Source: Escherichia coli (GTDB lineage: Bacteria; Pseudomonadota; Gammaproteobacteria; Enterobacterales; Enterobacteriaceae). Taken from it: a stretch of 64,000 bases of DNA. Of the stretch, positions 1 to 64,000 are shown in pieces. The notes beneath the pieces were generated by a model that saw nothing but the letters and a program-made list of their open reading frames with translations, was not told where the DNA came from and did no database searches. The translations under genes and the position numbers were made by a program. The stretch lies in the NCBI RefSeq assembly GCF_050920415.1, contig NZ_CP169309.1; one strand, 5' to 3'. The first letter of the stretch is position 1. Each line of letters begins with the position of its first letter.

Positions 1-51
1 GCGCCATTTCAGCCGATGCGAATGCAGTTTTTCATTAATGAGCACACTCAT
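1..51 (-). CDS. tauC: Taurine ABC transporter permease TauC, first 17 codons only (gene continues beyond window start)
   Basis: Reverse-strand ATG at 49-51 overlaps the tauB stop; translation [17 protein letters not shown] matches a TauC N-terminus; expected operon position after tauB. Confidence 0.6.
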
Positions 52-815
52 GAGAACGCCTCCCGTTGCTCAAATACGCGGCTTAAAACATATTCGCGCA
101 TGGCGATGAATTGTGGATCGGACTTGATGCTGCGGCTCGGTTCCCCGGCAACAAAGCGGCGGGCGAAGTTGAGCGGCAGGCGTTCCAGCACGCGGCCTGG
201 GCCGGGTGAAAGCAGAACCAGTTCAGTCGCCATAAACACCGCTTCTTCTATATCGTGGGTAATCAACAGCACCTGCTTGCCCGTCTCCTGCCAGAGTTTC
301 AGCAGCAGGGTTTGCATCTGGTCGCGGGTGAAGGCGTCCAGCGCGCCAAACGGTTCGTCGAGTAATAACAGCTGGGGATTTGCCGCCAGCGCGCGGGCAA
401 TCCCCACCCGCTGACGTTGACCACCGGAAAGCTGCCAGATGTAGCGTTTTTCTGCGCCTTCCAGCCCCACTTTTTTCACCATCTGGTGTGCGATTTCCAG
501 TCGCTGCATTTTCTCTACACCTGCCAGTTGCAGGCCGAACGCCACGTTGTCCTGTACATTGCGCCACGGTAACAGCCCTTCATTCTGAAAAACTACGCCA
601 CGCTCTGCTCCCGGTCCCTGAATACCCTTACCCGCCAGTTGAATGCTGCCATGCTGATAAGGCACAAAACCAGCAATCAAATTCAGCAACGTAGTTTTGC
701 CGCAGCCAGACGGCCCCAGCACCACCAGAAGCTCGCCGCTTTCCAGCGTCAGGTTGATATCTTCCAGCGCCGGTTTGCCGCCATAATCGGCATAGAGATG
801 AGAGACTTGCAGCAT
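48..815 (-). CDS. tauB: Taurine ABC transporter ATP-binding protein
   Basis: 255 aa ORF with Walker [13 protein letters not shown] signature LSGGQRQR and Walker B LLLDEP; near-identical to TauB as recalled; directly downstream of tauA. Confidence 0.95.
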
Positions 816-827
816 TTTCGTCTCCTT

Positions 828-1790
828 TTATTGCACAAAGCGTGAGGTAACGTACTGGCTGTAATCCTTCGCCACAGCGGGAACTTTGCCCTGATCTTTC
901 AAAAACTGGGCGGTATCGATGATCGCTTTGTTCACCGGTCCAGTCAGTTCTGCCGTTTGTTGCTGCGGCGTCAGATAGGTGTTTCCTTTAACCAGCCCCG
1001 GAACGTCACCTTCCGGCACACCGCTTAAACGCGCCAGTTTGCTGATGTTTTCCGGCTGTTTCAGCCACGCGTCTGGGTTAGCAATGTACGGTTGCTGAGC
1101 ATCGATGGCGCTTTTAGCGAACGCTTTCACTACCTCAGGATGTTTCTCGGCAAAATCTTTGCGCACTACCCAAACATCCAGCGTTGGCGCGCCCCACTGC
1201 CCGACCTGTTCAGAATCGGTCAGCACCTTGCCGTCTTTTTCCAGTGCGTTAACCGCCGGTGCCCAGACATAAGCACCATCAATGTCTCCCCGCTGCCAGG
1301 CGGCGATAATCGCAGGCGGCTGCAGGTTCACAATCTCCACTTGCCCGGGTTTAATGCCCCAGTGTTTCAGCGCCGCCAGCAAGCTGTAATGCGTGGTGGA
1401 GATAAACGGTACGGCAATGCGTTTGCCAATCAGATCTTCCGGTTTGCTGATGGTTTTCTTCACCACCAGCGCTTCGGAGTTACCCAGTTTTGACGCCAGC
1501 AAGAAGACTTCAATCGGCACCTGTTGGCTGGCTGCAACCGCTAATGGGCTGGAACCGAGGTTGCCGATTTGCACATCGCCTGAAGCCAGCGCCCGCACGA
1601 TGCTGGCTCCGCTGTCAAACTTGCGCCAGTCCACCGTCGCCCCGCTCTCTTTAGCAAAGGTGTTATCAGCCTGAGCTACTTTCGCCGGTTCAGCGGAGGT
1701 TTGATAGGCCACGGTGACGTTCACCGCCTGTGCCTGAAAAGCGATGAATGCCAGTGCGGCAAGAAGTGTGTTACGCGATGAAATTGCCAT
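828..1790 (-). CDS. tauA: Taurine ABC transporter periplasmic binding protein
   Basis: 320 aa ORF with N-terminal signal peptide; SsuA/TauA family; matches TauA length and sequence as recalled. Confidence 0.95.
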   Translation of the reverse strand: MAISSRNTLLAALAFIAFQAQAVNVTVAYQTSAEPAKVAQADNTFAKESGATVDWRKFDSGASIVRALASGDVQIGNLGSSPLAVAASQQVPIEVFLLASKLGNSEALVVKKTISKPEDLIGKRIAVPFISTTHYSLLAALKHWGIKPGQVEIVNLQPPAIIAAWQRGDIDGAYVWAPAVNALEKDGKVLTDSEQVGQWGAPTLDVWVVRKDFAEKHPEVVKAFAKSAIDAQQPYIANPDAWLKQPENISKLARLSGVPEGDVPGLVKGNTYLTPQQQTAELTGPVNKAIIDTAQFLKDQGKVPAVAKDYSQYVTSRFVQ

Positions 1791-2092
1791 GATTGTCTGC
1801 TCCCCTGTCTTGTTATGGGAGCAGTATTTCGTTGCTGGTCAGTTTGATAAAGGAATTAAAACGTCTTGTTAAGAACAAAGCGTTTTTAGAAAAAAACTGG
1901 CAATGGTTAGCGAGTTTACGCATTTTGCAGCTTGGGCGAATGTAGCATGCCGATTCACAAACCAGATCAGATGTTCGCGCTCCGGCAAATTATTGCCATT
2001 TTGTTACATCCATTCCATATCTGTCGCTGGTTGATTGCCAGCGACGCGCCGTGATGCATGATAGGAGAATGAGATAATAAGAGAAGAAAAGT

Positions 2093-2722
2093 ATGATTAG
2101 GGTTGTGCTGGTGGATGACCATGTGGTGGTGCGCTCTGGCTTCGCACAGTTACTCTCTCTGGAAGACGATCTGGAGGTCATTGGTCAGTACAGTTGTGCC
2201 GCGCAGGCATGGTCGGCATTAACTCATAATGACGTTAATGTTGCCGTCATTGATATCGCCATGCCGGACGAAAATGGCCTCAGTCTGCTTAAGCGCCTGC
2301 GTGCACAAAAACCGCAATTTCGCGCCATTATTCTTAGCATTTATGACGCGCCCACCTTTGTGCAAAGCGCGCTGGATGCCGGTGCCAGCGGCTATTTGAC
2401 CAAACGCTGTGGGCCGGAAGAGTTAGTACAGGCGGTGCGCTCGGTCGGGCTGGGCGGGCATTATCTCTGTGCCGATGCAATTCGGGCTTTACGCGGCGGC
2501 GGGCAACCTGCCCAGGCGCTGGAAATTCTCACCCCACGAGAACGTGAAGTGTTTGATTTACTGGTCAAAGGAGACAGCGTTAAAGAGATCGCCTTTAAAC
2601 TCGAACTCAGTCATAAAACGGTACATGTGCATCGCGCCAATGTGCTGGGAAAACTGAACTGCCATAGCACCATTGAACTGGTACATTTTGCGCTCGACCA
2701 CCATCTGCTGGCGGGGCATTAA
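2093..2722 (+). CDS. NarL/UhpA-family response regulator (receiver + LuxR-type HTH), UhpA paralog
   Basis: 209 aa; receiver motifs VLVDDH and DIAMPDENG; C-terminal LuxR HTH (LTPREREVFDLL...KTVHVHRANVLGKL); roughly 50% identity to UhpA by eye; stop overlaps the kinase start (TAATG). Confidence 0.85.
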   Translation: MIRVVLVDDHVVVRSGFAQLLSLEDDLEVIGQYSCAAQAWSALTHNDVNVAVIDIAMPDENGLSLLKRLRAQKPQFRAIILSIYDAPTFVQSALDAGASGYLTKRCGPEELVQAVRSVGLGGHYLCADAIRALRGGGQPAQALEILTPREREVFDLLVKGDSVKEIAFKLELSHKTVHVHRANVLGKLNCHSTIELVHFALDHHLLAGH

Positions 2723-4263
2723 TGTCGCGTAACCTTCGTCATTGGGTGATTTCGCTGTTTATTGTGCTGGCCTGGGGAAGCGGCTGGCTGATGTTGTGGA
2801 CGCTCAGCTTTTATCTGACCAATAACGGTCAACAGGCAGTGTTATTTCTGCCGCACGGAGTTTACCTCGCTCTTCTTATTTTGCTCTCTCGCCGTTACTG
2901 GCCTGCGTTGGTGCACCCCCCTTTGCTGATGATGTTCTGGCTGCACAGCGAGCAACTGTTGAACGGCTATCTCATGCTGGCAACGCCGGTTATTAGCCTG
3001 CTTCCTGCCATCCTTGCACAAAACGTCTGGCACCGTTTTCCACTTTACTGGCAGCGTCTGACGTTGCTGTTAGCCTCAGTAACAGCAGCTTCATTGCTGA
3101 ATACAGCCATGCTAACCCCTTTTATGTCAGGCCCAATAATGCTGCCCGGTCTGACCTCATTTACCGGCAGCGTATTGTTGACGCCGTTTGTCTATCTCAT
3201 CTTTGAGTTTCTGCGCCAGCAGCATCGCTATCAGCTTCTGAGACTCGATACGCATAATCCCCCCTTGCGAACCTCTTTAATCATCTGGTGTAGCCTATTT
3301 TTTATTATTGGTATCGGCACCCAGATGGTGTTGTCGCCTGAAATCGAACGCCTGCTGCTGATCGTGGTATTTCTACCCAATGTGGTCATGGCCTGGAAAT
3401 TTGGCTGGCAAGGTGGCGTACTCTCGGGGCTTTTGGGCAGCATGATGATCACTATTGCCCGCCAGATTGGCGTGGGCTTTAGTAACCTGGTGGAACTGGA
3501 GATTTTTCTCGCAACCCAGGCATTGCTGGGAATTGGCCTGGGCATTGCCATCAGTCGCCAGCAACATCTGGCGCTAAACCTGCATCATTACCGTCAGCGA
3601 CTGGAGGCAGAACTGGCAGCACGGCGGGCATTGGCTGAAAAGCTGATCCACACCGAGGAAGACACGCGTAAAAGCCTGGCTCGCGAGCTGCACGACGAAA
3701 TCGGTCAGAACATTACCGCCATTCAGATCCAGTCGCAACTGGTGACGCGGGCACGCGATCCGGCGCAAGTTCATTCCGCAGCTAGCCAAATCAACGAACT
3801 CGCCCGCCGCATTCATCTCTCCACCCGCCAGTTGCTGCGCCAGTTGCGGCCACCCGCGCTTGATGAACTGACATTCCGCGAAGCATTACTTCATCTGATT
3901 AATGAATTTGCCTTTAGTGAACGCGGCATTCATTGCCAGTTTACCTATCAACTAACCACCACGCCAGAAAACGAAACGGTTCGCTTTACACTGTATCGGT
4001 TATTGCAGGAGTTACTCAATAACGTCTGTAAACACGCCGAAGCCAGCGAAGTGACGATTATTCTGCGCCAGCAGGGAGAGATATTGCACCTGGAGGTCAG
4101 CGACAACGGTATAGGAATCGCCAGCGGGAAAATGACCGGATTTGGCATTCAGGGGATGCGTGAACGCATCAGTGCCCTGGGCGGCGACTTAACGCTCGAA
4201 AAACATAACGGTACGCGGGTAATTGTTAACCTGCCCACATTTTTGCAACAAATCGCCGGATAA
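2722..4263 (+). CDS. Sensor histidine kinase, UhpB-like (membrane MASE1-type N-terminus, HisKA_3 H-box, HATPase)
   Basis: 513 aa; multi-TM N-terminal half; H-box ELHDEIGQNITAI; ATPase motifs DNGIGI and GFGIQGMRER; translationally coupled to the upstream regulator. Confidence 0.85.
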   Translation: MSRNLRHWVISLFIVLAWGSGWLMLWTLSFYLTNNGQQAVLFLPHGVYLALLILLSRRYWPALVHPPLLMMFWLHSEQLLNGYLMLATPVISLLPAILAQNVWHRFPLYWQRLTLLLASVTAASLLNTAMLTPFMSGPIMLPGLTSFTGSVLLTPFVYLIFEFLRQQHRYQLLRLDTHNPPLRTSLIIWCSLFFIIGIGTQMVLSPEIERLLLIVVFLPNVVMAWKFGWQGGVLSGLLGSMMITIARQIGVGFSNLVELEIFLATQALLGIGLGIAISRQQHLALNLHHYRQRLEAELAARRALAEKLIHTEEDTRKSLARELHDEIGQNITAIQIQSQLVTRARDPAQVHSAASQINELARRIHLSTRQLLRQLRPPALDELTFREALLHLINEFAFSERGIHCQFTYQLTTTPENETVRFTLYRLLQELLNNVCKHAEASEVTIILRQQGEILHLEVSDNGIGIASGKMTGFGIQGMRERISALGGDLTLEKHNGTRVIVNLPTFLQQIAG

Positions 4264-4347
4264 CCAGGAAAAAGTCTTAGGCATCCCGGATTTTCTCTCA
4301 TCCTCTTTCACTTTCATTTTCATATAGTCAGCAACATGGAGACGACC

Positions 4348-5652
4348 ATGCACGCGCGTTCAGCGAGAGAGATTAATCAATGCTACCGGACATTACGTCC
4401 GCGATTGCTGATGTGCATGATTATTGGCTACGCCGCATTTTATCTGACGCGAAAAAGCGTGAATTACGTCCTTCCGGCGCTGCAAACCGACCTCGGACTG
4501 GATAAAGGCGACATTGGCCTGCTGGGTTCGCTGTTTTATCTCAGCTACGGATTGTCGAAATTTACCGCCGGACTGTGGCATGACAGCCACGGACAACGCG
4601 GTTTTATGGGCGTCGGCTTGTTCGCCACTGGGCTATTGAACGTGGTGTTTGCCTTTGGCGAATCACTTACGCTTCTGCTTGTGGTCTGGACACTGAACGG
4701 ATTTTTTCAAGGCTGGGGGTGGCCACCGTGTGCCCGCTTACTGACCCATTGGTACTCCCGTAATGAACGTGGTTTCTGGTGGGGCTGCTGGAATATGTCG
4801 ATCAACATTGGCGGAGCGATTATTCCGCTGATTAGCGCCTTTGCCGCCCACTGGTGGGGCTGGCAGGCCGCGATGCTGACACCGGGGATTATCAGCATGG
4901 CATTAGGGATCTGGTTAACGCTACAGCTTAAAGGCACCCCCCAGGAAGAGGGATTACCGACGGTGGGTCAGTGGCGTCACGATCCGCTGGAATTACGTCA
5001 GGAACAACAAAGTCCGCCGATGGGGCTGTGGCAAATGTTGCGCACCACAATGCTGCAAAATCCGATGATCTGGCTGCTGGGTGTCTCTTATGTACTGGTT
5101 TATGTGATCCGGATTGCGTTAAACGACTGGGGCAATATCTGGCTGACGGAAAGCCACGGCGTCAACCTACTCAGCGCCAACGCCACGGTAATGCTGTTTG
5201 AAGTGGGCGGCTTACTCGGCGCGTTATTTGCCGGATGGGGTTCGGATTTGCTGTTTAGCGGGCAGCGAGCCCCCATGATTTTGCTGTTTACCCTGGGGTT
5301 GATGGTTTCGGTCGCTGCACTCTGGTTGGCACCGGTTCATCACTATGCCCTTCTGGCTGTGTGCTTTTTTACTGTGGGCTTTTTTGTCTTTGGCCCGCAA
5401 ATGCTGATTGGACTTGCGGCAGTGGAATGTGGACACAAAGCTGCGGCGGGTTCAATCACCGGATTTCTCGGTCTGTTCGCCTATCTCGGTGCGGCGCTGG
5501 CAGGCTGGCCATTGTCGCTGGTTATCGAACGCTACGGCTGGTCAGGAATGTTCAGTTTACTCTCGGTCGCCGCAGTACTTATGGGTTTACTGCTGATGCC
5601 GTTACTGATGGCGGGCATCACCACCACTCACGCTCGAAGGATAAAACAATGA
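4348..5652 (+). CDS. MFS organophosphate:phosphate antiporter-family protein, UhpC-like sensor/transporter
   Basis: 12-TM MFS with strong similarity to UhpC/UhpT family (e.g. FGPQMLIG..AAVEC, GFLGLFAYLGAALAGWPL); start chosen at ATG 4348 with GGAG 6 nt upstream; in-frame alternative ATG at 4336. Confidence 0.85.
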   Translation: MHARSAREINQCYRTLRPRLLMCMIIGYAAFYLTRKSVNYVLPALQTDLGLDKGDIGLLGSLFYLSYGLSKFTAGLWHDSHGQRGFMGVGLFATGLLNVVFAFGESLTLLLVVWTLNGFFQGWGWPPCARLLTHWYSRNERGFWWGCWNMSINIGGAIIPLISAFAAHWWGWQAAMLTPGIISMALGIWLTLQLKGTPQEEGLPTVGQWRHDPLELRQEQQSPPMGLWQMLRTTMLQNPMIWLLGVSYVLVYVIRIALNDWGNIWLTESHGVNLLSANATVMLFEVGGLLGALFAGWGSDLLFSGQRAPMILLFTLGLMVSVAALWLAPVHHYALLAVCFFTVGFFVFGPQMLIGLAAVECGHKAAAGSITGFLGLFAYLGAALAGWPLSLVIERYGWSGMFSLLSVAAVLMGLLLMPLLMAGITTTHARRIKQ

Positions 5653-6680
5653 AAATGCCCCTTACCTCTACTCTGATTGCTTCTGCCGTTGCGCTGGCAA
5701 CCTTAACGGGTGCCGCACAAGCGAAAGGTCGACTGGTGGTCTATTGCAGCGCCACCAATGAAATGTGTGAGACCGAAACCAAAGCGTTTGGCGAGAAATA
5801 TGATGTGAAAACCTCGTTTATCCGCAACGGCTCCGGTAGCACCCTGGCAAAAGTCGATGCTGAAAAGAAAAACCCACAGGCTGACGTCTGGTACGGCGGC
5901 ACCTTAGACCCGCAGTCGCAGGCCGGCGAGATGGGTCTGTTACAGGCATATAAATCGCCTAACCTTGAACAGATCATGGAAAAATTCCGCGATCCGGCAA
6001 AAGTGAAAGGAAACCTTTCCTCCGCCGTTTATGTGGGGATCCTCGGGTTTGGCGTCAACACAGAGCGTCTGAAAGAGAAAAACCTGCCTGTGCCGAAGTG
6101 CTGGAAAGATCTCACCAAACCTGAATATAAAGGCGAAATTCAGATTGCCGATCCACAAAGTTCCGGTACCGCCTACACCGCGCTGGCTACCTTTGCGCAG
6201 CTGTGGGGGGAAGATCAGGCCTTTGATTATCTAAAACAACTTAACACCAACGTCTCCCAGTACACCAAATCAGGCATTGCCCCGGCACGTAACGCCGCCC
6301 GCGGCGAAACGGCGATTGGTATTGGTTTCCTGCATGACTACTCGCTGGAAAAAGAACAGGGCGCACCACTGGAGTTGATTTCCCCGTGTGAAGGTACGGG
6401 CTACGAAATTGGCGGCGTCAGCATTCTGAAAGGCGCGCGCAACCTCGACAACGCCAAACTGTTTGTGGACTGGGTATTATCAAAAGAAGCTCAGGAACTG
6501 GCGTGGAAGAAAGGGAAGTCTTATCAGATCCTGACCAATACCACCGCCGAAACGTCGCCAAATTCGCTGAAGCTCGACGACCTGAAATTAATCAACTACG
6601 ACATGGATAAATACGGTTCCACGGATGTTCGTAAGGCATTGATTAATAAATGGGTCAGCGAAGTGAAGATGGGTAAATAA
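5649..6680 (+). CDS. afuA: Periplasmic substrate-binding protein, FbpA/AfuA family (putative sugar-phosphate binding)
   Basis: Start ATG 5649 overlaps MFS stop (ATGA) with AAGGA 7 nt upstream; signal peptide MKMPLTSTLIASAVALATLTGAAQA; FbpA-fold family; track ORF 5361 is an upstream in-frame extension that overlaps the MFS gene. Confidence 0.8.
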   Translation: MKMPLTSTLIASAVALATLTGAAQAKGRLVVYCSATNEMCETETKAFGEKYDVKTSFIRNGSGSTLAKVDAEKKNPQADVWYGGTLDPQSQAGEMGLLQAYKSPNLEQIMEKFRDPAKVKGNLSSAVYVGILGFGVNTERLKEKNLPVPKCWKDLTKPEYKGEIQIADPQSSGTAYTALATFAQLWGEDQAFDYLKQLNTNVSQYTKSGIAPARNAARGETAIGIGFLHDYSLEKEQGAPLELISPCEGTGYEIGGVSILKGARNLDNAKLFVDWVLSKEAQELAWKKGKSYQILTNTTAETSPNSLKLDDLKLINYDMDKYGSTDVRKALINKWVSEVKMGK

Positions 6681-6748
6681 ACCCGCATTGCGTGCATTTG
6701 CCGGGCGCAGCACAAACGCCTGCCCCGGCCAACCATACCGGAACTGCT

Positions 6749-8827
6749 ATGTCACAGACACTTGCACTCCATCCCGTGAAAAAGCGGGATGCGATTTTCC
6801 TTTGGGTTTTGCTGGGCTGGCTGGCATTTATCCTGTTGCCGAGCTGGAGTCTCGATTATGGTCTGCTGGAGTCCACGAGTGATGAGATCCTCGAGGCGTA
6901 CAGCTGGTCGCATTTTAATATCAGCTGGCTGTGGTATTTACTCCCGAGTTTGCTGCTGGTTCGCCCGTTTAATGAGGCCAAACGCGAGCAGCGTAGCCGT
7001 CATTATTTTGATGCCGGCTGGGCATTGCTTTGTTTAGCGTTTATGGTCATCAGTGCCACCATCGTTGGCCGCGGTCTAGGCTACGCCGCCATCGTGCTGT
7101 TTATCGAATTAAGCGCGATAATGACGCTGGCCTTAACCCGCCTCGAATGGCTGGGTGGCGACCGCTTTGTGATCGGCTCGCTGATTGCGATTGTGGCGCT
7201 GATTGGCATTTTTATCGTCTGGCCGAGCATCGCCATTTTTATCCCGATGTTCACCAACGACGCGGGAGGGTTCGCCCCACTGGCGTTTATGAATGTGCTC
7301 TCGCAGGCACATATTGTTCAGGTGATCGTCAACTCCATCGTCTTATCGATAGCGGTGGGTATTGGCTGTACTTTCTTCGGTCTGGTGCTGGCGATATATA
7401 CCACGCGCATCGCCAAACGCAGCGCCGTAATCGGCCGCATCTTTTCCATTCTGCCAATTGTCACGCCACCGTTTGTGGTCGGCTTAGGCGTTACGCTCAT
7501 GATGGGGCGCTCCGGCTACATAACGGAATTTATGGTGGAGTGGTTTGGGCTGACCAACACCAACTGGCTGTATGGTTTTACCGGGATCTGGCTGGCACAG
7601 GTCCTGGCATTCACGCCAATGGCTTTTATGATCCTTGATGGGGCCATTAAAACCATTCATCCCTCGCTGGAAGAGGCCTCCTACACCCTGCGTGCCAGCC
7701 GCTGGCAAACCTTTAACGGCGTGTTTGTGCCGTTGCTAAAGCCCGCGCTCGCCAATGCCTTTTTAATCGTCGTGGTACAGTCACTGGCTGATTTCAGTAA
7801 CCCGCTGGTGCTTGGCGGCAACTTCGACGTACTGGCGACGCAAATTTACTTCTACATTACCGGCTCGCAGCTGGATTATCAGGCCGCCAGCACCCTTGGC
7901 GCTTTCCTGCTGCTGTTCTCGCTACTGGTGTTCTGCGTCCAGTATATGTGGATTGGTAAACGCTCTTACGTCACGGTTTCCGGAAAGTCCTACCGCGGCG
8001 ATGTCCAGCCACTACCGGTCACCCTGGTGTGGAGCGTGGTCGCCATACTTGCGATATGGATTGTCTTTAACGCCCTGCTCTATGGCAGCATTTTCTACGG
8101 CAGCTTCACCGTGAACTGGGGCGTAGACTACACCCTAACGCTGGATAACTTTATCAAGTTATTTGGTCAGGGGATGAGCGACGGCGCGTGGCCTTCACTG
8201 TTAGATACCTTGCTCTACGCCGGGATTGCCGCACCCATTACCGCTATCTTTGGCCTGCTCATCGCCTGGGTGGTGGTGCGCCAACAATTCAAAGGCAAAA
8301 AGACCATCGAGTTCACCACCATGTTGTGCTTTGCCGTACCGGGTACGGTGGCGGGCGTCTCGTATATTCTCGCCTTTAACAGCGCTCCGGTTTATCTCAC
8401 CGGAACGGCGGCAATTGTGATTATCTCGATGGTGATGCGTAACGTTCCGGTGGGTATTCGCGCCGGGATTGCGGGTCTGGGGCAGATCGACAAATCGCTG
8501 GATGAAGCCTCACTTAGCCTGCGTGCGGGTTCCCTGCGAACCATTACGCACATTTTACTGCCGTTGTTACGCCCAGCTATTCTCTCGGCCCTGATTTACA
8601 GCTTTGTGCGGGCTATCACGACGGTCAGCGCCATCGTCTTTCTCGTCACGCCGGACACACGCGTGGCAACCGCCTACATCCTTAACCGCGTAGAAGACGG
8701 CGAATATGGCGTAGCCATCGCCTACGGTTCGATTCTGATCGTGGTGATGCTGGCGATTATTTTCCTCTTTGACTGGCTGATCGGTGAAGCACGTATTTCC
8801 CGTTCTAAAGCCAAAAACCAGGCGTAA
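6749..8827 (+). CDS. afuB: Fused two-domain ABC permease, FbpB/AfuB family
   Basis: About 690 aa polytopic membrane protein with duplicated permease halves typical of FbpB; start at ATG 6749 is tentative (track ORF begins at GTG 6692). Confidence 0.8.
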
Positions 8828-8838
8828 TGGAGCGCACT

Positions 8839-9885
8839 ATGAGTCAGAAAAATTTTGTGGAACTGCGCAACGTCACTAAACGATTCGGCAGTAATACGGT
8901 TATCGACAATATCAATCTCACCATCCCACAAGGGCAAATGGTGACGCTGCTCGGTCCTTCCGGATGCGGCAAAACCACCATTCTGCGTCTGGTTGCCGGG
9001 CTGGAAAAACCGAGCGAAGGGCAAATTTTTATAGATGGCGAAGATGTCACGCATCGTTCCATTCAGCAACGCGATATCTGCATGGTGTTTCAGTCATACG
9101 CTCTGTTCCCACATATGTCGCTGGGCGAAAACGTTGGCTATGGGCTGAAAATGCTTGGCGTGTCGCGTAGTGAAGTGAAGCAGCGGGTGAAAGATGCGCT
9201 AGCAATGGTGGATCTGGAAGGATTCGAAGACCGCTATGTCGACCAGATTTCCGGTGGTCAGCAACAGCGTGTGGCTCTGGCCCGTGCGTTGATCCTTAAG
9301 CCTAAAGTGCTGCTGTTTGATGAGCCGTTAAGTAACCTCGATGCCAACCTGCGTCGCAGCATGCGCGATAAAATCCGCGAGCTGCAAAAGCAATTTAACA
9401 TCACTTCGCTCTATGTGACTCACGATCAAAGTGAAGCTTTCGCGGTGTCCGACACCGTGTTGGTGATGAATAAAGGTCACATCATGCAGATTGGTTCACC
9501 GCAGGATCTCTATCGTCAGCCCGCCTCCCGCTTTATGGCAAGTTTTATGGGCGACGCCAACCTGTTCCCGGCGAACTTTAGCGAAGAGTATGTCGATATC
9601 TACGGTTATCGCCTGCCGCGCGCGGCGCATTTCCCGGCGCAAGGTAGCGGCACCGTCGGCGTTCGCCCGGAAGCCATCACCTTAAGCAATCACGGCGAAG
9701 AGAGTCAGCGTTGTGTTATTCGCCATGTCGCCTACATGGGGCCGCAGTACGAAGTGACCGTAGAATGGCATGGTCAGGAGATTTTATTGCAAGTCAACGC
9801 CACCCGTTTACAGCCCGATATTGGTGAGCACTATTACCTCGAAATCCATCCTTACGGGATGTTTGTTTTAGCGGATGCGGCATAA
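8839..9885 (+). CDS. afuC: ABC transporter ATP-binding protein, FbpC/AfuC family with C-terminal TOBE-like domain
   Basis: Walker [10 protein letters not shown], signature [15 protein letters not shown], Walker B LLFDEP; start ATG 8839 with GGAG 6 nt upstream; alternative ATG 8827 overlaps the afuB stop. Confidence 0.8.
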
Positions 9886-9897
9886 AAATAGCAGATA

Positions 9898-9927
9898 AAC
9901 GGTCCCAACCTGTCTTGAGGGACCGTT
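9898..9927 (+). terminator. Hairpin downstream of afuC (possible intrinsic terminator, weak U-tract)
   Basis: Inverted repeat AACGGTCCC / GGGACCGTT with 12-nt loop, 13 nt after the afuC stop; followed by CACCTGTTT. Confidence 0.35.
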
Positions 9928-9967
9928 CACCTGTTTAAACGTCGGACAACAATTATTCTCCGGCGTT

Positions 9968-10020
9968 ATATACTATAGGGGGGTATGCATTGACATATAG
10001 CATACCCCCCTATAGTATAT
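9968..10020. promoter_or_regulatory. frmR operator/promoter: perfect 21-bp inverted repeat with G6/C6 tracts flanking a TTGACA -35
   Basis: ATATACTATAGGGGGGTATGC (9968-9988) and its exact reverse complement (10000-10020); spacer contains TTGACA (9990-9995); TAGTAT -10 candidate at 10013-10018; 25 bp upstream of frmR. Confidence 0.8.
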
Positions 10021-10044
10021 TGCGTGCAGATGATGAGGTGCGAA

Positions 10045-10320
10045 ATGCCCAGTACTCCGGAAGAGAAGAAAAAGGTCCTTACTCGAGTTCGTCGTATTCG
10101 GGGGCAAATTGATGCTCTGGAACGGTCGCTGGAGGGTGATGCCGAATGCCGTGCCATACTCCAACAGATCGCTGCCGTTCGGGGCGCGGCTAACGGGCTG
10201 ATGGCAGAAGTGCTTGAAAGCCATATCCGGGAAACGTTTGACCGAAATGACTGCTACAGCCGCGAAGTCAGCCAATCCGTTGACGACACTATTGAACTGG
10301 TTCGTGCCTATCTTAAATAG
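10045..10320 (+). CDS. frmR: Formaldehyde-responsive transcriptional repressor (CsoR/RcnR family)
   Basis: 91 aa; [30 protein letters not shown]... matches FrmR; track ORF starts at an upstream GTG (10024). Confidence 0.95.
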
Positions 10321-10324
10321 CTGA

Positions 10325-11464
<1,140 letters not shown>

Positions 11465-11556
11465 TTTCCCGCTGATTTCGCCCCGTCCAGTTCAGACGGG
11501 GTTCTCAATACCGTCCCCGGGCAGCCGTCCGGGGATTAACCGTGAGATAATGACTG

Positions 11557-12390
11557 ATGGAACTCATTGAAAAACATGCCAGCTTTGGCGGCTGGCAAAA
11601 TGTGTATCGGCATTATTCCCAATCACTGAAATGTGAAATGAATGTCGGCGTCTATCTCCCACCAAAAGCCGGGAATGAAAAATTGCCGGTACTGTACTGG
11701 CTTTCGGGCCTGACCTGTAACGAGCAGAATTTCATTACTAAATCGGGGATGCAACGTTACGCGGCTGAGCACAACATTATTGTTGTTGCGCCAGACACCA
11801 GTCCGCGAGGCAGTCATGTCGCAGATGCCGACCGTTACGATCTCGGACAAGGTGCCGGGTTTTACCTGAACGCAACGCAAGCGCCGTGGAATGAACATTA
11901 CAAAATGTATGATTATATCCACAACGAGCTGCCGGATTTAGTGATGCAACATTTTCCGGCAACGGAAAGAAAGTCAATCGCGGGTCATTCAATGGGCGGG
12001 CTGGGCGCGCTGGTGCTGGCGTTACGTAACCCAGATGAATATGTCAGCGTCTCGGCGTTTTCGCCCATTGTCTCCCCATCGCAAGTACCGTGGGGACAGC
12101 AAGCCTTTACCGCATATCTTGGTGAAAATAAAGATGCCTGGTTGGATTACGATCCGGTGAGTCTTATTTCACAAGGTCAACGCGTTGCGGAAATCATGGT
12201 TGATCAGGGGTTGAGTGATGATTTTTACGCAGAACAGCTGCGGACTCCAAATCTTGAAAAGATCTGCCAGGAGATGAATATCAAAACGTTAATCCGTTAT
12301 CACGAGGGTTATGATCACAGCTATTATTTTGTCTCCAGTTTTATTGGCGAGCATATTGCCTACCACGCCAATAAACTGAATATGCGTTGA
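11557..12390 (+). CDS. frmB: S-formylglutathione hydrolase (esterase D family)
   Basis: 277 aa; GHSMGG serine hydrolase motif; matches FrmB; operon position after frmA. Confidence 0.95.
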   Translation: MELIEKHASFGGWQNVYRHYSQSLKCEMNVGVYLPPKAGNEKLPVLYWLSGLTCNEQNFITKSGMQRYAAEHNIIVVAPDTSPRGSHVADADRYDLGQGAGFYLNATQAPWNEHYKMYDYIHNELPDLVMQHFPATERKSIAGHSMGGLGALVLALRNPDEYVSVSAFSPIVSPSQVPWGQQAFTAYLGENKDAWLDYDPVSLISQGQRVAEIMVDQGLSDDFYAEQLRTPNLEKICQEMNIKTLIRYHEGYDHSYYFVSSFIGEHIAYHANKLNMR

Positions 12391-12505
12391 GCATCCGCGC
12401 ACGCCAGCCGGATGCGGCGTGAACGCCTTATCCGGCCTACATTTCGCCCATGAGCCGTAGGCATGATAAGACGCGCAAAGCATCGCATCAGGCATCTGTG
12501 CACGG
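12391..12505. repeat. REP/BIME palindromic elements downstream of frmB
   Basis: GCCGGATGCGGCGTGAACGCCTTATCCGGCCTAC and GTAGGCATGATAAGACGCG...GCATCAGGCATC motifs typical of enterobacterial REP units. Confidence 0.75.
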
Positions 12506-12516
12506 CTTATCGATGA

Positions 12517-13056
12517 TTACCACATCAAATCATCAGGCACTTTAAAGTCGGCATACGGATCGTCTTCATCCTGCTCTTCGGCGCTGAGCGCGCTGTGCAA
12601 CACAATACTGCTGGCGTCACGCTGAGCAATTTTATCGGCAACGCTGGCGGGAATAATGGCGTATTCACCTTCGCTATTGTTATCGACCAACAAGCGGGCA
12701 ATCGCCAGACGACCATTAATCAACTGCGTTTGTGTGAGCTTATCGACAAAAATCTTCTTAATCAGATTGCTATCGGTAAAGTTAAAACCGATATCGCCAT
12801 TGGCAATGGTGATCCGGTTCATTTCAATAAGCTGCTTCACCTGAGCTTTATATTCTTTCGCCAGTGCCGCTTGTTTTTGCTGCTCGCTAAGCTGTTTATC
12901 ACGCTCAAGCTGTGCCTTTTTATTTTCTTCTACCGCCGCCCGAGCCTCACGCGCCTGAACGCGCGATTTTTTCGCCGTTCTCTCGACCTTCGCCGCTTTT
13001 TTGCTGGTGACTAATCCTGCTTTGAGCAACTGCTCTTGTAAGGTAAGTTTTGCCAT
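12517..13056 (-). CDS. yaiL: DUF2058-family protein YaiL
   Basis: 179 aa from internal ATG (MAKLTLQEQLLKAGL...); lysine/glutamate-rich; matches YaiL; track ORF has a 24-codon upstream extension. Confidence 0.85.
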   Translation of the reverse strand: MAKLTLQEQLLKAGLVTSKKAAKVERTAKKSRVQAREARAAVEENKKAQLERDKQLSEQQKQAALAKEYKAQVKQLIEMNRITIANGDIGFNFTDSNLIKKIFVDKLTQTQLINGRLAIARLLVDNNSEGEYAIIPASVADKIAQRDASSIVLHSALSAEEQDEDDPYADFKVPDDLMW

Positions 13057-13158
13057 CTTTGTTTCCAAACCCGCTGAATAATTTTTAGCGAGTATACCTG
13101 TAAACGCCGTGGGTGTATTGGGGGGCAAGTCCCTTTCGCCCCGGCTTAATAAGGCGCG

Positions 13159-14370
13159 TCAGGCATCAGCGCACGGCTGCATTCGTGATTTTCGACTCAT
13201 CAAAATAAACACCGCTAATCCAGCAACAAGAATACCCGGCGCAGATGCGGCCATTACGCCAACCGTGCCAGTGCCTAATGCCAGCATTTTCCCTGCCAGC
13301 AACGGGCCGCTCATGGCACCCAGACGCCCAATCGCCACGGCGGTTCCCACGCCGGTTGCGCGGATCTGCGAACTGTAAAACAACGGAGCCAATGCATACA
13401 AAACGCTTTGCCCACCTGTTGCAAACAACCCTGCGACGAATCCCGCCAGCAACATACCGTTAAATGATGACACCGTTCCCAGCGCTAACAGCGAAGCTAA
13501 CATACCGCTATAAATCAGTAGCGACATGGTCATTGGACGCAGTTTATCCATCAGTGCGCCCAATATTAACGTCCCGCTTGCCGCCCCCATTTGTAGTGCA
13601 AACATCACCCCTGCCGCCTGCGATGGCTGGAATCCTTGTTCCACTAAAAGCAGCGGTAGCCAGTTGATCAACATGTAGACCACCAGCAAAGTGAAGAAAT
13701 AACACAACCACAGCAGCAGCGTTGCGGTTGCCGTGTCGGGCGCAAATAACGCACGCAGCGGCGGCGCGGCCTGTTTTTCGCCAGCGAACACCGCCGACTC
13801 CGGCAGCCAGCGCATTAACAGTGGCACCAGAATCAACGGCACCACACCACCTACCCAAAACACCGTTTGCCAGGCTAAGTTTGCCCCGGCAAAACCCAGT
13901 GTCGCCGCCAGCGCCGCGCCAATGGGAACCCCGCAATACATCAGGCTCACCGCCGTTCCACGAAAACGTGGCCCCGCCGCTTCAGACGTCAGGGCGATAA
14001 GATTCGGCAACGCCGCCCCCAGCCCGACACCGGTCATTAGCCGCGCAAAGACCAGTGAGGGGAAATCCCAGGCAATAGCCGTTGCCAGCGAGAACAAACC
14101 AAACAGCGCAACTGAACCAATCAAAATGCGTTTACGACCATAACGGTCCGCCAGCATTCCGCCAACCAGCGCGCCGGGTAGCAAACCGAGTATTCCGGCA
14201 CTGAATATCCAGCCCATTTGCATTTTATCGAGTGCAAAAGCCTGGGCGATGCCACCCGCCGCAATGCCAGCCGCCTGAAGATCCAGTCCTTCCATCAGAG
14301 CGACTAAAAAACAAAGCCCGATGGTCAGCATCAGGCGGGATGAAGATGATGAAGGGGTACGAGTCGACAT
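13159..14370 (-). CDS. mhpT: 3-(3-hydroxyphenyl)propionate MFS transporter
   Basis: 403 aa from ATG 14370 (MSTRTPSSSSS...); 12-TM MFS; matches MhpT; downstream of mhpE. Confidence 0.9.
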   Translation of the reverse strand: MSTRTPSSSSSRLMLTIGLCFLVALMEGLDLQAAGIAAGGIAQAFALDKMQMGWIFSAGILGLLPGALVGGMLADRYGRKRILIGSVALFGLFSLATAIAWDFPSLVFARLMTGVGLGAALPNLIALTSEAAGPRFRGTAVSLMYCGVPIGAALAATLGFAGANLAWQTVFWVGGVVPLILVPLLMRWLPESAVFAGEKQAAPPLRALFAPDTATATLLLWLCYFFTLLVVYMLINWLPLLLVEQGFQPSQAAGVMFALQMGAASGTLILGALMDKLRPMTMSLLIYSGMLASLLALGTVSSFNGMLLAGFVAGLFATGGQSVLYALAPLFYSSQIRATGVGTAVAIGRLGAMSGPLLAGKMLALGTGTVGVMAASAPGILVAGLAVFILMSRKSRMQPCADA

Positions 14371-14449
14371 AAGATGAACCTCGTTGCGAATGCAGGTGAA
14401 TCGCGGCTGATACATTGCCAGCCGCGTAATCAAAACCATTTAATGACTG

Positions 14450-14745
14450 CCTACGGACGAAAGTAGGCCGGATAAGGCGTTTATGCCGCATCCGGCTGTC
14501 GTGCGCCATTGCCTGATTCGACGCTGACGCGTCTTATCATGCCTACAAATTCCCGCGCCATCCGTAGGCCGGATAAGACGTTTACGCCGCATCCGGCAGT
14601 CGTGCACAGATGCCTGATGCGACGCTGACGCGTCTTATCATGCCTACAAATTCCCGCGCCATCCGTAGGCCGGATAAGGCGTTTATGCCGCATCCGGCAG
14701 TCGTGCGCCATTGCCTGATGCGACGCTGACGCGTCTTATCAGGCC
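14450..14745. repeat. BIME array: about 2.8 tandem copies of a 101-bp unit built from REP palindromes
   Basis: Unit beginning GTAGGCCGGATAAG recurs at 14464, 14565 and 14666; each unit contains GCCGCATCCGGC and GACGCGTCTTATCATGCCTAC palindromes. Confidence 0.85.
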
Positions 14746-14779
14746 TGGGATGGGTATACAAAATGCACGTTGCCAGCAG

Positions 14780-15795
14780 TCAACATGATTTGTTGTTGCA
14801 CAGATCCAGCGCCACGTCGACGATCATATCCTCCTGGCCGCCGACCATCCGGCGTTTACCCAGCTCAACGAGAATATCCACCGCGCTTAAACCATAACGC
14901 GCCGCCGCCGTTTCACAGTGACGCAAAAAGCTTGAGTAAACACCAGCGTATCCCAGCGCCAGCGTTTCGCGGTCGACACGTACCGGACGATCCTGCAACG
15001 GACGCACCAGGTCGTCAGCGGCATCCATTAACGCATAGAGATCGGTCCCATGCTGCCAGCCCAGTTTATCCGCGGCGGCAATAAACACTTCCAGCGGTGC
15101 GTTACCTGCACCCGCGCCCATCCCCGCGAGGCTGGCGTCAATGCGGTCACAGCCCTCTTCCACCGCCGCGATAGAGTTCGCCACGCCAAGACTCAAGTTA
15201 TGGTGAGCATGCATGCCGGTTTGCGTTTCCGGTTTGAGCACCGCTTTCAGGGCGCGGAAACGGTCACGGATATCGCTCATGTTCATCGCACCGCCAGAAT
15301 CCACCACATAAATACAGGTCGCACCGTAGCCTTCCATCAGCTTTGCCTGTTTTGCGAGATTCTCTGGCGTGGTCATGTGGCTCATCATCAGAAAGCCAAC
15401 GGTATCCATTCCGAGTTCGCGGGCATACTGAATATGCTGAGCGGAAACATCAGCTTCGGTGCAGTGCGTAGCCACACGAACCACCCGCGCGCCAGCCTGC
15501 CAGGCATTTTTCAGATCGTGAATAGTGCCAATTCCTGGCAGCAACAATGTCGCGATTTTGGCGTGCTTCACCACATCCGCCGCAGCTTCAATCCATTCAA
15601 GGTCGCTATGCGCACCGAAACCATAGTTAAAGCTGGAACCCTGCAAACCATCCCCATGGGCCACTTCAATCGAATCCACGCGGGCATCATCCAGTGCTTT
15701 GGCAATCTGGCGGACATTTTCAAGTGAATACTGATGACGAATGGCGTGCATACCGTCACGCAACGTGACGTCTGAAATATAAAGTTTTTTACCGT

Positions 15796-15799
<4 letters not shown>
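14780..15799 (-). CDS. mhpE: 4-hydroxy-2-oxovalerate aldolase
   Basis: 339 aa; HMGL-like aldolase; matches MhpE; overlaps mhpF by 4 nt. Confidence 0.95.
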
Positions 15800-17561
<1,762 letters not shown>

Positions 17562-18428
17562 TTAAGGACGTGCGAGGAAATTCAGTACCAGTTGATTGAA
17601 AGCGTCGGCATGTTCCCACTGCGCCCAGTGACCACAGTCGCGGAAGATATGCAGCTCAGAACCGGCGATGCCAGAAAGCAGACGCAGCCCTGCGTCCATC
17701 GGCACAAAACGGTCGTTACGCCCCCAGACAATCAGAGTTTGCGCTTTGATTTCCGCCAGACGTGGGCCAAAATCCGGGAACTGTTTCGGATTGGCTTCCA
17801 GGCTCTTAACGAAGTTTTCCAGGTGATCGCGACGCGACAGCATATTATTCAGGCGCGCTTCAAACAGGGCGTCAGTCAAATCGCTGGTATCGAAAACGAA
17901 GATATCCATCATCAGCTTCAGATTTTCGATAGTCGGCTGGCGATAAAGCTGATTCAGTCGCTTAATGCCTTCAGTTGGCATCGGCGTAAACAAACTCATG
18001 CCACCTGTACCGCCGCCCATCAGCACCAGTTTGCCGACGCGCTCCGGCCAGTTAAGGGTGAACGCCACAGAACTGTGGCCGCCCATCGAGTTGCCCAGCA
18101 GGTGGATTTTGGCGATATCCAGTTGATCCACCACGCTTTTCAGGATGCGCGCATTGAGATCCGATCGCGAACCACTGTTAACGATCGAATCGCTCTTACC
18201 CCAACCAGGACAATCCAGCAGGATCACCCGATAACCAGCTTCTACCAGCGGATCGATATTGCGGCTGAAGTTCGCCCAGCCCGTAGCCCCCGGGCCGGAG
18301 CCGTGCAGCAGGACAACGGTTTCGTCGCCTTGACCGCAGTCATTAAAATGGATGCGCAGCGTTTTACCCGCTTCTTCTACATTCAGAAAACAGCTGGTGG
18401 CGGCTTCGGTTTGTGGCTGATAACTCAT
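17562..18428 (-). CDS. mhpC: 2-hydroxy-6-oxonona-2,4-dienedioate hydrolase (alpha/beta hydrolase)
   Basis: 288 aa from ATG at 18428 ([12 protein letters not shown]...); GNSMGG nucleophile elbow; alternative in-frame starts at 18443 and 18491. Confidence 0.9.
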
Positions 18429-18445
18429 CATCTTCTCCTGCATAT

Positions 18446-19390
18446 TCAGTTCTCTGTTCTGGCGCTTAACGAGCCAAATCCGGCAATCCACTCCGGGATC
18501 GGGCGGTAATAACGCCCTTCGCTACGCCAGTTGCCAAACGCAGAAATAGCGGCAAAAGCAGCGACCCAGGTTTTGATTTCATGTGTCGACTTTCCTGCAA
18601 TGGCGGAAAGCTCTTCGTTACTGACGGCATCCAGTTCCTGTATGCGTCCCTGCTCCAGCAAAGACATGAACTGGTTATCCCAAATCGGGTTGAGCGGATG
18701 CAGAGTTCTCTGATCCTCAACAAACCTCTCAGCGGCGCTAATCACCCGTTGCTGGCGCATTTCGCGCTCATTGGCGGGCAAATCTTTCCCGCTACCCAAC
18801 AGACGATCGCGCATATGGGCATCCGCTTTCGCCAGTTCTGGCACCGGCGGCTGATGGGAAAGCCCACCGGAACCCAGGAACAGCACGCGCTTATTCAGCG
18901 TACTGGTGAAACGTCCAATGGCTTCACCCAACATGCGGGTACGCTGAAAACCAGGTAGCGGCATGGCGACACCGTTGATGAATACAGGCAGGACCGGCAC
19001 CTTATCCAGCCCACCGAGCAAGAACTCCAGCGGCTGGGCGAACCCATGATCCACCTGCATACAGTAAGAAACGGCAAGATCAATCCCGCTCTTCATGACG
19101 GCATGCGCACAAGCCTCCGCCAACTCCACAGGCACAGGAAGCTCTCCTGCCGCACTGCCGAAATCGCCAATTGCCGTCGCCCCAACGCCTAAACAGAAGG
19201 GTGGCATCACGTCATAGAAAAAACCGTTGTAATGATCTGGCGCAAACAGCACCACCAGTTCAGGGGAGAAGGCCGCAATACGCTCGCGGGCACTGGCAAT
19301 CACGCCATTGACCTCATCAAGTATCTCTTGCGCCGGGTCGACATACCCTACCAGCGGCGAGTGGGAAAGACAGTGAAGATAAGCGTGCAT
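18446..19390 (-). CDS. mhpB: 3-carboxyethylcatechol 2,3-dioxygenase (extradiol)
   Basis: 314 aa; matches MhpB; start abuts the mhpA stop. Confidence 0.95.
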
Positions 19391-19391
19391 A

Positions 19392-21056
19392 TCAGGCTAC
19401 CTTTTCGACAGAAACGTCGACATCAGGGCGGTTGAGTGTCATCACGGACGCCAGTTTATTCAGCGTATTACCCAGAGTTTGCGGAATGGCGATGGCGGCA
19501 ACAAAGCGATCCGGGCGCATCACCACCAGCGAAGCATTATGTTGTGCGAACCAGCTACGCAGGCGACCTTGCGTATCGCCCACGCGCAGCACGCCGTCGT
19601 AGTTATCCTGCGCGGTATGAATTTGCACATCCGGCACCACCTGAATGAAGCGAGTACCCAGCGCGCGCCATTGCTGGATTTGCTCATCGCTCATCCCCCA
19701 CAGTGGATTGCATCCCCAGCCAATTACCGCGAAGTTCGCGCCGATCGCGTTATCGAGCAACGTCACGTCGCCGTTTTCCAGCGTGACTTTCGGCTGAATA
19801 AACATCTTGCCGACCGGAGAGTGCTTCGCTTCGCCTTCACGCACCAGCGCACCGGCGTAATATTGCGGCATCGGCTTGAAGCGCATTTCGAGAAAGTAGC
19901 GTTTTACTGGCGGTAGATAATTCAGCAGCCAGGAAACACCGTCACGTAACGTACCCTGCCAGCGTTTCGGCGGAGCCAGTACGTTGCCCGCCGTCACCGA
20001 CAGATCAATCATCGCTTTGGCGTGATCGCGACGTTCTTGTTGATAGGTATCGAGCAGCGCATCGCGAGCTTTCCCCTGGATAACCAACGCCAGTTTCCAG
20101 GCGAGGTTAAAGGCGTCGCGCATACCACTGTTATAGCCCTGCCCCTGCCACACCGGCATGATATGTGCGGCATCGCCCGCCAGCAGTACGCGGTCAATAC
20201 GAAAACGTTGTGCCAGTCGCGCGTTGTGGGTGTAGACACGCTGGCGAATCAACTCGACGTTGTCCGGATTAGGCAGCACTTTGCTTAACAGCTTGCGCAT
20301 ATTTTGCGGCTCGCGGAGCTGTTCTTCGGTTTCGCCCGGCATCACCATAAATTCAAAGCGACGTACCGCATGAGGCAGAGCCGCAGAAACATACGGGCGC
20401 ACCGGATCGCAACACAAATAGATATGCGGCGTACTTAACGGATCGTTGGCGATATCCACCACAATCCACTGATTTGGTGCGGTTTTACCTTCAAACGGCA
20501 CATTCAGGGTGCGCCGGACAAAACTTGCTCCACCGTCACAGGCTACCAGCCACTGGGCTTTGACCGTTTCCCGCTGCCCTTCTGCCGTTTTCAGATACAA
20601 GGTCACTTCGTCATCTTGCTGGCTAAAGGCCTCCAGCTCGCGGGAAAACAGGCAGCGCACATTCGGAAACCGCGATAACCCTTCCAGCATCACCGCATCG
20701 ACCTGCGGCTGAATAAAGGCGTTACGACGCGGCCAGCCAAATTCATCGGTCATTGGCTGAATATCAGCAAAACAGCGGCCTTTTGGGGTAAGAAAACGCA
20801 TCGCATGCCACGGCGTAGTGTGCGGCAGAACATTATCGACAAGGCCAACCGACTGCATGGTGCGCAGCGCCTCGTCATCAATTCCAATCGCGCGTGGATA
20901 GTCGATCAACTTATCGAGTTTCTCCACCACCAGCACGTCAATGCCCATCTGGCCGAGATAGTTCGCCATCATCAGCCCGACCGGACCGGCACCAGCGATC
21001 GCCACCTGAACGCAATGGTTAACAGCAGGCTGGATGTCAGGGTGTTGTATTGCCAT
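19392..21056 (-). CDS. mhpA: 3-(3-hydroxyphenyl)propionate hydroxylase (FAD monooxygenase)
   Basis: 554 aa; FAD-binding GAGPVG motif; matches MhpA; first gene of the mhp catabolic operon. Confidence 0.95.
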
Positions 21057-21197
21057 TTCAGTACCTCACGACTCGGAAAAAATGCCGTTGCGCGCACAGT
21101 TCAACGCAACTTATTTTGTTAAAAACATGTGAATGATTTTTTATTGTGCGCTCAGTATAGGAAGGGTGTTTTCGGCTACAATCGAAACATGCCTGAG

Positions 21198-21214
21198 TGT
21201 GCACCAAGTGCACA
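21198..21214. promoter_or_regulatory. Candidate MhpR operator palindrome in the mhpR-mhpA divergent region
   Basis: TGTGCACCAAGTGCACA: perfect 7-bp arms TGTGCAC/GTGCACA around a 3-bp centre; resembles the MhpR site as I recall it. Confidence 0.45.
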
Positions 21215-21246
21215 ACGTTGTTTTAACTATAGAAATGTCAATTAAT

Positions 21247-22080
21247 ATGCAGAAAGATGAGCAGACGGAATACAAAACCGTGCGCGGCTTAACCCGCGGT
21301 CTAATGTTATTAAATATGTTAAATAAACTCGATGGCGGTGCCAGCGTCGGGCTGCTGGCGGAGCTCAGCGGCCTGCATCGCACCACTGTGCGGCGACTGC
21401 TGGAAACGCTGCAGGAAGAGGGATATGTCCGGCGCAGTCCCTCCGATGACAGTTTTCGTCTGACCATCAAAGTGCGGCAATTAAGCGAAGGATTTCGTGA
21501 CGAACAATGGATTTCTGCACTGGCAGCCCCGCTGCTGGGCGATCTGTTGCGCGAAGTGGTATGGCCGACAGATGTGTCCACGCTGGATGTTGATGCAATG
21601 GTGGTACGCGAAACCACCCACCGTTTCAGCCGTTTATCCTTTCACCGGGCAATGGTCGGGCGACGTTTACCGCTTCTGAAAACCGCCTCGGGCCTGACCT
21701 GGCTGGCCTTTTGCCCGGAACAAGAACGCAAGGAGTTAATCGAAATGTTAGCCGCCCGCTCCGGTGATGACTATCAGCTGGCACGGGAGCCGTTAAAGCT
21801 GGAAGCCATTCTGGCGCGCGCACGCAAAGAGGGTTACGGACAGAACTATCGTGGCTGGGATCAGGAAGAGAAGATCGCCTCCATTGCCGTGCCCCTACGC
21901 AGTGAACAACGGGTGATTGGCTGTCTGAATCTGGTGTATATGGCGAGCGCAATGACCATCGAACAGGCAGCGGAAAAGCATCTTCCGGCGCTACAACGGG
22001 TAGCAAAACAGATCGAAGAAGGGGTTGAATCGCAGGCTATTCTGGTGGCCGGACGGCGAAGCGGCGTGCATTTACGCTAG
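21247..22080 (+). CDS. mhpR: IclR-family transcriptional activator of the mhp operon
   Basis: 277 aa from ATG 21247 (MQKDEQTEYKTVRGL...); IclR HTH plus effector domain; divergent from mhpA. Confidence 0.92.
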   Translation: MQKDEQTEYKTVRGLTRGLMLLNMLNKLDGGASVGLLAELSGLHRTTVRRLLETLQEEGYVRRSPSDDSFRLTIKVRQLSEGFRDEQWISALAAPLLGDLLREVVWPTDVSTLDVDAMVVRETTHRFSRLSFHRAMVGRRLPLLKTASGLTWLAFCPEQERKELIEMLAARSGDDYQLAREPLKLEAILARARKEGYGQNYRGWDQEEKIASIAVPLRSEQRVIGCLNLVYMASAMTIEQAAEKHLPALQRVAKQIEEGVESQAILVAGRRSGVHLR

Positions 22081-22194
22081 TTGCGCCAATGTGTAATTTG
22101 GCCCATTCTCATCGTTATTCGCCCATTTGCCCACATGCACAGTACGGGCTGCACGCTACGCTAATGCCATCAATACTGTGATGTGGAGCAAATC

Positions 22195-22971
22195 ATGAAA
22201 ATTACTCAAATTCGTAATGCCACCCAAATTATCCAATACGCTGGCAAAACATTTCTTATTGACCCGTTACTCGCGCCTAAAGGAAGTTATCCGGGTTTTG
22301 CCGGAACGGCACGCGCAGAAATCCGCAATCCAACGGTAGAATTACCGTGCGATTTAACAACGTTACTCAACGTTGACGCCCTAATAGTGACCCATTTGCA
22401 TGAAGATCACTGGGACGAAACAGCCTCCCGCGTCGTCCCCAAAGATAAACTGATTTATGTGCAAAATGAGCAAGATGCTGAATCACTGCATAAACAAGGA
22501 TTTACGCATCTTACCGTACTTGCCGACGAGACTAAATTTGGCGATATTACTCTGCATAAAACGACAGGGCAGCACGGCTCCGATCGCACCTATGCAGACC
22601 CGGCTATGGCGAAGCGTTTAGGCGCAGCCTGCGGCGTTGTTTTCCAGCACCCGACAGAGAAAACGCTCTATCTGGCTGGCGATACCCTCTGGCGTGATGA
22701 CGTCGAGGCTACAATGCTAACTTTCCAACCAGAAGTGGTGGTGTTGAATGCCGGATTTGCGCATGTTCTGGGGCATGGCGCGATAATTATGGGAGCTGAA
22801 GATATTCTCAAAACACATTTTACCCTGCCAGAAGCGCAAATTGTCGCGACACATATGGAGGCCGTAAACCACTGTTTGCTGACGCGTGATGCGCTCAAGG
22901 AATACGCCAGAGATAATCAAATTATCGAATTTGTGAACGTACCAGAAGATGGTGAAACGTTGACATTCTAA
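22195..22971 (+). CDS. Metallo-beta-lactamase-fold hydrolase (accessory, not at this locus in K-12 as recalled)
   Basis: 258 aa from ATG 22195 with GGAG 6 nt upstream; HxHxDH-type motif region (VTHLHEDHWDE); track ORF starts at an upstream GTG. Confidence 0.8.
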   Translation: MKITQIRNATQIIQYAGKTFLIDPLLAPKGSYPGFAGTARAEIRNPTVELPCDLTTLLNVDALIVTHLHEDHWDETASRVVPKDKLIYVQNEQDAESLHKQGFTHLTVLADETKFGDITLHKTTGQHGSDRTYADPAMAKRLGAACGVVFQHPTEKTLYLAGDTLWRDDVEATMLTFQPEVVVLNAGFAHVLGHGAIIMGAEDILKTHFTLPEAQIVATHMEAVNHCLLTRDALKEYARDNQIIEFVNVPEDGETLTF

Positions 22972-22990
22972 TTCGGAGATAAAGAGTGTT

Positions 22991-23944
22991 ATGCGCCCGC
23001 TAACTGTTGCCATTATCGCCGTTGCCGGTTTTAGTCCTTTTCACCTTTCCGTACCGTTTATCGTGTTTAGCGAAAAAATGGCGGAGAAAAAACGCTTTCA
23101 TGTAATTATCTGCGCTGAAAAGCCGGGAAATGTGGACTCTGCCGATGGGTTTTCCGTAACCGCCACCCATGACTATACGGCAGTCATCCAGGCGGATATT
23201 GTGATAATTCCTTACTGGGGAACAATTACACAAAAACCGCCACAAAAACTGCTGGAAGCCTTAACGACCGCACGAGATAACGGGGCACAGATTGTCGGGC
23301 TTTGCCTGGGCACGTTTGTGCTCGGCTATGCAGGTTTACTGAACAATAAGCGTGCTGCCACGCACTGGGAGTTCGAGCGTGAATTTCAGGCACGTTTTCC
23401 ACAAACACATCTGGATATTAACGCGTTGTATGTAGACGATGATGGCATTATTACCTCTGCCGGTACTGCCGCGGCGCTGGATTGCTGTTTGTATATTGTT
23501 CGGCAACATTTTGGCAGCGACTATGCTAACCATATTGCCCGACGGATGGTCGTACCGCCATATCGCACCGGCGGTCAGGCGCAGTTTATAGAGCAACCGG
23601 TGCCGAAAAATACCCATGATGAACGCATTAACCTCCTGCTGGATTACCTGCGGCAAAACATTGCGCAACAGCATGATCTCGACTCGCTGGCTCAGCGAGT
23701 AATGATGAGTCGCCGCACACTAACCCGTCATTTTATGAAAGCGACCGGTTCGAGTATCGCCGAATGGCTCATCACTGAACGCTTACGCCGTAGCCAGGAA
23801 CTGTTGGGATCCAGTCAGTTGCCCGTTGAGCGGATAGCGGCTGAGGTGGGTTTTCTCTCACCTGTGACCTGGCGTCAGCATTTTAAATCTCACTTCGGCG
23901 TCAGCCCCGCAGAATGGCGCAAAACCTTTCGTGGTATGGCATGA
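22991..23944 (+). CDS. GlxA-type transcriptional regulator (DJ-1/PfpI-like domain + AraC-family HTH)
   Basis: 317 aa; N-terminal class I glutamine amidotransferase-like fold; C-terminal AraC HTH (RTLTRHFMKATGSSIAEWLITERL...); stop TGA 23942-23944 lies inside the lacI -10 hexamer. Confidence 0.8.
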   Translation: MRPLTVAIIAVAGFSPFHLSVPFIVFSEKMAEKKRFHVIICAEKPGNVDSADGFSVTATHDYTAVIQADIVIIPYWGTITQKPPQKLLEALTTARDNGAQIVGLCLGTFVLGYAGLLNNKRAATHWEFEREFQARFPQTHLDINALYVDDDGIITSAGTAAALDCCLYIVRQHFGSDYANHIARRMVVPPYRTGGQAQFIEQPVPKNTHDERINLLLDYLRQNIAQQHDLDSLAQRVMMSRRTLTRHFMKATGSSIAEWLITERLRRSQELLGSSQLPVERIAAEVGFLSPVTWRQHFKSHFGVSPAEWRKTFRGMA

Positions 23945-23945
23945 T
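23917..23945 (+). promoter_or_regulatory. lacI promoter (-35 GCGCAA, 17-bp spacer, -10 CATGAT)
   Basis: Matches the classic constitutive lacI promoter as recalled; -35 at 23917-23922 and -10 at 23940-23945, 36 bp upstream of the lacI GTG. Confidence 0.7.
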
Positions 23946-23980
23946 AGCGCCCGGAAGAAAGTCAATTCAGGGTGGTGAAT

Positions 23981-25063
23981 GTGAAACCAGTAACGCTATA
24001 CGATGTCGCGGAGTATGCCGGTGTCTCTTATCAGACCGTTTCGCGCGTGGTGAATCAGGCCAGCCACGTTTCAGCGAAAACGCGGGAAAAAGTGGAAGCG
24101 GCGATGGCGGAGCTAAATTACATTCCCAACCGCGTAGCACAACAGTTAGCGGGCAAACAGTCGTTGCTGATTGGCGTTGCCACCTCCAGTCTGGCCCTGC
24201 ACGCACCGTCGCAAATTGTCGCGGCGATTAAATCTCGCGCCGATCAACTGGGTGCCAGCGTGGTGGTGTCGATGGTAGAAAGAAGCGGTGTCGAAGCCTG
24301 TAAAGCGGCAGTACACAATCTTCTCGCGCAACGCGTAAGTGGTCTGATCATCAACTATCCGCTGGATGACCAGGATGCCATTGCTGTGGAGGCAGCCTGC
24401 GCTAATGTTCCGGCGCTATTTCTTGATGTCTCTGACCAGACTCCCATCAACAGTATTATTTTTTCCCATGAAGACGGTACGCGGCTGGGCGTAGAGCATT
24501 TGGTCGCATTGGGTCACCAGCAAATCGCGCTGTTAGCGGGCCCATTAAGTTCTGTCTCGGCGCGTCTGCGTCTGGCGGGCTGGCATAAATATCTTAAACA
24601 CAATCAAATTCAACCGATAGCGGAACGGGAAGGCGACTGGAGCGCCATGTCCGGTTTTCATCAAACCATGCAGATGCTGAATGAGTGCATCATTCCTACC
24701 GCGATGCTGGTTGCCAACGATCAGATGGCGCTGGGTGCAATGCGCGCCATTACCGAGTTCGGGCTGCGCGTCGGCGCGGATATCTCGGTAGTGGGATACG
24801 ACGATACCGAAGACAGCTCGTGTTATATCCCGCCATTAACGACCATCAAACAGGATTTTCGCCTGCTTGGGCAAACCAGCGTGGACCGCTTGCTGCAACT
24901 CTCTCAGGGGCAGGCAGTGAAGGGCAATCAGCTGTTGCCCGTCTCACTGGTGAAACGAAAAACCACCCTGCCACCCAATACGCAAACCGCTTCTCCCCAG
25001 GCGTTGGCTGATTCCTTAATGCAGCTGGCGCGACAAATTTCCCGACTGGAAAGCGAGCAGTGA
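23981..25063 (+). CDS. lacI: Lactose operon repressor
   Basis: 360 aa from GTG 23981 (MKPVTLYDVAEYAGVSYQTVSRVVNQ...); LacI/GalR HTH plus periplasmic-binding-fold core; track ORF begins 3 codons upstream. Confidence 0.97.
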   Translation: MKPVTLYDVAEYAGVSYQTVSRVVNQASHVSAKTREKVEAAMAELNYIPNRVAQQLAGKQSLLIGVATSSLALHAPSQIVAAIKSRADQLGASVVVSMVERSGVEACKAAVHNLLAQRVSGLIINYPLDDQDAIAVEAACANVPALFLDVSDQTPINSIIFSHEDGTRLGVEHLVALGHQQIALLAGPLSSVSARLRLAGWHKYLKHNQIQPIAEREGDWSAMSGFHQTMQMLNECIIPTAMLVANDQMALGAMRAITEFGLRVGADISVVGYDDTEDSSCYIPPLTTIKQDFRLLGQTSVDRLLQLSQGQAVKGNQLLPVSLVKRKTTLPPNTQTASPQALADSLMQLARQISRLESEQ

Positions 25064-25076
25064 GCGCAACGCAATT
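25056..25076. promoter_or_regulatory. lac operator O3
   Basis: AGCAGTGAGCGCAACGCAATT overlapping the lacI stop; near match to O3 as recalled. Confidence 0.7.
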
Positions 25077-25098
25077 AATGTGAGTCAGCTCACTCATT
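25077..25098. promoter_or_regulatory. CRP (CAP) binding site of the lac promoter
   Basis: AATGTGAGTCAGCTCACTCATT: TGTGA and TCACT half-sites separated by 6 bp, centred about 61 bp upstream of the expected start. Confidence 0.8.
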
Positions 25099-25111
25099 AG
25101 GCACCCCAGGC

Positions 25112-25141
25112 TTTACACCTGATGTGTCCGACTCGTATGTT
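25112..25141 (+). promoter_or_regulatory. lacZYA promoter (-35 TTTACA, 18-bp spacer, -10 TATGTT)
   Basis: Hexamers identical to K-12 Plac as recalled; spacer and downstream bases differ at several positions. Confidence 0.8.
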
Positions 25142-25147
25142 GTATGA

Positions 25148-28260
<3,113 letters not shown>

Positions 28261-28266
28261 TAATAA

Positions 28267-29565
<1,299 letters not shown>

Positions 29566-29574
29566 GCAATCAAT

Positions 29575-29604
29575 GTCGGATGCGGCGCGAGCGCCTTATC
29601 CGAC
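29575..29604. repeat. REP element between lacY and lacA
   Basis: GTCGGATGCGGCGCGAGCGCCTTATCCGAC palindrome. Confidence 0.7.
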
Positions 29605-29630
29605 CAACATATCAGGACGGAATGATCGCA

Positions 29631-30242
29631 ATGAACATGCCAATGACAGAAAGAATAAAAGCAGGCAAGCTATTTACCGATATGTGCGAAGGCTTACCGG
29701 AAAAAAGACTTCGTGGGAAAACGTTAATGTATGAGTTTAATCACTCGCATCCATCAGAAGTTGAAAAAAGGGAAAGCCTGCTTAAAGAAATGTTTGCCAC
29801 GGTAGGGGAAAACGCCTGGGTAGAACCACCCGTCTATTTCTCTTACGGTTCCAACATCCATATAGGCCGCAATTTTTACGCAAATTTCAATTTAACCATT
29901 GTCGATGACTACACGGTAACAATCGGTGATAACGTATTGATTGCACCCAATGTTACTCTTTCCGTTACGGGACACCCTGTACACCATGAATTAAGAAAAA
30001 ACGGAGAGATGTACTCTTTTGCGATAACGATTGGTAATAACGTCTGGATCGGCAGCCATGTGGTCATTAATCCAGGCGTCACCATCGGGGATAATTCTGT
30101 TATTGGCGCGGGAAGTGTCGTCACAAAAGACATTCCACCAAACGTCGTAGCTGCAGGCATTCCTTGTCGGGTTATTCGCGAAATAAACGACCGGGATAAG
30201 CAATATTATTTCAAAGATTTTAAAGTTGAATCGCCAGTTTAA
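29631..30242 (+). CDS. lacA: Galactoside O-acetyltransferase (hexapeptide-repeat)
   Basis: 203 aa from ATG 29631 (MNMPMTERIKAGKLFTDMCEGL...); left-handed beta-helix repeats; track ORF has an upstream extension through the REP. Confidence 0.95.
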   Translation: MNMPMTERIKAGKLFTDMCEGLPEKRLRGKTLMYEFNHSHPSEVEKRESLLKEMFATVGENAWVEPPVYFSYGSNIHIGRNFYANFNLTIVDDYTVTIGDNVLIAPNVTLSVTGHPVHHELRKNGEMYSFAITIGNNVWIGSHVVINPGVTIGDNSVIGAGSVVTKDIPPNVVAAGIPCRVIREINDRDKQYYFKDFKVESPV

Positions 30243-30254
30243 ATAAGCAAAATT

Positions 30255-30345
30255 GCCTGATGCGCTCCGCTTATCAGGCCTATAAGTTCAGTGATCTACG
30301 TAGGCCGCATCCGGCGTAAACAAAGCGCAGGAACGAGCGTCGCAT
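30255..30345. repeat. REP elements between lacA and cynX
   Basis: GCCTGATGCGCTCCGCTTATCAGGCCTA and GTAGGCCGCATCCGGCG palindromes. Confidence 0.75.
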
Positions 30346-31499
30346 CATGCCTCTTTGACCCACAGCTGCGGAAAACGTGCTGGTGCAAAACGCAGGGTTA
30401 TGATCATCAGCCCAACGACGCACAGCGCATGAAACGCCCAGTCCATCAGGTAATTGCCACTGATACTACGCAGCACACCAGAAAACCACGGAGCAAGCCC
30501 GGCAATGATAAAACCGATCCCCTGCATAAACGCCACCAGTTTGCCAGCAATAGCGGGTTGCGCAGAGTGATCGAGCGCCAGCAGCAAACAGAGCGGAAAT
30601 GCGCCACCCAGACCTAACCCACACACCATTGCCCACAATACCGGCAATTGCAGCGGCAGCCAGATAAAGCCGCAGAAACCCACCAGTTGTAACGCCAGTG
30701 CCAGCATTAATAGTTTGCGCCGATCCTGATGGCGAGCCATAGCAGGCATCAGCAATGCCCCTGCGGCTTGACCAAGCGTCATCAACGCCAGCAAGGAACC
30801 GCTGTACTGCGTGCTGGCACCGATCTCAATATAGAAGGCGGGTAACCAGGCAATCAGACTGGCGTAACCGCCGTTAATCAGACCGAAGTAAATACCCAGC
30901 GTCCAGGCGCGGGGAGTGAAGACTACGCGAACCGGAGTGGTTGTTGTCTTGTGGGAAGAGACGACCTCGCGGCAGCTTTGCCACCACCAGGCAAAGAGCG
31001 CAATAATGGCAGGCAGCGCCCACCAGGCGAGAGTCTGGAACCAAATCTCGCTGTGTTGAACTAACCAGGGCGTCAGGGCGGCACCAAGTCCACCGCCGCC
31101 CATCAGAGCCGCAGACCACAGCCCCATCACCAGTGGCGTGCGCTGCTGAAACCGCCGTTTAATCACCGAAGGCATCACCGCCTGAATGATGCCGACCCCC
31201 ACTCCACCGAGCAGTGCGCTGCTAAGCAGCAGCACACTTTGAGGGTAAAGCTCTCGCATCAATGCGCCGACGGCTATCAGCAACAAACTGATGGCGACGC
31301 TGCGACGTTCGCTGACATGCTGATGAAGCCAGCCTCCGACCAGCGCCAGCCCGCCCATGGTGACCACCGGCAGAGCCGTCAACAGGGCAGCCACGCTAAA
31401 GCTCATTCCGCTCGCCTGGCGCAATTGCGGTAGCAGTGGCCCGACGGAGGTGAGCAGTGGTCGCATATTAAGACCAATCAGCACCAGAACCAGCAGCAT
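30345..31499 (-). CDS. cynX: Cyanate MFS transporter
   Basis: 384 aa from ATG 31499 (MLLVLVLIGLNMRPLLTSVGPLLPQL...); matches CynX. Confidence 0.92.
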   Translation of the reverse strand: MLLVLVLIGLNMRPLLTSVGPLLPQLRQASGMSFSVAALLTALPVVTMGGLALVGGWLHQHVSERRSVAISLLLIAVGALMRELYPQSVLLLSSALLGGVGVGIIQAVMPSVIKRRFQQRTPLVMGLWSAALMGGGGLGAALTPWLVQHSEIWFQTLAWWALPAIIALFAWWWQSCREVVSSHKTTTTPVRVVFTPRAWTLGIYFGLINGGYASLIAWLPAFYIEIGASTQYSGSLLALMTLGQAAGALLMPAMARHQDRRKLLMLALALQLVGFCGFIWLPLQLPVLWAMVCGLGLGGAFPLCLLLALDHSAQPAIAGKLVAFMQGIGFIIAGLAPWFSGVLRSISGNYLMDWAFHALCVVGLMIITLRFAPARFPQLWVKEA

Positions 31500-31531
31500 C
31501 GTGAACGTCTTTTGATGGTCGCGCATGGCTG

Positions 31532-32020
<489 letters not shown>

Positions 32021-32032
32021 TTAAAAATAAGG

Positions 32033-32692
32033 TTACGCTGCGGTCGGCTGGCGTAGCGGTATGGCACAAACGCAAGGATTAGCTGCCAGTGGCACAAACT
32101 GGCGGGTTGCGCCGTCAAAGGCTGCGATACTGCCGCTTTCAATGTCGTAGACCCAGCCGTGCAGGGCGATCCACCCCTCTTCGAGCGCCAGGCGCACCGA
32201 TGGATGAGTTTGCAAATTAGCCAACTGAGCAATGACGTTTTCACGTACCATCGCCGCAGCTTTTGACGCTAAATCGGAATGCGGGCGCGCCTCATTAACG
32301 ACGCGGGCTGAATCGGCATAACGCAGCCAGTGGGAAACAGCAGGCATATGGTCCATGCACTGACAGCTGGCAATGGCGGTCATCGCGCCACAGTTGGAAT
32401 GACCGCAAATCACAATGTCAGATACCCGAAGCGCAGCGACGGCATACTCCACCGAAGCAGAAACGCCACCAGGTTCCGGTCCGTAGGAAGGGACGATATT
32501 GCCTGCGTTGCGAATAACGAACAGATCGCCAGGTTCGCGTTGCGTCACCAGCTCAGGGACCAGACGGCTGTCGGAGCAGGAGATAAAAAGTGTGCGCGGG
32601 CTTTGCTGTGTCGCCAGCTGTTTAAACAAGGCTTCCCGCTTCGGAAATGCCTCGCGCTGGAATTTAAGGAATCCATCAATAATCTCTTTCAC
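32033..32692 (-). CDS. cynT: Cyanate-inducible beta-class carbonic anhydrase
   Basis: 219 aa; beta-CA motifs CSDSR and HxxCG; matches CynT. Confidence 0.97.
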
Positions 32693-32801
32693 CGTTAACC
32701 TCTGTCTGTCTCTGGAATGAGAGGCAGACTACTCGCCGATTGCCATAAGGTAAAAGACTCATTTATGATGAGTTCTATTGGATTTGCTTATAGGTTGGCG
32801 A

Positions 32802-33701
32802 ATGCTCTCTCGACATATCAATTACTTTCTTGCCGTGGCTGAACATGGCAGCTTCACCCGTGCCGCCAGTGCGTTGCATATCTCCCAACCTGCGCTTTCC
32901 CAGCAGATTCGCCAGTTAGAAGAGAGTTTGGGCGTACCGCTGTTTGACCGTAGCGGGCGAACGATTCGTCTCACCGATGCGGGAGAAGTCTGGCGACAGT
33001 ACGCCAGCCGTGCGTTACAGGAACTGGGGGCGGGTAAACGGGCGATTCATGATGTTGCCGATTTGACGCGAGGATCGCTGCGCATCGCCGTCACCCCCAC
33101 CTTCACGAGCTACTTTATCGGCCCTTTAATGGCGGATTTCTATGCGCGTTATCCCGGCATCACGCTCCAGCTACAGGAAATGTCACAGGAGAAAATCGAA
33201 GATCTGCTTTGCCGCGACGAGCTGGATGTTGGGATTGCCTTCGCGCCGGTGCATTCGCCGGAACTGGAGGCAATACCTTTACTGACAGAAAGTTTAGCGT
33301 TAGTCGTGGCGCAACATCATCCACTGGCAGACCATGAACAGGTGGCGTTGAGTCGCTTGCATGATGAAAAACTGGTACTGCTCAGCGCGGAATTTGCCAC
33401 CAGAGAGCAAATTGACCACTACTGCGAGAAAGCGGGGCTACATCCACAGGTGGTGATAGAGGCGAACTCAATTAGCGCAGTTCTGGCGCTGATTCGCCGC
33501 ACTTCCCTTTCCACATTGTTGCCAGCAGCGATTGCCACACAACATGACGGGCTTAAAGCTATATCCCTTGCCCCACCGTTACTGGAGAGAACGGCGGTTT
33601 TGTTGCGGCGGAAAAATAGCTGGCAGACAGCCGCCGCGAAGGCATTTTTGCAAATGGCGTTGGATAAATGCGCGGTTGTTGGCGGGAATGAATCGCGGTA
33701 G
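32802..33701 (+). CDS. cynR: LysR-family activator of the cyn operon
   Basis: 299 aa from ATG 32802 ([22 protein letters not shown]...); divergent from cynT; track ORF starts at an upstream TTG. Confidence 0.93.
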
Positions 33702-33722
33702 CCGCTGACACAGGTCAGCGGC
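33701..33722 (+). terminator. Perfect 9-bp stem-loop immediately after the cynR stop
   Basis: GCCGCTGAC-ACAG-GTCAGCGGC; no clear U-tract, so may act as a bidirectional or stabilising hairpin. Confidence 0.4.
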
Positions 33723-33728
33723 TGGAAT

Positions 33729-33793
33729 TGCCTGATGCGGACGCTTATCAGGCCTACGAGTTCAGTGCAAGGCGTTCACGCCGCATCCGACAT
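33729..33793. repeat. REP elements between cynR and codA
   Basis: TGCCTGATGCGGACGCTTATCAGGCCTAC and GGCGTTCACGCCGCATCCGACAT. Confidence 0.75.
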
Positions 33794-33820
33794 AAACTAC
33801 GCTCGCTGCAACCCAGCCGA

Positions 33821-35104
33821 TTACCGTTTGTAATCGATGGCTTCTGGCTGCTCCAGATATACGGTGGTTTGTGCCGGTTGTGTGCTGGCAATCACCTTGC
33901 CGCCACGTACCGAATAACGTACCGGAACCTGACGGCGCAGCGCATCAAATCCATTTTCAGCCGGCAGGATAATCAGGTTGGCGCTGTTTCCGGCGGCAAT
34001 GCCGTAATCCTGCAAATTCAACGTCCTGGCGCTGTGGTGGGTGATTAAATTCAGGCCATCGTTAATCTGCCCGTAGCCCATCAGCTGGCAAACATGCAGC
34101 CCCATATGCAGCACTTGCAGCATATTCGCCGTTCCCAGCGGATACCACGGATCGAAGACATCATCGTGACCAAAGCAGACGTTAATGCCGGACTCCAGCA
34201 TCTCTTTAACGCGCGTAATACCGCGACGTTTTGGATACGTATCGAAACGCCCTTGTAGATGAATATTGACCAGCGGGTTGGCGACAAAGTTAATACCGGA
34301 CATTTTCAGCAAACGGAACAGGCGCGAGGTATACGCCCCGTTATAGGAGTGCATTGCCGTGGTGTGGCTGGCGGTGACTCGCGCGCCCATGCCTTCACGG
34401 TGAGCCAGGGCGGCAACGGTTTCGACAAAGCGCGACTGTTCGTCATCGATCTCATCACAGTGAACATCAATGAGACGGTCGTATTTTTGCGCCAGGGCGA
34501 AGGTTTTATGCAGCGACTCCACGCCATATTCACGGGTAAATTCAAAATGCGGAATCGCCCCCACTACGTCAGCCCCTAAGCGTAACGCCTCTTCCAGCAA
34601 CGCTTCACCGTTGGGATACGACAAAATCCCTTCCTGCGGGAAGGCGACGATTTGCAGATCAATCCACGGCGCGACTTCCTGCTTCACTTCCAGCATTGCT
34701 TTCAGCGCAGTCAGGGTTGCATCCGAAACATCGACATGGGTACGCACATGCTGAATGCCGTTGGCAATCTGCCATTTCAGCGTTTGCCAGGCGCGTTGTT
34801 TCACATCGTCATGGGTTAATAACGCTTTGCGCTCGGCCCAGCGTTCAATGCCTTCAAACAGCGTGCCAGACTGATTCCAGTTCGGTTGCCCGGCGGTTTG
34901 CGTGGTATCCAGGTGAATATGCGGCTCCACAAACGGCGGTAAAACTAAACCTTGCTCGGCATCCAGGCTGTTTTCTGTTACGGGCATCACGCCGGATTGC
35001 GCATCAATGGCGCTGATTTTTCCGTCCTGCAGATGAATCTGCCATAGCCCCTCTTTGCCGGGTAACCGGGCGTTAATAATTGTCTGTAAAGCGTTATTCG
35101 ACAC
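33821..35104 (-). CDS. codA: Cytosine deaminase
   Basis: 427 aa from GTG 35104 with GGAGG upstream ([16 protein letters not shown]...); amidohydrolase HxH motif ([10 protein letters not shown]); 11-nt overlap with codB. Confidence 0.95.
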
Positions 35105-36353
35105 TGTTAGCCTCCACATGCGTCATTGCAGCTGTCGTTTTGCGATTCAAAATCGGGTTAAGGATCAGATAACTCAGCGCACCACCTAATACCGCGTTGA
35201 CCGGAACAATGCCCGGTAACCAGTGGCCTGCGGCAATCCCCAGCGCGACCGCCAGAATCGCCACCCAATTGACACTCATCATACGCGTGGTCGCAAAGTG
35301 CTCATAGCGGCGACGGTTCATCAGATAGTCGGCGATGATCACGCCACCCACCGGAGGAATAGCAGCCGAAAGGAAGGTTAGCCAGCCGACAAAATTGTTA
35401 TACAGCCATAGTGCGCAGACCGTGCCGATAATACCGTTGATTACTGAAAGAGTTTTGCTCGACATACCGGTAATATTGGCGAAACCTAAACCCGACGCAT
35501 AGAGCGCGTTATCGTTGGTGGTCCAGATATTCAACCCCAGCACCACAATCGCGGGCAGCAGCAAGCCCTGAGCAATCATCACATCAGAGATATCCGCCAT
35601 CCCCAGTGCCGCAGCGCCTGCCGCACCGAAAATAAACATCAACGAGTTGCCGAGGAAAAAGGCCACCATCGCCACCAGCACCGCCAGTTTGGCATTGCGA
35701 CCAAAGCGGACAAAGTCAGCGGTGAGCGTACCCGCACTGATAAATGACCCCACAACCAGCGCCAGCGCGACATTGAAATCTAGCGGTTGTGCGGGAACGA
35801 CCGCTTTTAAGGCGTCCAAACCGCCCATGCCGTTAACGGCCAGCCATACGGAATAACCGCCAAGGCAGGCAATCGCCGGAACCGCAATCACCGAAAGTAC
35901 CGTCAGCGCCGAAATGCCAAAGAAGACGGTGACGGTCATCAGTAAACCGGAAACGGCAATCAGCAAATTAATATCCAGCCCGGTTGCCTTGCCCACCGGA
36001 ATAGCAAACATCGCCACGCCAACACCAAACCAGCCGACCTGAGTGCCGCCCAGCAGCAGTGAAGGCAGCCATGAGCCTTTAACACCAAACGAGAAGCGAG
36101 CAAGAAGATGGGTGGTCAGGCCGGTTTTTGCGCCAATGTAACCAAGAAATGAAGTGTAAATACCGAGGAGAAGATTACCGATGAGGACTGCGAGGAAGAA
36201 ATCATGATAGCTAAGACCGGTTCCGAGAGTGCCGCCGGTCCACATACTGGCGGAAAAGAAGGTTAATCCCAGCATGACGAACGTCAATGCCAATACCCCT
36301 TTCCGCGCCGACTGCGGGACTGGCCCCTGGCTAAAGTTGTTATCTTGCGACAC
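35094..36353 (-). CDS. codB: Cytosine permease (NCS1 family)
   Basis: 419 aa; [29 protein letters not shown]...; matches CodB. Confidence 0.95.
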
Positions 36354-36509
36354 GAAATTCCCCCTTTTTGCTGTTTGAAACCCAAAAAATCCGCCGCATT
36401 CTATTCATCTGAAGATAAAAAGCAATCGTTTTCGTGGAGGGGATATATTTTTTATATGGATGAATGCGGAAAAGTGGATAAAAACTTATTTGAGAAAAAA
36501 TGGGTACAC

Positions 36510-36680
36510 ATGATAAGACACGCCTGCCTCGCATCAGGCATCTGCGCACAGTGTCGGATGCGGCGCGTGCGCCTTATCCGACCTACGGTTCAGGCCTGTA
36601 GGCATGATAAGACGCGTCAGCGTCGCATCAGGCATCTGCGCACGGTGTCGGATGCGCCACACGACACATCCGACAACGCC
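36510..36680. repeat. REP/BIME cluster between codB and prpE
   Basis: Multiple GCCTGCCTCGCATCAGGC, GTCGGATGCGGCG and GTAGGCATGATAAGACGCG palindromes. Confidence 0.8.
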
Positions 36681-38567
36681 TTACTCTTCCATCGCCTGGC
36701 GGATCTGATCCAACGACGCAGGATCATCAATGGTCGTCAGATCTCCAGGATCGCGTCCTTCGCAAATCGCCTGGATCGTGCGGCGCAGCATTTTTCCGGA
36801 TCGCGTTTTTGGCAATTGCGAGACAAACCAGACGTGCGCCGGGCGACCAAAGTTGCCAATCTGGCTGTCCACCAGCGCCATAATCGCCTTCTCTTGCGAG
36901 TGCGCCACCTCGCGATCTTCCAGGCTATCGCTCTCTTTCGGAATGACAAACGCCACCGCCACCTGCCCTTTCAGCGCATCTTTCACCCCAACCACCGCCA
37001 CTTCAGCAACGCCCGGATGACTGGAGATACTCTCTTCAATCTCGCGTGTGCCAAGCCGATGCCCGGCAACATTAATTACATCGTCAGTACGCCCGAGAAT
37101 AAAGTGATAACCGTCAGCATCGCGGATGCCCCAGTCAAAGGTGGCGTACACCGGACGGGAAAACAGCGACCAGTACGTCTTCACAAAGCGGTCGTCATCG
37201 CCCCAGATGGTTTGAATACACCCCGGCGGCAGCGGCCCTTCCACCACTACCATCCCTTTCTCGTTGACACCGCACGGTTCGCCGGTGACTTCATTGAGCA
37301 ACTGCACGTTGTATCCATACATCGGCACGCCGGGGCTTCCCAGACGTGTCGGCCTGTCGTCCAGACCACGAGCAATCGCCATAATCGGCCAGCCGGATTC
37401 GGTCTGCCAGTAATTGTCGATGACCGGCACATCCAGCGTATTGCTCACCCAACTGGCAGTCGGCTCATCCAGCGGCTCCCCCGCCAGATAGAGCACTTCC
37501 AGCGACGAGAGATCGTGTTTGCGAATTTCAGCGGTAGGGAATTTTTTCAGCACGCGGATGGCGGTCGGCGCTGAGAACATCCGGCTAACCTGATATTTCT
37601 CGACGATTTTCCACCACACACCGCAGTCAGGATAAGTCGGCAATCCTTCGTAAACAATGGTCGCCATCCCCGCCAGCAGCGGCGCGTAGACGATATACGA
37701 ATGCCCCACTACCCAGCCGATATCTGACGCACAGAAGAACACACCGCCCGCTTTGCCACCAAAAATGGTGTCCATTGAGGTCGCCAGCGCCACCGCATAA
37801 CCGCCGACGTCACGCTGTACACCTTTTGGTTTGCCGGTCGTGCCGGAGGTGTAGAGAATGCAGGAGGTTTCGTTGGATTCCAGCCACGCCACCGGCACCC
37901 GCGCGCCGATGTGCTGATGGCGCAATGACGCGAAATCGACATCCCGTCCGGTAACGCGCGCCATTTTCGCCAGCCCGCGATCCACCAGCAAAACGTGGCG
38001 CGGCTGATGCTGCGCCTGACTTATCGCATCGTCGAGCAATTTTTTATAAGGAATGATTTTGCCACCGCGCGCTCCGGCATCTGCCGAGACAATCAGCACC
38101 GGTTTAGCGTCATCAATCCGCGCAGCCACGCTGTGCGAGGCAAATCCACCAAACACTACCGAGTGAATAGCGCCAATGCGCGCGCAGGCCAGCAGGGTAA
38201 TATGCGCTTCGGCAATCATCGGCATATACACCAGCACCCGATCGCCACGCCGTACGCCCAGTGAGCGCAGCATTGACGCCACCGCGTTCACTTCGTCATG
38301 CAACTGGCGAAAGGTAAAAGTGCGCTCTTCTTCTGTTTCCGAAGAGACGGCAATTAATGCCAGCGCCTCTGGCTGTTTCTCCAGCCAGCGGTCGATGGCG
38401 TTGTGGCACAAATTGGTTCGGCCTTCACAAAACCAACGGGCAAACGGCGGATTGCTGTGATCGAGCGTTTGCGTAAAGGGCGTCTGCCAGTCAATACGCC
38501 GGGCCTGCTCGGCCCAGAATTGCTCCGGTTCGTTAATCGAACGCTGATAAAATTCGCTAAAAGACAT
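36681..38567 (-). CDS. prpE: Propionyl-CoA synthetase
   Basis: 628 aa acyl-CoA synthetase; AMP-binding motif YTSGTTGKPKG; matches PrpE. Confidence 0.96.
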   Translation of the reverse strand: MSFSEFYQRSINEPEQFWAEQARRIDWQTPFTQTLDHSNPPFARWFCEGRTNLCHNAIDRWLEKQPEALALIAVSSETEEERTFTFRQLHDEVNAVASMLRSLGVRRGDRVLVYMPMIAEAHITLLACARIGAIHSVVFGGFASHSVAARIDDAKPVLIVSADAGARGGKIIPYKKLLDDAISQAQHQPRHVLLVDRGLAKMARVTGRDVDFASLRHQHIGARVPVAWLESNETSCILYTSGTTGKPKGVQRDVGGYAVALATSMDTIFGGKAGGVFFCASDIGWVVGHSYIVYAPLLAGMATIVYEGLPTYPDCGVWWKIVEKYQVSRMFSAPTAIRVLKKFPTAEIRKHDLSSLEVLYLAGEPLDEPTASWVSNTLDVPVIDNYWQTESGWPIMAIARGLDDRPTRLGSPGVPMYGYNVQLLNEVTGEPCGVNEKGMVVVEGPLPPGCIQTIWGDDDRFVKTYWSLFSRPVYATFDWGIRDADGYHFILGRTDDVINVAGHRLGTREIEESISSHPGVAEVAVVGVKDALKGQVAVAFVIPKESDSLEDREVAHSQEKAIMALVDSQIGNFGRPAHVWFVSQLPKTRSGKMLRRTIQAICEGRDPGDLTTIDDPASLDQIRQAMEE

Positions 38568-38606
38568 AATGCTCTCCTGTTGAACTTACGCCTTACCGCC
38601 GTTTAC

Positions 38607-40058
38607 TTAAATGACGTACAGATCGAGATACTCATTGACCGGCATCTGTTCCAGGCGAGCTCTGTCGAGAGAAACGTCCAGAATGCGCTGCTGCTGTCGA
38701 GTCGGGAACTGGCGCGCGAGGTTGATTTTGAATTTATCGACCAGTTTTGGAATACCGTCCTGACGGCGGCGAGCATGACCAATTGGGTACTCCACCACCA
38801 CTTCTTCAAAGCGCGTGCCGTCGGTGAACTCAAGGGTAATGGCATTGGCGATGGCGCGTTTTTCCGGGTCGTGGTAGTCAGCGGTAAATGCCGGATCTTC
38901 AAAGCAATTGATCTTCTCGCGCAGGGTGTCGATGCGTTTATCTTGCGCAAGGTTGTCTTCGTAATCTGCCGCCGTTAAGCGCCCGAATAGCAGCGGGATC
39001 GCCACCATGTACTGAATGCAGTGGTCGCGGTCTGCCGGGTTATTGAGCGGCCCTTTTTTGTCGATGATGCGAATACAGGCTTCGTGGGTGCGAATGGTCA
39101 CTTTTTCGATATCTGCCGCCGTTTTGCCTGCTGCCTGCATCTGTTCATAGAGCGTCATCGCCGCTTCAACTGCCGTCTGGGAGTGGAACTCCGCCGGGAA
39201 GGAGATTTTGAACAGCACATTTTCCATGACGTAGGAACCGTACGGACGCTGGAAGCGGAACGATTCACCTTTAAAGGAGACGTCGTAGAAGCCCCATACC
39301 GGCGCAGTCAGAGCTGACGGGTAACCCATTTCGCCCGTTTTCGCCATCAGCGCCAGACGTACCGCGCGGGACGTGGCATCGCCCGCCGCCCAGGATTTAC
39401 GCGTGCCGGTGTTCGGTGCATGACGATAGGTGCGCAGCGACTGTCCGTCTACCCATGCCAGCGAAACGGCGTTGAGGATTTCATCACGGGTCAGGCCAAG
39501 CATTTCGGCGACCACGGCGGTGGAAGCCACTTTCACTAACAGAACGTGGTCAAGGCCGACGCGATTAAAGGAGTTTTCCAGCGCGATGCAGCCCTGAATT
39601 TCATGGGCTTTAATCATTGCGGTCAGCACCTGTTTCATGGTCAACGGCGCTTTGCCGCTGGCGACCGCGTTGCGTGAAAGCCAGTCTGCCGTTGCCAGAA
39701 TACCGCCGAGGTTGTCGGAAGGATGGCCCCACTCCACCGCCAGCCAGGTATCGTTGAAATCGAGCCAGCGGATCATCGCGCCAATGTTAAATGCCGCCTG
39801 GACGGGGTCGAGCTGGAACTGAGTTCCGGGGACGCGTACGCCGTTAGGTACAACGGTGCCGGGGACAATTGGCCCCAACAGTTTTTTACAGGCCGGGTAT
39901 TCGAGAGCTTCCAGACCGCAGCCGAGGGTGTCGAGCAGGCAGTAATGGGCGGTGTCATAGGCCACTCTGGAGCTGATTTCGTAGTTCATGACGTAATCGA
40001 CAATATCAATAATTTCGCGGTCGAATTCCGGGCGGATGTTGTTGATTTGAGCTGACAT
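38607..40058 (-). CDS. prpD: 2-methylcitrate dehydratase
   Basis: 483 aa MmgE/PrpD family; matches PrpD. Confidence 0.96.
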
Positions 40059-40091
40059 TGGGTACGTTTCCTTCTTGTTATTCGTAGAGGT

Positions 40092-41261
40092 TTACTGGCG
40101 CTTATCCAGCGCGACAAACTGGCGGTCTTCAGGGCCAACATAATTGGCGGAAGGACGGATAATTTTGTTGTCCTGACGTTGTTCGATAATGTGCGCCGCC
40201 CAGCCGGTGACGCGGGCGATAACAAACAGTGGCGTGAACATCTCGGTGGGAACGCCCATCATGTTGTAGGAAACAGCGGAGAACCAGTCGAGATTGGGGA
40301 ACATTTTTTTGCTCTCCCACATTACCGTTTCCAGGCGATCGGCGATGTTGTACATCTTCAGCGAGCCGCCTTCCTGCGAGAGCTGCTTCGCCACTCGTTT
40401 AATCACCTGATGACGCGGGTCGGCGATGGTATAAACCGGATGCCCAAAACCAATCACCACTTCTTTGTTTTCAACCCGCTTGCGGATATCAGCTTCGGCT
40501 TCGTCCGGCGTTTCATAGCGTTGCTGGATCTCCAGCGACACTTCATTCGCCCCGCCGTGTTTCGGCCCGCGCAGTGCGCCAATCGCGCCGATAATGGCTG
40601 AATACATGTCAGAGCCGGTGCCCGCAATCACCCGGCTGGTAAAGGTGGAGGCGTTAAACTCGTGTTCGGCGTACAGCACCAGCGAAATATGCATCGCCTT
40701 TTCCCAGCTTTGCGACGGCTTTTCGCCGTGCAGCAAATGCAGGAAGTGACCGCCGATGGAGTCGTCATCGGTTTCCGGCTGGATGCGTTCGCCGTTGTGG
40801 CTGTAGTGATACCAGTAGAGAAGAATCGAGCTAAGCGACGCTAATAATTTGTCGGCAATATCCCGCGCGCCGGAAACGGTATGCCCCTCTTTTTCTGGCA
40901 GCGTGCAGCCGAGCGCGGAAACCCCGGTGCGCATAACATCCATCGGGTGCGACGCCGCTGGTAAGGCTTCCAGCACGGTACGCACGTTAGCCGGTAAACC
41001 GCGCAGGGCTTTCAGTTTTGTTTTGTAAGCGGCGAGTTCGTCACGGGTCGGCAGTTTGCCATGGATCAGCAGATGCGCCACTTCTTCAAATTCGCAATGT
41101 TCCGCCAGATCAAGAATATCGTAGCCGCGGTAATGCAGGTCATTGCCGCTTTTACCCACCGTACACAGCGCCGTATTGCCCGCCGGAACGCCAGAAAGTG
41201 CCACAGATTTTTTCGGTTTAATGACATGGGTACTGTTTTGCAGGATCGTTGTGTCGCTCAT
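40092..41261 (-). CDS. prpC: 2-methylcitrate synthase
   Basis: 389 aa citrate synthase family; matches PrpC. Confidence 0.96.
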
Positions 41262-41302
41262 GTTGTCCTCGTCATTGTTATCATTTGTAGGGTCGAGAAT
41301 GT

Positions 41303-41395
41303 TGTCGGATGCGACGCTATGCGTCTTATCCGACCTACAGTTCAGTTCATCCCGTAGGCCTGATAAGCCGCGTCAGCGGCGCATCAGGCATCGGT
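41303..41395. repeat. REP elements between prpC and prpB
   Basis: GTCGGATGCGACGCTATGCGTCTTATCCGACCTAC and GTAGGCCTGATAAGCCGCGTCAGCGGCGCATCAGGC. Confidence 0.8.
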
Positions 41396-41423
41396 TGTCG
41401 AATACAACCAACGGGCGTTTGTT

Positions 41424-42314
41424 TTATTTCGTCTGGCTACGGGCAAACAGGTCGTCGAGCTTTTCTTCGTACTGGTAGTAGTTAATGCTTTCATACAGCT
41501 CGTTGCGGGTCTGCATGGTGTCGATGACGCTTTTCTGCGTGCCTTCCTGGCGCAGGACATTGTAGACATGTTCAGCGGCGCGGTTCATTGCGCGGAAAGC
41601 AGAAAGGGGATACAGCGCCATTGCGACATGGGCGCTGCGTAATTCGTCGGTGGTAAACAGCGGCGTGGCACCAAATTCAGTAATGTTGGCAAGGATCGGC
41701 ACCTGCACCGCATCGGCAAACTGGCGGTACATGGCGAGTTCGGTAATTGCTTCCGGGAACAACATCTCGGCACCCGCTTCAACATAGGCCTGCGCACGCT
41801 CGAGCGCCGCATCCAGCCCTTCAACCGCCAGCGCATCGGTGCGCGCCATGATCACAAAATCAGGATCGGTTTTCGCATCCACCGCCGCGCGGATCCGATC
41901 CACCATTTCTTCTTTTGAAACGATCGCTTTGTTCGGACGATGTCCGCAGCGTTTTGCTCCAACCTGATCTTCAATATGTAAGCCCGCCGCACCGGCTTTA
42001 ATCATCGATTTCACGGTGCGGGCAACGTTAAAGGCCGAAGAGCCAAAACCGATATCCGCATCCACCAGCAGCGGCAGCGAGCAGACGTCGGTGATACGAC
42101 GAATATCAGTCAGCACATCATCAAGAGTAGAAATACCGAGATCCGGCAACCCCAGCGAACCTGCCGCCACACCACCGCCGGAGAGATAAATCGCCTGATA
42201 TCCGGCACGCTGCGCCAGCAGCGCATGGTTGGCGTTAATGGTGCCGACAATCTGCAATGGATTTTCTTTAGACAGTGCAGCGCGAAACGCTTTACCTGGA
42301 GAGTGTAGAGACAT
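41424..42314 (-). CDS. prpB: 2-methylisocitrate lyase
   Basis: 296 aa isocitrate lyase/PEP mutase family; matches PrpB. Confidence 0.96.
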
Positions 42315-42360
42315 AGCCCATCCTTTGTTATCAACTTGTTATTTACGTTGATAAACTCAG

Positions 42361-42376
42361 AGCAAGGGGTGTGCCA
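42361..42376 (-). promoter_or_regulatory. Sigma-54 (-24/-12) promoter of prpBCDE
   Basis: Reverse strand reads TGGCAC-ACCCC-TTGCT (GG-N10-GC spacing), 47 bp upstream of the prpB ATG. Confidence 0.8.
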
Positions 42377-42451
42377 CAATTACCTGGATGAAATTAAATG
42401 TTTTATTTCAATTTGTTATAGATAAAGCCATGAAGTAATCCGCAAATATGC

Positions 42452-42509
42452 GTTTCAGTTAACGTTTCAGGCAATGTTTCACTGCGTTTCATTGCAACAA
42501 TTATGAAAC
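42452..42509. promoter_or_regulatory. Phased GTTTCA repeats and inverted repeat GTTTCAT-N10-ATGAAAC (candidate enhancer-binding sites) in the prpR-prpB intergenic region
   Basis: GTTTCA at 42452, 42464, 42476 and 42486 (10-12 bp spacing); ATGAAAC at 42503-42509; 80-130 bp upstream of the sigma-54 promoter. Confidence 0.45.
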
Positions 42510-42552
42510 AAGACTAAACCCATTATTCGGTTTCTTAACTTTGCGGTGCGCT

Positions 42553-44139
42553 ATGGCACATCCACCACGGCTGAATGACGACAAACCGGTTATCTGGACG
42601 GTATCTGTAACGCGGCTGTTCGAGCTATTTCGCGATATCAGCCTCGAGTTTGATCACCTGGCAAACATTACTCCTATCCAGCTTGGCTTTGAAAAAGCAG
42701 TGACCTACATCCGCAAAAAACTGGCCAGCGAACGCTGCGACGCCATCATTGCCGCTGGCTCTAACGGTGCGTACCTGAAAAGCCGCCTGTCGGTACCGGT
42801 GATTCTGATAAAACCGAGTGGCTATGATGTGTTACAGGCACTGGCAAAAGCTGGAAAACTCACCTCTTCTATCGGCGTTGTCACCTATCAGGAAACCATT
42901 CCGGCACTGGTAGCGTTTCAAAAAACCTTTAATTTGCGCCTCGACCAACGTAGCTACATTACCGAAGAAGACGCACGTGGGCAGATTAACGAGCTAAAAG
43001 CCAACGGCACCGAAGCGGTGGTCGGCGCGGGGCTGATTACCGATCTGGCAGAAGAAGCCGGAATGACCGGAATTTTTATCTATTCTGCCGCCACCGTGCG
43101 CCAGGCATTTAGCGATGCGCTGGATATGACGCGCATGTCGTTACGCCATAATACTCACGATGCCACCCGCAACGCCCTGCGTACTCGTTACGTGCTGGGC
43201 GATATGCTCGGTCAATCACCACAGATGGAACAGGTACGGCAGACTATTTTGCTGTATGCCCGCTCCAGTGCGGCGGTGTTGATTGAAGGGGAAACGGGGA
43301 CGGGCAAAGAGCTGGCGGCCCAGGCGATTCATCGGGAATATTTTGCCCGCCACGATGCGCGACAGGGCAAAAAGTCACATCCGTTTGTTGCCGTCAACTG
43401 CGGGGCGATTGCTGAATCTCTGCTGGAAGCGGAGCTGTTTGGCTATGAGGAAGGGGCGTTTACCGGCTCGCGACGCGGAGGACGCGCCGGGCTGTTTGAA
43501 ATCGCCCACGGTGGCACGCTGTTTCTTGACGAGATAGGCGAAATGCCGCTGCCGTTGCAGACCCGGCTGCTGCGGGTGCTGGAAGAAAAAGAGGTCACCC
43601 GCGTCGGCGGGCATCAGCCTGTTCCGGTGGATGTGCGGGTTATTAGCGCCACTCACTGCAATCTCGAAGAGGATATGCAGCAAGGGCGTTTTCGCCGTGA
43701 TCTGTTTTATCGACTGAGTATTTTGCGTCTGCAATTGCCGCCGCTACGCGAGCGGGTGGCGGATATTCTGCCGCTGGCGGAAAGCTTTTTGAAAGTGTCA
43801 CTGGCGGCACTTACTGCGCCGTTTTCTTCCGCGTTACGTCAGGGATTACAGGCAAGTGAAACTGTGCTGTTGCGCTACAACTGGCCGGGAAATATTCGTG
43901 AACTGCGCAATATGATGGAACGACTGGCGCTATTTTTAAGTGTGGAACCGACGCCGGATTTAACGCCGCAATTTTTGCAGTTGCTACTGCCGGAACTGGC
44001 GCGCGAGTCGGCGGAAACTCCCGGTCCATGCTTACTGACGCCACAACAGGCACTGGAGAAATTTAATGGCGATAAAACAGCCGCGGCGAATTATTTAGGT
44101 ATCAGCCGAACGACATTCTGGCGGCGGCTGAAAAACTGA
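42553..44139 (+). CDS. prpR: Sigma-54-dependent activator of propionate catabolism
   Basis: 528 aa from ATG 42553 ([15 protein letters not shown]...); AAA+ sigma-54 interaction domain with GETGTGKE Walker A and GAFTG motif; C-terminal HTH. Confidence 0.95.
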
Positions 44140-44140
44140 A

Positions 44141-44174
44141 ATGCCGAATCCAGCGCGAACGCCTTATCCGGCAT
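44141..44174. repeat. REP element after prpR
   Basis: ATGCCGAATCCAGCGCGAACGCCTTATCCGGCAT palindrome. Confidence 0.7.
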
Positions 44175-44236
44175 AAATTTCAATAGATGATCACCGATAA
44201 ACTTACGCATCGGGCATGTTTACATGGGGTGCAGAA

Positions 44237-44512
44237 TTATTTCTTCTTATAAATATTTGCCGTGCCGTGGATCTTATTGTCAGTTTGACCAGAGGTCAGC
44301 ACCAACACATCTGCCCCTTTTTCATCCGCTTTTTTGATCAGATCTTCTTTCGCATCTGCAGTCGACATTTCATTACTGGTTGAAATATCACCTATTTTTT
44401 CATATTGCGATGCAACTTTTTCAAATTCTGCTTTGGTCATTAATTCTGCGGCATAAACGTTGGTAACGGCAAACGCTAACGCACCGATTAACATTTTAGA
44501 GATTATTTTCAT
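44237..44512 (-). CDS. yahO: Periplasmic DUF1471-family protein YahO
   Basis: 91 aa with signal peptide [21 protein letters not shown]; matches YahO. Confidence 0.9.
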
Positions 44513-44696
44513 ATTACGGCTCCAGAGTTGTTATCAAACTATCACCCACCCATATTATTGGGCTGATTAATAATTAGTTCAGTCAGGGCATAAACGCCAG
44601 TAACCGGAAATAAGACACTTTGTGATCTCTCTCGCATCCGATTACTTTTTGTAGAAATATGATGAAGTTACTTCACTTATTTATGGATGAAATCAC

Positions 44697-45329
44697 ATGG
44701 ATCCCTTGCACGCCGTTTACCTGACCGTAGGACTGTTCGTGATGACTTTTTTTAATCCGGGAGCCAATCTTTTTGTGGTGGTACAAACCAGCCTGGCTTC
44801 CGGTCGACGCGCAGGAGTGCTGACCGGGTTGGGCGTGGCACTGGGCGATGCGTTTTATTCCGGGTTGGGTTTGTATGGTCTTGCGACACTCATTACGCAG
44901 TGTGAGGAGATTTTTTCGCTTATTAGAATCGTCGGCGGCGCTTATCTCTTATGGTTTGCGTGGTGCAGCATGCGCCGCCAGTCAACACCGCAAATAAGCA
45001 CACTACAACAACCGATTAGCGCCCCCTGGTATGTCTTTTTTCGCCGTGGATTAATTACCGATCTCTCTAATCCACAGACCGTTTTATTTTTTATCAGTAT
45101 TTTCTCAGTAACGTTAAATGCTGAAACACCAACTTGGGCACGTTTAATGGCCTGGGCGGGAATTGTGTTCGCATCAATTATCTGGCGAGTCTTTCTTAGT
45201 CAGGCGTTTTCTTTGCCCGCTGTGCGTCGTGCTTATGGGCGTATGCAACGCGTTGCCAGTCGGGTTATTGGTGCAATTATTGGTGTATTCGCGCTACGCC
45301 TGATTTACGAAGGAGTAACGCAGCGGTGA
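44697..45329 (+). CDS. yahN: LysE/RhtB-family amino acid exporter
   Basis: 210 aa, 6-TM LysE-type protein matching YahN; upstream ATGs at 44659/44662 are in a different frame here. Confidence 0.88.
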   Translation: MDPLHAVYLTVGLFVMTFFNPGANLFVVVQTSLASGRRAGVLTGLGVALGDAFYSGLGLYGLATLITQCEEIFSLIRIVGGAYLLWFAWCSMRRQSTPQISTLQQPISAPWYVFFRRGLITDLSNPQTVLFFISIFSVTLNAETPTWARLMAWAGIVFASIIWRVFLSQAFSLPAVRRAYGRMQRVASRVIGAIIGVFALRLIYEGVTQR

Positions 45330-45555
45330 GCAGATAATTTACTCTCTACGTAATCAACCTGATTTGCCGAATCCCGCTCATCGGCGATGATATCCCCCGT
45401 AATGCGTGGTCCTTATTTCCGATAAGTTTACTTGAGTCTTTAGCTTCCCATTTCAGCCCACTCTCCCCTGTGTGGGCTTTTTTCATTTGTCTGCTTCAGT
45501 GAGTAGCTGGCAATGCTCCATCCACTCTGCAAGGATGATAATAAGAGGATCTGAT

Positions 45556-45738
45556 TCAGAAGAGTTTTGAAAAATTGGACCGCCATCGAGGCCTCGAACC
45601 CCGTACCATACAACAATCCTGGTTGTCGTCTGCTCTTCCTGATGAGCTAATGGCGGTTTGTGATATGAGCCTTACAGCATATTGTCTGTCAGGCTTGAGT
45701 GCGATGCGTAAGATACAGAAAAGACCCCACACAAACAT
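45556..45738 (-). CDS. Small hypothetical protein (positionally equivalent to yahM)
   Basis: 60-codon ORF in an AT-rich gap between yahN and yahL; no recognisable domain; start uncertain. Confidence 0.25.
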   Translation of the reverse strand: MFVWGLFCILRIALKPDRQYAVRLISQTAISSSGRADDNQDCCMVRGSRPRWRSNFSKLF

Positions 45739-45958
45739 GATGGAATTATGAATTTTTTCATATGAATGTCAACCAACACATTCATAAAACATTCGCACAA
45801 GTTCACTTTTTAAGCAACATGACGCCGATCACAACAAAATATCGGCGAAAAAGGAGGGTAAATGCCATTTGACGTAGAGATAAGCAGATGAAATGATTAC
45901 CCGCTTTGCGATTCACTCTCTGATGGAATAACAAATTGGAGAGGGAAAAGTTTCTAAA

Positions 45959-46774
45959 CTAAAGAGTGTAGCGTATTTTAACGTGCTTATTTACAGGATA
46001 ATATTTGTCACCTAATTCCTGCACTCTATTAGATACCCATTGATTTAATCGTGCATCATCTCTGTATGTTTTCACGTTCAGAACGGAGAGCAATAACATC
46101 ACTAGCGATTCAGGAAAAACAGGGTAAAAATTTTTTAAGTGCAATAATAATTCATACGCAAGCGCCTGCTTAATAGGTGCGTCTGCGTCCGGAATGCGCG
46201 ACATTTCGCGAAGCCATTTTTCTACATGCTCACATTCTTTCCCTTCACGGAAAAGTCTCAACAAAGGCATATGGTGCTCAAGAAGAATGCATTTGCAATC
46301 TGTTCGTACTGAATCGATAAACTGCACTAATTTCTTAAGTCCGGTGAAGCGTCCGGCATGGATATTCTCTTTAATATCAAGAAACACGTCATCCTGATCA
46401 TATACCCAAACGGTCCCTTTTTGATTTTCAAGTATCCGAAAAACAAACTTAATCGGGTAATCAGGGTAATCCACCCAGTCATAAACTCCAGGGAAATCAT
46501 TAAACTGCACATTTATGGTAAGCGCATTGTCGGCTGCCCACTCGCAATCTCGTACGGCAGCCATGAGATAAATGAGTTTATCATCATCGACTAAATCATC
46601 ACGACAATCATAAGGATAATCATAGTATTGTTTAATCAAAACCTTGAATATATCGACACAAGAAACCAGTGTACTTCTGATATCTTCAGGTAACTGATTG
46701 TTTTTAACCGTATTGTGTACGCTTTGTTTCGTATATAGCAACAAATTATTGTGCGGCGCTTTTAATGATATCAT
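45959..46774 (-). CDS. yahL: Uncharacterized protein YahL
   Basis: 271 aa ORF matching YahL length and sequence as recalled; AT-rich codon usage. Confidence 0.85.
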   Translation of the reverse strand: MISLKAPHNNLLLYTKQSVHNTVKNNQLPEDIRSTLVSCVDIFKVLIKQYYDYPYDCRDDLVDDDKLIYLMAAVRDCEWAADNALTINVQFNDFPGVYDWVDYPDYPIKFVFRILENQKGTVWVYDQDDVFLDIKENIHAGRFTGLKKLVQFIDSVRTDCKCILLEHHMPLLRLFREGKECEHVEKWLREMSRIPDADAPIKQALAYELLLHLKNFYPVFPESLVMLLLSVLNVKTYRDDARLNQWVSNRVQELGDKYYPVNKHVKIRYTL

Positions 46775-47016
46775 TGCGATCTCTCTTAAATAAAAATAAA
46801 CGTCGCAGATAATAAAGCCCTGATTAAACCAGGCACTATCAGAAATCGCTCATAACTAATATATGCAGCATTGTGTACTGGAGGGAATTAATTTAACAAT
46901 TTGAATTTACGTTATAGATTTTACTGCTACTTAGATAGTATTTCGCCCTTCTTAACTAAAAAGTTAAGTGGAGGGCGAAATTAATATGTTAAATCATAGA
47001 GCATTTATTAATTTTT

Positions 47017-48066
47017 TCAGTCTGTTAGTGTGCGATTATCGATAACAAAACGATATTTCACATCACCACGTAGCATTCGCTCATAGGCTTCATTAATTTG
47101 ATCGGCCCGAATCATCTCTATATCAGCCACGATGCCATGTTCGGCGCAAAAATCGAGCATCTCCTGTGTTTCTGGAATGCCGCCAATCATAGAGCCGGCT
47201 ATCGCGCGGCGTTTCATGATCAGGTTGAAAACTTCCGGCGATTTATGCGGTGTCGCAGGCGCACCAACCAGCGTCATGGTGCCATCGCGCTTCAGCAAGG
47301 TGGTAAAATCGTCGAGATTATGTGGCGCAGCTACGGTATTCAAAATGAAATCGAAACTCTTCAGATGAGCCGCCATCTCATCGGCATTGCGTGAGTTAAC
47401 AACTTCATCGGCCCCCAGGGCTTTTGCCGCTTCGCGTTTTGACTCAGAAGTGGTAAATGCCACCACATGTGCCCCCATCGCGTGGGCCAGCTTAATCCCC
47501 ATATGTCCCAGACCGCCGATGCCAACCACGCCCACTTTTTTACCCGGCCCGGCCTGCCAGTGACGTAGCGGCGAGTATGTGGTGATCCCTGCACACAACA
47601 AAGGAGCCACCGCCGCCAGCTGCGCTTGCGGGTGACGAATACGCAGAACATATCGCTCATGAACGACGATCTGTTGTGAGTAGCCGCCCAGCGTATGGCC
47701 CGGTTCGTCCGGCGTCGGCGAGTTATAGGTGCCGGTCATGTGATCACAGTAGTTTTCCAGCCCATCTTCACACTCTTCGCAATGTTTACAACTGTCGACA
47801 ATGCAGCCGACACCGACCAGATCGCCCGGCGCATATTTTTCTACCTGATCACCAACGGCTACCACGCGCCCTACAATTTCATGGCCCGGCACGCAGGGAT
47901 AAACCGTCCCCGCCCACTCGGAACGCACCTGGTGGATATCGGAATGGCACACGCCACAGTAAGCGATTTCAATTTTGACATCATGCGGTCCCGGTTCACG
48001 CCGGGTGATATCCATCGGTTCAAGTGGTTGTTTAGCGGAATATGCACCAACAGCTTTGATCTTCAT
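47017..48066 (-). CDS. yahK: NADPH-dependent aldehyde reductase (zinc-type ADH)
   Basis: 349 aa; GHEIVG zinc ligand motif and GIGGLG Rossmann motif; matches YahK. Confidence 0.95.
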   Translation of the reverse strand: MKIKAVGAYSAKQPLEPMDITRREPGPHDVKIEIAYCGVCHSDIHQVRSEWAGTVYPCVPGHEIVGRVVAVGDQVEKYAPGDLVGVGCIVDSCKHCEECEDGLENYCDHMTGTYNSPTPDEPGHTLGGYSQQIVVHERYVLRIRHPQAQLAAVAPLLCAGITTYSPLRHWQAGPGKKVGVVGIGGLGHMGIKLAHAMGAHVVAFTTSESKREAAKALGADEVVNSRNADEMAAHLKSFDFILNTVAAPHNLDDFTTLLKRDGTMTLVGAPATPHKSPEVFNLIMKRRAIAGSMIGGIPETQEMLDFCAEHGIVADIEMIRADQINEAYERMLRGDVKYRFVIDNRTLTD

Positions 48067-48152
48067 TGTGTTTACTCCTGATTAGCTATATGTATTTGGC
48101 GATGACTGAAATGCCATCGCAGCAAAACGCGTCCATTGAATATAGCCAATAT

Positions 48153-49109
48153 TTAAACCACCCGATCCAGCCCCAACATGCCGCGAGCCTGAATGAAACA
48201 GAGCAGCAACGTTCCCCATAAGGCCATCGTCAGGTAGGGGCTTATCCCGAGAATATTGAAGCCGCTTTCAATAATTTGCAGAAGAAACAGCGCCAGCACC
48301 ATACCAATTATCCGCCCGCTGCCGCCGTCCGGATTAACCCCGCCGAGTACTGCCGCGAGGATTGACACCAGCAAGTACGATTCGCCATAAGAGGCCTTAG
48401 CCGAGTTGAGTTTCGACATCATCAAAAATGCCGCTACCGCACAAAGCAAGGCGGAAATGACATACACCCATATCAGCACCCGACGCGTGTTAATACCGGA
48501 GTAAAGTGTTGCTCGTTCATTAGAACCAATCAGATAAATGGATTTACCGAGCGGTGTTTTCTCCAGCAATATCCACAACCCCAGCGCCACTGCGGTAAAC
48601 AACCACATCGGTAGCGGAATACCGAACCACTGTGCATGATTCAACCACAGCACCCATGAGGGATAATTAGCAATGGCGCTACCGCCTGTCACCAGAATAT
48701 TTACTCCTTTGAGCAACGTCATCATCCCAAGCGTTGCAAGAATTGGCGACACTCGAATACCGGCAATCAATACGCCATTACATAAACCAATTATCACCGC
48801 CGCGCCAGCGCCCGCCAGCAGCGTAGCGACAACCGTAGCAATACCCGGTGGATACTGAGTCGCCACCCACGCCATCACCAGTGAACAGGCGTTAGCAGTG
48901 GCAATAATTGACAAGTTAATGCCACCGCAAAGCATGGTCACCGCCATAGCCAACGCCAGAATGCCCAGCACGGGCATTTGCGAAGCGACGGACTGGAAAT
49001 TACTTATCGACCAGAAAATCTCCGGCATAGTAATGCTGAAGGCGGCAACAGTTAGCACCAGCAGGCCGATCAAGTAAAACTCAACGTTATTACGCCACGA
49101 TTTTTTCAT
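48153..49109 (-). CDS. Carbohydrate ABC transporter permease (CUT2/RbsC-like), second of two
   Basis: About 318 aa multi-TM protein; start ATG 49109 overlaps the upstream permease stop (ATGA); accessory relative to K-12. Confidence 0.85.
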   Translation of the reverse strand: MKKSWRNNVEFYLIGLLVLTVAAFSITMPEIFWSISNFQSVASQMPVLGILALAMAVTMLCGGINLSIIATANACSLVMAWVATQYPPGIATVVATLLAGAGAAVIIGLCNGVLIAGIRVSPILATLGMMTLLKGVNILVTGGSAIANYPSWVLWLNHAQWFGIPLPMWLFTAVALGLWILLEKTPLGKSIYLIGSNERATLYSGINTRRVLIWVYVISALLCAVAAFLMMSKLNSAKASYGESYLLVSILAAVLGGVNPDGGSGRIIGMVLALFLLQIIESGFNILGISPYLTMALWGTLLLCFIQARGMLGLDRVV

Positions 49110-50077
49110 AGCAGACTCCGGTTCTGATGCTGACTCCACGCCGTGGCGCTAATGCTGGCAACGATGATGATGCCTGTGATCAATGTTTGCCAGTAAGACG
49201 AGACTCCCAATAAATTTAGCCCGTTTTGCATCACTGCCAACAACACCACGCCGAGCAAAGTACCGGTTAACGTGCCGCGCCCGCCGAGCAAACTAGTGCC
49301 GCCAAGCACCACCGCAGCCAGTACTGTCAGCTCATAACCCAGAAGAGAATCGGGGGCGACAGTCATCACCGTCCACGACTGCACTACACCCGCAGCACCA
49401 GACATCAATCCCATATAGCCGTAAACGAAAAGTTGCAGTTTCAGCACGCTAAAGCCGATGCGACTGGCTGATTCACGGTTCCCACCAAGGGCATAGATTT
49501 TGCGCCCCACACTGGTGAAATTCATGATAAATGCTGTTAGCAGCACCACCGTAATCATGGCGATCAGCGGCAGACCAAGGCCATAGTCATAGCCGTCAGC
49601 ATCGGTGTACTTGAACAACATTACCCCCTGCTCAAACCACGGCGGAAAGTCGTACAGCCACACACCTTTACTCAACCATAACAGCAGGCCATAGAAAATA
49701 TTCAGCGTCGAAATGGTGATGATGATAGAAGGCACCCGTAGGCGATTAACCAGTAAGGCGTTTATTAAGCCAAGTAAAATGCCGATGCCGCCCGCCAGGG
49801 CAAACGCGACAGCAAAGTTGCCACCCATTTTTTGTAGCAACAGCACCATGCCGTATTGCGCAATGATGGTCATTGCTGGAAACGAAATATCAATTCCACC
49901 GGAAATTAACACCACAAACAAACCACAGGCGAGAATAGTCAACATGGCATAGTTATTGGCGAGATCGTACAAATTACCGAATGTCAGAAACTCGTCGCTG
50001 CGCCAGGCAAGGCCGACAAACAGCCCCACAATCAGTAATGCCAGCCAGAATTCATGACGTTTTTTCAGTTCAGCCAT
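49106..50077 (-). CDS. Carbohydrate ABC transporter permease (CUT2/RbsC-like), first of two
   Basis: 323 aa multi-TM protein; overlaps the ATPase stop by 8 nt. Confidence 0.85.
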   Translation of the reverse strand: MAELKKRHEFWLALLIVGLFVGLAWRSDEFLTFGNLYDLANNYAMLTILACGLFVVLISGGIDISFPAMTIIAQYGMVLLLQKMGGNFAVAFALAGGIGILLGLINALLVNRLRVPSIIITISTLNIFYGLLLWLSKGVWLYDFPPWFEQGVMLFKYTDADGYDYGLGLPLIAMITVVLLTAFIMNFTSVGRKIYALGGNRESASRIGFSVLKLQLFVYGYMGLMSGAAGVVQSWTVMTVAPDSLLGYELTVLAAVVLGGTSLLGGRGTLTGTLLGVVLLAVMQNGLNLLGVSSYWQTLITGIIIVASISATAWSQHQNRSLL

Positions 50078-51554
50078 TTACCACCTCCGCAATCCTGGCC
50101 TGAGAACTGCTGTCAGGCAGGAAGCTATGGGTGATCTGACCTTTTTGCATTACCAAAATCCGGTGGCTTTGATACCACGCTTCTTCAATTTCATCGCAGA
50201 TCATCAATACCGCAATGCCATGAGCCGCCAGATCGCTGATAATGCCGTATATTCCTGCTTTGTTGGCGATATCAACACCGACAGTCGGGCTATCGAGAAT
50301 CAACAGTCGTGGCCCAATCGCCAGCCATTTGGCGATCGATACTCGCTGCGCGTTACCCCCGGAAAGCGTATTCACCGGGAGATGTGGGTCAGAGACTTTG
50401 ATGGTCAATGCCTTAATTAGCCTATCCACCAGGTCACGCACTTTAGCTTCACTCAGAAAGCCGAAGCGATCTTTTACCTTGTGAAAAACAGTGCTAATGA
50501 TGTTGTCTTCAATAGATTGCGCCATCACCAAACCGCGCGACATGCGATCTTCCGAAACATAACCAATACCGTGGCGGATGGCGTCCTGGTTACTATGCAG
50601 TGTTACCGGCTGACCGTTGATGAGGATCTCACCAGCATCCGGTCGGGTCATACCAAACAGACTCAGACATAATTCCGTGCGCCCCGCACCAAGCAGGCCA
50701 ACAATCGACACCACTTCGCCCGCTTCCACCCGCAAGTTAATATTTTGATATTCCCCATGACGACTTAAATTACGCACCTCCAGCACTGGGGTGCTGGATT
50801 TTCCCTGCCACAACTCTCGCACCTGATATTCAAACTCCTGGCCGGTCATCAGGAAACCGAGTTGTTTTGTGGTCATCTCTGCAGCCGGAAAGGTCCCGAC
50901 CAGCTCACCATCTTTCAACACTGAAATACGGTCGGAAACTTCCATCACCTCTTCCAGACGATGACTGACGAAGACCACGCAAATCCCGCGTTCCCGCAAT
51001 TGATGCACCACCTGCAATAACCCTTGCACTTCCTGATGGGTCAGCGAAGCGGTTGGTTCATCCATCACGATCAACCGTGCGTCCTGCGCCAGTGCACGGC
51101 AAATTGCCACCAGCTGACAGCGGGCAATTGAAAGCTCAGAAACGAGCGTATCCAGTGGCAATGTGACGTTAATACTGGTCATTGCCGCCTGCGCCACCTC
51201 ACGCAGACGACGTCGGTTAACAAACAGACCGTGGTGATAGTGATTCACGGCGATATTCTCCCAGACACTCAGGTTAGGAAATAAAGAGAGGTCCTGATAA
51301 ATCACCTGAATCCCCTGCGCCACCGAAGCGGCGGGTGTCAGCTTTGACCAGTTTTTCCCACCAAGCGTAATTTCCGCCCCCTCATCCGGGCGATAAACAC
51401 CGGACATAATTTTAATCAACGTCGATTTACCACAGCCGTTTTGCCCGGCAAGGCAGTGCACCTCACCCGACATAAAGTCGAGAGAAACATCGCGCAGCGC
51501 TCGCGTGGCATGAAACGTTTTGTTGATATGACGAAGGGAAAGGAAGGTTTCCAT
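50070..51554 (-). CDS. Carbohydrate ABC transporter ATP-binding protein with tandem nucleotide-binding domains (RbsA/LsrA-like)
   Basis: About 494 aa from ATG 51554 with AGGGGA upstream; two NBDs (Walker A GQNGCGKST; signature LSGGNAQRV in the second domain). Confidence 0.88.
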   Translation of the reverse strand: METFLSLRHINKTFHATRALRDVSLDFMSGEVHCLAGQNGCGKSTLIKIMSGVYRPDEGAEITLGGKNWSKLTPAASVAQGIQVIYQDLSLFPNLSVWENIAVNHYHHGLFVNRRRLREVAQAAMTSINVTLPLDTLVSELSIARCQLVAICRALAQDARLIVMDEPTASLTHQEVQGLLQVVHQLRERGICVVFVSHRLEEVMEVSDRISVLKDGELVGTFPAAEMTTKQLGFLMTGQEFEYQVRELWQGKSSTPVLEVRNLSRHGEYQNINLRVEAGEVVSIVGLLGAGRTELCLSLFGMTRPDAGEILINGQPVTLHSNQDAIRHGIGYVSEDRMSRGLVMAQSIEDNIISTVFHKVKDRFGFLSEAKVRDLVDRLIKALTIKVSDPHLPVNTLSGGNAQRVSIAKWLAIGPRLLILDSPTVGVDIANKAGIYGIISDLAAHGIAVLMICDEIEEAWYQSHRILVMQKGQITHSFLPDSSSQARIAEVVNG

Positions 51555-51567
51555 AGCATCCCCTGGC

Positions 51568-51592
51568 AATAAGAATCGGGGCTTTCGCCCCG
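51568..51592 (-). terminator. Intra-operon hairpin between binding-protein and ATPase genes (possible partial terminator)
   Basis: CGGGGC-GAAA-GCCCCG stem-loop on the transcribed strand followed by AUUCUUAUU. Confidence 0.4.
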
Positions 51593-51602
51593 AAGAAATG
51601 GA

Positions 51603-52589
51603 TTAATAAAGTGAGTCAATATTGTCTTTGTTGACCAGTAATACCTTATGGAAACGGATAATTCGCTTATCCATATCTACGTCGGCCTTACCGAGATTCT
51701 CCATTTCTAATCCAGGTTTGATCTCTTCACCCTTCAGCAACGTGCTGGCGACGGCCGCGAGTGCGTAACCTGCAGAGGCCGGATCGTAAGTAATCCCTTC
51801 GGTGATATCACCACTTTTAATCAGTGATGCCGCCTGTGAAGGGATCATCATGCCATAGACTGCGACTTTATTTTTCGCCCGTTTCTCTTTCACTGCACGT
51901 CCCGCGCCAATCGGACCGTTTGAACCAAAGGAGACAACCGCTTTCAAGTCAGGATAGGTTTTCATCAGGTCCAGTGTGGTACGACGTGAGTCATCCACAC
52001 TCTCGGCAACCGGCATGCGGCGGGTAACTTCATGCATATCCGGGTAATGCTCTTTCTGGTATTTCACCAGCAAGTCAGCCCATAAGTTATGCTGCGGCAC
52101 GGTCAAACTACCCACGTAAATCACGTAGCCGCCCTTGCCACCCATGCGTTTCGCCATATGTTCAACATATTCAGCGGCAAATTTTTCGTTATCAATGATT
52201 TCGATATCCCAGTTAGCACTTGGCTGACCGGGGGATTCGTTGGTCAGAACCACAATTCCGGCATCTCGCGCTTTTTTGAATACCGGTTCCAGCACGTTGG
52301 CATCGTTTGGCACAATTGTAATTGCATTAACCTTACGGGCGATTAAATCCTCAATGATTTTAACCTGTTGCGGTGCATCAGTACTTGAAGGCCCCACCTG
52401 TGACGCATTAACACCAAAGGCTTTACCCGCCTCGACCACACCTTCGCCCATGCGATTAAACCACGGCATACCATCGACTTTAGAGATATTCACCACGACT
52501 TTTTCCGCGGCCTGGAGCGGCGCAGAAATTAGCGCAGCGCCTAATAACAGCGAAGACACCATATTGATAACAAAACGTTTATTCATCAT
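51603..52589 (-). CDS. Periplasmic sugar-binding protein, LsrB/RhaS-like (type I PBP)
   Basis: 328 aa with signal peptide MMNKRFVINMVSSLLLGAALISAPLQA; C-terminal NKDNIDSLY resembles the LsrB C-terminus; GAGG SD upstream. Confidence 0.85.
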   Translation of the reverse strand: MMNKRFVINMVSSLLLGAALISAPLQAAEKVVVNISKVDGMPWFNRMGEGVVEAGKAFGVNASQVGPSSTDAPQQVKIIEDLIARKVNAITIVPNDANVLEPVFKKARDAGIVVLTNESPGQPSANWDIEIIDNEKFAAEYVEHMAKRMGGKGGYVIYVGSLTVPQHNLWADLLVKYQKEHYPDMHEVTRRMPVAESVDDSRRTTLDLMKTYPDLKAVVSFGSNGPIGAGRAVKEKRAKNKVAVYGMMIPSQAASLIKSGDITEGITYDPASAGYALAAVASTLLKGEEIKPGLEMENLGKADVDMDKRIIRFHKVLLVNKDNIDSLY

Positions 52590-52839
52590 TTCAGCCTCAT
52601 TGCAGGGTAGTCAGGAAGTGTTCGCCCAAATTAGCGCGCTGGAGAGAATAAGAATTTTCGAATATTTTTATGCAGAATAAACAGCCCTATTTCAGGCAGC
52701 TATTAAAAATTTGGTTGTAAATATGGACAAAACGGGCAGTAACAATAAGTGTGACAATCATCACGTAAAAAATAGCAAAATAAACAAAATTAGCGACACT
52801 TTATGTTTGTGAGCTTATTTCGCGTAGAAAAATAGTTAT

Positions 52840-53250
52840 CTACACAACGTCAATAAGGGCATATTCTTCAAAGATAACGTCCATTTCGGGTGAATAGCAT
52901 CCTTCTGCCTGGAAAAAACGACGGTGTTCATTACGCCAATATTCAAGACTGAGGTCACCTTCACCTTCCTTACGGGCAAGCTCCGCGGTGACATCAGAAA
53001 AGCGCAGTAAATGCAGGCCAATAACTCTGATAACACACACAGGCTCACCACGGCTATTTTCTACAATCTTATACTCGCCAATCATCGGAAATGCGTTGTC
53101 TTCAATACATCCCGCCAGCGAACCACAGGAAGCTGTTTTAACACCAGTCGCAATCAACGTTGCGAGGTAATCGGCCAACGCTGCTGAATCGCCAAAAGTA
53201 CAAAAGGAAGCATGGGGATATTTTTGTGAGATTTTTTCTTTTATGGTCAT
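52840..53250 (-). CDS. ASCH-domain protein
   Basis: About 136 aa from ATG 53250 (MTIKEKISQKYPHASFCTFGD...); track ORF extends to a TTG at 53280; start uncertain. Confidence 0.7.
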   Translation of the reverse strand: MTIKEKISQKYPHASFCTFGDSAALADYLATLIATGVKTASCGSLAGCIEDNAFPMIGEYKIVENSRGEPVCVIRVIGLHLLRFSDVTAELARKEGEGDLSLEYWRNEHRRFFQAEGCYSPEMDVIFEEYALIDVV

Positions 53251-53548
53251 GGCAATATTTTCGCGATAACAGAACAACAAATTACATCTTAATTACTGTC
53301 GATAACTATCAGCAAGAGGATCATTGGTTTTTCTATGTTTAATCTTTTTTATCCGAAGCAGGTCACATTTATGACTTGATAAATACCTTTGTTAAAACTC
53401 ACTTTTGTGTATTTCTCTCAAATAATCCCCTGGAAATTATGCCGGGAGATTATAAAGTTCAGGATCATTCATTAACAAACCATTCCCGCCCCACTCCCTG
53501 GGGCTTAAATCTCTTACTATTCACCGTTGCAGGCGTTTCAAATTCGTA

Positions 53549-54931
53549 TCAACCTGCCACACTCCCCCACACCAGTTGCCCTTTATGGAACGTTGCGGTT
53601 CTCGGCGAGATACGCGCCACCGCCTCGGCGGAACAGGAGGCGTCCACCAGCACAAAGCTGGCGTCATCCTGCGCTTTGGGCCAGACGCGCTCGCCTTTTT
53701 CGTTGAGCGGCAATACATCACCAGTGGCTAAAAACAGCGAGCGGGAGAGGTTCTGTTCGTTAGGACGAATATAGAGTTGCGCATACAGATTGGCTTTTTC
53801 CAGCATGTCACCCAGGCCGTAAGGCGACCAGTGGTCGATAACGCTGTCGGTGCCAGTCATGACTTTTACACCTTTGTCGTGCAGCTGTTTGAGTGGCATA
53901 TGCAACGTGCCAATCGGTACCGTCGAGGCAATAGAAATTTGCTGCGCCGCCATCCGGTGCGCCAGTTCATCTACCTGTTGCTCATTGAGCGTTGCCAGCG
54001 CAAAGGCGTGGCTGATGGTCAGTTTGCCCTTCAGTTGCGGCGTTTTCTCCACCATTTCAACCATATAATTGATGGCCGCCACGCCTGCCGGAGTGGTTTC
54101 ATGCAGATGAATATCGACGCCTTTGTCGTAGTCCAGCGCAATCTGGAACATGGTGTCGAGGGATTTTTCCATCGCGCCATCAACACTGGTCGGGTCCAGC
54201 CCGCCGACGTAATGCGCCCCTGCCTGCATCGCTTCACGCATCAAGGGTTCCGATTTCGACAGCAGCAAACCGTGCTGCGGGAAGGCGACGATTTCACACT
54301 CGAAGCCCGCCTGACGTCGCGCCAGCACCGCCTGCAAATTTTGCAGATTTTTCAGGCCGGAAACCGGTTCGATATTGCAGTGGCTGCGGGCAATGGTGGT
54401 GCCTTTCGACTGCAATAAATCGATCAGTTTTTCTGCCCGCTCCTGAGTGTAGGGTTGCAGTTCCGGCAGCATTTTCTGCTCAAGTTTGATCATGTCCTGG
54501 ATAGTGGTGCCTGCAGGGCGATTGAGTGAGCGCCACGGTCCGCCGTAAAAGGTTTTGTCAAGATGAATATGCATGTCGCGAGTAGTGGGCAACATAAGCT
54601 TACCGCCAGCGTCATAGTGCGGTAGCGTGGCGTCCGGATGCTGCTTGTTCTCATGTAGCGCAACAATTTTACCGTCCTGAATCTCCACGGTCTGGCGCGC
54701 CGTGCGGGTCTGTACTGCCACACCGTTTTCGTAGTCAAAACCGGTTTCCAGCAGCACGTTGTCGAGATAGTAGTGCGGGTCAGTGATTTTCATTGTGTTA
54801 TTCGCGTCGCAGTGGGTTGTGCCAGAGACCTCCGCATGGGCGAATGGCACAGAGGTACCAAACAGCGCGGCGGCGGTGACCATCTTACCGCTCTGGCTCA
54901 AAAACTCACGACGGCTATTGTTTTCTTTCAT
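53549..54931 (-). CDS. yahJ: Tat-secreted amidohydrolase-family deaminase
   Basis: 460 aa; twin-arginine signal SRREFL followed by a hydrophobic stretch; amidohydrolase motifs (DMHIHLD, VDIHLHE); matches YahJ. Confidence 0.9.
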   Translation of the reverse strand: MKENNSRREFLSQSGKMVTAAALFGTSVPFAHAEVSGTTHCDANNTMKITDPHYYLDNVLLETGFDYENGVAVQTRTARQTVEIQDGKIVALHENKQHPDATLPHYDAGGKLMLPTTRDMHIHLDKTFYGGPWRSLNRPAGTTIQDMIKLEQKMLPELQPYTQERAEKLIDLLQSKGTTIARSHCNIEPVSGLKNLQNLQAVLARRQAGFECEIVAFPQHGLLLSKSEPLMREAMQAGAHYVGGLDPTSVDGAMEKSLDTMFQIALDYDKGVDIHLHETTPAGVAAINYMVEMVEKTPQLKGKLTISHAFALATLNEQQVDELAHRMAAQQISIASTVPIGTLHMPLKQLHDKGVKVMTGTDSVIDHWSPYGLGDMLEKANLYAQLYIRPNEQNLSRSLFLATGDVLPLNEKGERVWPKAQDDASFVLVDASCSAEAVARISPRTATFHKGQLVWGSVAG

Positions 54932-54940
54932 CTTACGTCC

Positions 54941-55891
54941 TTACGTTTTAATAATATGGGTGCCCGTCTCGCCACGCAGCGCCGCGGGCAGGCATTCCGG
55001 CGTGGTGATAATCACTTCTTTACCGCCCTGTTCCAGGAACGTCAGGCTGGCGATGATTTTTGGCAACATGCTGCCTGGCGGGAAATGCCCTTCCTGCATA
55101 TAGCGGGTCATGGTGGCAATATCCACCCGATCCAGCGCCTGCTGCTGCGGTTTGCCAAAATGAATACACACTTTTTCGACGCCGGTGGTGATCACCAGAA
55201 TGTCGGCGTGAATTTCGCGGGCCAGCAGCGCGGTGGAGAGATCTTTGTCGATAACCGCGTCCACGCTTTGGTAATCTCCCGCGTCAGTACGCACCACCGG
55301 AATTCCGCCACCGCCCGCACCAATCACCACAAACCCTTGTTGGATCAGCGCTTTAATGGCAGGTGCTTCAACAATACGTTTCGGTTCCGGCGAGGCGACC
55401 ACGCGGCGATAGCCGCGTCCGGCATCTTCAACAAAACGCCAGTCAGGGTTTGCCTTTTGAAATTCGTTACGCTGGCTTTCACTGAAGAATGCGCCAATGG
55501 GCTTGGTGGGGTGAGCAAATCCCGGATCGTTTTTATCCACTTCCACCTGAGTCACCACGGTGACGGCTTTTTTCTCGCCGTGGCGCGCCAGCCGATTGTT
55601 CAGCGCCTGTTGGATCAAGTAGCCAATGCCGCCTTGCGTATCCGCCACACAGTTCGCCAGCGGCGTTAAGGGCAGCCCTTCGCGCTCGTGGGCAATCTCC
55701 GCGCGGCGTAAATCCAGCCCGACCTGCGGCCCGTTGCCGTGGGTCAGCACAATGTCGTAATCGGAAGCCAGCATTTCCAGCACCGTATCGGCGACGGCCT
55801 TCACCGCCTCCGCCTGATGCTCAATCGACTGGCTGGCGTTATCTTTGATAATGCTGTTGCCACCAATGGCAACGACCACAAGTTCTTTCAT
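54941..55891 (-). CDS. yahI: Carbamate kinase-like protein
   Basis: 316 aa amino acid kinase fold; N-terminal VVVAIGGNS; matches YahI. Confidence 0.92.
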   Translation of the reverse strand: MKELVVVAIGGNSIIKDNASQSIEHQAEAVKAVADTVLEMLASDYDIVLTHGNGPQVGLDLRRAEIAHEREGLPLTPLANCVADTQGGIGYLIQQALNNRLARHGEKKAVTVVTQVEVDKNDPGFAHPTKPIGAFFSESQRNEFQKANPDWRFVEDAGRGYRRVVASPEPKRIVEAPAIKALIQQGFVVIGAGGGGIPVVRTDAGDYQSVDAVIDKDLSTALLAREIHADILVITTGVEKVCIHFGKPQQQALDRVDIATMTRYMQEGHFPPGSMLPKIIASLTFLEQGGKEVIITTPECLPAALRGETGTHIIKT

Positions 55892-55940
55892 GTTGTTATG
55901 TCCGCTACAGAGGGTGATGGGGTTATGACCAACGCCAAAT

Positions 55941-56021
55941 TGCCTGATGCGCTACGCTTATCAGGCCTACAGATTCTTGCGCCACTCGTAGGCCGGATAA
56001 GGCGTTCACGCCGCATCCGGC
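55941..56021. repeat. REP elements between yahI and yahG
   Basis: TGCCTGATGCGCTACGCTTATCAGGCCTAC and GTAGGCCGGATAAGGCGTTCACGCCGCATCCGGC. Confidence 0.8.
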
Positions 56022-56044
56022 AGAGACAACGCGCACTTTGCAGG

Positions 56045-57463
56045 TCAGACGCCGTAACGTTCGCACCAGCCAAGAATGGCTTTTTCGAAGCAGGCGAATG
56101 GTGGATGCACAATGCCCGCGCCAATCATGCCGACGCCCGCATCTTTATGGGCAATGGCGGTGTTGATCACCGGCAGAATGCCACTGCTACCCACGCGGGT
56201 GATGTCGATTGCCGTCGGCACACCCATAAAACCGAGCAGCGGAATGGTCACGTTGGGGTTTTCGCCGAGGGTGATTTCGCGCATCTGACGGGAGAAATCG
56301 ATAGCCTCTTCCACCGTACCGCCCACCAGCGCGACGATTGCAGGCGCGGTCGCCATAGCAAATCCACCAATGCCGTAGGTTTCGGTGATGGCGCTGTCGC
56401 CAATATCCAGCCCCGAATCTTCCGGCTTATAACCGGCAAACATCGGGCCGATGACCTGTTGCGCCGGGCCGGTAAACCACTGCCCCGGCAGGCCGCTGAC
56501 TCGCAGGCCGAACTCGACACCGTTACGCGCCATGGTGGTCACCACGGTGCTGTATTCAATGCCGTGCGCCGCATCCATCGCTGCTTTACACATTGCCATC
56601 CACGTCGGGCCGGAGAAGTAATCGCTGCTGGCGACAAACTCAAACACTTCGCGCTGTTGCTCGACGGAATAACCCGCCTGAATAATCCCCGGCGTCAGCG
56701 CCTGAATCAGCAGCGTCGTCCCGGCGTTATTGCGGTTATGGCATTCATCGCCCATATGCAGCGCCTGCGCCAGCATTAAGCGCAGATCAATCTCACCGAG
56801 AATCTTCATTGCGTCGCGCAGCATGGGCCCCTGCACATCGCGCATCCAGTTCAGGCGGTCAATCACGCTCTGATCGTTAGCGCCCATACGCAAAATCTTC
56901 GCCATCTGCTCGCTCATGTTGGTGTAAGCGATGTTGCCGTAGGTTTTGTTTTTCACGATGTGCATAAACATCGAGGCCGAGGTAACACCCGCCATCGAAC
57001 CCACGCAGTCGTGTTCGTGGCACGGCGAGAAAGTGATCTCCCCGGAGGCCGCCAGTTCAGCCGCCTCGTCAAGATCTTTCGCCAGTCCTTCGAACACCAG
57101 CGCCCCGGTGACCGCGCCTTTCATCGCGCCGCACATTTTTTCCCAGGTCACTGGTGGCCCGGCGTGAAGAATGGTTTTCGGCGTCATACCCGGCACCACG
57201 TTAATCGCCTGATCAAAACCAATCAGCACCGGATGCGACTGGATAATCCGCTCCAGCGCCTGCTGGTTAGCGGCGGCGATTTTGTCTGCCAGCGGCGAAT
57301 CGGCAATGTTATCCAGCGCCTGCACCACCTGCATATTGCCCTGCCCCGGCGGCGTCCAGTCGAGTTGGGTCACTTCTACATGCTGCTTTTTCAGATCATC
57401 GCTAAACATAGCGATGCCGACATTAATAACGTTCAACGGTTGGCTAAACAGTGACTGGCTCAT
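56045..57463 (-). CDS. yahG: DUF1116-family protein (YlbE-like)
   Basis: 472 aa from ATG 57463, overlapping the yahF stop (TGATG); matches YahG. Confidence 0.9.
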   Translation of the reverse strand: MSQSLFSQPLNVINVGIAMFSDDLKKQHVEVTQLDWTPPGQGNMQVVQALDNIADSPLADKIAAANQQALERIIQSHPVLIGFDQAINVVPGMTPKTILHAGPPVTWEKMCGAMKGAVTGALVFEGLAKDLDEAAELAASGEITFSPCHEHDCVGSMAGVTSASMFMHIVKNKTYGNIAYTNMSEQMAKILRMGANDQSVIDRLNWMRDVQGPMLRDAMKILGEIDLRLMLAQALHMGDECHNRNNAGTTLLIQALTPGIIQAGYSVEQQREVFEFVASSDYFSGPTWMAMCKAAMDAAHGIEYSTVVTTMARNGVEFGLRVSGLPGQWFTGPAQQVIGPMFAGYKPEDSGLDIGDSAITETYGIGGFAMATAPAIVALVGGTVEEAIDFSRQMREITLGENPNVTIPLLGFMGVPTAIDITRVGSSGILPVINTAIAHKDAGVGMIGAGIVHPPFACFEKAILGWCERYGV

Positions 57464-59010
57464 CAGGCTTCCTCCCCTTTGCAAATAAATTCACGCGCCA
57501 GCAATCCGGTATTGGTGCTGCTGCTGGCCAGAATCACCCCGGCATCAAGCAGCATCTGGCTTTGTTGTGCTAACGATGGCGTATCGAGATCGGTACCCAG
57601 CACATAGGCGAGAATGATCAACTCGCGGCCTTCGGCGGCAGCGATCGCTTTCGCTTCTTTGATCGCCTCGATGGTGGAACCGACCGGATCTTCATGCGAT
57701 CCAAATCCGAGCACAAAATCCATCACGATCACCGCCACTTCTGGATCACGCGCTTCTTCGATCAAGCGACTGATGCGATTGGTGGGGTCAATCATTGGAT
57801 GCGGCTTGCCGTTGGTGAAGTCGTCATCACCAAAGTCGAGGAAGGTGTGTTTGATGCTGCGGTTGATATCTTGCAGGCGGAATTCAGGATCGGGCTGGAT
57901 GTTGCTGTAGACATCGCCGTGTTTTTCCATCACCGCGAACATGGTTTCGTCACACAGCGTGCCGCCGCAGAACAGGCCACGAATGTATTTCTGCCGCGGT
58001 TGCAGACGCGCCCGCACATCCGCAATCAACGGCTGGTTCAGCGTATGCAGCTCGAGATGTTCTTGTTTCACGCCGGAGAGCATCACCGCTTTCAATGCCG
58101 CCTCTTTGCTGCCGCGAGCAAACTGTAGCCCCTGCTCATCCACTGGCGTTTCGCCACGACCGAGGAAGCAGACCACCACCGGCTTGCGGCAGGCGCGTGC
58201 GCGTTCCAGCACTTTGCGGGCCACCGCAGGCGCAGGCGGTTTGGAGATAAGTACAATGATTTCAGTTTGCGGATCGTTTTCCAGCATCCCGATAGCGTCG
58301 AGCATCATCAGGCCGCCGATTTTCTCGCTCAGGTCGCGCCCGCCGGTGCCAATCAGTTGCGAAATGCCGCCACCAAATTCATGAATGCGGACGCTCAGCT
58401 CCTGGCTACCGGTGCCGGATGCGCCAACAATACCGATGTTGCCGCGACGCACAGCGTTACCAAAGCAGAGCGCCGCGCCGTTGATAATCGCCGTGCCGCA
58501 GTCTGGCCCCATCATCAGCAGCCCTTTTTCGTGGGCCAGTTGCTTGAGCGCCAGTTCATCTTCAACTGAGACATTATCGGAAAACAGCATCACGTTAAGA
58601 TCGTTTTGCAGCGCCTGACGCGCTTCGCGAGCGGCAAACAGACCGTTGACCGAAATCACTGCCAGGTTACTTTCCGGGATATGCTTTTTGGCGCTGGCAA
58701 TAGTGGCATAACGCGCCTCGTGCGAGCCGCTTTGCGCTTTGCTGTTGAACAGTTCTTCAATCTCCACCAGCAACTGCTCGTTGTCTGCGCCCGCTTTGCC
58801 GTTGATGACAATCATCAGGTCGCCGTTTTTCGCCTGCTCCAGCTCCGGCGTCAGCAGCCCTAAATTCTTCAGAACGCCTTTGTTCATTTCGGTCGCCATC
58901 GCCACAAATGCCTGCTCGACGCCGTCGAGTTTATTTGCACGCGTGGAGATAGACATCAGCGAGACAGAATCAAAATAGGTATTCGGTTTAATGACTATTT
59001 TAACTGACAT
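57463..59010 (-). CDS. yahF: FdrA-like protein (CoA-binding, succinyl-CoA synthetase alpha-like fold)
   Basis: 515 aa; matches YahF; overlaps yahE by 11 nt. Confidence 0.9.
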   Translation of the reverse strand: MSVKIVIKPNTYFDSVSLMSISTRANKLDGVEQAFVAMATEMNKGVLKNLGLLTPELEQAKNGDLMIVINGKAGADNEQLLVEIEELFNSKAQSGSHEARYATIASAKKHIPESNLAVISVNGLFAAREARQALQNDLNVMLFSDNVSVEDELALKQLAHEKGLLMMGPDCGTAIINGAALCFGNAVRRGNIGIVGASGTGSQELSVRIHEFGGGISQLIGTGGRDLSEKIGGLMMLDAIGMLENDPQTEIIVLISKPPAPAVARKVLERARACRKPVVVCFLGRGETPVDEQGLQFARGSKEAALKAVMLSGVKQEHLELHTLNQPLIADVRARLQPRQKYIRGLFCGGTLCDETMFAVMEKHGDVYSNIQPDPEFRLQDINRSIKHTFLDFGDDDFTNGKPHPMIDPTNRISRLIEEARDPEVAVIVMDFVLGFGSHEDPVGSTIEAIKEAKAIAAAEGRELIILAYVLGTDLDTPSLAQQSQMLLDAGVILASSSTNTGLLAREFICKGEEA

Positions 59011-59863
59011 AATTCCCTCCGTAGGTTTGGCTCAGCGCACAACCATCGGCCATGCCATACAGCATGTCGCAGCCGGAACTGGAGCCAATATGTTTAATTT
59101 TTTCTATTGCCTGAGTTGCGTTCCCAGGTATGTCATAAATAATGTTATGAATAAAACGATGAATATTTTCCCGGCAGCGTTGTTGTAATGCGGCTTCCAG
59201 CGTTATGGCACTTAATAACGTGGTATTATTTCTGCCGCGTTGCAGACCGAGATAAAATTCCTCTTTGTATTTTTCCGCCGGATGCCCGGGAATAAATGAA
59301 ATAAGCGCCAGACCTGTTAAATAATCATCGGCTGATGGTGTAAGGCCAATCCCTAACCCCATCATACTGACGACCGCTGAGGCGATATTTTGTTTATCGT
59401 TTACGGCCTGAATAACTGCCCGTCGTTTAATATGTAATTCTTTTTTTAATGCCTGATAGAACGGGTTATCGCCACAATAATTAAACAGGGTTTCATTTTC
59501 CCCCAGGTGTTGATGAATAATGTCGTGCCACTGTTGCCAGGCGATAAGGTGAAAATTTTCAGCGGTCATTTGCAAAGCTGGGGACAGCCAACGCTGGCAA
59601 TGACTCATCTCTATATGAAGATGTTGACCAACCGTAATACCTTGATCATCAAACTGAACCTTATCACCATGACGGAACAGACCATCAAAGTGAGTGAGTG
59701 CCAACCGACAACTGTTTGGCGCATTGTCGTACTCTTCACAAAGCAGTGTCAGCAACTGCTGGCGGGCCGGAAGTGCGATATTTACCGCTCTGGCAAAGAC
59801 CTGTTCAACCTGTCCTTGCCCCCGCTGCGCCAGAAAATCAGCATCCGCAGTTAGCGCCCACAC
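59000..59863 (-). CDS. yahE: DUF2877-family protein (YlbF-like)
   Basis: 287 aa; matches YahE. Confidence 0.88.
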   Translation of the reverse strand: MWALTADADFLAQRGQGQVEQVFARAVNIALPARQQLLTLLCEEYDNAPNSCRLALTHFDGLFRHGDKVQFDDQGITVGQHLHIEMSHCQRWLSPALQMTAENFHLIAWQQWHDIIHQHLGENETLFNYCGDNPFYQALKKELHIKRRAVIQAVNDKQNIASAVVSMMGLGIGLTPSADDYLTGLALISFIPGHPAEKYKEEFYLGLQRGRNNTTLLSAITLEAALQQRCRENIHRFIHNIIYDIPGNATQAIEKIKHIGSSSGCDMLYGMADGCALSQTYGGNYVS

Positions 59864-59902
59864 ACACCGTCTTTCTGGTGTGTTGATAGCAAGCCTCCCG
59901 GT

Positions 59903-60508
59903 TTATGCACCTGCGGCAATCAGTAACTGCGCAATCTCTTCAAAGCCTCGTTCCCGCGCCAGTTCCAGCGGCGTTTTGCCATATTTATCCGTCATGTGCG
60001 GGCTGGCACCGTGTTCCAGCAATAACTGGACAATCGCCTGCTGTTTTATCCCGCCATCATTAAGCACAATTGCTTCCAGTAGCGGCGTCCAGCCAACATG
60101 GTTGGTCTGGTTAACGTTAATCTCCGTATGCGCCAAAAGCTCTTTTACAATACTTAAATGGCCTTTTTCACAGGCAGGCGTCAGGCCGACACCGCCAAAA
60201 CGGGTGACGCAATTAAGATCGGGTTTAGCCGGTAAAATAATCCGTAACAGGGTTAAATCGCCGGTCAGGCAGCTAATTAAAAAAGGATTTGAACATATCT
60301 GATCTTGCTTATTAATATCCGCTCCGGCATCAATTAATGCCTGAACGCAAGCATATTGCTGATATAAACTTGCCAGCGTAATTGCCGTTTTCCCCTGACG
60401 ATCGCAGGTATTAATATCGACCCCCAGCGCAAGGCAGGTTTTTACTTTATCGATATCACCCTGTTGCGCAGCCAATAAATAGTCGGCAGGTAGATTTTTT
60501 ATAGTCAT
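59903..60508 (-). CDS. yahD: Ankyrin-repeat protein
   Basis: 201 aa with several ankyrin-type repeats (e.g. GKTAITLASLYQQYACVQALIDAGADIN); matches YahD. Confidence 0.9.
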   Translation of the reverse strand: MTIKNLPADYLLAAQQGDIDKVKTCLALGVDINTCDRQGKTAITLASLYQQYACVQALIDAGADINKQDQICSNPFLISCLTGDLTLLRIILPAKPDLNCVTRFGGVGLTPACEKGHLSIVKELLAHTEINVNQTNHVGWTPLLEAIVLNDGGIKQQAIVQLLLEHGASPHMTDKYGKTPLELARERGFEEIAQLLIAAGA

Positions 60509-60765
60509 TCACATTCCCCTGGTTTTTGTGGCTGTTTTCGATGAATTGAGAATAGCAACGATAATCTGATAAAAGAACCCGCTTAAATTTAATTCGCCGT
60601 ATTTCGCCTTTTTGTTGAATGATGTTCAACAATCTTTTCGCAGTGTGCGGTAGTGCAATATTTATTTCTTTGACCCGATACCCTTTCACTCAATCAGGTT
60701 TTATTTCTCTATAGTCTGCACATGTAAGAGTAGCTTTCGTCCATGTCTAACCAGAGGGGAACAAG

Positions 60766-61263
60766 ATGAACGGACTCACGGCAACGGGTATAACCGTCGG
60801 TATTTGTGCAGGGCTTTGGCAGTTAGTGTCTTCACATGTCGGGCTCTCTCAGGGATGGGAATTATTAGGAACCATTGGCTTCGTCGCCTTTTGCAGTTTT
60901 TATGCCGCAGGCGGCGGTAAATCGGGGTTTATCAGAAGCCTGGCGGTTAATTATTCCGGGATGGTGTGGGCGTTTTTCGCCGCGCTGGCTGCCGGTTGGC
61001 TGGCCTCGGTGAGTGGGATTTCCGGCTTCTGGGCGAGCGTGATTATGACTGTACCCTTCTCGGCGGTGGTGGTCTGGCAAGGACGTTTCGGTTTACTGTC
61101 TTTTATTCCCGGAGGCTTTCTCGGCATGACGCTATTTTTTGCCAGCGGGATGAACTGGACGGTGACATTACTGGGTTTTCTGGCGGGTAACTGCGTGGGG
61201 ATAATTTCAGAATATGGCGGACAAAAATTAAGCGAAGCGACGACTAAACGCGACGGGTATTAA
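60766..61263 (+). CDS. yahC: Inner-membrane DUF1097 protein
   Basis: 165 aa with 4-5 TM segments; matches YahC. Confidence 0.88.
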   Translation: MNGLTATGITVGICAGLWQLVSSHVGLSQGWELLGTIGFVAFCSFYAAGGGKSGFIRSLAVNYSGMVWAFFAALAAGWLASVSGISGFWASVIMTVPFSAVVVWQGRFGLLSFIPGGFLGMTLFFASGMNWTVTLLGFLAGNCVGIISEYGGQKLSEATTKRDGY

Positions 61264-61354
61264 AAGTTATTCAAAAATGATTATCTATCTTTAACCGATA
61301 CCTCTACAGTCATAGCTGGAGAAATTCATAGTAGATAATGGCGGGAATGGTTTA

Positions 61355-62287
61355 ATGAACTCAATTTTTACCGAAGAGAATCTGTTGGCATTTACTACCG
61401 CTGCGCGTTTTGGCAGCTTCAGTAAAGCTGCAGAAGAGTTGGGTTTAACCACTTCCGCCATTAGCTACACCATCAAGCGAATGGAAACAGGGCTGGATGT
61501 GGTGCTGTTCACTCGCAGTACCCGCAGCATTGAGTTAACGGAGTCCGGGCGTTATTTTTTCCGCAAAGCTACCGACCTGCTGAATGATTTTCACGCCATC
61601 AAACGCAGCATCGATACTATTTCGCAGGGCATAGAAGCGCGTGTGCGTATTTGTATTAATCAGCTGCTTTATACGCCCAAACACACCGCACGCTTATTAC
61701 AGGTACTGAAAAAGCAATTTCCAACCTGCCAGATTACCGTCACCACCGAAGTGTATAATGGCGTCTGGGATGCGATTATTAATAATCAGGCGAATATCGC
61801 TATCGGCGCACCCGACACGCTGCTGGACGGCGGCGGCATTGATTACACGGAGATTGGCGCGATTCGCTGGGCTTTTGCTATCGCCCCGGATCACCCGTTA
61901 GCCTTTGTGCCGGAACCCATCGCCGAAAGCCAACTACGTCTCTATCCTAATATCATGGTGGAAGACACCGCGCATACGATTAATAAAAAAGTGGGCTGGT
62001 TGCTGCATGGGCAGGAGTCGATTCTGGTGCCAGATTTCAACACCAAATGTCAGTGCCAGATTTTAGGCGAAGGAATTGGTTTTTTGCCGGATTACATGGT
62101 CCGTGAGGCGATGGCGCAATCCCTGCTGGTTACCCGACAAATCCATAATCCGCGCCAGGATTCACGCATGTTACTGGCGACCCAGCACTCTGCCACCGGT
62201 CAGGTGACGCAGTGGATTAAAAAACAATTTTCGCCAAATGGCATATTAACAGGGATCTATCAGGATTTACTGCATCGGGAGAATTAA
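61355..62287 (+). CDS. yahB: LysR-family transcriptional regulator
   Basis: 310 aa; N-terminal LysR HTH (FTTAARFGSFSKAAEELGLTTSAISYTIKRME); matches YahB. Confidence 0.9.
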   Translation: MNSIFTEENLLAFTTAARFGSFSKAAEELGLTTSAISYTIKRMETGLDVVLFTRSTRSIELTESGRYFFRKATDLLNDFHAIKRSIDTISQGIEARVRICINQLLYTPKHTARLLQVLKKQFPTCQITVTTEVYNGVWDAIINNQANIAIGAPDTLLDGGGIDYTEIGAIRWAFAIAPDHPLAFVPEPIAESQLRLYPNIMVEDTAHTINKKVGWLLHGQESILVPDFNTKCQCQILGEGIGFLPDYMVREAMAQSLLVTRQIHNPRQDSRMLLATQHSATGQVTQWIKKQFSPNGILTGIYQDLLHREN

Positions 62288-62328
62288 TCGCTGCCAACCT
62301 CCCGATGCGCTGTGAATAGCGGTTTACC

Positions 62329-63315
62329 TCAACCACCTGCTTTCATTACCCATTCAGAGATAAATTTATTACCCGGTACTGGCGGAGAGTACAAATAGCC
62401 CTGCAAAAAGTGAACGCCTTTGCCGATCATTAAATCCGCCTGCTCCTGGGTTTCTACCCCTTCCGCCACGATACTCAGACCAGGCTTACGCGCCAGTTCG
62501 ACAATATTGTCCACAATATGACCGGAAATTTCGTCGACACTCGCCATTTGCACAAACGACTTGTCAATTTTAATAAAATCGACCGGAAACGCCTGCAAAT
62601 AACGATAGGTCGCATAACCCGTACCAAAGTCATCCAGCGCAAAGGTAATGTTGTGCTGATGAAGGCTGTCAAATATCGCTCTGGCTTCTGGCGTTACCGG
62701 AATGGGGTTGCGTTCCGTTAGCTCAAGAACCAGCTTGATTTTATCGTTACCTAATTTCTTGACCAGGTTCAGACACTCTTTTTCAAATCCTGCGGCCAAA
62801 AAACATCCTGCCGAGACGTTGATGCCAATATGGAAATTATCCGGCAGCAAATGTTTTACTGGCATCAGAATATCCGCAGTCTGTTTCATCAGCTGGCGAG
62901 TCATTATGACAATAAGACCGGATGACTCCGCCAGAGGAATAAACTGATCCGGTGGGATAATTCCCGTTTGCGGATGTTCCCAGCGAACAAGCACTTCACA
63001 GCCCGTCAGTACCCCTGTCTGCGCGCAGAAAACGGGCTGGATCCACGGTTTGAATTCGTGATTTTCCAACGCCAGACTGATGGCTTCAGGCGTGACGATA
63101 TGGTGACAACGGTTATCAGGAATATAAAAATTATTTTTATTTCCCTTGCCACTGATGACTTGCGGATGATATTGAAAAAAGATATCCCGCCAGAAAGTAA
63201 TATCACTCTGGATGCCTAATTTTTCATACAACTGCTTCTTCTGATGTGAAATTGTCTTTGCGCTACGATTTCTGTATTGTGATATTTCTGTAACCGACAT
63301 TCCCTCCATTAGTAG
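62329..63315 (-). pseudogene. pdeL: c-di-GMP phosphodiesterase PdeL (YahA), 5' end interrupted by IS2 inside the LuxR-type HTH
   Basis: Reverse-strand frame encodes ...LLMEGMSVTEISQYRNRSAKTISHQKK... plus a complete EAL domain; codons upstream of LLM are IS2 left-end sequence; the open frame runs into IS2 up to 63447. Confidence 0.8.
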
Positions 63316-63403
63316 ACTGGCCCCCTGAATCTCCAGACAACCAGTATCACTTAAATAAGTGATAGTCTTAATACTAGTTTTTAGACTAGTCATTGGAGAA
63401 CAG

Positions 63404-63769
63404 ATGATTGATGTCTTAGGGCCGGAGAAACGCAGACGGCGTACCACACAGGAAAAGATCGCAATTGTTCAGCAGAGCTTTGAACCGGGGATGACGGTCT
63501 CCCTCGTTGCCCGGCAACATGGTGTAGCAGCCAGCCAGTTATTTCTCTGGCGTAAGCAATACCAGGAAGGAAGTCTTACTGCTGTCGCCGCCGGAGAACA
63601 GGTTGTTCCTGCCTCTGAACTTGCTGCCGCCATGAAGCAGATTAAAGAACTCCAGCGCCTGCTCGGCAAGAAAACGATGGAAAATGAACTCCTCAAAGAA
63701 GCCGTTGAATATGGACGGGCAAAAAAGTGGATAGCGCACGCGCCCTTATTGCCCGGGGATGGGGAGTAA
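63404..63769 (+). CDS. insC: IS2 OrfA (InsC) HTH protein
   Basis: 121 aa from ATG 63404 with GGAG upstream ([41 protein letters not shown]...). Confidence 0.92.
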
Positions 63770-64000
63770 GCTTAGTCAGCCGTTGTCTCCGGGTGTCGCG
63801 TGCGCAGTTGCACGTCATTCTCAGACGAACCGATGACTGGATGGATGGCCGCCGCAGTCGTCACACTGATGATACGGATGTGCTTCTCCGTATACACCAT
63901 GTTATCGGAGAGCTGCCCACGTATGGTTATCGTCGGGTATGGGCGCTGCTTCGCAGACAGGCAGAACTTGATGGTATGCCTGCGATCAATGCCAAACGTG
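63727..64000 (+). CDS. insD: IS2 OrfB (InsD) transposase, 5' portion, reached by -1 frameshift; truncated by window end
   Basis: The -1 frame from 63727 reads [91 protein letters not shown] with no stop before window end. Confidence 0.6.

What the first reader, a model, noticed from the sequence alone, without database searches (positions are those of the whole stretch)
42361..42509. prpB sigma-54 promoter with phased GTTTCA repeats as candidate PrpR enhancer sites
A canonical -24/-12 element (TGGCAC-N5-TTGCT on the reverse strand) sits 47 bp upstream of prpB. Between 80 and 130 bp further upstream, and directly before prpR, are four GTTTCA motifs spaced 10-12 bp apart (same helix face), the last forming an inverted repeat GTTTCAT-N10-ATGAAAC. 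Spacing and position fit upstream activator sites for the divergently encoded PrpR.
Basis: seen in the sequence. Interest (0 to 1): 0.35.

Follow-up and report, generated by a model that had tools for sequence, protein, structure and literature searches.

The report
Known PrpR enhancer and prpB promoter
This is the ordinary control region of the E. coli propionate-breakdown operon: a sigma-54 promoter for prpB and, about 100-160 bp upstream, a cluster of GTTTCA sites that match the published binding motif of the activator PrpR.

Summary
However, the feature is already known.

- **Promoter.** TGGCAC-N5-TTGCT lies at 42361-42376 on the minus strand, 47 bp before the prpB ATG. Its 17-mer is identical to the sigma-54 ChIP-seq motif reported upstream of prpB in E. 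coli K-12.
- **Repeats.** Four GTTTCA copies start at 42452, 42464, 42476 and 42486, and one inverted copy lies at 42504-42509. No other hexamer in the 64 kb reaches five copies in 60 bp, and 500 shuffles never exceeded three.
- **Match to the literature.** A review lists the PrpR enhancer consensus as CGTTTCATGAAACG, from Salmonella footprinting. This is the same half-site.
- **Conservation.** In 20 genera of Gamma- and Betaproteobacteria, GTTTCA/TGAAAC is by far the most enriched hexamer between prpB and prpR (86 observed, 5.3 expected). Of 81 loci, 76 carry a cluster of at least three copies just upstream of prpR, and none carries one elsewhere.
- **Surrounding architecture.** The sigma-54 promoter, an IHF-like site between promoter and repeats, and the PrpR recognition helix are also conserved.
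- **The only nuance.** Escherichia lacks the tight Salmonella/Citrobacter palindrome and has same-strand half-sites 12 bp apart instead.

Interest is low.

The parts
42361..42377 (-). Sigma-54 (-24/-12) promoter of prpBCDE: GTGGCACACCCCTTGCT, with GG at 42374-42375 and GC at 42362-42363.
   Evidence: The pattern match is. The 17-mer is identical to the sigma-54 ChIP-seq motif upstream of prpB in K-12 (PMC4591121). An equivalent GG/GC promoter was found in 75 of 79 related loci. No sigma-70-type promoter was found in 42300-42570.
42315..42350 (-). Inferred prpB 5' leader, with the transcription start at about 42350 (36 nt before the ATG).
   Evidence: The start is inferred from the -12 GC position. 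It agrees with the 'distance 36' entry for prpB in PMC4591121 Table 1. It was not measured here.
42406..42418 (+). IHF-like site TTTCAATTTGTTA, with 1 mismatch to WATCAANNNNTTR, at about -56 to -68 in a 72% A+T spacer.
   Evidence: The scan results are. IHF-like sites occur at a similar position in many loci, with perfect matches in several Oxalobacteraceae. The literature states that IHF is required for prpBCDE expression.
42452..42457 (+). Half-site H1, GTTTCA (about -102 to -107). It reads GTGTCA in Citrobacter, Salmonella and Pluralibacter. It also overlaps a Cra-like box (42446-42459) and the best, though weak, CRP-like match (42446-42467).
42464..42469 (+). Half-site H2, (C)GTTTCA. It is invariant in Escherichia, Citrobacter, Salmonella and Pluralibacter, and it corresponds to the left half of the Salmonella/Citrobacter palindrome CGTTTCATGAAACG.
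42476..42481 (+). Half-site H3, GTTTCA. It is specific to Escherichia (ATTTCA in E. albertii, not a half-site in other genera).
42486..42509 (.). Distal dyad H4-spacer-H5: GTTTCATTGCAACAATTATGAAAC (GTTTCA-N12-TGAAAC). This is the most conserved element of the region.
   Evidence: One search reports it as inverted repeat I5. Both half-sites and the spacer bases TTGCAACA are invariant in alignment A2. The exact GTTTCA-N12-TGAAAC pattern is present in all Escherichia, Citrobacter, Salmonella and Pluralibacter-MAG loci.
42553..44139 (+). prpR, the sigma-54-dependent activator. Its domains are PrpR_N sensor (residues 36-196), AAA+ Sigma54_activat (219-393) and Fis-type HTH_8 (498-527).
   Evidence: NCBIfam NF011953 scores 1006.7 bits against a cut-off of 703. 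PDB 2pju is the PrpR N-terminal domain.
36681..42314 (-). The prpBCDE operon driven by the promoter: prpB 41424-42314, prpC 40092-41261, prpD 38607-40058, prpE 36681-38567.
   Evidence: ORFs are listed. All four pass NCBIfam equivalog cut-offs. The same gene order is annotated in a 100%-identical E. coli genome.

Best explanation
The region 42361-42509 is the divergent control region of the E. coli propionate (2-methylcitrate cycle) locus.

**Proposed mechanism**
1. Sigma-54 RNA polymerase sits as a closed complex on GTGGCACACCCCTTGCT (42361-42377).
2. PrpR is encoded divergently from 42553. Its C-terminal Fis-type helix-turn-helix binds the array of GTTTCA/TGAAAC half-sites at 42452-42509, about -102 to -159 from the transcription start.
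3. When the N-terminal domain senses 2-methylcitrate, the AAA+ domains assemble on this enhancer.
4. The A+T-rich spacer carries an IHF-like site (42406-42418). It bends so that PrpR touches sigma-54, and ATP hydrolysis opens the promoter for prpBCDE.

**Which half-sites matter most**
- The core of the enhancer is probably the conserved half-site at 42464 plus the dyad GTTTCA-N12-TGAAAC at 42486-42509.
- The half-sites at 42452 and 42476 are Escherichia-specific additions spaced about one helical turn apart.

**Shown versus inferred**
- Shown here: the sequence elements, their statistical exceptionality, their conservation and co-occurrence with prpR, and their identity to published motifs.
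- Taken from the literature: dependence on sigma-54, IHF, CRP and 2-methylcitrate, and PrpR footprinting in Salmonella.
- Inferred: that E. coli PrpR contacts each of these five hexamers, and in what stoichiometry.
For: - **Sequence and statistics:**
- **Gene identities and PrpR domains:**
- **Published PrpR enhancer consensus** CGTTTCATGAAACG.
- **Looping model:** PrpR binds an enhancer-like element 5' of PprpBCDE and loops to sigma-54 RNAP.
- **E. coli operator:** the E. coli PprpB contains a PrpR operator overlapped by a CRP site, and mutating that site abolished PrpR regulation (citing Lee 2005).
- **Sigma-54 binding:** the ChIP-seq motif upstream of prpB in K-12 is identical, and there is a gSELEX peak.
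- **Unbiased hexamer enrichment in 20 genera:** GTTTCA ranks first, with 86 observed against 5.3 expected (z = 37), and is present in 20 of 20.
- **Specificity of the cluster:** 76 of 81 loci have at least 3 half-sites per 80 bp within 260 nt upstream of prpR, and no such cluster occurs elsewhere in 436 kb.
- **Promoter and position:** a sigma-54 promoter is present in 75 of 79 loci, with the array at -100 to -235 and IHF-like sites in between.
- **DNA-binding helix:** the PrpR recognition helix LGISRTT(L/F)WR(R/K)L is nearly invariant across these genera.
- **Close relatives:** H2 and the H4-H5 dyad are invariant in Escherichia, Citrobacter, Salmonella and Pluralibacter.
- **Within E. coli:** the 81-bp enhancer is at least 95% identical, mostly 98.8%, in 5218 of 5426 complete E. 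coli genomes.
Against: - No direct binding data for E. coli PrpR on these bases could be read. The primary papers (Palacios & Escalante-Semerena 2000 and 2004; Lee et al. 2005) are not held.
- The full 14-bp published palindrome is absent from the window. The best matches have 3 mismatches, which is chance level.
- Within Escherichia the whole 81 bp is so conserved that half-sites are not measurably more constrained than spacers (1 of 30 versus 5 of 51 variable columns, p = 0.27).
- H1 overlaps Cra-like and weak CRP-like matches, so not every hexamer need be a PrpR contact.
Confidence: 0.9

Rival explanations
1. The GTTTCA/TGAAAC hexamers are, wholly or mainly, operators for global carbon regulators rather than PrpR sites. 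The candidates are Cra (FruR), whose half-site is also TGAAAC, and CRP.
For: - A Cra-consensus match with 1 mismatch lies at 42446-42459 on the minus strand and uses H1. The pattern RSTGAAWCSNTHHW is recalled from memory.
- PMC5829826 states that a Cra binding site had been reported in the prpB regulatory region.
- A CRP site is said to overlap the PrpR operator, and a single CRP site is listed for the prpR-prpBCDE pair.
- The best CRP-like 22-mer in the intergenic region is 42446-42467.
Against: - The same paper could not detect Cra binding to prpB DNA by EMSA.
- Cra-pattern matches occur at chance frequency in the window (17 observed, 12 expected).
- No site within 3 mismatches of TGTGA-N6-TCACA exists in the intergenic region, and the best candidate has only 6 of 10 core bases.
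- One Cra or CRP operator cannot account for five copies.
- The array tracks prpR in Betaproteobacteria, in varied arrangements.
- The published PrpR consensus contains this half-site.
Confidence: 0.04
2. The array works chiefly as an operator for autoregulation of prpR. On this view PrpR bound at 42486-42509 occludes or modulates the prpR sigma-70 promoter, and enhancer function for prpB is secondary. This is not exclusive of the main explanation.
For: - The array lies 44-101 nt upstream of the prpR ATG, so it must overlap or abut the prpR promoter.
- The spacer of the H4-H5 dyad (TTGCAACA) is invariant across genera. It resembles a -35 hexamer (TTGCAA), with TAAACC 17 bp downstream. This is my own inspection of the sequence.
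- The half-sites sit at the prpR-proximal end of the intergenic region in nearly all loci.
Against: - The consensus scan found no sigma-70 promoter here.
- The literature describes the prpR promoter as propionate-independent and CRP-controlled.
- Distance and orientation relative to the sigma-54 promoter are those of a typical enhancer in 75 loci.
Confidence: 0.25
3. The repeats are a by-product of slippage of a 12-bp unit (CGTTTCAGNNAA) and have no function of their own.
For: - The units at 42451-42462 and 42463-42474 are 83% identical tandem copies.
- E. coli TB354 carries an extra 12-bp copy. Slippage therefore does occur here.
Against: - The hexamer is conserved across 20 genera while the spacers and arrangements change.
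- Clusters are found only next to prpR.
- The hexamer matches the published PrpR consensus.
Confidence: 0.01

Closest known systems
PrpR enhancer of the Salmonella enterica prpBCDE promoter (Palacios & Escalante-Semerena 2000 and 2004; consensus CGTTTCATGAAACG as listed in PMC4987338 Table 1)
   Same: - Orthologous activator, with the same divergent prpR-prpBCDE layout.
- Same sigma-54 promoter and IHF requirement.
- Same GTTTCA/TGAAAC half-site.
- The half-site at 42464 and the dyad GTTTCA-N12-TGAAAC at 42486-42509 align base for base with S. enterica subsp. arizonae and diarizonae.
   Different: - Salmonella and Citrobacter have a tight palindrome, CGTTTCATGAAACG, on the promoter side. Escherichia keeps only its left half (CGTTTCAGGCAAT).
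- Escherichia instead has two extra same-strand half-sites, at 42452 and 42476, spaced 12 bp apart.
- The array lies about 23-37 bp closer to the promoter in Escherichia (-102 against -125 to -139).
NtrC enhancer at glnAp2, the general bacterial enhancer-binding protein (bEBP) paradigm. This comparison is from established knowledge; the consensus TGCACC(A/T)4TGGTGCA is listed.
   Same: - An AAA+ activator with a C-terminal Fis-type HTH.
- Multiple sites about 100-150 bp upstream of a -24/-12 promoter.
- Activation by looping and ATP hydrolysis.
   Different: - NtrC sites are strict 17-bp dyads. The PrpR arrays mix inverted and direct half-sites with variable spacing.
- PrpR is ligand-controlled (2-methylcitrate, PrpR_N domain) rather than phosphorylation-controlled.
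- PrpR needs IHF.
Cra (FruR) operator
   Same: It shares the hexamer TGAAAC. A Cra-like match overlaps H1, and a Cra site in the prpB regulatory region has been reported.
   Different: - The Cra operator is a single, roughly 14-bp imperfect palindrome in the order TGAAAC-GTTTCA. Here the order in the Salmonella-type palindrome is GTTTCA-TGAAAC, and there are five copies.
- The EMSA for Cra on prpB DNA was negative.

Membership tests
Sigma-54-dependent (-24/-12) promoter | GG and GC dinucleotides exactly 10 bp apart within TGGCAC-N5-TTGCW | tested here: met
   TGGCACACCCCTTGCT lies at 42361-42376 on the minus strand, with 0 mismatches to TGGCACNNNNNTTGCT.
Sigma-54-dependent (-24/-12) promoter | Occupied by sigma-54 holoenzyme | not testable with these tools
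The literature does cover it: the identical 17-mer GTGGCACACCCCTTGCT is the motif under a sigma-54 ChIP-seq peak upstream of prpB in K-12, and there is a gSELEX peak.
Sigma-54-dependent (-24/-12) promoter | Placed upstream of, and oriented toward, a gene, with a cognate bEBP in the genome | tested here: met
   The promoter is 47 bp from the prpB ATG on the same strand, and prpR is encoded divergently.
PrpR enhancer (upstream activator sequence) | Contains the experimentally derived PrpR recognition sequence | tested here: inconclusive
   The half-site (C)GTTTCA of the published CGTTTCATGAAACG is present five times. The full 14-bp palindrome is absent, with best matches at 3 mismatches, which is chance level.
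PrpR enhancer (upstream activator sequence) | Lies about 80-250 bp upstream of the sigma-54 promoter it serves, with a bendable or IHF site between | tested here: met
   The half-sites are at -102 to -159. A 75-bp spacer of 72% A+T contains an IHF-like site with 1 mismatch.
PrpR enhancer (upstream activator sequence) | Conserved in orthologous prpR-prpB loci and specific to them | tested here: met
   It is the top-enriched hexamer in 20 of 20 genera. Clusters occur in 76 of 81 loci and none occurs elsewhere. H2 and H4-H5 are invariant in alignment A2.
PrpR enhancer (upstream activator sequence) | Physically bound by PrpR and required for 2-methylcitrate-dependent activation in E. coli | not testable with these tools
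   Only indirect evidence exists. Mutation of the CRP site overlapping the PrpR operator abolished PrpR regulation (citing Lee 2005). The primary papers are not held.
PrpR (bEBP) protein family, for the divergent gene | PrpR_N sensor + Sigma54_activat AAA+ + Fis-type HTH; passes the equivalog model | tested here: met
   NF011953 scores 1006.7 bits (cut-off 703) and TIGR02329 scores 884 bits. Pfam domains PF06506, PF00158 and PF02954 are present.
Cra operator | A single imperfect palindrome matching RSTGAAWCSNTHHW and bound by Cra | tested here: inconclusive
   A 1-mismatch match lies at 42446-42459, but matches occur at chance frequency in the window. The published EMSA on prpB DNA was negative.
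CRP site | TGTGA-N6-TCACA core | tested here: not met
   No match within 3 mismatches exists in 42315-42552. The best 22-mer has 6 of 10 core bases. The literature nevertheless reports a CRP site overlapping the PrpR operator, and I could not place it.

The most novel reading that the evidence does not exclude
PrpR may recognise single 6-7 bp half-sites (aTGAAACr) rather than a fixed dyad.

**What the data show**
- Across genera the array holds 3-7 half-sites. Their number, orientation and spacing turn over freely.
- The arrays keep a convergent '+...+ -...-' layout and a preferred same-strand spacing of 11-12 bp.
- Escherichia has swapped the promoter-proximal palindrome of Salmonella and Citrobacter for direct repeats one helical turn apart. 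A natural 12-bp duplication adds a sixth site in one strain.

**What it would mean if true**
- The enhancer would act as a flexible landing pad that templates the PrpR oligomer protomer by protomer.
- This might explain the reported roughly threefold difference in output between the Salmonella and E. coli pPro systems.

**Caveat.** This may already be described in the comparative study by Suvorova et al. 2012, which I could not read.
Probability: 0.25. Interest if true: 0.35.

Novelty: already known. Interest (0 to 1): 0.12.

Why it matters
- **Little new biology.** The prpBCDE sigma-54 promoter and the PrpR enhancer are established, and the region is already used as the pPro propionate-inducible expression system and in propionate biosensors.
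- **Practical value.** The work gives a base-level map of the five E. coli half-sites. It shows which three are deeply conserved (42464, 42486, 42504) and which two are Escherichia-specific (42452, 42476). This could guide promoter engineering.
- **Possible regulatory crowding.** The stretch 42446-42467 may be shared by PrpR, CRP and Cra.

Tried and rejected
- **Primary papers not held.** I could not read Palacios & Escalante-Semerena 2004 (DOI) or 2000 (PMC94363), Lee et al. 2005 (PMC1070369), Lee & Keasling 2005 (PMC1287719) or Suvorova et al. 2012 (PMC3370838). The footprint boundaries and the published CRP site therefore could not be compared base by base.
- **Sigma-70 promoter scan.** Nothing was found in 42300-42570, so the prpR promoter remains unplaced.
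- **CRP consensus scans.** They found no convincing site.
- **Substitution test within Escherichia.** Comparing half-sites with spacers was uninformative because the whole 81 bp is nearly invariant.
- **Degenerate inverted partners.** By eye I looked for partners 17-18 bp from each direct-repeat half-site. None was better than 3 of 6 bases, so the direct repeats are not hidden dyads.
- **Chance or slippage origin.** Rejected on the conservation data.
- **Cra operator.** Considered and largely rejected.

Full report
**1. What is in the sequence**

The window is an E. coli chromosome segment covering lacI-lacZYA, cynXST-cynR, codAB, prpEDCB, prpR and the yah genes. The 371 bp around the finding are 100% identical to E. 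coli MFDS1022581 and about 95% identical to most of 5,218 complete E. coli genomes.

The genes are placed as follows:
- prpB: 41424-42314, minus strand
- prpC: 40092-41261, minus strand
- prpD: 38607-40058, minus strand
- prpE: 36681-38567, minus strand
- prpR: 42553-44139, plus strand

All five products pass the curated NCBIfam equivalog cut-offs. PrpR has the expected PrpR_N, Sigma54_activat and HTH_8 domains. The solved structure 2pju is its N-terminal domain.

**2. Checking the observation**

The -24/-12 element TGGCACACCCCTTGCT is on the minus strand at 42361-42376, 47 bp from the prpB ATG.

GTTTCA occurs on the plus strand at 42452, 42464, 42476 and 42486, with spacings of 12, 12 and 10. 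It occurs on the minus strand at 42504-42509. The last two copies form GTTTCAT-N10-ATGAAAC.

The hexamer is not over-represented in the window as a whole (40 observed, 37 expected), but the cluster is exceptional:
- Five copies lie within 58 bp, against at most one per 60 bp anywhere else.
- In 500 dinucleotide-preserving shuffles the maximum per 60 bp never exceeded three.
- No other hexamer in the 64 kb reaches five copies in 60 bp.

'Same helix face' is only approximately true, since cumulative offsets of 0, 12, 24 and 34 bp drift by up to about 100 degrees.

**3. What the literature already says**

A review of Salmonella enhancer-binding proteins lists the PrpR enhancer sequence as CGTTTCATGAAACG. 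It cites Palacios & Escalante-Semerena 2004 (PMC4987338 Table 1).

Other papers add the following:
- Expression needs PrpR, 2-methylcitrate, sigma-54, IHF and cAMP-CRP.
- In the E. coli PprpB a CRP site overlaps 'the PrpR operator', and mutating it abolished PrpR regulation (citing Lee et al. 2005).

For the promoter, the sigma-54 ChIP-seq study of E. coli K-12 lists a peak upstream of prpB with the motif GTGGCACACCCCTTGCT and a distance of 36. This is identical to window 42361-42377 on the minus strand. It places the transcription start at about 42350, the same position I infer from the -12 GC. A gSELEX peak for sigma-54 holoenzyme maps to the same spacer. The Salmonella promoter was bound in ChIP-chip.

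I could not read the primary footprinting paper or Lee et al. 2005. From memory only, the 2004 abstract reports two sites with dyad symmetry. That fits what I see in the Salmonella loci described below.

**4. Comparative evidence**

I built an alignment of PrpR N-terminal domains. With it I retrieved 80 loci from one-genome-per-species contigs. They cover:
- Enterobacterales: Escherichia, Citrobacter, Salmonella, Pluralibacter, Pseudocitrobacter, Entomohabitans, Shimwellia, Xenorhabdus and Photorhabdus.
- Betaproteobacteria: many Oxalobacteraceae and Gallionellaceae.

Almost all have a divergent prpB or a PrpB-like gene.

An unbiased hexamer count in the prpB-prpR spacers of 20 genus representatives ranks GTTTCA/TGAAAC first. 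It has 86 occurrences against 5.3 expected (z = 37) and is present in all 20. The next-ranked hexamers are overlapping shifts of it. With flanks, the half-site reads aTGAAACr.

A cluster of at least three half-sites within 80 bp lies within 260 nt upstream of prpR in 76 of 81 loci. No such cluster lies anywhere else in the 436 kb of fetched DNA.

A GG/GC sigma-54 promoter facing prpB is found in 75 of 79 loci. The half-site array sits at -100 to -235 from the inferred start, and an IHF-like WATCAANNNNTTR match often lies in between. Several Oxalobacteraceae have a perfect match. In Escherichia it is TTTCAATTTGTTA at 42406-42418, with one mismatch.

The PrpR C-terminal recognition helix, LGISRTT(L/F)WR(R/K)L, is nearly invariant across these genera. 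This is consistent with one conserved half-site.

**5. Fine structure in the close relatives**

Alignment A2 covers the window, three other Escherichia, three Citrobacter, two Salmonella subspecies and a Pluralibacter MAG. It shows the following:
- CGTTTCA at 42463-42469 (H2) is invariant.
- GTTTCATTGCAACA....TGAAACA at 42486-42510 (H4, spacer and H5) is invariant.
- H1 (42452) reads GTGTCA outside Escherichia.
- H3 (42476) exists only in Escherichia and is ATTTCA in E. albertii.

Conversely, S. arizonae, C. youngae and the Pluralibacter MAG have TGAAAC directly after H2. This gives the published palindrome CGTTTCATGAAACG, where Escherichia has CGTTTCAGGCAAT. In the window the best matches to the 14-mer have three mismatches, which is chance level. 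GTTTCA-N12-TGAAAC is present in every Escherichia, Citrobacter, Salmonella and Pluralibacter-MAG locus.

More widely, arrays contain 3-7 half-sites. The plus-oriented copies are usually on the prpB side and the minus-oriented copies on the prpR side. The commonest neighbour spacings are 12 bp (same strand, 8 cases), 11 bp (same strand, 5 cases) and 17-18 bp (convergent, 7 cases).

Within E. coli the 81-bp enhancer is at least 95% identical, mostly 98.8%, in all 5,218 genomes that carry it. Differences among Escherichia fall mainly in the H2-H3 spacer and at 42483, and the one change inside a hexamer is the G-to-A at 42476 (H3) in E. albertii. There are too few differences for a significant contrast (p = 0.27). 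One strain, TB354, has a 12-bp tandem duplication that adds a sixth half-site.

**6. Mechanism**

The best-supported explanation (confidence 0.9) is the textbook one:
1. Sigma-54 holoenzyme is pre-bound at 42361-42377.
2. PrpR binds through its HTH to the half-site array at 42452-42509.
3. IHF bends the A+T-rich spacer.
4. 2-methylcitrate-activated PrpR oligomers hydrolyse ATP and open the promoter for prpBCDE.

The sequence anatomy and its conservation are shown here. The genetic requirements are taken from the literature. Occupancy of each individual hexamer by E. coli PrpR is inferred. I expect H2 and the H4-H5 dyad to be the core sites and H1 and H3 to be accessory.

**7. Rivals**

*Cra or CRP operators.* A Cra-like match (ACTGAAACGCATAT, 42446-42459, minus strand) overlaps H1. 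A Cra site in the prpB regulatory region has been reported, but Cra did not shift prpB DNA in an EMSA. Matches to the Cra pattern are at chance frequency in the window. No credible CRP core exists in the spacer, although the literature places a CRP site overlapping the PrpR operator. These factors may share the 42446-42467 stretch, but they cannot explain five copies or the conservation in Betaproteobacteria (confidence 0.04).

*Autoregulation of prpR.* A role for the H4-H5 dyad in prpR autoregulation is plausible and not exclusive of the main explanation. It is untested, no sigma-70 promoter was located, and the prpR promoter is described as propionate-independent (confidence 0.25).

*Functionless slippage.* Pure slippage without function is excluded by the conservation data.

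**8. Comparison, novelty and score**

This is the E. coli ortholog of the Salmonella PrpR enhancer plus the known prpBCDE sigma-54 promoter, so it is already known. The one detail I did not find stated in any paper I could read is that Escherichia replaced the promoter-proximal palindrome with same-strand half-sites about one helical turn apart. More generally, the PrpR array is architecturally plastic around a fixed half-site. This may already be covered by Suvorova et al. 2012, which is not held. Interest is 0.12.

Noticed in passing
window 42324-42354: The prpB leader carries the palindrome TTATCAAC-N11-GTTGATAA, which straddles the inferred transcription start. It also has a perfect IHF-consensus match, TATCAACTTGTTA (42329-42341). 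The 19-nt element TTTGTTATCAACTTGTTAT has a 79% copy at 42401-42419, which is the IHF-like site between promoter and enhancer. The leader copy is conserved in Escherichia, Citrobacter and Pluralibacter. Its function is unknown.
   Followed up: partly
L034, L036, L038, L041, L044, L052, L055, L056, L072, L080 (leaders just upstream of 2500); L043, L049: A single GTTTCA half-site lies inside the prpB leader, about +12 to +20 from the sigma-54 start, in ten betaproteobacterial representatives. It occurs in the opposite orientation in Xenorhabdus and Photorhabdus. That makes 12 of 25 representatives, far above chance. It is absent from Escherichia, Citrobacter and Salmonella. It might be a downstream PrpR contact, but this is unexplained.
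   Followed up: partly
L084 (E. coli TB354), locus 151-220: A 12-bp tandem duplication, CGTTTCAGTTAA, adds a sixth GTTTCA half-site to the enhancer of this strain.
   Followed up: partly
window 41262-41423: The prpB-prpC spacer consists of two REP-like palindromic units. A published comparison reports that the number of these repeats differs between E. coli strains.
   Followed up: no
window 14466-14745: There are three tandem copies of about 100 bp that match Rfam naRNA4 (RF02564, a REP325-type nucleoid-associated RNA).
   Followed up: no
L035-L037, L040-L042, L044, L047, L048, L060, L068: In Herminiimonas, Herbaspirillum and Duganella the gene divergent from prpR is only 36-40% identical to PrpB. 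It is a paralogue of the isocitrate-lyase/PEP-mutase family. It nevertheless carries the same sigma-54 promoter and TGAAAC array. The motif therefore follows PrpR, not PrpB.
   Followed up: partly
window 42380-42445: The spacer between promoter and enhancer is the most variable part of the intergenic region among Escherichia. It accounts for most of the roughly 5% divergence of this window from typical E. coli, whereas the enhancer itself is 98.8-100% conserved.
   Followed up: partly
window 42541-42553: The mechanical ORF list starts prpR at a TTG at 42541 (532 aa). Genome annotation and the family models support the ATG at 42553 (528 aa).
   Followed up: yes

Follow-up and report, generated by a model that had tools for sequence, protein, structure and literature searches.

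Both components of the locus described here are already in the literature. yahL is known as a signature gene of E. coli and Shigella, its product having been published as a "conserved signature protein" specific to these two (PMC11057252). xtpA was published in 2022 (Muto et al., cited in RegulonDB v12) as an mRNA that is leaderless and includes a tRNA-like sequence; according to the title of that paper, XtpA affects expression of the GcvB sRNA. For the promoter of the same locus, referred to as the yahM promoter, a Reg-Seq preprint reports a transcription start and repression by IHF, and published data include a "yahM" signal in a small-RNA fraction.

We analysed a window of 64,000 nucleotides of E. 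coli DNA (contig NZ_CP169309.1), in which the two genes lie side by side in an AT-rich block (45330-47016). When set against published xtpA, this is the same locus, with the same ORF, the same promoter-to-ATG arrangement and the same tRNA-like sequence, and we found no structural difference between them. yahL has a slightly wider range than its published status implies, as one divergent Escherichia lineage outside E. coli carries it as well. The AT-rich stretch does exist, but is nothing out of the ordinary. The explanation that we favour, with good confidence, is that it consists of two unrelated pieces lying at one synteny breakpoint, namely an old, acquired yahL and a separate xtpA locus derived from a phage tRNA.

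Composition, layout and neighbourhood of the block

The GC content of the block is 38.9%, compared to 52.4% for the whole window, and a sliding-GC analysis of the whole window showed that just 0.24% of windows of the same length are as AT-rich. The sliding minimum (0.386, start at 45401) lies inside the block, and no same-length stretch is meaningfully lower. The preliminary description, which had called the yahL region visibly AT-rich, was therefore right on this point. It had also presented yahN as a GC-rich flank, which the calculated value for that gene (0.498) does not bear out. Neither is the AT-richness uniform, since the tRNA-like piece has a GC content of 0.548. The block is 100% identical to that of E. 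coli strain MFDS1022581, and the window is in reverse orientation relative to K-12. Its gene order is prpR (+), yahO (-), yahN (+), the yahM pseudogene (-), xtpA with the tRNA-like sequence (-), yahL (-), yahK (-) and then an ABC transporter, which stands beyond yahK in place of the yahJ of K-12. The features are as follows.

44697-45329, plus strand: yahN
45330-45487, plus strand: 3' untranslated region of yahN, ending in an intrinsic terminator
45346-45586, minus strand: yahM, frameshifted in this strain
45556-45738, minus strand: xtpA, a 60-codon leaderless ORF running through a leader and the tRNA-like sequence
45576-45656, minus strand: tRNA-like sequence, 81 nt including the encoded CCA, called by ARAGORN
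45745-45772, minus strand: xtpA/yahM promoter, near-consensus sigma-70 (TTGACA, 16 nt, CATAAT)
45773-45958: fast-evolving AT-rich spacer with indels, separating the stop codon of yahL from the promoter of xtpA
45959-46774, minus strand: yahL, AT-rich gene for a 271-aa orphan protein, under purifying selection
46775-47016: yahK-yahL intergenic region, the most AT-rich piece (GC 0.306)
47017-48066, minus strand: yahK

In the intergenic region between yahK and yahL, a long hairpin (46942-46979) closely follows yahK, and the ribosome-binding region of yahL lies there as well. The spacer on the other side of yahL has a GC content of 0.383 (45776-45958); between lineages, its identity falls to 35-67% (45779-45958), with indels of 40 nt and roughly 120 nt.

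E. albertii, Escherichia sp. L031, Citrobacter and S. bongori all share the order prpR-yahO-yahN. At the syntenic site downstream of yahN, yahL is absent from all four of them, and what follows yahN is different in each.

E. albertii: yahJ
Escherichia sp. L031: Zorya type I system (ZorC and ZorD, by PADLOC)
Citrobacter: a DosC-like gene
S. bongori: cytochrome bd-like genes

Such different cargo in each relative indicates that the site is a replacement hotspot and that yahL is one of its cargoes. The tRNA-like sequence and its promoter, on the other hand, adjoin yahN in E. albertii and Escherichia sp. L031 too; beside yahN in Citrobacter and Salmonella they are absent.

Constraint, age and origin of yahL

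In base composition, yahL is the extreme case of the window. Of the 49 long ORFs compared (non-overlapping, 150 codons or more), none is lower than yahL in GC content (0.385; mean 0.524, sd 0.042) or in GC3 (0.375; mean 0.571, sd 0.070), and none lies farther from the pooled genes in codon usage (distance 0.478; mean 0.286, sd 0.070). On calculation, yahL is thus unlike the other long ORFs, in keeping with the preliminary description, and no clear homology to a housekeeping family appeared. It was equally correct in crediting the 271-aa protein with no recognisable domain: YahL has no match in Pfam, NCBIfam, PHROG or PADLOC. Structure prediction gives a weak fold (mean pLDDT 59) with an ordered alpha/beta architecture. 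No known fold matched it. As part of the explanation that we favour, YahL is by prediction a soluble, acidic alpha/beta protein, and it has no detectable relatives.

Pairwise dN/dS values of 0.16-0.20 and a lack of indels show that yahL is a real protein-coding gene under constraint. Its age can be judged from the divergent lineage "E. coli" SCPM-O-B-8794 (hereafter the SCPM lineage), to which the dS of yahL (about 0.63) is close to that of the flanking genes yahK (0.65) and yahN (0.60). yahL therefore predates the split of this lineage and has passed down vertically from then on.

No homologue of YahL from beyond Escherichia came up among 5.8 billion clusters and 1.84 billion representatives. 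The searches returned alleles and fragments of YahL from Escherichia, a chimera, an assembly with a frameshift and a single genuinely distant relative. The frameshifted yahL assembly and the chimera account for two candidate distant homologues, P0010 and P0009, which were rejected. The sole true distant relative (P0024) is 26% identical, comes from an E. coli genome and lies in a different island; it is absent from all 5,426 complete E. coli genomes. It adjoins genes for an inverse autotransporter and a type III chaperone/translocator, and this hint at secretion is too weak to be used. A scan covering 100,044 species, each by one genome, found yahL at two loci only, both of them Escherichia-like.

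Within E. coli, at least 80% of the block is present in 4011 of the 5426 complete genomes, about 1165 have only a part of it and 250 have none. The one partial genome that we examined, that of strain MS20655, has an 835-bp deletion (window positions 46787-45953) which removes just the yahL ORF. Given this clean deletion, and a partial block in about a fifth of complete genomes, yahL is dispensable. A tblastn search with YahL also matched 13 "plasmid" records, some of them up to 4.9 Mb. We did not take this to mean that yahL is a plasmid gene, as the larger records are chromosome-sized and the smaller ones, judging by their annotation, appear to be of the F-prime type and to contain this chromosomal region.

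Expression of YahL in K-12 is below 1 ppm according to published data. An exact copy of the H-NS high-affinity 10-mer, TCGATATATT, lies inside yahL at 46647-46656; this single exact match is anecdotal, and with one mismatch allowed the window contains five copies of the 10-mer, which is not above chance. The near-silence of yahL in laboratory K-12 would most likely be due to coating by H-NS. In its low GC content, deviant codon usage, taxon restriction, near-silence and high-affinity H-NS motif, yahL resembles the H-NS-silenced xenogeneic orphan genes of E. coli.

The preliminary description had taken the whole block for an older, horizontally acquired segment. For yahL this is supported by foreign composition, restriction to Escherichia, syntenic absence from the relatives and the age given by dS; as a single segment, the block does not hold together. 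Cargo of a replacement hotspot that is also foreign in composition argues for an older horizontal acquisition of yahL. Compared with typical genomic islets, yahL has the deviant composition and the restricted distribution with syntenic absence, and lacks the mobility signatures: near it we found no meaningful flanking repeats, no mobility genes and no att site. No donor was found either, so it is composition and distribution that point to a horizontal origin. The tRNA-like sequence was considered as an island att site and rejected, because the variable DNA lies on its 5' (promoter) side and there are no repeats. In the scenario that we propose, yahL of foreign composition, together with its AT-rich flanks (about 45773-47016), would have entered an Escherichia ancestor; since then it would have been inherited vertically under moderate purifying selection, while remaining dispensable.

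It may seem plausible to assume instead that yahL was born de novo in Escherichia, out of intergenic DNA rich in AT, and that its composition reflects this origin and low expression. The lack of homologues other than one E. coli paralogue would fit this idea, as would the very low expression, the weak fold prediction (mean pLDDT 59) and the fact that no donor or mobility signature was found. However, 271 codons kept free of indels across a dS of 0.6, at a dN/dS of 0.17, are those of an old and constrained gene, a paralogue at 26% identity in a different island makes the family older than E. coli, and an ordered alpha/beta architecture, such as the one predicted, is unusual in a young de novo gene. 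Taken together, we consider a de novo birth unlikely, and acquisition remains the preferred reading.

The suggestion that blocks of this kind sometimes encode defence or toxin functions gained no support in the case of yahL, and an unrecognised single-gene function of this sort seems very improbable. It is true that yahL is an AT-rich, variable accessory gene, and that Escherichia sp. L031 has a Zorya type I system (ZorC, ZorD) in the same slot, so the site does accept defence cargo. Nevertheless, YahL gives no match in PADLOC, no domain or fold of a nuclease, NTPase or toxin-like type turned up in it, and a partner (antitoxin) gene is absent. Moreover, typical defence genes are patchy, while yahL is inherited vertically at one fixed locus in about three quarters of E. 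coli.

The xtpA locus and its kinship to phage argN

The preliminary description had placed a 60-codon ORF in non-coding AT-rich DNA. The ORF lies where it was said to lie, and it is the published gene xtpA. The K-12 record annotates the equivalent ORF as xtpA (b4845), and the XtpA peptide of the window is identical to that of K-12 at 58 of 60 positions, with K19Q and K27Q as the differences. With the K-12 record showing xtpA and RegulonDB v12 citing the 2022 paper, we dropped the idea that the tRNA-like sequence is an undescribed element.

The xtpA promoter agrees with the consensus at 11 of 12 positions and is the best match in the region; it is kept in every Escherichia lineage examined. 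In the predicted start arrangement, the CATAAT -10 element ends 6 nt upstream of the xtpA ATG. The 60-codon ORF thus runs through the tRNA-like sequence with its ATG at what is, by prediction from the sequence, the transcription start. A 16-nt inverted repeat between the 5' end of xtpA and the yahN terminator is, by a rough estimate, at about chance level.

On the other side of the tRNA-like sequence lies yahM, which is doubtful as a protein-coding gene. Its ATG is placed inside the acceptor stem of the tRNA-like sequence and its ORF crosses the yahN terminator, a hairpin (GCCCAC...GTGGGC) followed by TTTTTT at 45456-45483. RefSeq marks yahM as "frameshifted" in the identical strain. Frame-breaking indels occur both here and in the SCPM lineage, with the 5' half of the gene only 65-71% identical; E. 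albertii has a rearranged version of the region, and Escherichia sp. L031 has lost it by deletion. One part of it is unusually conserved, namely the sub-block 45388-45487, which shows 96-99% identity to other E. coli and to the SCPM lineage and, judged by eye, is also well preserved in E. albertii, whose yahN coding DNA is only 85% identical. This conserved portion of "yahM" is the 3' untranslated region of yahN with its terminator. Probably, then, yahM does not encode a protein.

At minimum energy, the tRNA-like sequence folds into a cloverleaf (z = -3.3); its 7-bp acceptor stem is perfectly paired, D and T arms are present, and extra bases follow the D stem. The "anticodon" arm consists of a 7-bp stem (ACGACAA/UUGUUGU) and a 6-nt loop (CCAGGA) lacking U33. 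The Rfam tRNA model RF00005 gave no match, neither at E <= 1 in 3.5 kb nor at E <= 10 in 111 nt. In other words, the cloverleaf and the CCA of a canonical tRNA are present, and the RF00005 score, the 5-bp stem, the 7-nt loop and U33 are not. The aberrant anticodon arm indicates that the element is tRNA-like and not a decoding tRNA.

Over 83-92 nt, the tRNA-like sequence is 78-87% identical to argN and pseudo-argN of phages and phage-plasmids; the matches include phiP27, a phage-plasmid, mEp460, TL-2011c, PhiR49_2 and Yersinia YeP1. In lambdoid phages, argN is the middle tRNA of a cluster that follows Q and a methyltransferase gene. The cluster is that of lambdoid and Shiga-toxin phages such as 933W and phiP27; the name argN follows the 933W literature, and ileZ and argO are named as in the phiP27 annotation. 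The chromosomal tRNA-like sequence has an acceptor stem, D arm, T arm and CCA nearly identical to those of phage argN, and a derived segment, GGAAGAGCAGACGACA, is common to it and to degenerate phage argN copies. It differs from phage argN in having a promoter of its own and another "anticodon" arm, and it is frozen in sequence, whereas the phage copies vary and decay. Furthermore, it is solitary: homology to the argN family is evident, but location in an ileZ-argN-argO cluster is not, for neither ileZ, argO, Q nor the methyltransferase gene lies nearby and its neighbours are yahL and yahN. The argN homology is confined to about 90 nt and ends about 8 nt outside the tRNA-like sequence. A decayed ileZ upstream or argO downstream was looked for and rejected, as the alignments were no better than those of shuffled sequences (p = 0.70 and 0.20, respectively).

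Such kinship raises the possibility that the block in its entirety represents the late region of a lambdoid prophage, now decayed, with yahL as a moron left over beside the phage tRNA cluster. Homology to the argN of ileZ-argN-argO, which lies downstream of Q and the methyltransferase gene in Stx-type phages, speaks for this, and so does the derived D-arm and insertion sequence shared with the degenerate argN of phiP27. We nevertheless consider it quite unlikely. YahL has neither a PHROG match nor a tblastn match in 50,697 phage records, the flanks of the tRNA-like sequence are not significantly similar to ileZ or argO in the shuffle comparison, and the tRNA-like sequence occurs in E. albertii and Escherichia sp. 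L031 without yahL, which means that the two pieces are separable. The tRNA-like piece has a history other than that of yahL, being genus-wide and phage-derived. In keeping with the favoured reading of two unrelated pieces, the near-consensus promoter of the xtpA locus (45556-45772) would give a leaderless mRNA with a fold descended from a lambdoid argN tRNA, and in E. coli this mRNA would encode the 60-aa XtpA peptide.

RNA element and XtpA peptide

A run of 85 nt (45575-45659) is identical in five Escherichia sequences, which represent four lineages at species level: E. coli, E. albertii, Escherichia sp. L031 and the SCPM lineage. Identity of yahN among these lineages is only 85-87%, and the chance of an invariant 85-nt run at 15% divergence is about 1e-6. 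Conservation of the tRNA-like sequence stops exactly after the CCA. Among complete E. coli genomes, 5168 of 5426 have the tRNA-like sequence, and in 4781 of 5170 matching E. coli records it is at least 99% identical; one common E. coli variant (O157) has a G-C pair in place of a G-U pair in the T stem. In a covariation test on the stems, the columns hardly vary.

The xtpA ORF behaves differently. Codon 4 is a TAG stop in E. albertii, the SCPM lineage and Escherichia sp. L031; of the sequences examined, only those of E. coli have the ORF intact. Where it is interrupted, the promoter and the 82-nt spacing from the ATG to the tRNA-like sequence are nonetheless kept. Invariance of the 85 nt, combined with the stop at codon 4 outside E. 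coli, argues for selection on the RNA or the DNA, independently of the peptide; the conservation could act at the level of DNA rather than RNA. What we add here is that the tRNA-like RNA, or its DNA, may be an anciently selected unit, on which the E. coli xtpA ORF would have been overprinted through a TAG-to-TGG change at codon 4.

One may go a step further and propose that the selected unit is not XtpA, but the 85-nt tRNA mimic derived from argN. It would have been fixed beside yahN with its own strong promoter in an Escherichia ancestor, and would have stayed invariant while its surroundings diverged or were replaced (yahL-yahK, yahJ, Zorya), the ORF being overprinted in E. coli only. In our judgement, the arguments for and against this proposal are evenly balanced.

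Apart from the recognition of the small ORF as a named gene, xtpA, and of the annotated yahM as probably no gene at all, what the analysis adds is the contrast between a genus-wide invariant RNA element and an ORF that, among the sequences examined, only those of E. coli have intact. The locus itself is a replacement hotspot, and in a sister species it holds a defence system of the Zorya type. If the tRNA mimic is indeed the selected unit, xtpA would be a dual-function RNA and its published phenotypes may partly stem from the RNA. With an invariant RNA element set against an ORF intact in the examined E. coli sequences only, "peptide or RNA?" becomes a question that can be put to a direct test in the case of xtpA.

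The diverged yahL allele and relatives of yahL elsewhere

The yahL allele of this strain proved to be rare and deeply diverged. The AT-rich block that contains it (45330-47016) is matched at 95% or more by only 21 records from the 5,426 complete genomes. Between this allele and the common one, dS reaches 0.30 for yahL (45959-46774, minus strand), whereas the values for yahK and yahN are only 0.085 and 0.15. This suggests that the yahL allele was imported or that divergence is locally elevated.

Only one distant relative of YahL was found, at 26% identity:

L007 8001-8828, E. coli GCA_009799345.1: P0024, the YahL relative

The GC content of its first 500 bp is 29.8%. The island in which it lies is rare; iadA and yjiG precede P0024, and after it come a fragment of IS256, the inverse autotransporter IatC, a type III chaperone resembling SicA and a translocator resembling SseC. 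P0024 itself was present in none of the 5,426 complete genomes. In E. coli ET650 (L014 3675-6804), an IS1 insertion cuts yahL short. Next to this IS1 lie lambdoid lysis genes (holin, lysozyme, spanin-like) and a DNA methyltransferase gene, the type of phage region where argN normally sits.

Variable junctions around the block

A defence system was found in an Escherichia sp. locus:

L031 5955-10633, GCA_036173185.1: Zorya type I defence system (ZorD 1517 bits, ZorC 687 bits)

It immediately precedes the xtpA promoter, at the position that yahL-yahK hold in E. coli, and in this lineage only 43 nt are left between yahN and the tRNA-like sequence, the argN-homologous stretch within xtpA. The locus has a further variable junction upstream of yahK: this strain carries there an ABC sugar / autoinducer-2-type transporter operon (48153-52589), whereas K-12 and BL21 have yahJ-yahI at the same site. 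Extra ORFs indicate that the yahO-yahN intergenic site is variable as well. One of them, of 208 aa, is present in E. albertii (L029 4163-4789) and gave no Pfam match; another, of 878 aa, occupies L031 2231-4867, and its counterpart in L032, a related locus, is broken into pieces and matches an autotransporter faintly. Between prpR and yahO, the segment 44100-44173 is probably a REP element, judging from a below-threshold match to the REP-derived naRNA4 family (25.7 bits, E = 0.11).

The conserved 3' end of yahN

The following sequences lie at the junction of yahN and xtpA:

45388-45487: yahN 3' UTR and terminator
45469-45484 and 45718-45733: arms of a 16-nt inverted repeat, 88% complementary

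Across E. coli and the divergent Escherichia lineage with a dS of about 0.6, the first of these shows 96-99% identity, which exceeds the conservation of the yahN coding region (85%), and it is likewise well conserved in E. albertii when the alignment is judged by eye. An Rfam search of this block returned no match. It could be a small RNA derived from the 3' UTR, or a terminator common to yahN and the convergent xtpA/yahM transcript. Through the inverted repeat, the 5' end of the xtpA mRNA would base-pair with the region of the yahN terminator within a single transcript; by a rough estimate, such a repeat is about what chance would be expected to produce. The E. coli-specific codon 4 of xtpA falls in one of its arms.

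Phage argN copies and the chromosomal tRNA-like sequence

In phages (loci L005, L006, L036, L037 and L038), argN keeps its acceptor, D and T arms. The anticodon arms, however, differ strongly: TCG occurs, as do a TGG-like loop and degenerate forms. In roughly half of the degenerate copies, the T stem is broken by a base change. These variable anticodon arms and T-stem breaks give phage argN the look of a decaying or fast-changing tRNA, whereas its chromosomal counterpart in E. coli, the tRNA-like sequence (45576-45656, minus strand), is frozen.

Follow-up and report, generated by a model that had tools for sequence, protein, structure and literature searches.

Several bacterial systems gain ATP from carbamoyl groups. 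In the arginine deiminase pathway (arcABC) and in the ygeW-yqeA region of Escherichia coli, a carbamoyl group is passed to phosphate and carbamate kinase then makes ATP, a logic that would be common to the yah genes described here. Those two systems employ classical transcarbamylases of the ATCase/OTCase fold, whereas the yah and all systems use an unrelated enzyme of the AllFGH type.

The allFGHK genes encode the final steps of anaerobic allantoin degradation in E. coli (PMC11326118, PMC9843812, PMC12535856). AllFGH was shown biochemically, in 2024, to be the oxamic transcarbamylase (OXTCase), and AllK is a catabolic carbamate kinase; AllF, AllG and AllH were purified and assayed as a single preparation (PMC11326118, PMC9843812). 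The assay was run in the synthetic direction, from carbamoyl phosphate and oxamate, and full OXTCase function requires AllH. In K-12, deletion of allF, allG or allFGH abolishes oxamate formation from allantoin, with yahEFG intact. Expression of allFGHK is activated by AllS, through a site at -203 to -144 (PMC12535856). In nitrifiers, allFGHK-like genes are co-located with AtzD/TrzD, BiuH and TrtA, which degrade cyanuric acid, biuret and triuret (PMC12625717).

The yah operon is a sister of allFGHK, whose oxalurate-cleaving function was solved recently. The window analysed here is a stretch of 64,000 nucleotides from E. coli (contig NZ_CP169309.1). An earlier note, made from the sequence alone, had placed five genes, yahJ, yahI, yahG, yahF and yahE, at 53549-59863; all five were found there, intact, on the minus strand, and their reading frames are 100% identical to those annotated by RefSeq in E. 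coli MFDS1022581. That gene set was correct as far as it went, but the unit also takes in yahD and yahB, as well as yahC in the E. coli lineage (Table 1). Nor is the set peculiar to E. coli: it is a conserved module in Enterobacterales, Aeromonas and even Lysinibacillus.

Table 1. Features of the yah locus, in coordinates of the window
Feature	Position	Strand	Description
yahJ	53549-54931	-	Amidohydrolase with a Tat signal, in the subgroup of CodA/AtzC (cytosine deaminase / N-isopropylammelide hydrolase); predicted to act in the periplasm as a deaminase or deiminase
yahI	54941-55891	-	Carbamate kinase family; predicted carbamoyl phosphate + ADP to ATP + carbamate
REP/BIME intergenic element	55892-56044		Site of the phantom "yahH"
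yahG	56045-57463	-	AllG-family subunit (formerly DUF1116)
yahF	57463-59010	-	AllF/FdrA-family subunit; succinyl-CoA-synthetase-alpha-like fold
yahE	59000-59863	-	AllH-family subunit (formerly DUF2877)
yahD	59903-60508	-	Ankyrin-repeat protein, cytoplasmic; its gene opens the operon
Conserved element TTGCTATTCT	60549-60558	-	41-50 nt 5' of the yahD ATG
T-N11-A dyad TGAACATCATTCA	60616-60628	-	Candidate YahB (LysR) site, 120 nt 5' of the yahD ATG
yahC	60766-61263	+	Small DUF1097 membrane protein
yahB	61355-62287	+	LysR-type regulator, divergent from yahD; paralog of AllS and PunR

The genes are tightly spaced. The TGATG in which the stop codon of yahF meets the start codon of yahG (overlap of 1 nt, at 57463) and the 11-nt overlap of yahE and yahF (59000-59010), both claimed before, were read in the sequence, together with gaps of 9 nt between yahI and yahJ, 39 nt between yahD and yahE, and 153 nt of REP/BIME palindromes between yahG and yahI. 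Translational coupling occurs at three junctions: yahF/yahG, yahE/yahF and yahI/yahJ. Across 71 species loci informative for cluster content, from a sample of 80, the arrangement is yahB divergent from yahD-(yahE)-yahF-yahG-[515-aa permease]-yahI-yahJ.

The fdrA-ylbE-ylbF triad that the earlier note had placed next to a carbamate kinase is present in K-12 together with ybcF, adjoining allDCE; these four genes are allFGHK. Its link to oxamate and carbamoyl metabolism is now experimental (PMC11326118). Paralogy between this triad with its carbamate kinase and the yah genes is real: identities are 39% for YahF and AllF, 45% for YahG and AllG, 25% for YahE and AllH (E=8e-11), and 38% for YahI and AllK/YbcF. 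Both systems combine the same three protein families with a carbamate kinase, tight gene coupling and a LysR regulator of AllS type, and the chemistry is presumably alike, with acyl-urea and phosphate giving carbamoyl phosphate and an amide, and then ATP. They differ in gene order (E-F-G-I in yah, F-G-H-K in all), in their low identity of 25-45%, with YahG in a clade of its own in the family tree, and in the components that yah has in addition: an ankyrin protein and an amidohydrolase exported by Tat, joined outside Escherichia by a permease of its own. Moreover, the yah cluster has no neighbouring allantoin genes (allB/C/D/E), 21 of 71 species do without its AllH-type subunit, and its genes do not substitute for AllFGH in deletion mutants.

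YahG, which matches Pfam PF06545 (now "AllG") with E=4.4e-89, is the best-conserved member of the module, with 86-99% identity over 80 species and a dN/dS of 0.026. YahF carries the Ligase_CoA and CoA_binding domains of Pfam and matches the NCBIfam model "FdrA" with 491 bits and the FdrA structure 3dmy with E=7e-83. YahE (Pfam PF11392, now "AllH"; E=1.5e-27) evolves fast and is missing from some genera, including the whole of one clade. Its absence, set beside the need of OXTCase for AllH, implies that the Yah enzyme may differ mechanistically. Natural fusions of YahF-like and YahG-like halves form proteins of about 1000 aa, and Zophobihabitans encodes YahE and YahF within a single reading frame. 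These two observations, together with the joint AllF-AllG-AllH preparation, strengthen the suggestion, first drawn from the gene overlaps, that the three proteins may form a single complex. YahD gives ankyrin-family matches and is co-conserved with yahFG: of 80 species loci, 78 have it, and the other two are truncated by a contig end.

YahI scores 647 bits against the carbamate kinase subfamily PRK12352 (cut-off 266) and 347 bits against the arcC equivalog, below the cut-off of 358. It is one of three carbamate kinase genes in E. coli, with ybcF/arcC and yqeA, and its dN/dS against K-12 is 0.031. In 71/71 informative enteric loci, and in Lysinibacillus, the F-G pair comes with a carbamate kinase gene. 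Homologs of AllF/G/H are also found in quite other surroundings (ComA, lyases, PALP) where carbamate kinase is missing, so the chemistry of the family may exceed carbamoyl transfer.

YahJ matches the NCBIfam amidohydrolase PRK06846 with 717 bits and is encoded in all 71 species loci with room downstream of yahI. Its N-terminus, MKENNSRREFLSQSGKMVTAAALFGTSVPFAHA, is a twin-arginine signal, and the motif [S/G/N/D]RR[E/Q]F[L/I] recurs in 14/14 orthologs sampled; YahJ also stands on lists of predicted Tat substrates of unknown function (PMC7549933, PMC3027627). The nearest solved structures are 6nbo and AtzC (N-isopropylammelide isopropylaminohydrolase), followed by CodA (cytosine/isoguanine/creatinine deaminase). 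Both AtzC and CodA are mononuclear members of the amidohydrolase superfamily that have the fold and the HxH, Gln, HxxE, His and Asp positions in common with YahJ. In the alignment with CodA, the catalytic HxH, FPQ, HxxE, SH and D positions correspond, and YahJ keeps the metal ligands together with the catalytic Gln, Glu and His; Asp314 of CodA is Ser in YahJ. Scores against cytosine deaminase equivalogs (71-103 bits) fall far under their cut-offs of 403-483. CodA and AtzC are not known to carry an export signal, whereas YahJ is predicted to be periplasmic. A true codBA operon lies elsewhere in the window, at 33821-36353. Orthologs of YahJ with 77-80% identity are solitary, without yahEFGI, in Shewanella and Xenorhabdus, and YahJ is thus not strictly dependent on the other yah genes.

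The earlier note had overlooked that E. coli lacks a permease kept by most genera. A permease gene of about 515 aa without a yahC occurs in 55/71 informative loci, where it sits between yahG and yahI, and yahC without the permease in 16/71; no locus has both or neither. The family has no Pfam model, and a structural model suggests a fold of the UraA/SLC26/AzgA type (TM-score 0.5-0.57), with SLC26/SulP anion carriers as best matches. At this position E. coli has only a REP/BIME array, with one BIME copy here and four in tandem in K-12, and tblastn found no permease remnant between yahG and yahI; "yahH" has been described in the y-ome paper as occupied by REP23 sites. E. coli has lost a dedicated transporter that most related bacteria retain, and the pathway may therefore be inoperative there.

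In Lysinibacillus, YahD/E/F/G/I counterparts show 54/28/65/75/57% identity, the permease slot holds an NCS1 permease of allantoin/cytosine type, and in place of YahJ there is an unrelated deaminase of 152 aa with the CDA fold, whose nearest relatives are guanosine and guanine deaminases (E about 1e-31); next to these genes lie a PucR regulator and an M20 amidohydrolase resembling AllC. On an unrelated metagenomic contig, permease homologs (35-38% identity) adjoin AllH-AllF-AllG and carbamate kinase, and the contig also encodes PucR, UPRTase and a hydrolase resembling BiuH. A further close relative of YahG (49%) is encoded immediately after an AtzD/TrzD ring-opening amidohydrolase. The nearest non-enteric YahG relatives thus adjoin AtzD/TrzD and BiuH-like enzymes, and the nearest solved relatives of YahJ are of AtzC type; unlike the genes for cyanuric acid, biuret and triuret degradation, however, the E. 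coli cluster lacks AtzD, BiuH and TrtA as well as allophanate hydrolase.

The yah operon most likely degrades a nitrogen-rich compound to ATP and ammonia. It is fairly probable that it works as a single catabolic module, taking nitrogen and ATP from a nitrogen-rich compound that contains or yields an N-acyl-urea group, and we infer the following order of steps. Exported YahJ would act in the periplasm and hydrolytically strip an amino or imino group from its substrate, presumably either an acyl-guanidine or a ring with amino groups that resembles a pyrimidine, an s-triazine or a purine. In most genera the product would enter through the UraA/SLC26-fold permease; in Escherichia, uptake would have to use YahC or an unlinked carrier. 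In the cytoplasm, a YahF-YahG complex, with YahE as accessory subunit and YahD as additional partner, would cleave the acyl-urea phosphorolytically at its carbamoyl-N bond, to carbamoyl phosphate and an amide. YahI would then move the phosphate to ADP, yielding ATP, NH3 and CO2. YahJ could equally work after the cytoplasmic steps, on the excreted amide. The yah cluster encodes no ring-opening enzyme, so that one step is missing if the substrate is a stable ring.

YahEFG could instead be another oxamic transcarbamylase whose substrate is oxalurate itself, supplied otherwise than by allantoin; YahJ might, for instance, convert periplasmic parabanate or oxalyl-guanidine, and the SLC26-like permease import the anion. 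This reading is unlikely. It would account for the three AllFGH families with an adjoining carbamate kinase, the resemblance of the permease to anion carriers and the AllS-like regulator, but YahG and AllG fall in separate clades at merely 45% identity, and the closest non-enteric relatives adjoin genes of AtzD, BiuH and guanine-deaminase type rather than allantoin genes. The loss of oxamate in the all deletion strains also speaks against it, and could reflect non-expression of yahEFG.

Slightly less likely again, the Escherichia cluster may be a stranded remnant whose substrate went out of reach with the permease, and which, serving no pathway in this host, is kept only by chance or for a side activity. 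Replacement of the permease gene by the REP/BIME array, the continued y-ome class of the yah genes and their failure to back up OXTCase in the deletion strains would fit such a remnant. Against it, every reading frame is intact, with dN/dS of 0.03-0.16 at dS of 0.11-0.25, a sign of strong purifying selection on each gene; among 5426 complete genomes of E. coli, about 93% carry the cluster; yahC was gained precisely in the permease-less variants; and a yahJ deletion mutant showed a weak competitive defect in mice (CI 0.70).

The pathway might also run in the synthetic direction, with YahEFG carbamoylating an amide from carbamoyl phosphate made by YahI or CarAB, and the acyl-urea being exported and trimmed by YahJ. 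This would agree with the direction of the OXTCase assay and with the extracytoplasmic location predicted for YahJ, but it is very improbable, as every characterised context of the family with carbamate kinase is catabolic, the regulators are of purine-catabolism type (AllS/PunR-like, and PucR in Lysinibacillus), and the transporters encoded alongside are of uptake families (NCS1 and UraA-fold). That YahF is an acyl-CoA synthetase, as in its database name "acyl-CoA synthetase FdrA", with CoA activating a carboxylic acid and the carbamate kinase homolog incidental, is hardly credible: its two CoA-related domains and its similarity to succinyl-CoA synthetase (SCS) alpha favour this, but the characterised paralog AllF is part of a transcarbamylase and not a CoA ligase, the cluster encodes no beta-type (ATP-grasp) SCS partner, YahF residues ~284-320, which follow the SCS-alpha-aligned region and correspond to the motif position in SCS-alpha, contain no GHAGA-like phosphohistidine motif, and carbamate kinase is the constant companion of the F-G pair in the informative enteric loci and in Lysinibacillus.

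Under the preferred reading, that of a single catabolic module, YahB would turn on the yahD promoter, as AllS, its paralog, activates allFGHK. The best NCBIfam matches of YahB are AllS (268 bits, below the cut-off of 372) and then PunR (239 bits). Its gene adjoins the cluster in 75/80 loci, with a median identity of 90% and a dN/dS of 0.033. A simple sigma-70 scan found no full-consensus promoter in the TTGCTATTCT region upstream of yahD; the element there is possibly an extended -10 (TGcTATTCT) and, allowing one substitution, recurs at -90 to -20 in 74 of 78 species. Control of the cluster by YahB fits both its best family match and the conserved T-N11-A dyad: the form TGAA-N5-TTCA, with at most one mismatch, was found at -185 to -95 of yahD in 67/78 species, whereas shuffled sequences averaged 4.8 and never exceeded 10.

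The five minus-strand genes yahJ, yahI, yahG, yahF and yahE, which the earlier note had likened to a catabolic module for carbamoyl transfer and ATP harvesting, were confirmed at their coordinates from the sequence and the RefSeq annotation. In E. coli MFDS1022581, in which the stretch is 100% identical, exactly the same five genes are annotated. The junctions are also as claimed: the yahF stop and the yahG start share TGATG, and yahE overlaps yahF by 11 nt. The gap between yahI and yahJ is 9 nt, that between the end of yahD and yahE is 39 nt, and yahG is followed after 153 nt of REP/BIME palindrome by the carbamate kinase gene yahI. Pfam and NCBIfam matches upheld the family assignments of YahE, YahF, YahG, YahI and YahJ. 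YahI scored 647 bits with PRK12352 (cut-off 266) and 347.4 with the strict arcC equivalog model TIGR00746, slightly below the cut-off of 358.25; therefore, it is a member of the carbamate kinase family but is not called an equivalog.

Features of the yah region in the window and in comparison loci, with median protein identity to the window protein among species loci, dN/dS of the window allele versus K-12, and identity (E-value) to the K-12 All proteins
Feature	Position	Strand	Family or content	Median identity (%)	dN/dS	K-12 All relative
cyn and cod operons	30345-36353		cynR, cynTSX; codBA			
strain-variable island	48153-53280		between yahJ and yahK			
whole yah locus	53549-62287					
yahJ	53549-54931	minus	amidohydrolase PRK06846	83	0.053	
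yahI	54941-55891	minus	carbamate kinase subfamily PRK12352	86	0.031	AllK, 38%
BIME (paired REP)	55892-56044		one copy, 153 nt			
yahG	56045-57463	minus	PF06545 (formerly DUF1116, now AllG)	90	0.026	AllG, 45% (8e-120)
yahF	57463-59010	minus	Ligase_CoA and CoA_binding domains; NCBIfam FdrA match	81	0.072	AllF, 39% (6e-103)
yahE	59000-59863	minus	PF11392 (formerly DUF2877, now AllH)	55	0.155	AllH, 25% (8e-11)
yahD	59903-60508	minus	ankyrin	70	0.098	
TTGCTATNCT element	60549-60558					
T-N11-A dyad	60616-60628		candidate YahB site			
yahC	60766-61263	plus	DUF1097		0.137	
yahB	61355-62287	plus	LysR regulator	90	0.033	
pdeL	62329-63447					
K-12 locus (L003)	9745-10165		four tandem BIMEs			
Shewanella locus (L005)	10001-11437		solitary yahJ			
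Xenorhabdus locus (L007)	1375-2763		solitary yahJ			
Zophobihabitans entericus locus (L071)	7536-9989		apparent yahE-yahF fusion			
plasmid pJnd12_1 (L093)	11979-20412		cluster with permease			
kinase-less locus (L098)	1325-14003		AllH, AllG and AllF homologs			

Subunits of the AllF (FdrA), AllG and AllH families are encoded together in yah, as in AllFGH-type complexes. The parallel set fdrA-ylbE-ylbF-ybcF was found in K-12 adjoining allDCE, and its link to oxamate and carbamoyl metabolism is now experimental (PMC11326118). In that system, allFGH encodes an oxamic transcarbamylase converting oxalurate and phosphate to carbamoyl phosphate and oxamate (Kim and Kim 2024, PMC11326118); the activity was measured with purified AllF-AllG-AllH (PMC11326118), and the catabolic carbamate kinase is AllK (YbcF) (PMC9843812). 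The yah paralogs are mentioned in neither PMC11326118 nor PMC9843812. By its gene content, the yah cluster appears to belong to this recently defined kind, AllFGH plus carbamate kinase. The original observation is confirmed, and its interpretation is both supported and extended.

YahEFG might be taken as a spare oxalurate enzyme. Orthology to AllFGH within the same subfamily was, however, not found: identities are only 25-45%, YahG and AllG fall in different clades of a neighbor-joining tree of 84 family members, and both sets are present together in the K-12 genome. Moreover, K-12 deleted for allF, allG or allFGH made no oxamate (PMC11326118) despite an intact chromosomal yahEFG, so the allFGH deletion is not rescued. 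Since these proteins form a separate clade, oxamate is missing from the all-deleted strains, and genes of the triazine, biuret and guanine type accompany their relatives, YahEFG is probably not a second oxalurate enzyme. In the allFGH deletion strain, complementation with allGH alone still gave 16% of the wild-type amount of oxamate, and with allFG alone 7% (PMC11326118, Table 3). One could speculate that YahF or YahE partly replaced the missing All subunit, a point absent from that paper.

One genome per species was scanned with YahG, and the window proteins were mapped onto the 80 best loci, which come from Enterobacterales and Aeromonas cavernicola; 71 of them had enough flanking sequence for gene content to be judged. 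The order is fixed, with yahB divergent from yahD-(yahE)-yahF-yahG-[membrane protein of about 515 aa]-yahI-yahJ. The carbamate kinase gene is kept in 71/71 informative loci, and yahJ follows yahI in 71/71 loci with enough downstream sequence. The functional unit is larger than the five genes first pointed out, and it is widely conserved. YahE appears to be dispensable in some genera: its gene is absent from 21 of the 71 loci (Enterobacter, Leclercia, Lelliottia, Silvania, Huaxiibacter and Aeromonas), in which the interval between yahD and yahF is too small to hold it.

In 55 of the 71 informative loci, a permease gene encoding a polytopic membrane protein of 512-526 aa is located between yahG and yahI. 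The same position in Escherichia is occupied by a REP/BIME array, annotated in K-12 as a protein-coding gene, the phantom yahH. The copy number of the BIME is variable, from one in the window to four in tandem in K-12, and no permease remnant was found in the E. coli yahG-yahI spacer. Comparison of the loci thus indicates that E. coli has lost the dedicated permease of the module.

Searches of Pfam, NCBIfam and PDB sequences with this permease gave no match. It is called 'xanthine permease' or 'AGZA family' by some sources. With hhalign, nothing was found against YbbY and only a weak colinear match to AdeP (E=0.003, probability 9.5%). An AlphaFold model (pLDDT 73, pTM 0.72) contains two short mid-helix strands, at residues 84-86 and 302-304, a typical feature of the 7+7 UraA fold. 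Matches to SLC26Dg, BicA, SULTR, SVCT1, UraA and AZG1/2 were obtained with this model at TM-scores of 0.5-0.57, and the permease is placed in the UraA/SLC26 fold by this structure model only; nucleobase and anion carriers cannot be told apart by the fold. Homologs of 35-38% identity flank an AllH-AllF-AllG-carbamate kinase cluster on an unrelated low-GC metagenomic contig, which argues that the transporter family has long been linked to the enzyme core.

The 16 permease-less loci belong to Escherichia, Pseudocitrobacter, Kluyvera, C. amalonaticus, Klebsiella spallanzanii, Raoultella and their closest relatives, and exactly these 16 carry yahC between yahB and yahD. Permease and yahC occur together in 0/71 loci, and neither is present in 0/71. 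Because the 16 yahC loci are also nearest relatives by YahG identity, the exchange of permease for yahC was probably a single evolutionary event rather than a repeated substitution. Copies of the cluster are also present in about 117 E. coli plasmid records. In the one plasmid examined, pJnd12_1 (IncFII, NZ_CP095821.1), the form with the permease was found: LysR, ankyrin, DUF2877, FdrA, DUF1116, 'xanthine permease' and carbamate kinase genes lie between IS elements, and an ISL3 element truncates the cluster before yahJ.

The N-terminus of YahJ reads SRREFL, then MVTAAALFGTSVPF, then AHA, that is, a twin-arginine motif, a hydrophobic stretch and an A-x-A site, as expected of Tat signals. All three were kept in 14/14 sampled orthologs from 13 genera, and YahJ is predicted to be a periplasmic Tat substrate. 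In the literature, YahJ is likewise only a predicted Tat substrate with no assigned function (PMC7549933, PMC3027627); in a mouse competition experiment, the index of an ExPEC yahJ deletion mutant was 0.70. The nearest solved relatives are the AtzC-annotated 6nbo (E=4e-44), then AtzC, then cytosine deaminase. Alignment with CodA of the window shows retention of the HxH metal ligands, the FPQ glutamine, HxxE, the SH histidine and the metal-binding aspartate; the position of the substrate-binding Asp314 of CodA is Ser in YahJ. With the cytosine deaminase equivalog models, YahJ reached 71-103 bits, far under the cut-offs of 403-483. The kept catalytic residues, the Asp314 replacement and these low scores therefore suggest a hydrolytic deaminase of the CodA/AtzC type that is not an ortholog of cytosine deaminase. 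Solitary YahJ orthologs (77-80% identity, Tat motif intact) were found without yahEFGI in Shewanella and Xenorhabdus. The small upstream genes in the two are mutually unrelated and so do not point to a common partner.

In fusion proteins of about 1000 aa, one half resembles YahF (36% identity) and the other YahG (46%), and in Zophobihabitans entericus a single reading frame of 817 aa encodes both YahE and YahF, apparently as a natural fusion. As for regulation, the best family matches of YahB are AllS (268 bits, cut-off 372) and PunR (239, cut-off 345); both scores are under the cut-off, so YahB is considered a paralog, not an equivalog, of these regulators. AllS activates allFGHK through a site at -203..-144 (PMC12535856). 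A simple promoter and terminator scan found nothing above shuffled background, including no consensus promoter upstream of yahD, and the regulatory elements of yahD were derived instead from cross-species comparison. A TGAA-N5-TTCA dyad (T-N11-A) occurs at -185..-95 upstream of yahD in 67/78 species (shuffle mean 4.8), and its copy in the window is a candidate YahB site. The TTGCTATNCT element is present at -90..-20 in 74/78 species.

More distant relatives may provide information on the chemistry. In Lysinibacillus (Bacillota), an orthologous block YahD-E-F-G-x-I was detected at 54/28/65/75/57% identity, with an NCS1 permease (best model, allantoin permease) in the transporter slot and, in the slot behind the kinase, a 152-aa deaminase of the CDA fold nearest to guanosine/guanine deaminases (E about 1e-31). 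An M20 enzyme of the allantoate amidohydrolase subfamily follows the deaminase, and a PucR regulator is upstream; a plasmid search with the block gave no match. Around a conserved core, the deaminase slot is thus filled by either of two unrelated enzymes, and the transporter slot by either of two unrelated carriers of uptake type (an NCS1 nucleobase-type permease or the UraA-fold permease). This speaks for a nucleobase-like or ureide compound whose deamination and uptake would be integral to the module. A YahG relative at 49% identity is encoded directly downstream of a gene for an AtzD/TrzD ring-opening amidohydrolase, and another, at 44%, neighbors a BiuH-like hydrolase, PucR and UPRTase. 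These neighbors agree with published work on nitrifiers, in which allFGHK-like genes lie together with genes of biuret and triuret breakdown (PMC12625717). At two loci (L098 and L099), AllH, AllG and AllF homologs (YahG 40% identity) were found without carbamate kinase, among ComA (phosphosulfolactate synthase), two Lyase_1 proteins, a PALP enzyme, an AIRS protein and a pyridine-nucleotide disulfide oxidoreductase. This context suggests that the chemistry of the AllFGH family may not be restricted to catabolic carbamoyl transfer.

The best-supported model has five steps. YahJ would deaminate the substrate in the periplasm, although the place of this step in the order is uncertain; the product would be taken up; YahF-YahG, with YahE and YahD as partners, would carry out phosphorolysis of an acyl-urea; YahI would form ATP; and YahB would control the module. 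A weak point is that no gene for a ring-opening enzyme is present in the yah cluster. A broader reading, which we consider rather improbable, is that yah represents an unrecognised ATP-yielding route of gut and soil bacteria, in which aminated s-triazine-, 5-aza-pyrimidine- or acyl-guanidine-type compounds would be consumed and the acyl-urea split by phosphate instead of water, by means of an ankyrin subunit and a transporter from a family not covered by Pfam or NCBIfam models; the E. coli version would have lost the transporter and acquired YahC instead. Under this reading, candidate substrates would be ammelide-, guanylurea-, biuret- or triuret-like compounds from purine oxidation or from xenobiotics (such as melamine or metformin).

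From yahB to yahJ, E. coli has eight adjacent genes whose function is still listed as unknown. They can be placed as one conserved module with a testable pathway: a putative AllFGH-type transcarbamylase and carbamate kinase core, a predicted periplasmic deaminase, YahB as candidate regulator and a permease apparently lost in E. coli. The missing transporter would explain any lack of results in K-12, and the search for the substrate would be better served by Citrobacter, Enterobacter, Serratia or Lysinibacillus than by K-12. If the substrate is of the purine-oxidation or triazine/biuret type, Enterobacterales would have a third way to ferment nitrogen heterocycles through carbamoyl phosphate, and the AllFGH enzymes, a family defined only recently, would act on a wider range of substrates. 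Literature searches on yah gene function gave only lists, the Tat prediction and the one mouse competition result, and a 2024 y-ome survey still counts yahC, E, G, H, I and J among the uncharacterised genes.

The yah cluster does not appear to be decaying in E. coli. At least 80% of yahEFG is covered in 5020/5426 complete genomes, and at least 80% of yahIJ in 5035/5426; a first count of 3066/5426 was an artefact of a query that included strain-variable flank and the REP array, and the coding-only query gave about 93%. No internal stops were found in the yahB-J reading frames, and dN/dS is low throughout (see table), at a dS between the window allele and K-12 (0.11-0.25) that is unusually high within E. 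coli. Over its whole length, the yah locus is far removed from that of most E. coli strains, with 94-96% nucleotide identity to K-12, and a single genome is identical to the window allele. This divergence exceeds that of the neighboring yahK (dS 0.085), suggesting that the allele is old or imported.

Between yahJ and yahK lies a strain-variable island with an ASCH-domain gene and a four-gene ABC transporter of sugar/AI-2 type (LsrB/RhaS-like binding protein, ATPase, two permeases). It is present in 2213/5426 complete E. coli genomes (41%), O157:H7 included, and K-12 and BL21 keep boundary fragments only. The transporter was rejected as the missing carrier, being of sugar/AI-2 type, unlinked to yah in other genera and confined to 41% of E. 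coli. In pdeL, the last 326 residues are 95% identical to K-12 PdeL and about 40 N-terminal residues are unaligned, which suggests a divergent N-terminus or another start. About 17-23 kb from yah lie the operon for cyanate (cynR, cynTSX) and codBA, the true operon for cytosine permease and deaminase, so several systems for scavenging small nitrogen compounds are its neighbors in the window.

Follow-up and report, generated by a model that had tools for sequence, protein, structure and literature searches.

The PdeL (YahA) protein of Escherichia coli K-12 converts graded c-di-GMP into two discrete states, acts with Cra to activate its own gene while counteracting H-NS, and affects biofilm and motility decisions as well as the sensitivity to phage N4 (bioRxiv 10.1101/2021.10.01.462762; PMC8669472). 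Its EAL domain has been crystallised alone (PDB 4KIE, 4LJ3, 4LYK). The insertion sequence IS2 is known to activate ampC, acrEF and neoR by means of hybrid promoters (Jaurin and Normark 1983, summarised in PMC9330008). The documented outward -35 hexamer of IS2 is located in the right inverted repeat (IRR) and points outward through the right end; combined with a -10 of the left end after IS2 circularisation it forms the junction promoter, and combined with flanking DNA it forms the hybrid promoters (PMC9330008, PMC12095673). Polar, Rho-sensitive insertions of IS2 in gal are also documented, as indicated by a title cited in PMC12095673.

In the window, i.e. the whole stretch of 64,000 nucleotides that was analysed, IS2 interrupts pdeL. 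As in gal::IS2, the same element interrupts a gene, its exact terminus stands on the target and downstream expression is expected to be silenced; the window differs by its target, codon 35/36 of pdeL, where the insertion is absent from the searched genomes, and by a remnant that is read outward from the left end. The genes activated by IS2 hybrid promoters share with the window the presence of the same element 5' of a coding sequence, but there the outward -35 belongs to the IRR and the gene lies beyond the right end, whereas in the window the left end is turned to the gene and there is no adequate -35/-10 pair. The insertions of OV2, of ST1193-like genomes and of FJ_Ec_21 involve the same element, with the left inverted repeat (IRL) turned to pdeL in the same small chromosomal region; they are however located 93 or ~365 bp upstream of the gene, in a K-12-type locus without ehaA, and not inside the coding sequence as in the window. 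Finally, the crystallised EAL constructs and the product that the window could encode are both N-terminally shortened and retain the whole catalytic domain, but the former are engineered and start at about residues 97-101, whereas the hypothetical product of the window would begin at residue 37 and retain, in addition, three helices of a crippled DNA-binding domain.

The model we propose is that IS2 has transposed recently, in one strain, into codon 35/36 of an ehaA-linked pdeL allele, and that codons 36-362 have thereby been severed from the promoter, the ribosome-binding site, the start codon and the first 35 codons of the gene. We estimate at about 75% the probability that the remnant is a null, loss-of-function allele, best annotated as a pseudogene.

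The junction between IS2 and pdeL

The gene order yahG-yahF(fdrA)-yahE-yahD-yahC-yahB-pdeL is the same in the window, in MG1655 and in E. coli MFDS1022581 (NZ_CP169399.1), a food isolate from Korea whose intact 362-aa pdeL adjoins ehaA, and the pdeL remnant of the window adjoins yahB, on the betT/ehaA side, as expected for the pdeL locus. MFDS1022581 was taken as the reference; K-12 pdeL is a poor reference for the junction, its N-terminal third being different from that of the window allele. Positions 1-63312 of the window are collinear with MFDS1022581, with 2 substitutions in 63.3 kb (both found over 1-39472, the segment 39000-63312 giving a single 24,313-nt alignment at 100% identity) and with IS2 as the sole structural difference. 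Since these substitutions and this single difference are all that separates the two strains over that length, the insertion is recent and strain-specific.

The alignment to the intact MFDS1022581 allele places the last native base of pdeL at 63312 and the first nucleotide of the IS2 left end at 63313. At the breakpoint, the native allele reads ...CTCCATTAG followed by CAGCTTGAG, whereas the window reads ...CTCCATTAG followed by TAGACTGG, the latter being the first bases of IS2. Native pdeL DNA resumes at codon 36 and the insertion is thus situated at codon 35/36. The remnant (62329..63312, minus strand), made of codons 36-362 and the stop codon, is 100% identical to the intact MFDS1022581 allele and contains the last three helices (2-4) of the LuxR/GerE domain, then the linker and the EAL domain in full; the sequence is otherwise unchanged (1025/1025 identical to MFDS1022581). 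Codons 1-35, with the start codon, the ribosome-binding site and the promoter, have been displaced by IS2, and none of these expression signals of pdeL is contiguous with the coding sequence in the window. Between the remnant and its own 5' part lie at least 688 bp of IS2, presumably the entire element of 1,331 bp.

The DNA lying beyond the junction (63313..64000, plus strand) corresponds to the first 688 of the 1331 bp of IS2 and runs into the window end. All 688 bp (688/688) agree with annotated, active-type IS2 copies, which many E. coli genomes list as 'IS3-like element IS2 family transposase', and the 30-nt left terminus TAGACTGGCCCCCTGAATCTCCAGACAACC has one exact match in the window, at 63313-63342, for 0 expected by chance. 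The imperfect IRL (63313..63354, plus strand) extends over ~42 bp, as judged by comparing the two terminal repeats of a complete IS2. It is followed by orfA (insC; 63404..63769, plus strand), which codes for the 121-aa transposition repressor TnpA and matches NCBIfam NF006928 'IS2 repressor TnpA' over positions 1-121 of 121 with 276.4 bits, for a cut-off of 229. The heptamer A-AAA-AAG (A6G), read from the sequence at 63721..63727 (plus strand), would be the site of the programmed -1 frameshift from orfA into orfB, and RefSeq labels the same element 'programmed frameshift'. The beginning of orfB (insD, the catalytic part of the transposase; 63727..64000, plus strand) is open in the -1 frame, its translation giving 91 codons without a stop up to the window end, beyond which the catalytic region falls. 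The IRL is thus placed against the 3' portion of pdeL, and the transposase genes are oriented away from this portion. Compared with the copy of the K-12 strain OV2, the IS2 of the window displays 2 differences, a G instead of A at position 32 of the element and a C instead of A at position 606, i.e. window positions 63344 and 63918, the first being inside the left repeat. Many chromosomes and plasmids carry the variant of the window at 100% identity.

The insertion leaves a fusion ORF (62329..63447, minus strand, 372 aa, GTG start in the ORF list), whose 5' end consists of 45 IS2-derived codons (63313..63447, minus strand) antisense to the IS2 left end and to the first codons of orfA. A BLASTP comparison with intact PdeL gives 44 IS2-coded residues followed by a 328/328 identity to PdeL residues 35-362: the codon abutting the junction on the IS2 side, CTA, codes for Leu, and residue Leu35 is restored by chance. 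In the survey of in-frame starts, the antisense IS2 frame stays open for 52 codons before a TGA (63469-63471) closes it. The fusion ORF would be an accidental by-product of this open antisense frame in the IS2 end. The earlier note, made from the letters of the DNA, had described an IS2 in the 5' end of pdeL, the loss of the native N-terminus and an IS-fused frame with 44 IS2 codons. This structural reading is confirmed by the exact junction at 63312/63313, upstream of which the DNA is IS2 and not native pdeL, and by the open frame, whereas its statements on the helix-turn-helix and on an IS2 promoter had to be revised (see below).

The 5 bases adjoining the IS2 left end, ATTAG (63308..63312), are the presumed target site, as deduced from the position of the junction. 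Assuming a simple transposition, a second copy of ATTAG would be expected at the IS2 right end, where the junction would read ...GGGGCAAATCCA, ATTAG, CAGCTTGAGTAAAAGCCGTTC, with ATTAG and then CAGCTTGAGTAAAAGCC.... This expectation of a 5-bp duplication is based on the complete IS2 copies present elsewhere at the pdeL locus, which measure 1,331 bp and are bordered by GCGAT (L002) or AGCGA (L003). The right end of the window's IS2 and its target duplication lie outside the window, which would also be compatible with an IS2-mediated deletion or inversion involving another IS2, an arrangement in which neither the 5' fragment of pdeL nor ehaA, nor perhaps betT, would adjoin the right end; layouts with several copies do occur here, FJ_Ec_21 having two IS2-type copies that flank yahC-yahB-pdeL. 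However, the window is collinear with MFDS1022581 up to the junction, a single IS2 end is present within 64 kb, and each complete copy examined at this locus proved to be a simple insertion flanked by a 5-bp duplication. Such a rearrangement appears to us quite improbable, and its consequence for pdeL is the same as that of a simple insertion.

An error of assembly, in which a mis-join at the IS2 repeat would conceal an intact pdeL, also deserves to be considered: IS2 is multi-copy in most E. coli genomes (median of 3 places per genome) and repeats can cause mis-joins. Nevertheless, mis-joins fall inside the shared repeat, and not at the terminal nucleotide of an element within a single-copy gene, so that we give hardly any credit to an artefact. 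The position of the junction, the identity of both partners, their orientation and the recency of the event are all established.

Domains lost and kept in the pdeL remnant

In intact PdeL, the Pfam GerE (LuxR-type) domain extends over residues 26-72 (model positions 4-50, 29.5 bits) and the Pfam EAL domain over residues 112-346. In the fusion ORF, the GerE match is reduced to model positions 12-50 (19.8 bits), whereas the EAL match (PF00563, model positions 3-236 of 236, E = 2.8e-61) is the same as in the intact protein; the remnant combines an incomplete GerE domain and a complete EAL domain, the integrity of the latter being in line with the earlier reading. The AlphaFold2 model of intact PdeL, obtained from the single sequence with a mean pLDDT of 46, is a weak guide to helix boundaries only. 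In this low-confidence model the predicted helices cover residues 27-37, 42-50, 53-66 and 72-83, i.e. the four-helix pattern of GerE, and the breakpoint is found inside helix 1 (27-37).

The truncation thus removes helix 1 of the LuxR/GerE domain and preserves the helix-turn-helix proper, with its two helices, together with the whole EAL domain. It was previously proposed that the start of the LuxR-type helix-turn-helix had been lost; this holds for the N-terminus and helix 1, but the helix-turn-helix itself is not hit and residue K60 is kept in the remnant. The substitution K60A abolishes DNA binding in K-12 PdeL (bioRxiv 10.1101/2021.10.01.462762). The three-helix GerE remnant would nevertheless be unlikely to fold or to bind DNA normally. 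In the case of the catalytic moiety, the isolated PdeL EAL domain is catalytically competent.

Possible transcription and translation of the remnant

The integrity of the EAL domain, which folds and dimerises alone according to published evidence, raises the question of a deregulated, N-terminally truncated PdeL that would be transcribed from an outward promoter or by read-through, translated from Met37, and active as a phosphodiesterase without feedback. The evidence bearing on this alternative, which we consider unlikely, concerns first the transcription. In the window, pdeL adjoins the left end of IS2, and its direction of transcription diverges from that of the transposase. The IRR mechanism described above cannot act on the remnant because pdeL faces the left end, whereas the outward -35 of a hybrid promoter, paired with a flanking -10 at 16-18 bp, serves a gene downstream of the IRR. 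A consensus scan of 63100-63700 for σ70-like promoters on the minus strand, with a threshold of 9/12, gave no match at or above this value. The best relaxed outward match, TTAAGA-17 nt-GATACT, reaches 8/12 and ends at 63343; it would initiate transcription inside the IRL, but it is below the threshold of the scan, at a level common by chance, and the documented outward element of IS2 is at the other end. Two candidate explanations were rejected on these grounds, namely the IS2 hybrid promoter, the documented -35 being in the IRR while pdeL faces the left end, and a strong promoter directed outward from the left end of the element. The appeal previously made to an outward or hybrid IS2 promoter driving pdeL is therefore not retained.

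Read-through from the native pdeL promoter would need to cross ~1.3 kb of untranslated antisense IS2. An untranslated antisense transcript offers the conditions for Rho termination. Transcription is the limiting, unsupported step for the expression of the remnant.

The K-12 model may not be applicable to the native promoter of this allele, although the loss of PdeL autoregulation suggested in the earlier note derives from K-12. In the ehaA-linked locus of MFDS1022581, a spacer of 141 bp with a hairpin lies between the end of the autotransporter gene ehaA, upstream, and pdeL, and the comparison of this locus (L004:7131-7330) with that of K-12 (L001:6140-6371) reveals no homology in the upstream DNA apart from ~14 nt around the ribosome-binding site. 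In K-12, the Cra and PdeL boxes sit in a regulatory region that has no homologue upstream of the window-type pdeL. The Cra/PdeL-box promoter model was dropped for the window allele because the upstream DNA is non-homologous, and the Cra/PdeL-box/H-NS control known in K-12 may fail for the widespread ehaA-linked allele as a whole. The divergence extends into the coding sequence, the first ~110 codons of the ehaA-linked pdeL being a divergent allele with respect to K-12, and the only RefSeq name given to this allele is 'EAL domain-containing protein'.

The translation signals are the second aspect. The full fusion ORF is unlikely to be translated, neither the GTG at 63447 nor the ATG at 63393 being preceded by a Shine-Dalgarno match (duplex energies of +0.3 and +1.5 kcal/mol). 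On the other hand, the tip of IS2 contains a Shine-Dalgarno-like run, AGGGGG (63321..63326, minus strand, a computed match only), ~10 nt upstream of the in-frame ATG 63309-63307 that corresponds to the native Met37. The predicted duplex energy of this site with the anti-Shine-Dalgarno sequence is -9.4 kcal/mol, vs -3.9 kcal/mol for the native pdeL start; its 10-nt spacing exceeds the optimum. The next ATG, at 63300 (Met40), has a GGAGGG at only 1 nt, which is too close. The idea of a fusion start, already put forward in the earlier note, is favoured by this predicted G-run before Met37 and judged unlikely for the two starts located within IS2. Given an mRNA, the translation of a PdeL protein without residues 1-36 would be feasible, although the loss of helix 1 may cause the GerE domain to misfold and the protein to become unstable. 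In the outward direction, this strong Shine-Dalgarno-like AGGGGG lies ~8 nt inside the boundary of the element, and any IS2 whose left end lands a few bases upstream of an ATG would provide it with a ribosome-binding site.

The Shine-Dalgarno-like AGGGGG and the promoter-like match taken together make a low-level production of PdeL without residues 1-36 conceivable. In the null allele that we favour, the remnant would not be expressed at a useful level, and the c-di-GMP phosphodiesterase activity and the DNA-binding and feedback function of PdeL would both be lost. The expected phenotype would be the loss of the PdeL-dependent low-c-di-GMP state, which, by reference to K-12, would affect the bistable switch behind the motile or sessile decision and phage N4 sensitivity.

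IS2 and pdeL in other genomes

The junction of the window was searched for in several collections. No single-piece match was obtained for a 600-nt query spanning the junction in 5,426 complete E. coli genomes, and the exact 38-nt junction is absent from the GTDB representative genomes and from the JGI metagenomes. No exact-product match was found for the fusion ORF products of 372, 354, 326 and 323 aa that correspond to the alternative starts, nor for the predicted 95-aa fusion of the pdeL 5' fragment. The exact sequence of the neighbour protein YahB occurs in more than 28,000 blocks of the collection, and the insertion is present in none of the 10 neighbourhoods listed. This pdeL::IS2 allele is a new instance of a known element, in a known gene, by a known mode of disruption.

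Other IS2 copies are nonetheless located near pdeL. In the K-12 strain OV2, the element (L002:3494-4824) has its left end to pdeL, 93 bp from the ATG, and in EcPF40 (L003:3498-4828) it has the same orientation at a site offset by 1 bp, the respective duplications being those given above. In the swine strain FJ_Ec_21 (L018:3361-4589), the left end is again turned to pdeL, at ~365 bp upstream. The 362-aa coding sequence of pdeL is intact in these three strains. Among the 5,426 complete E. coli genomes, 68 have IS2-like sequence as near to the pdeL 5' end as OV2 and EcPF40; in the other ST1193-like genomes, the geometry of the matches is the same as in EcPF40, in which the junctions were checked.

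At least four independent IS2 insertions, those of OV2, the ST1193-like genomes, FJ_Ec_21 and the window, are therefore grouped within ~470 bp, all with the left end to pdeL. This pattern may reflect a regional target preference of IS2 or a selection on pdeL regulation. The independent copies that show the same end to an intact pdeL count in favour of a truncated PdeL made in the window, because such a pattern would be expected if the left end tolerated or promoted pdeL expression. A bolder proposal would be that the 5' side of pdeL is a recurrent, orientation-specific IS2 target that lineages of E. coli exploit, or are selected for, to rewire the bistable c-di-GMP switch of PdeL, the left end supplying a weak outward promoter and the Shine-Dalgarno-like G-run, and that the window allele expresses a feedback-blind PdeL without residues 1-36; we hold this for a long shot.

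The window strain and MFDS1022581 constitute a natural, near-isogenic pdeL::IS2/pdeL+ pair over 63 kb, which is convenient for testing the role of PdeL in a wild, ehaA-carrying background; for the rest, the event belongs to routine IS-mediated gene disruption.

With the 1,025 bp of the pdeL 3' part as the query, 267 of the 5,426 complete genomes have no match and 77 are covered at less than 80%, while ten matches are plasmid-borne. The loss or truncation of pdeL is not rare among complete E. coli genomes, because of these 267 and 77 cases, and plasmid copies of the gene exist. Finally, in FJ_Ec_21 a second IS3-family (IS2-like) copy (L018:1-751) truncates the 5' end of yahC, which measures 447 bp vs 498 bp, and the two IS copies placed around yahC-yahB-pdeL in this strain form a potential composite unit.
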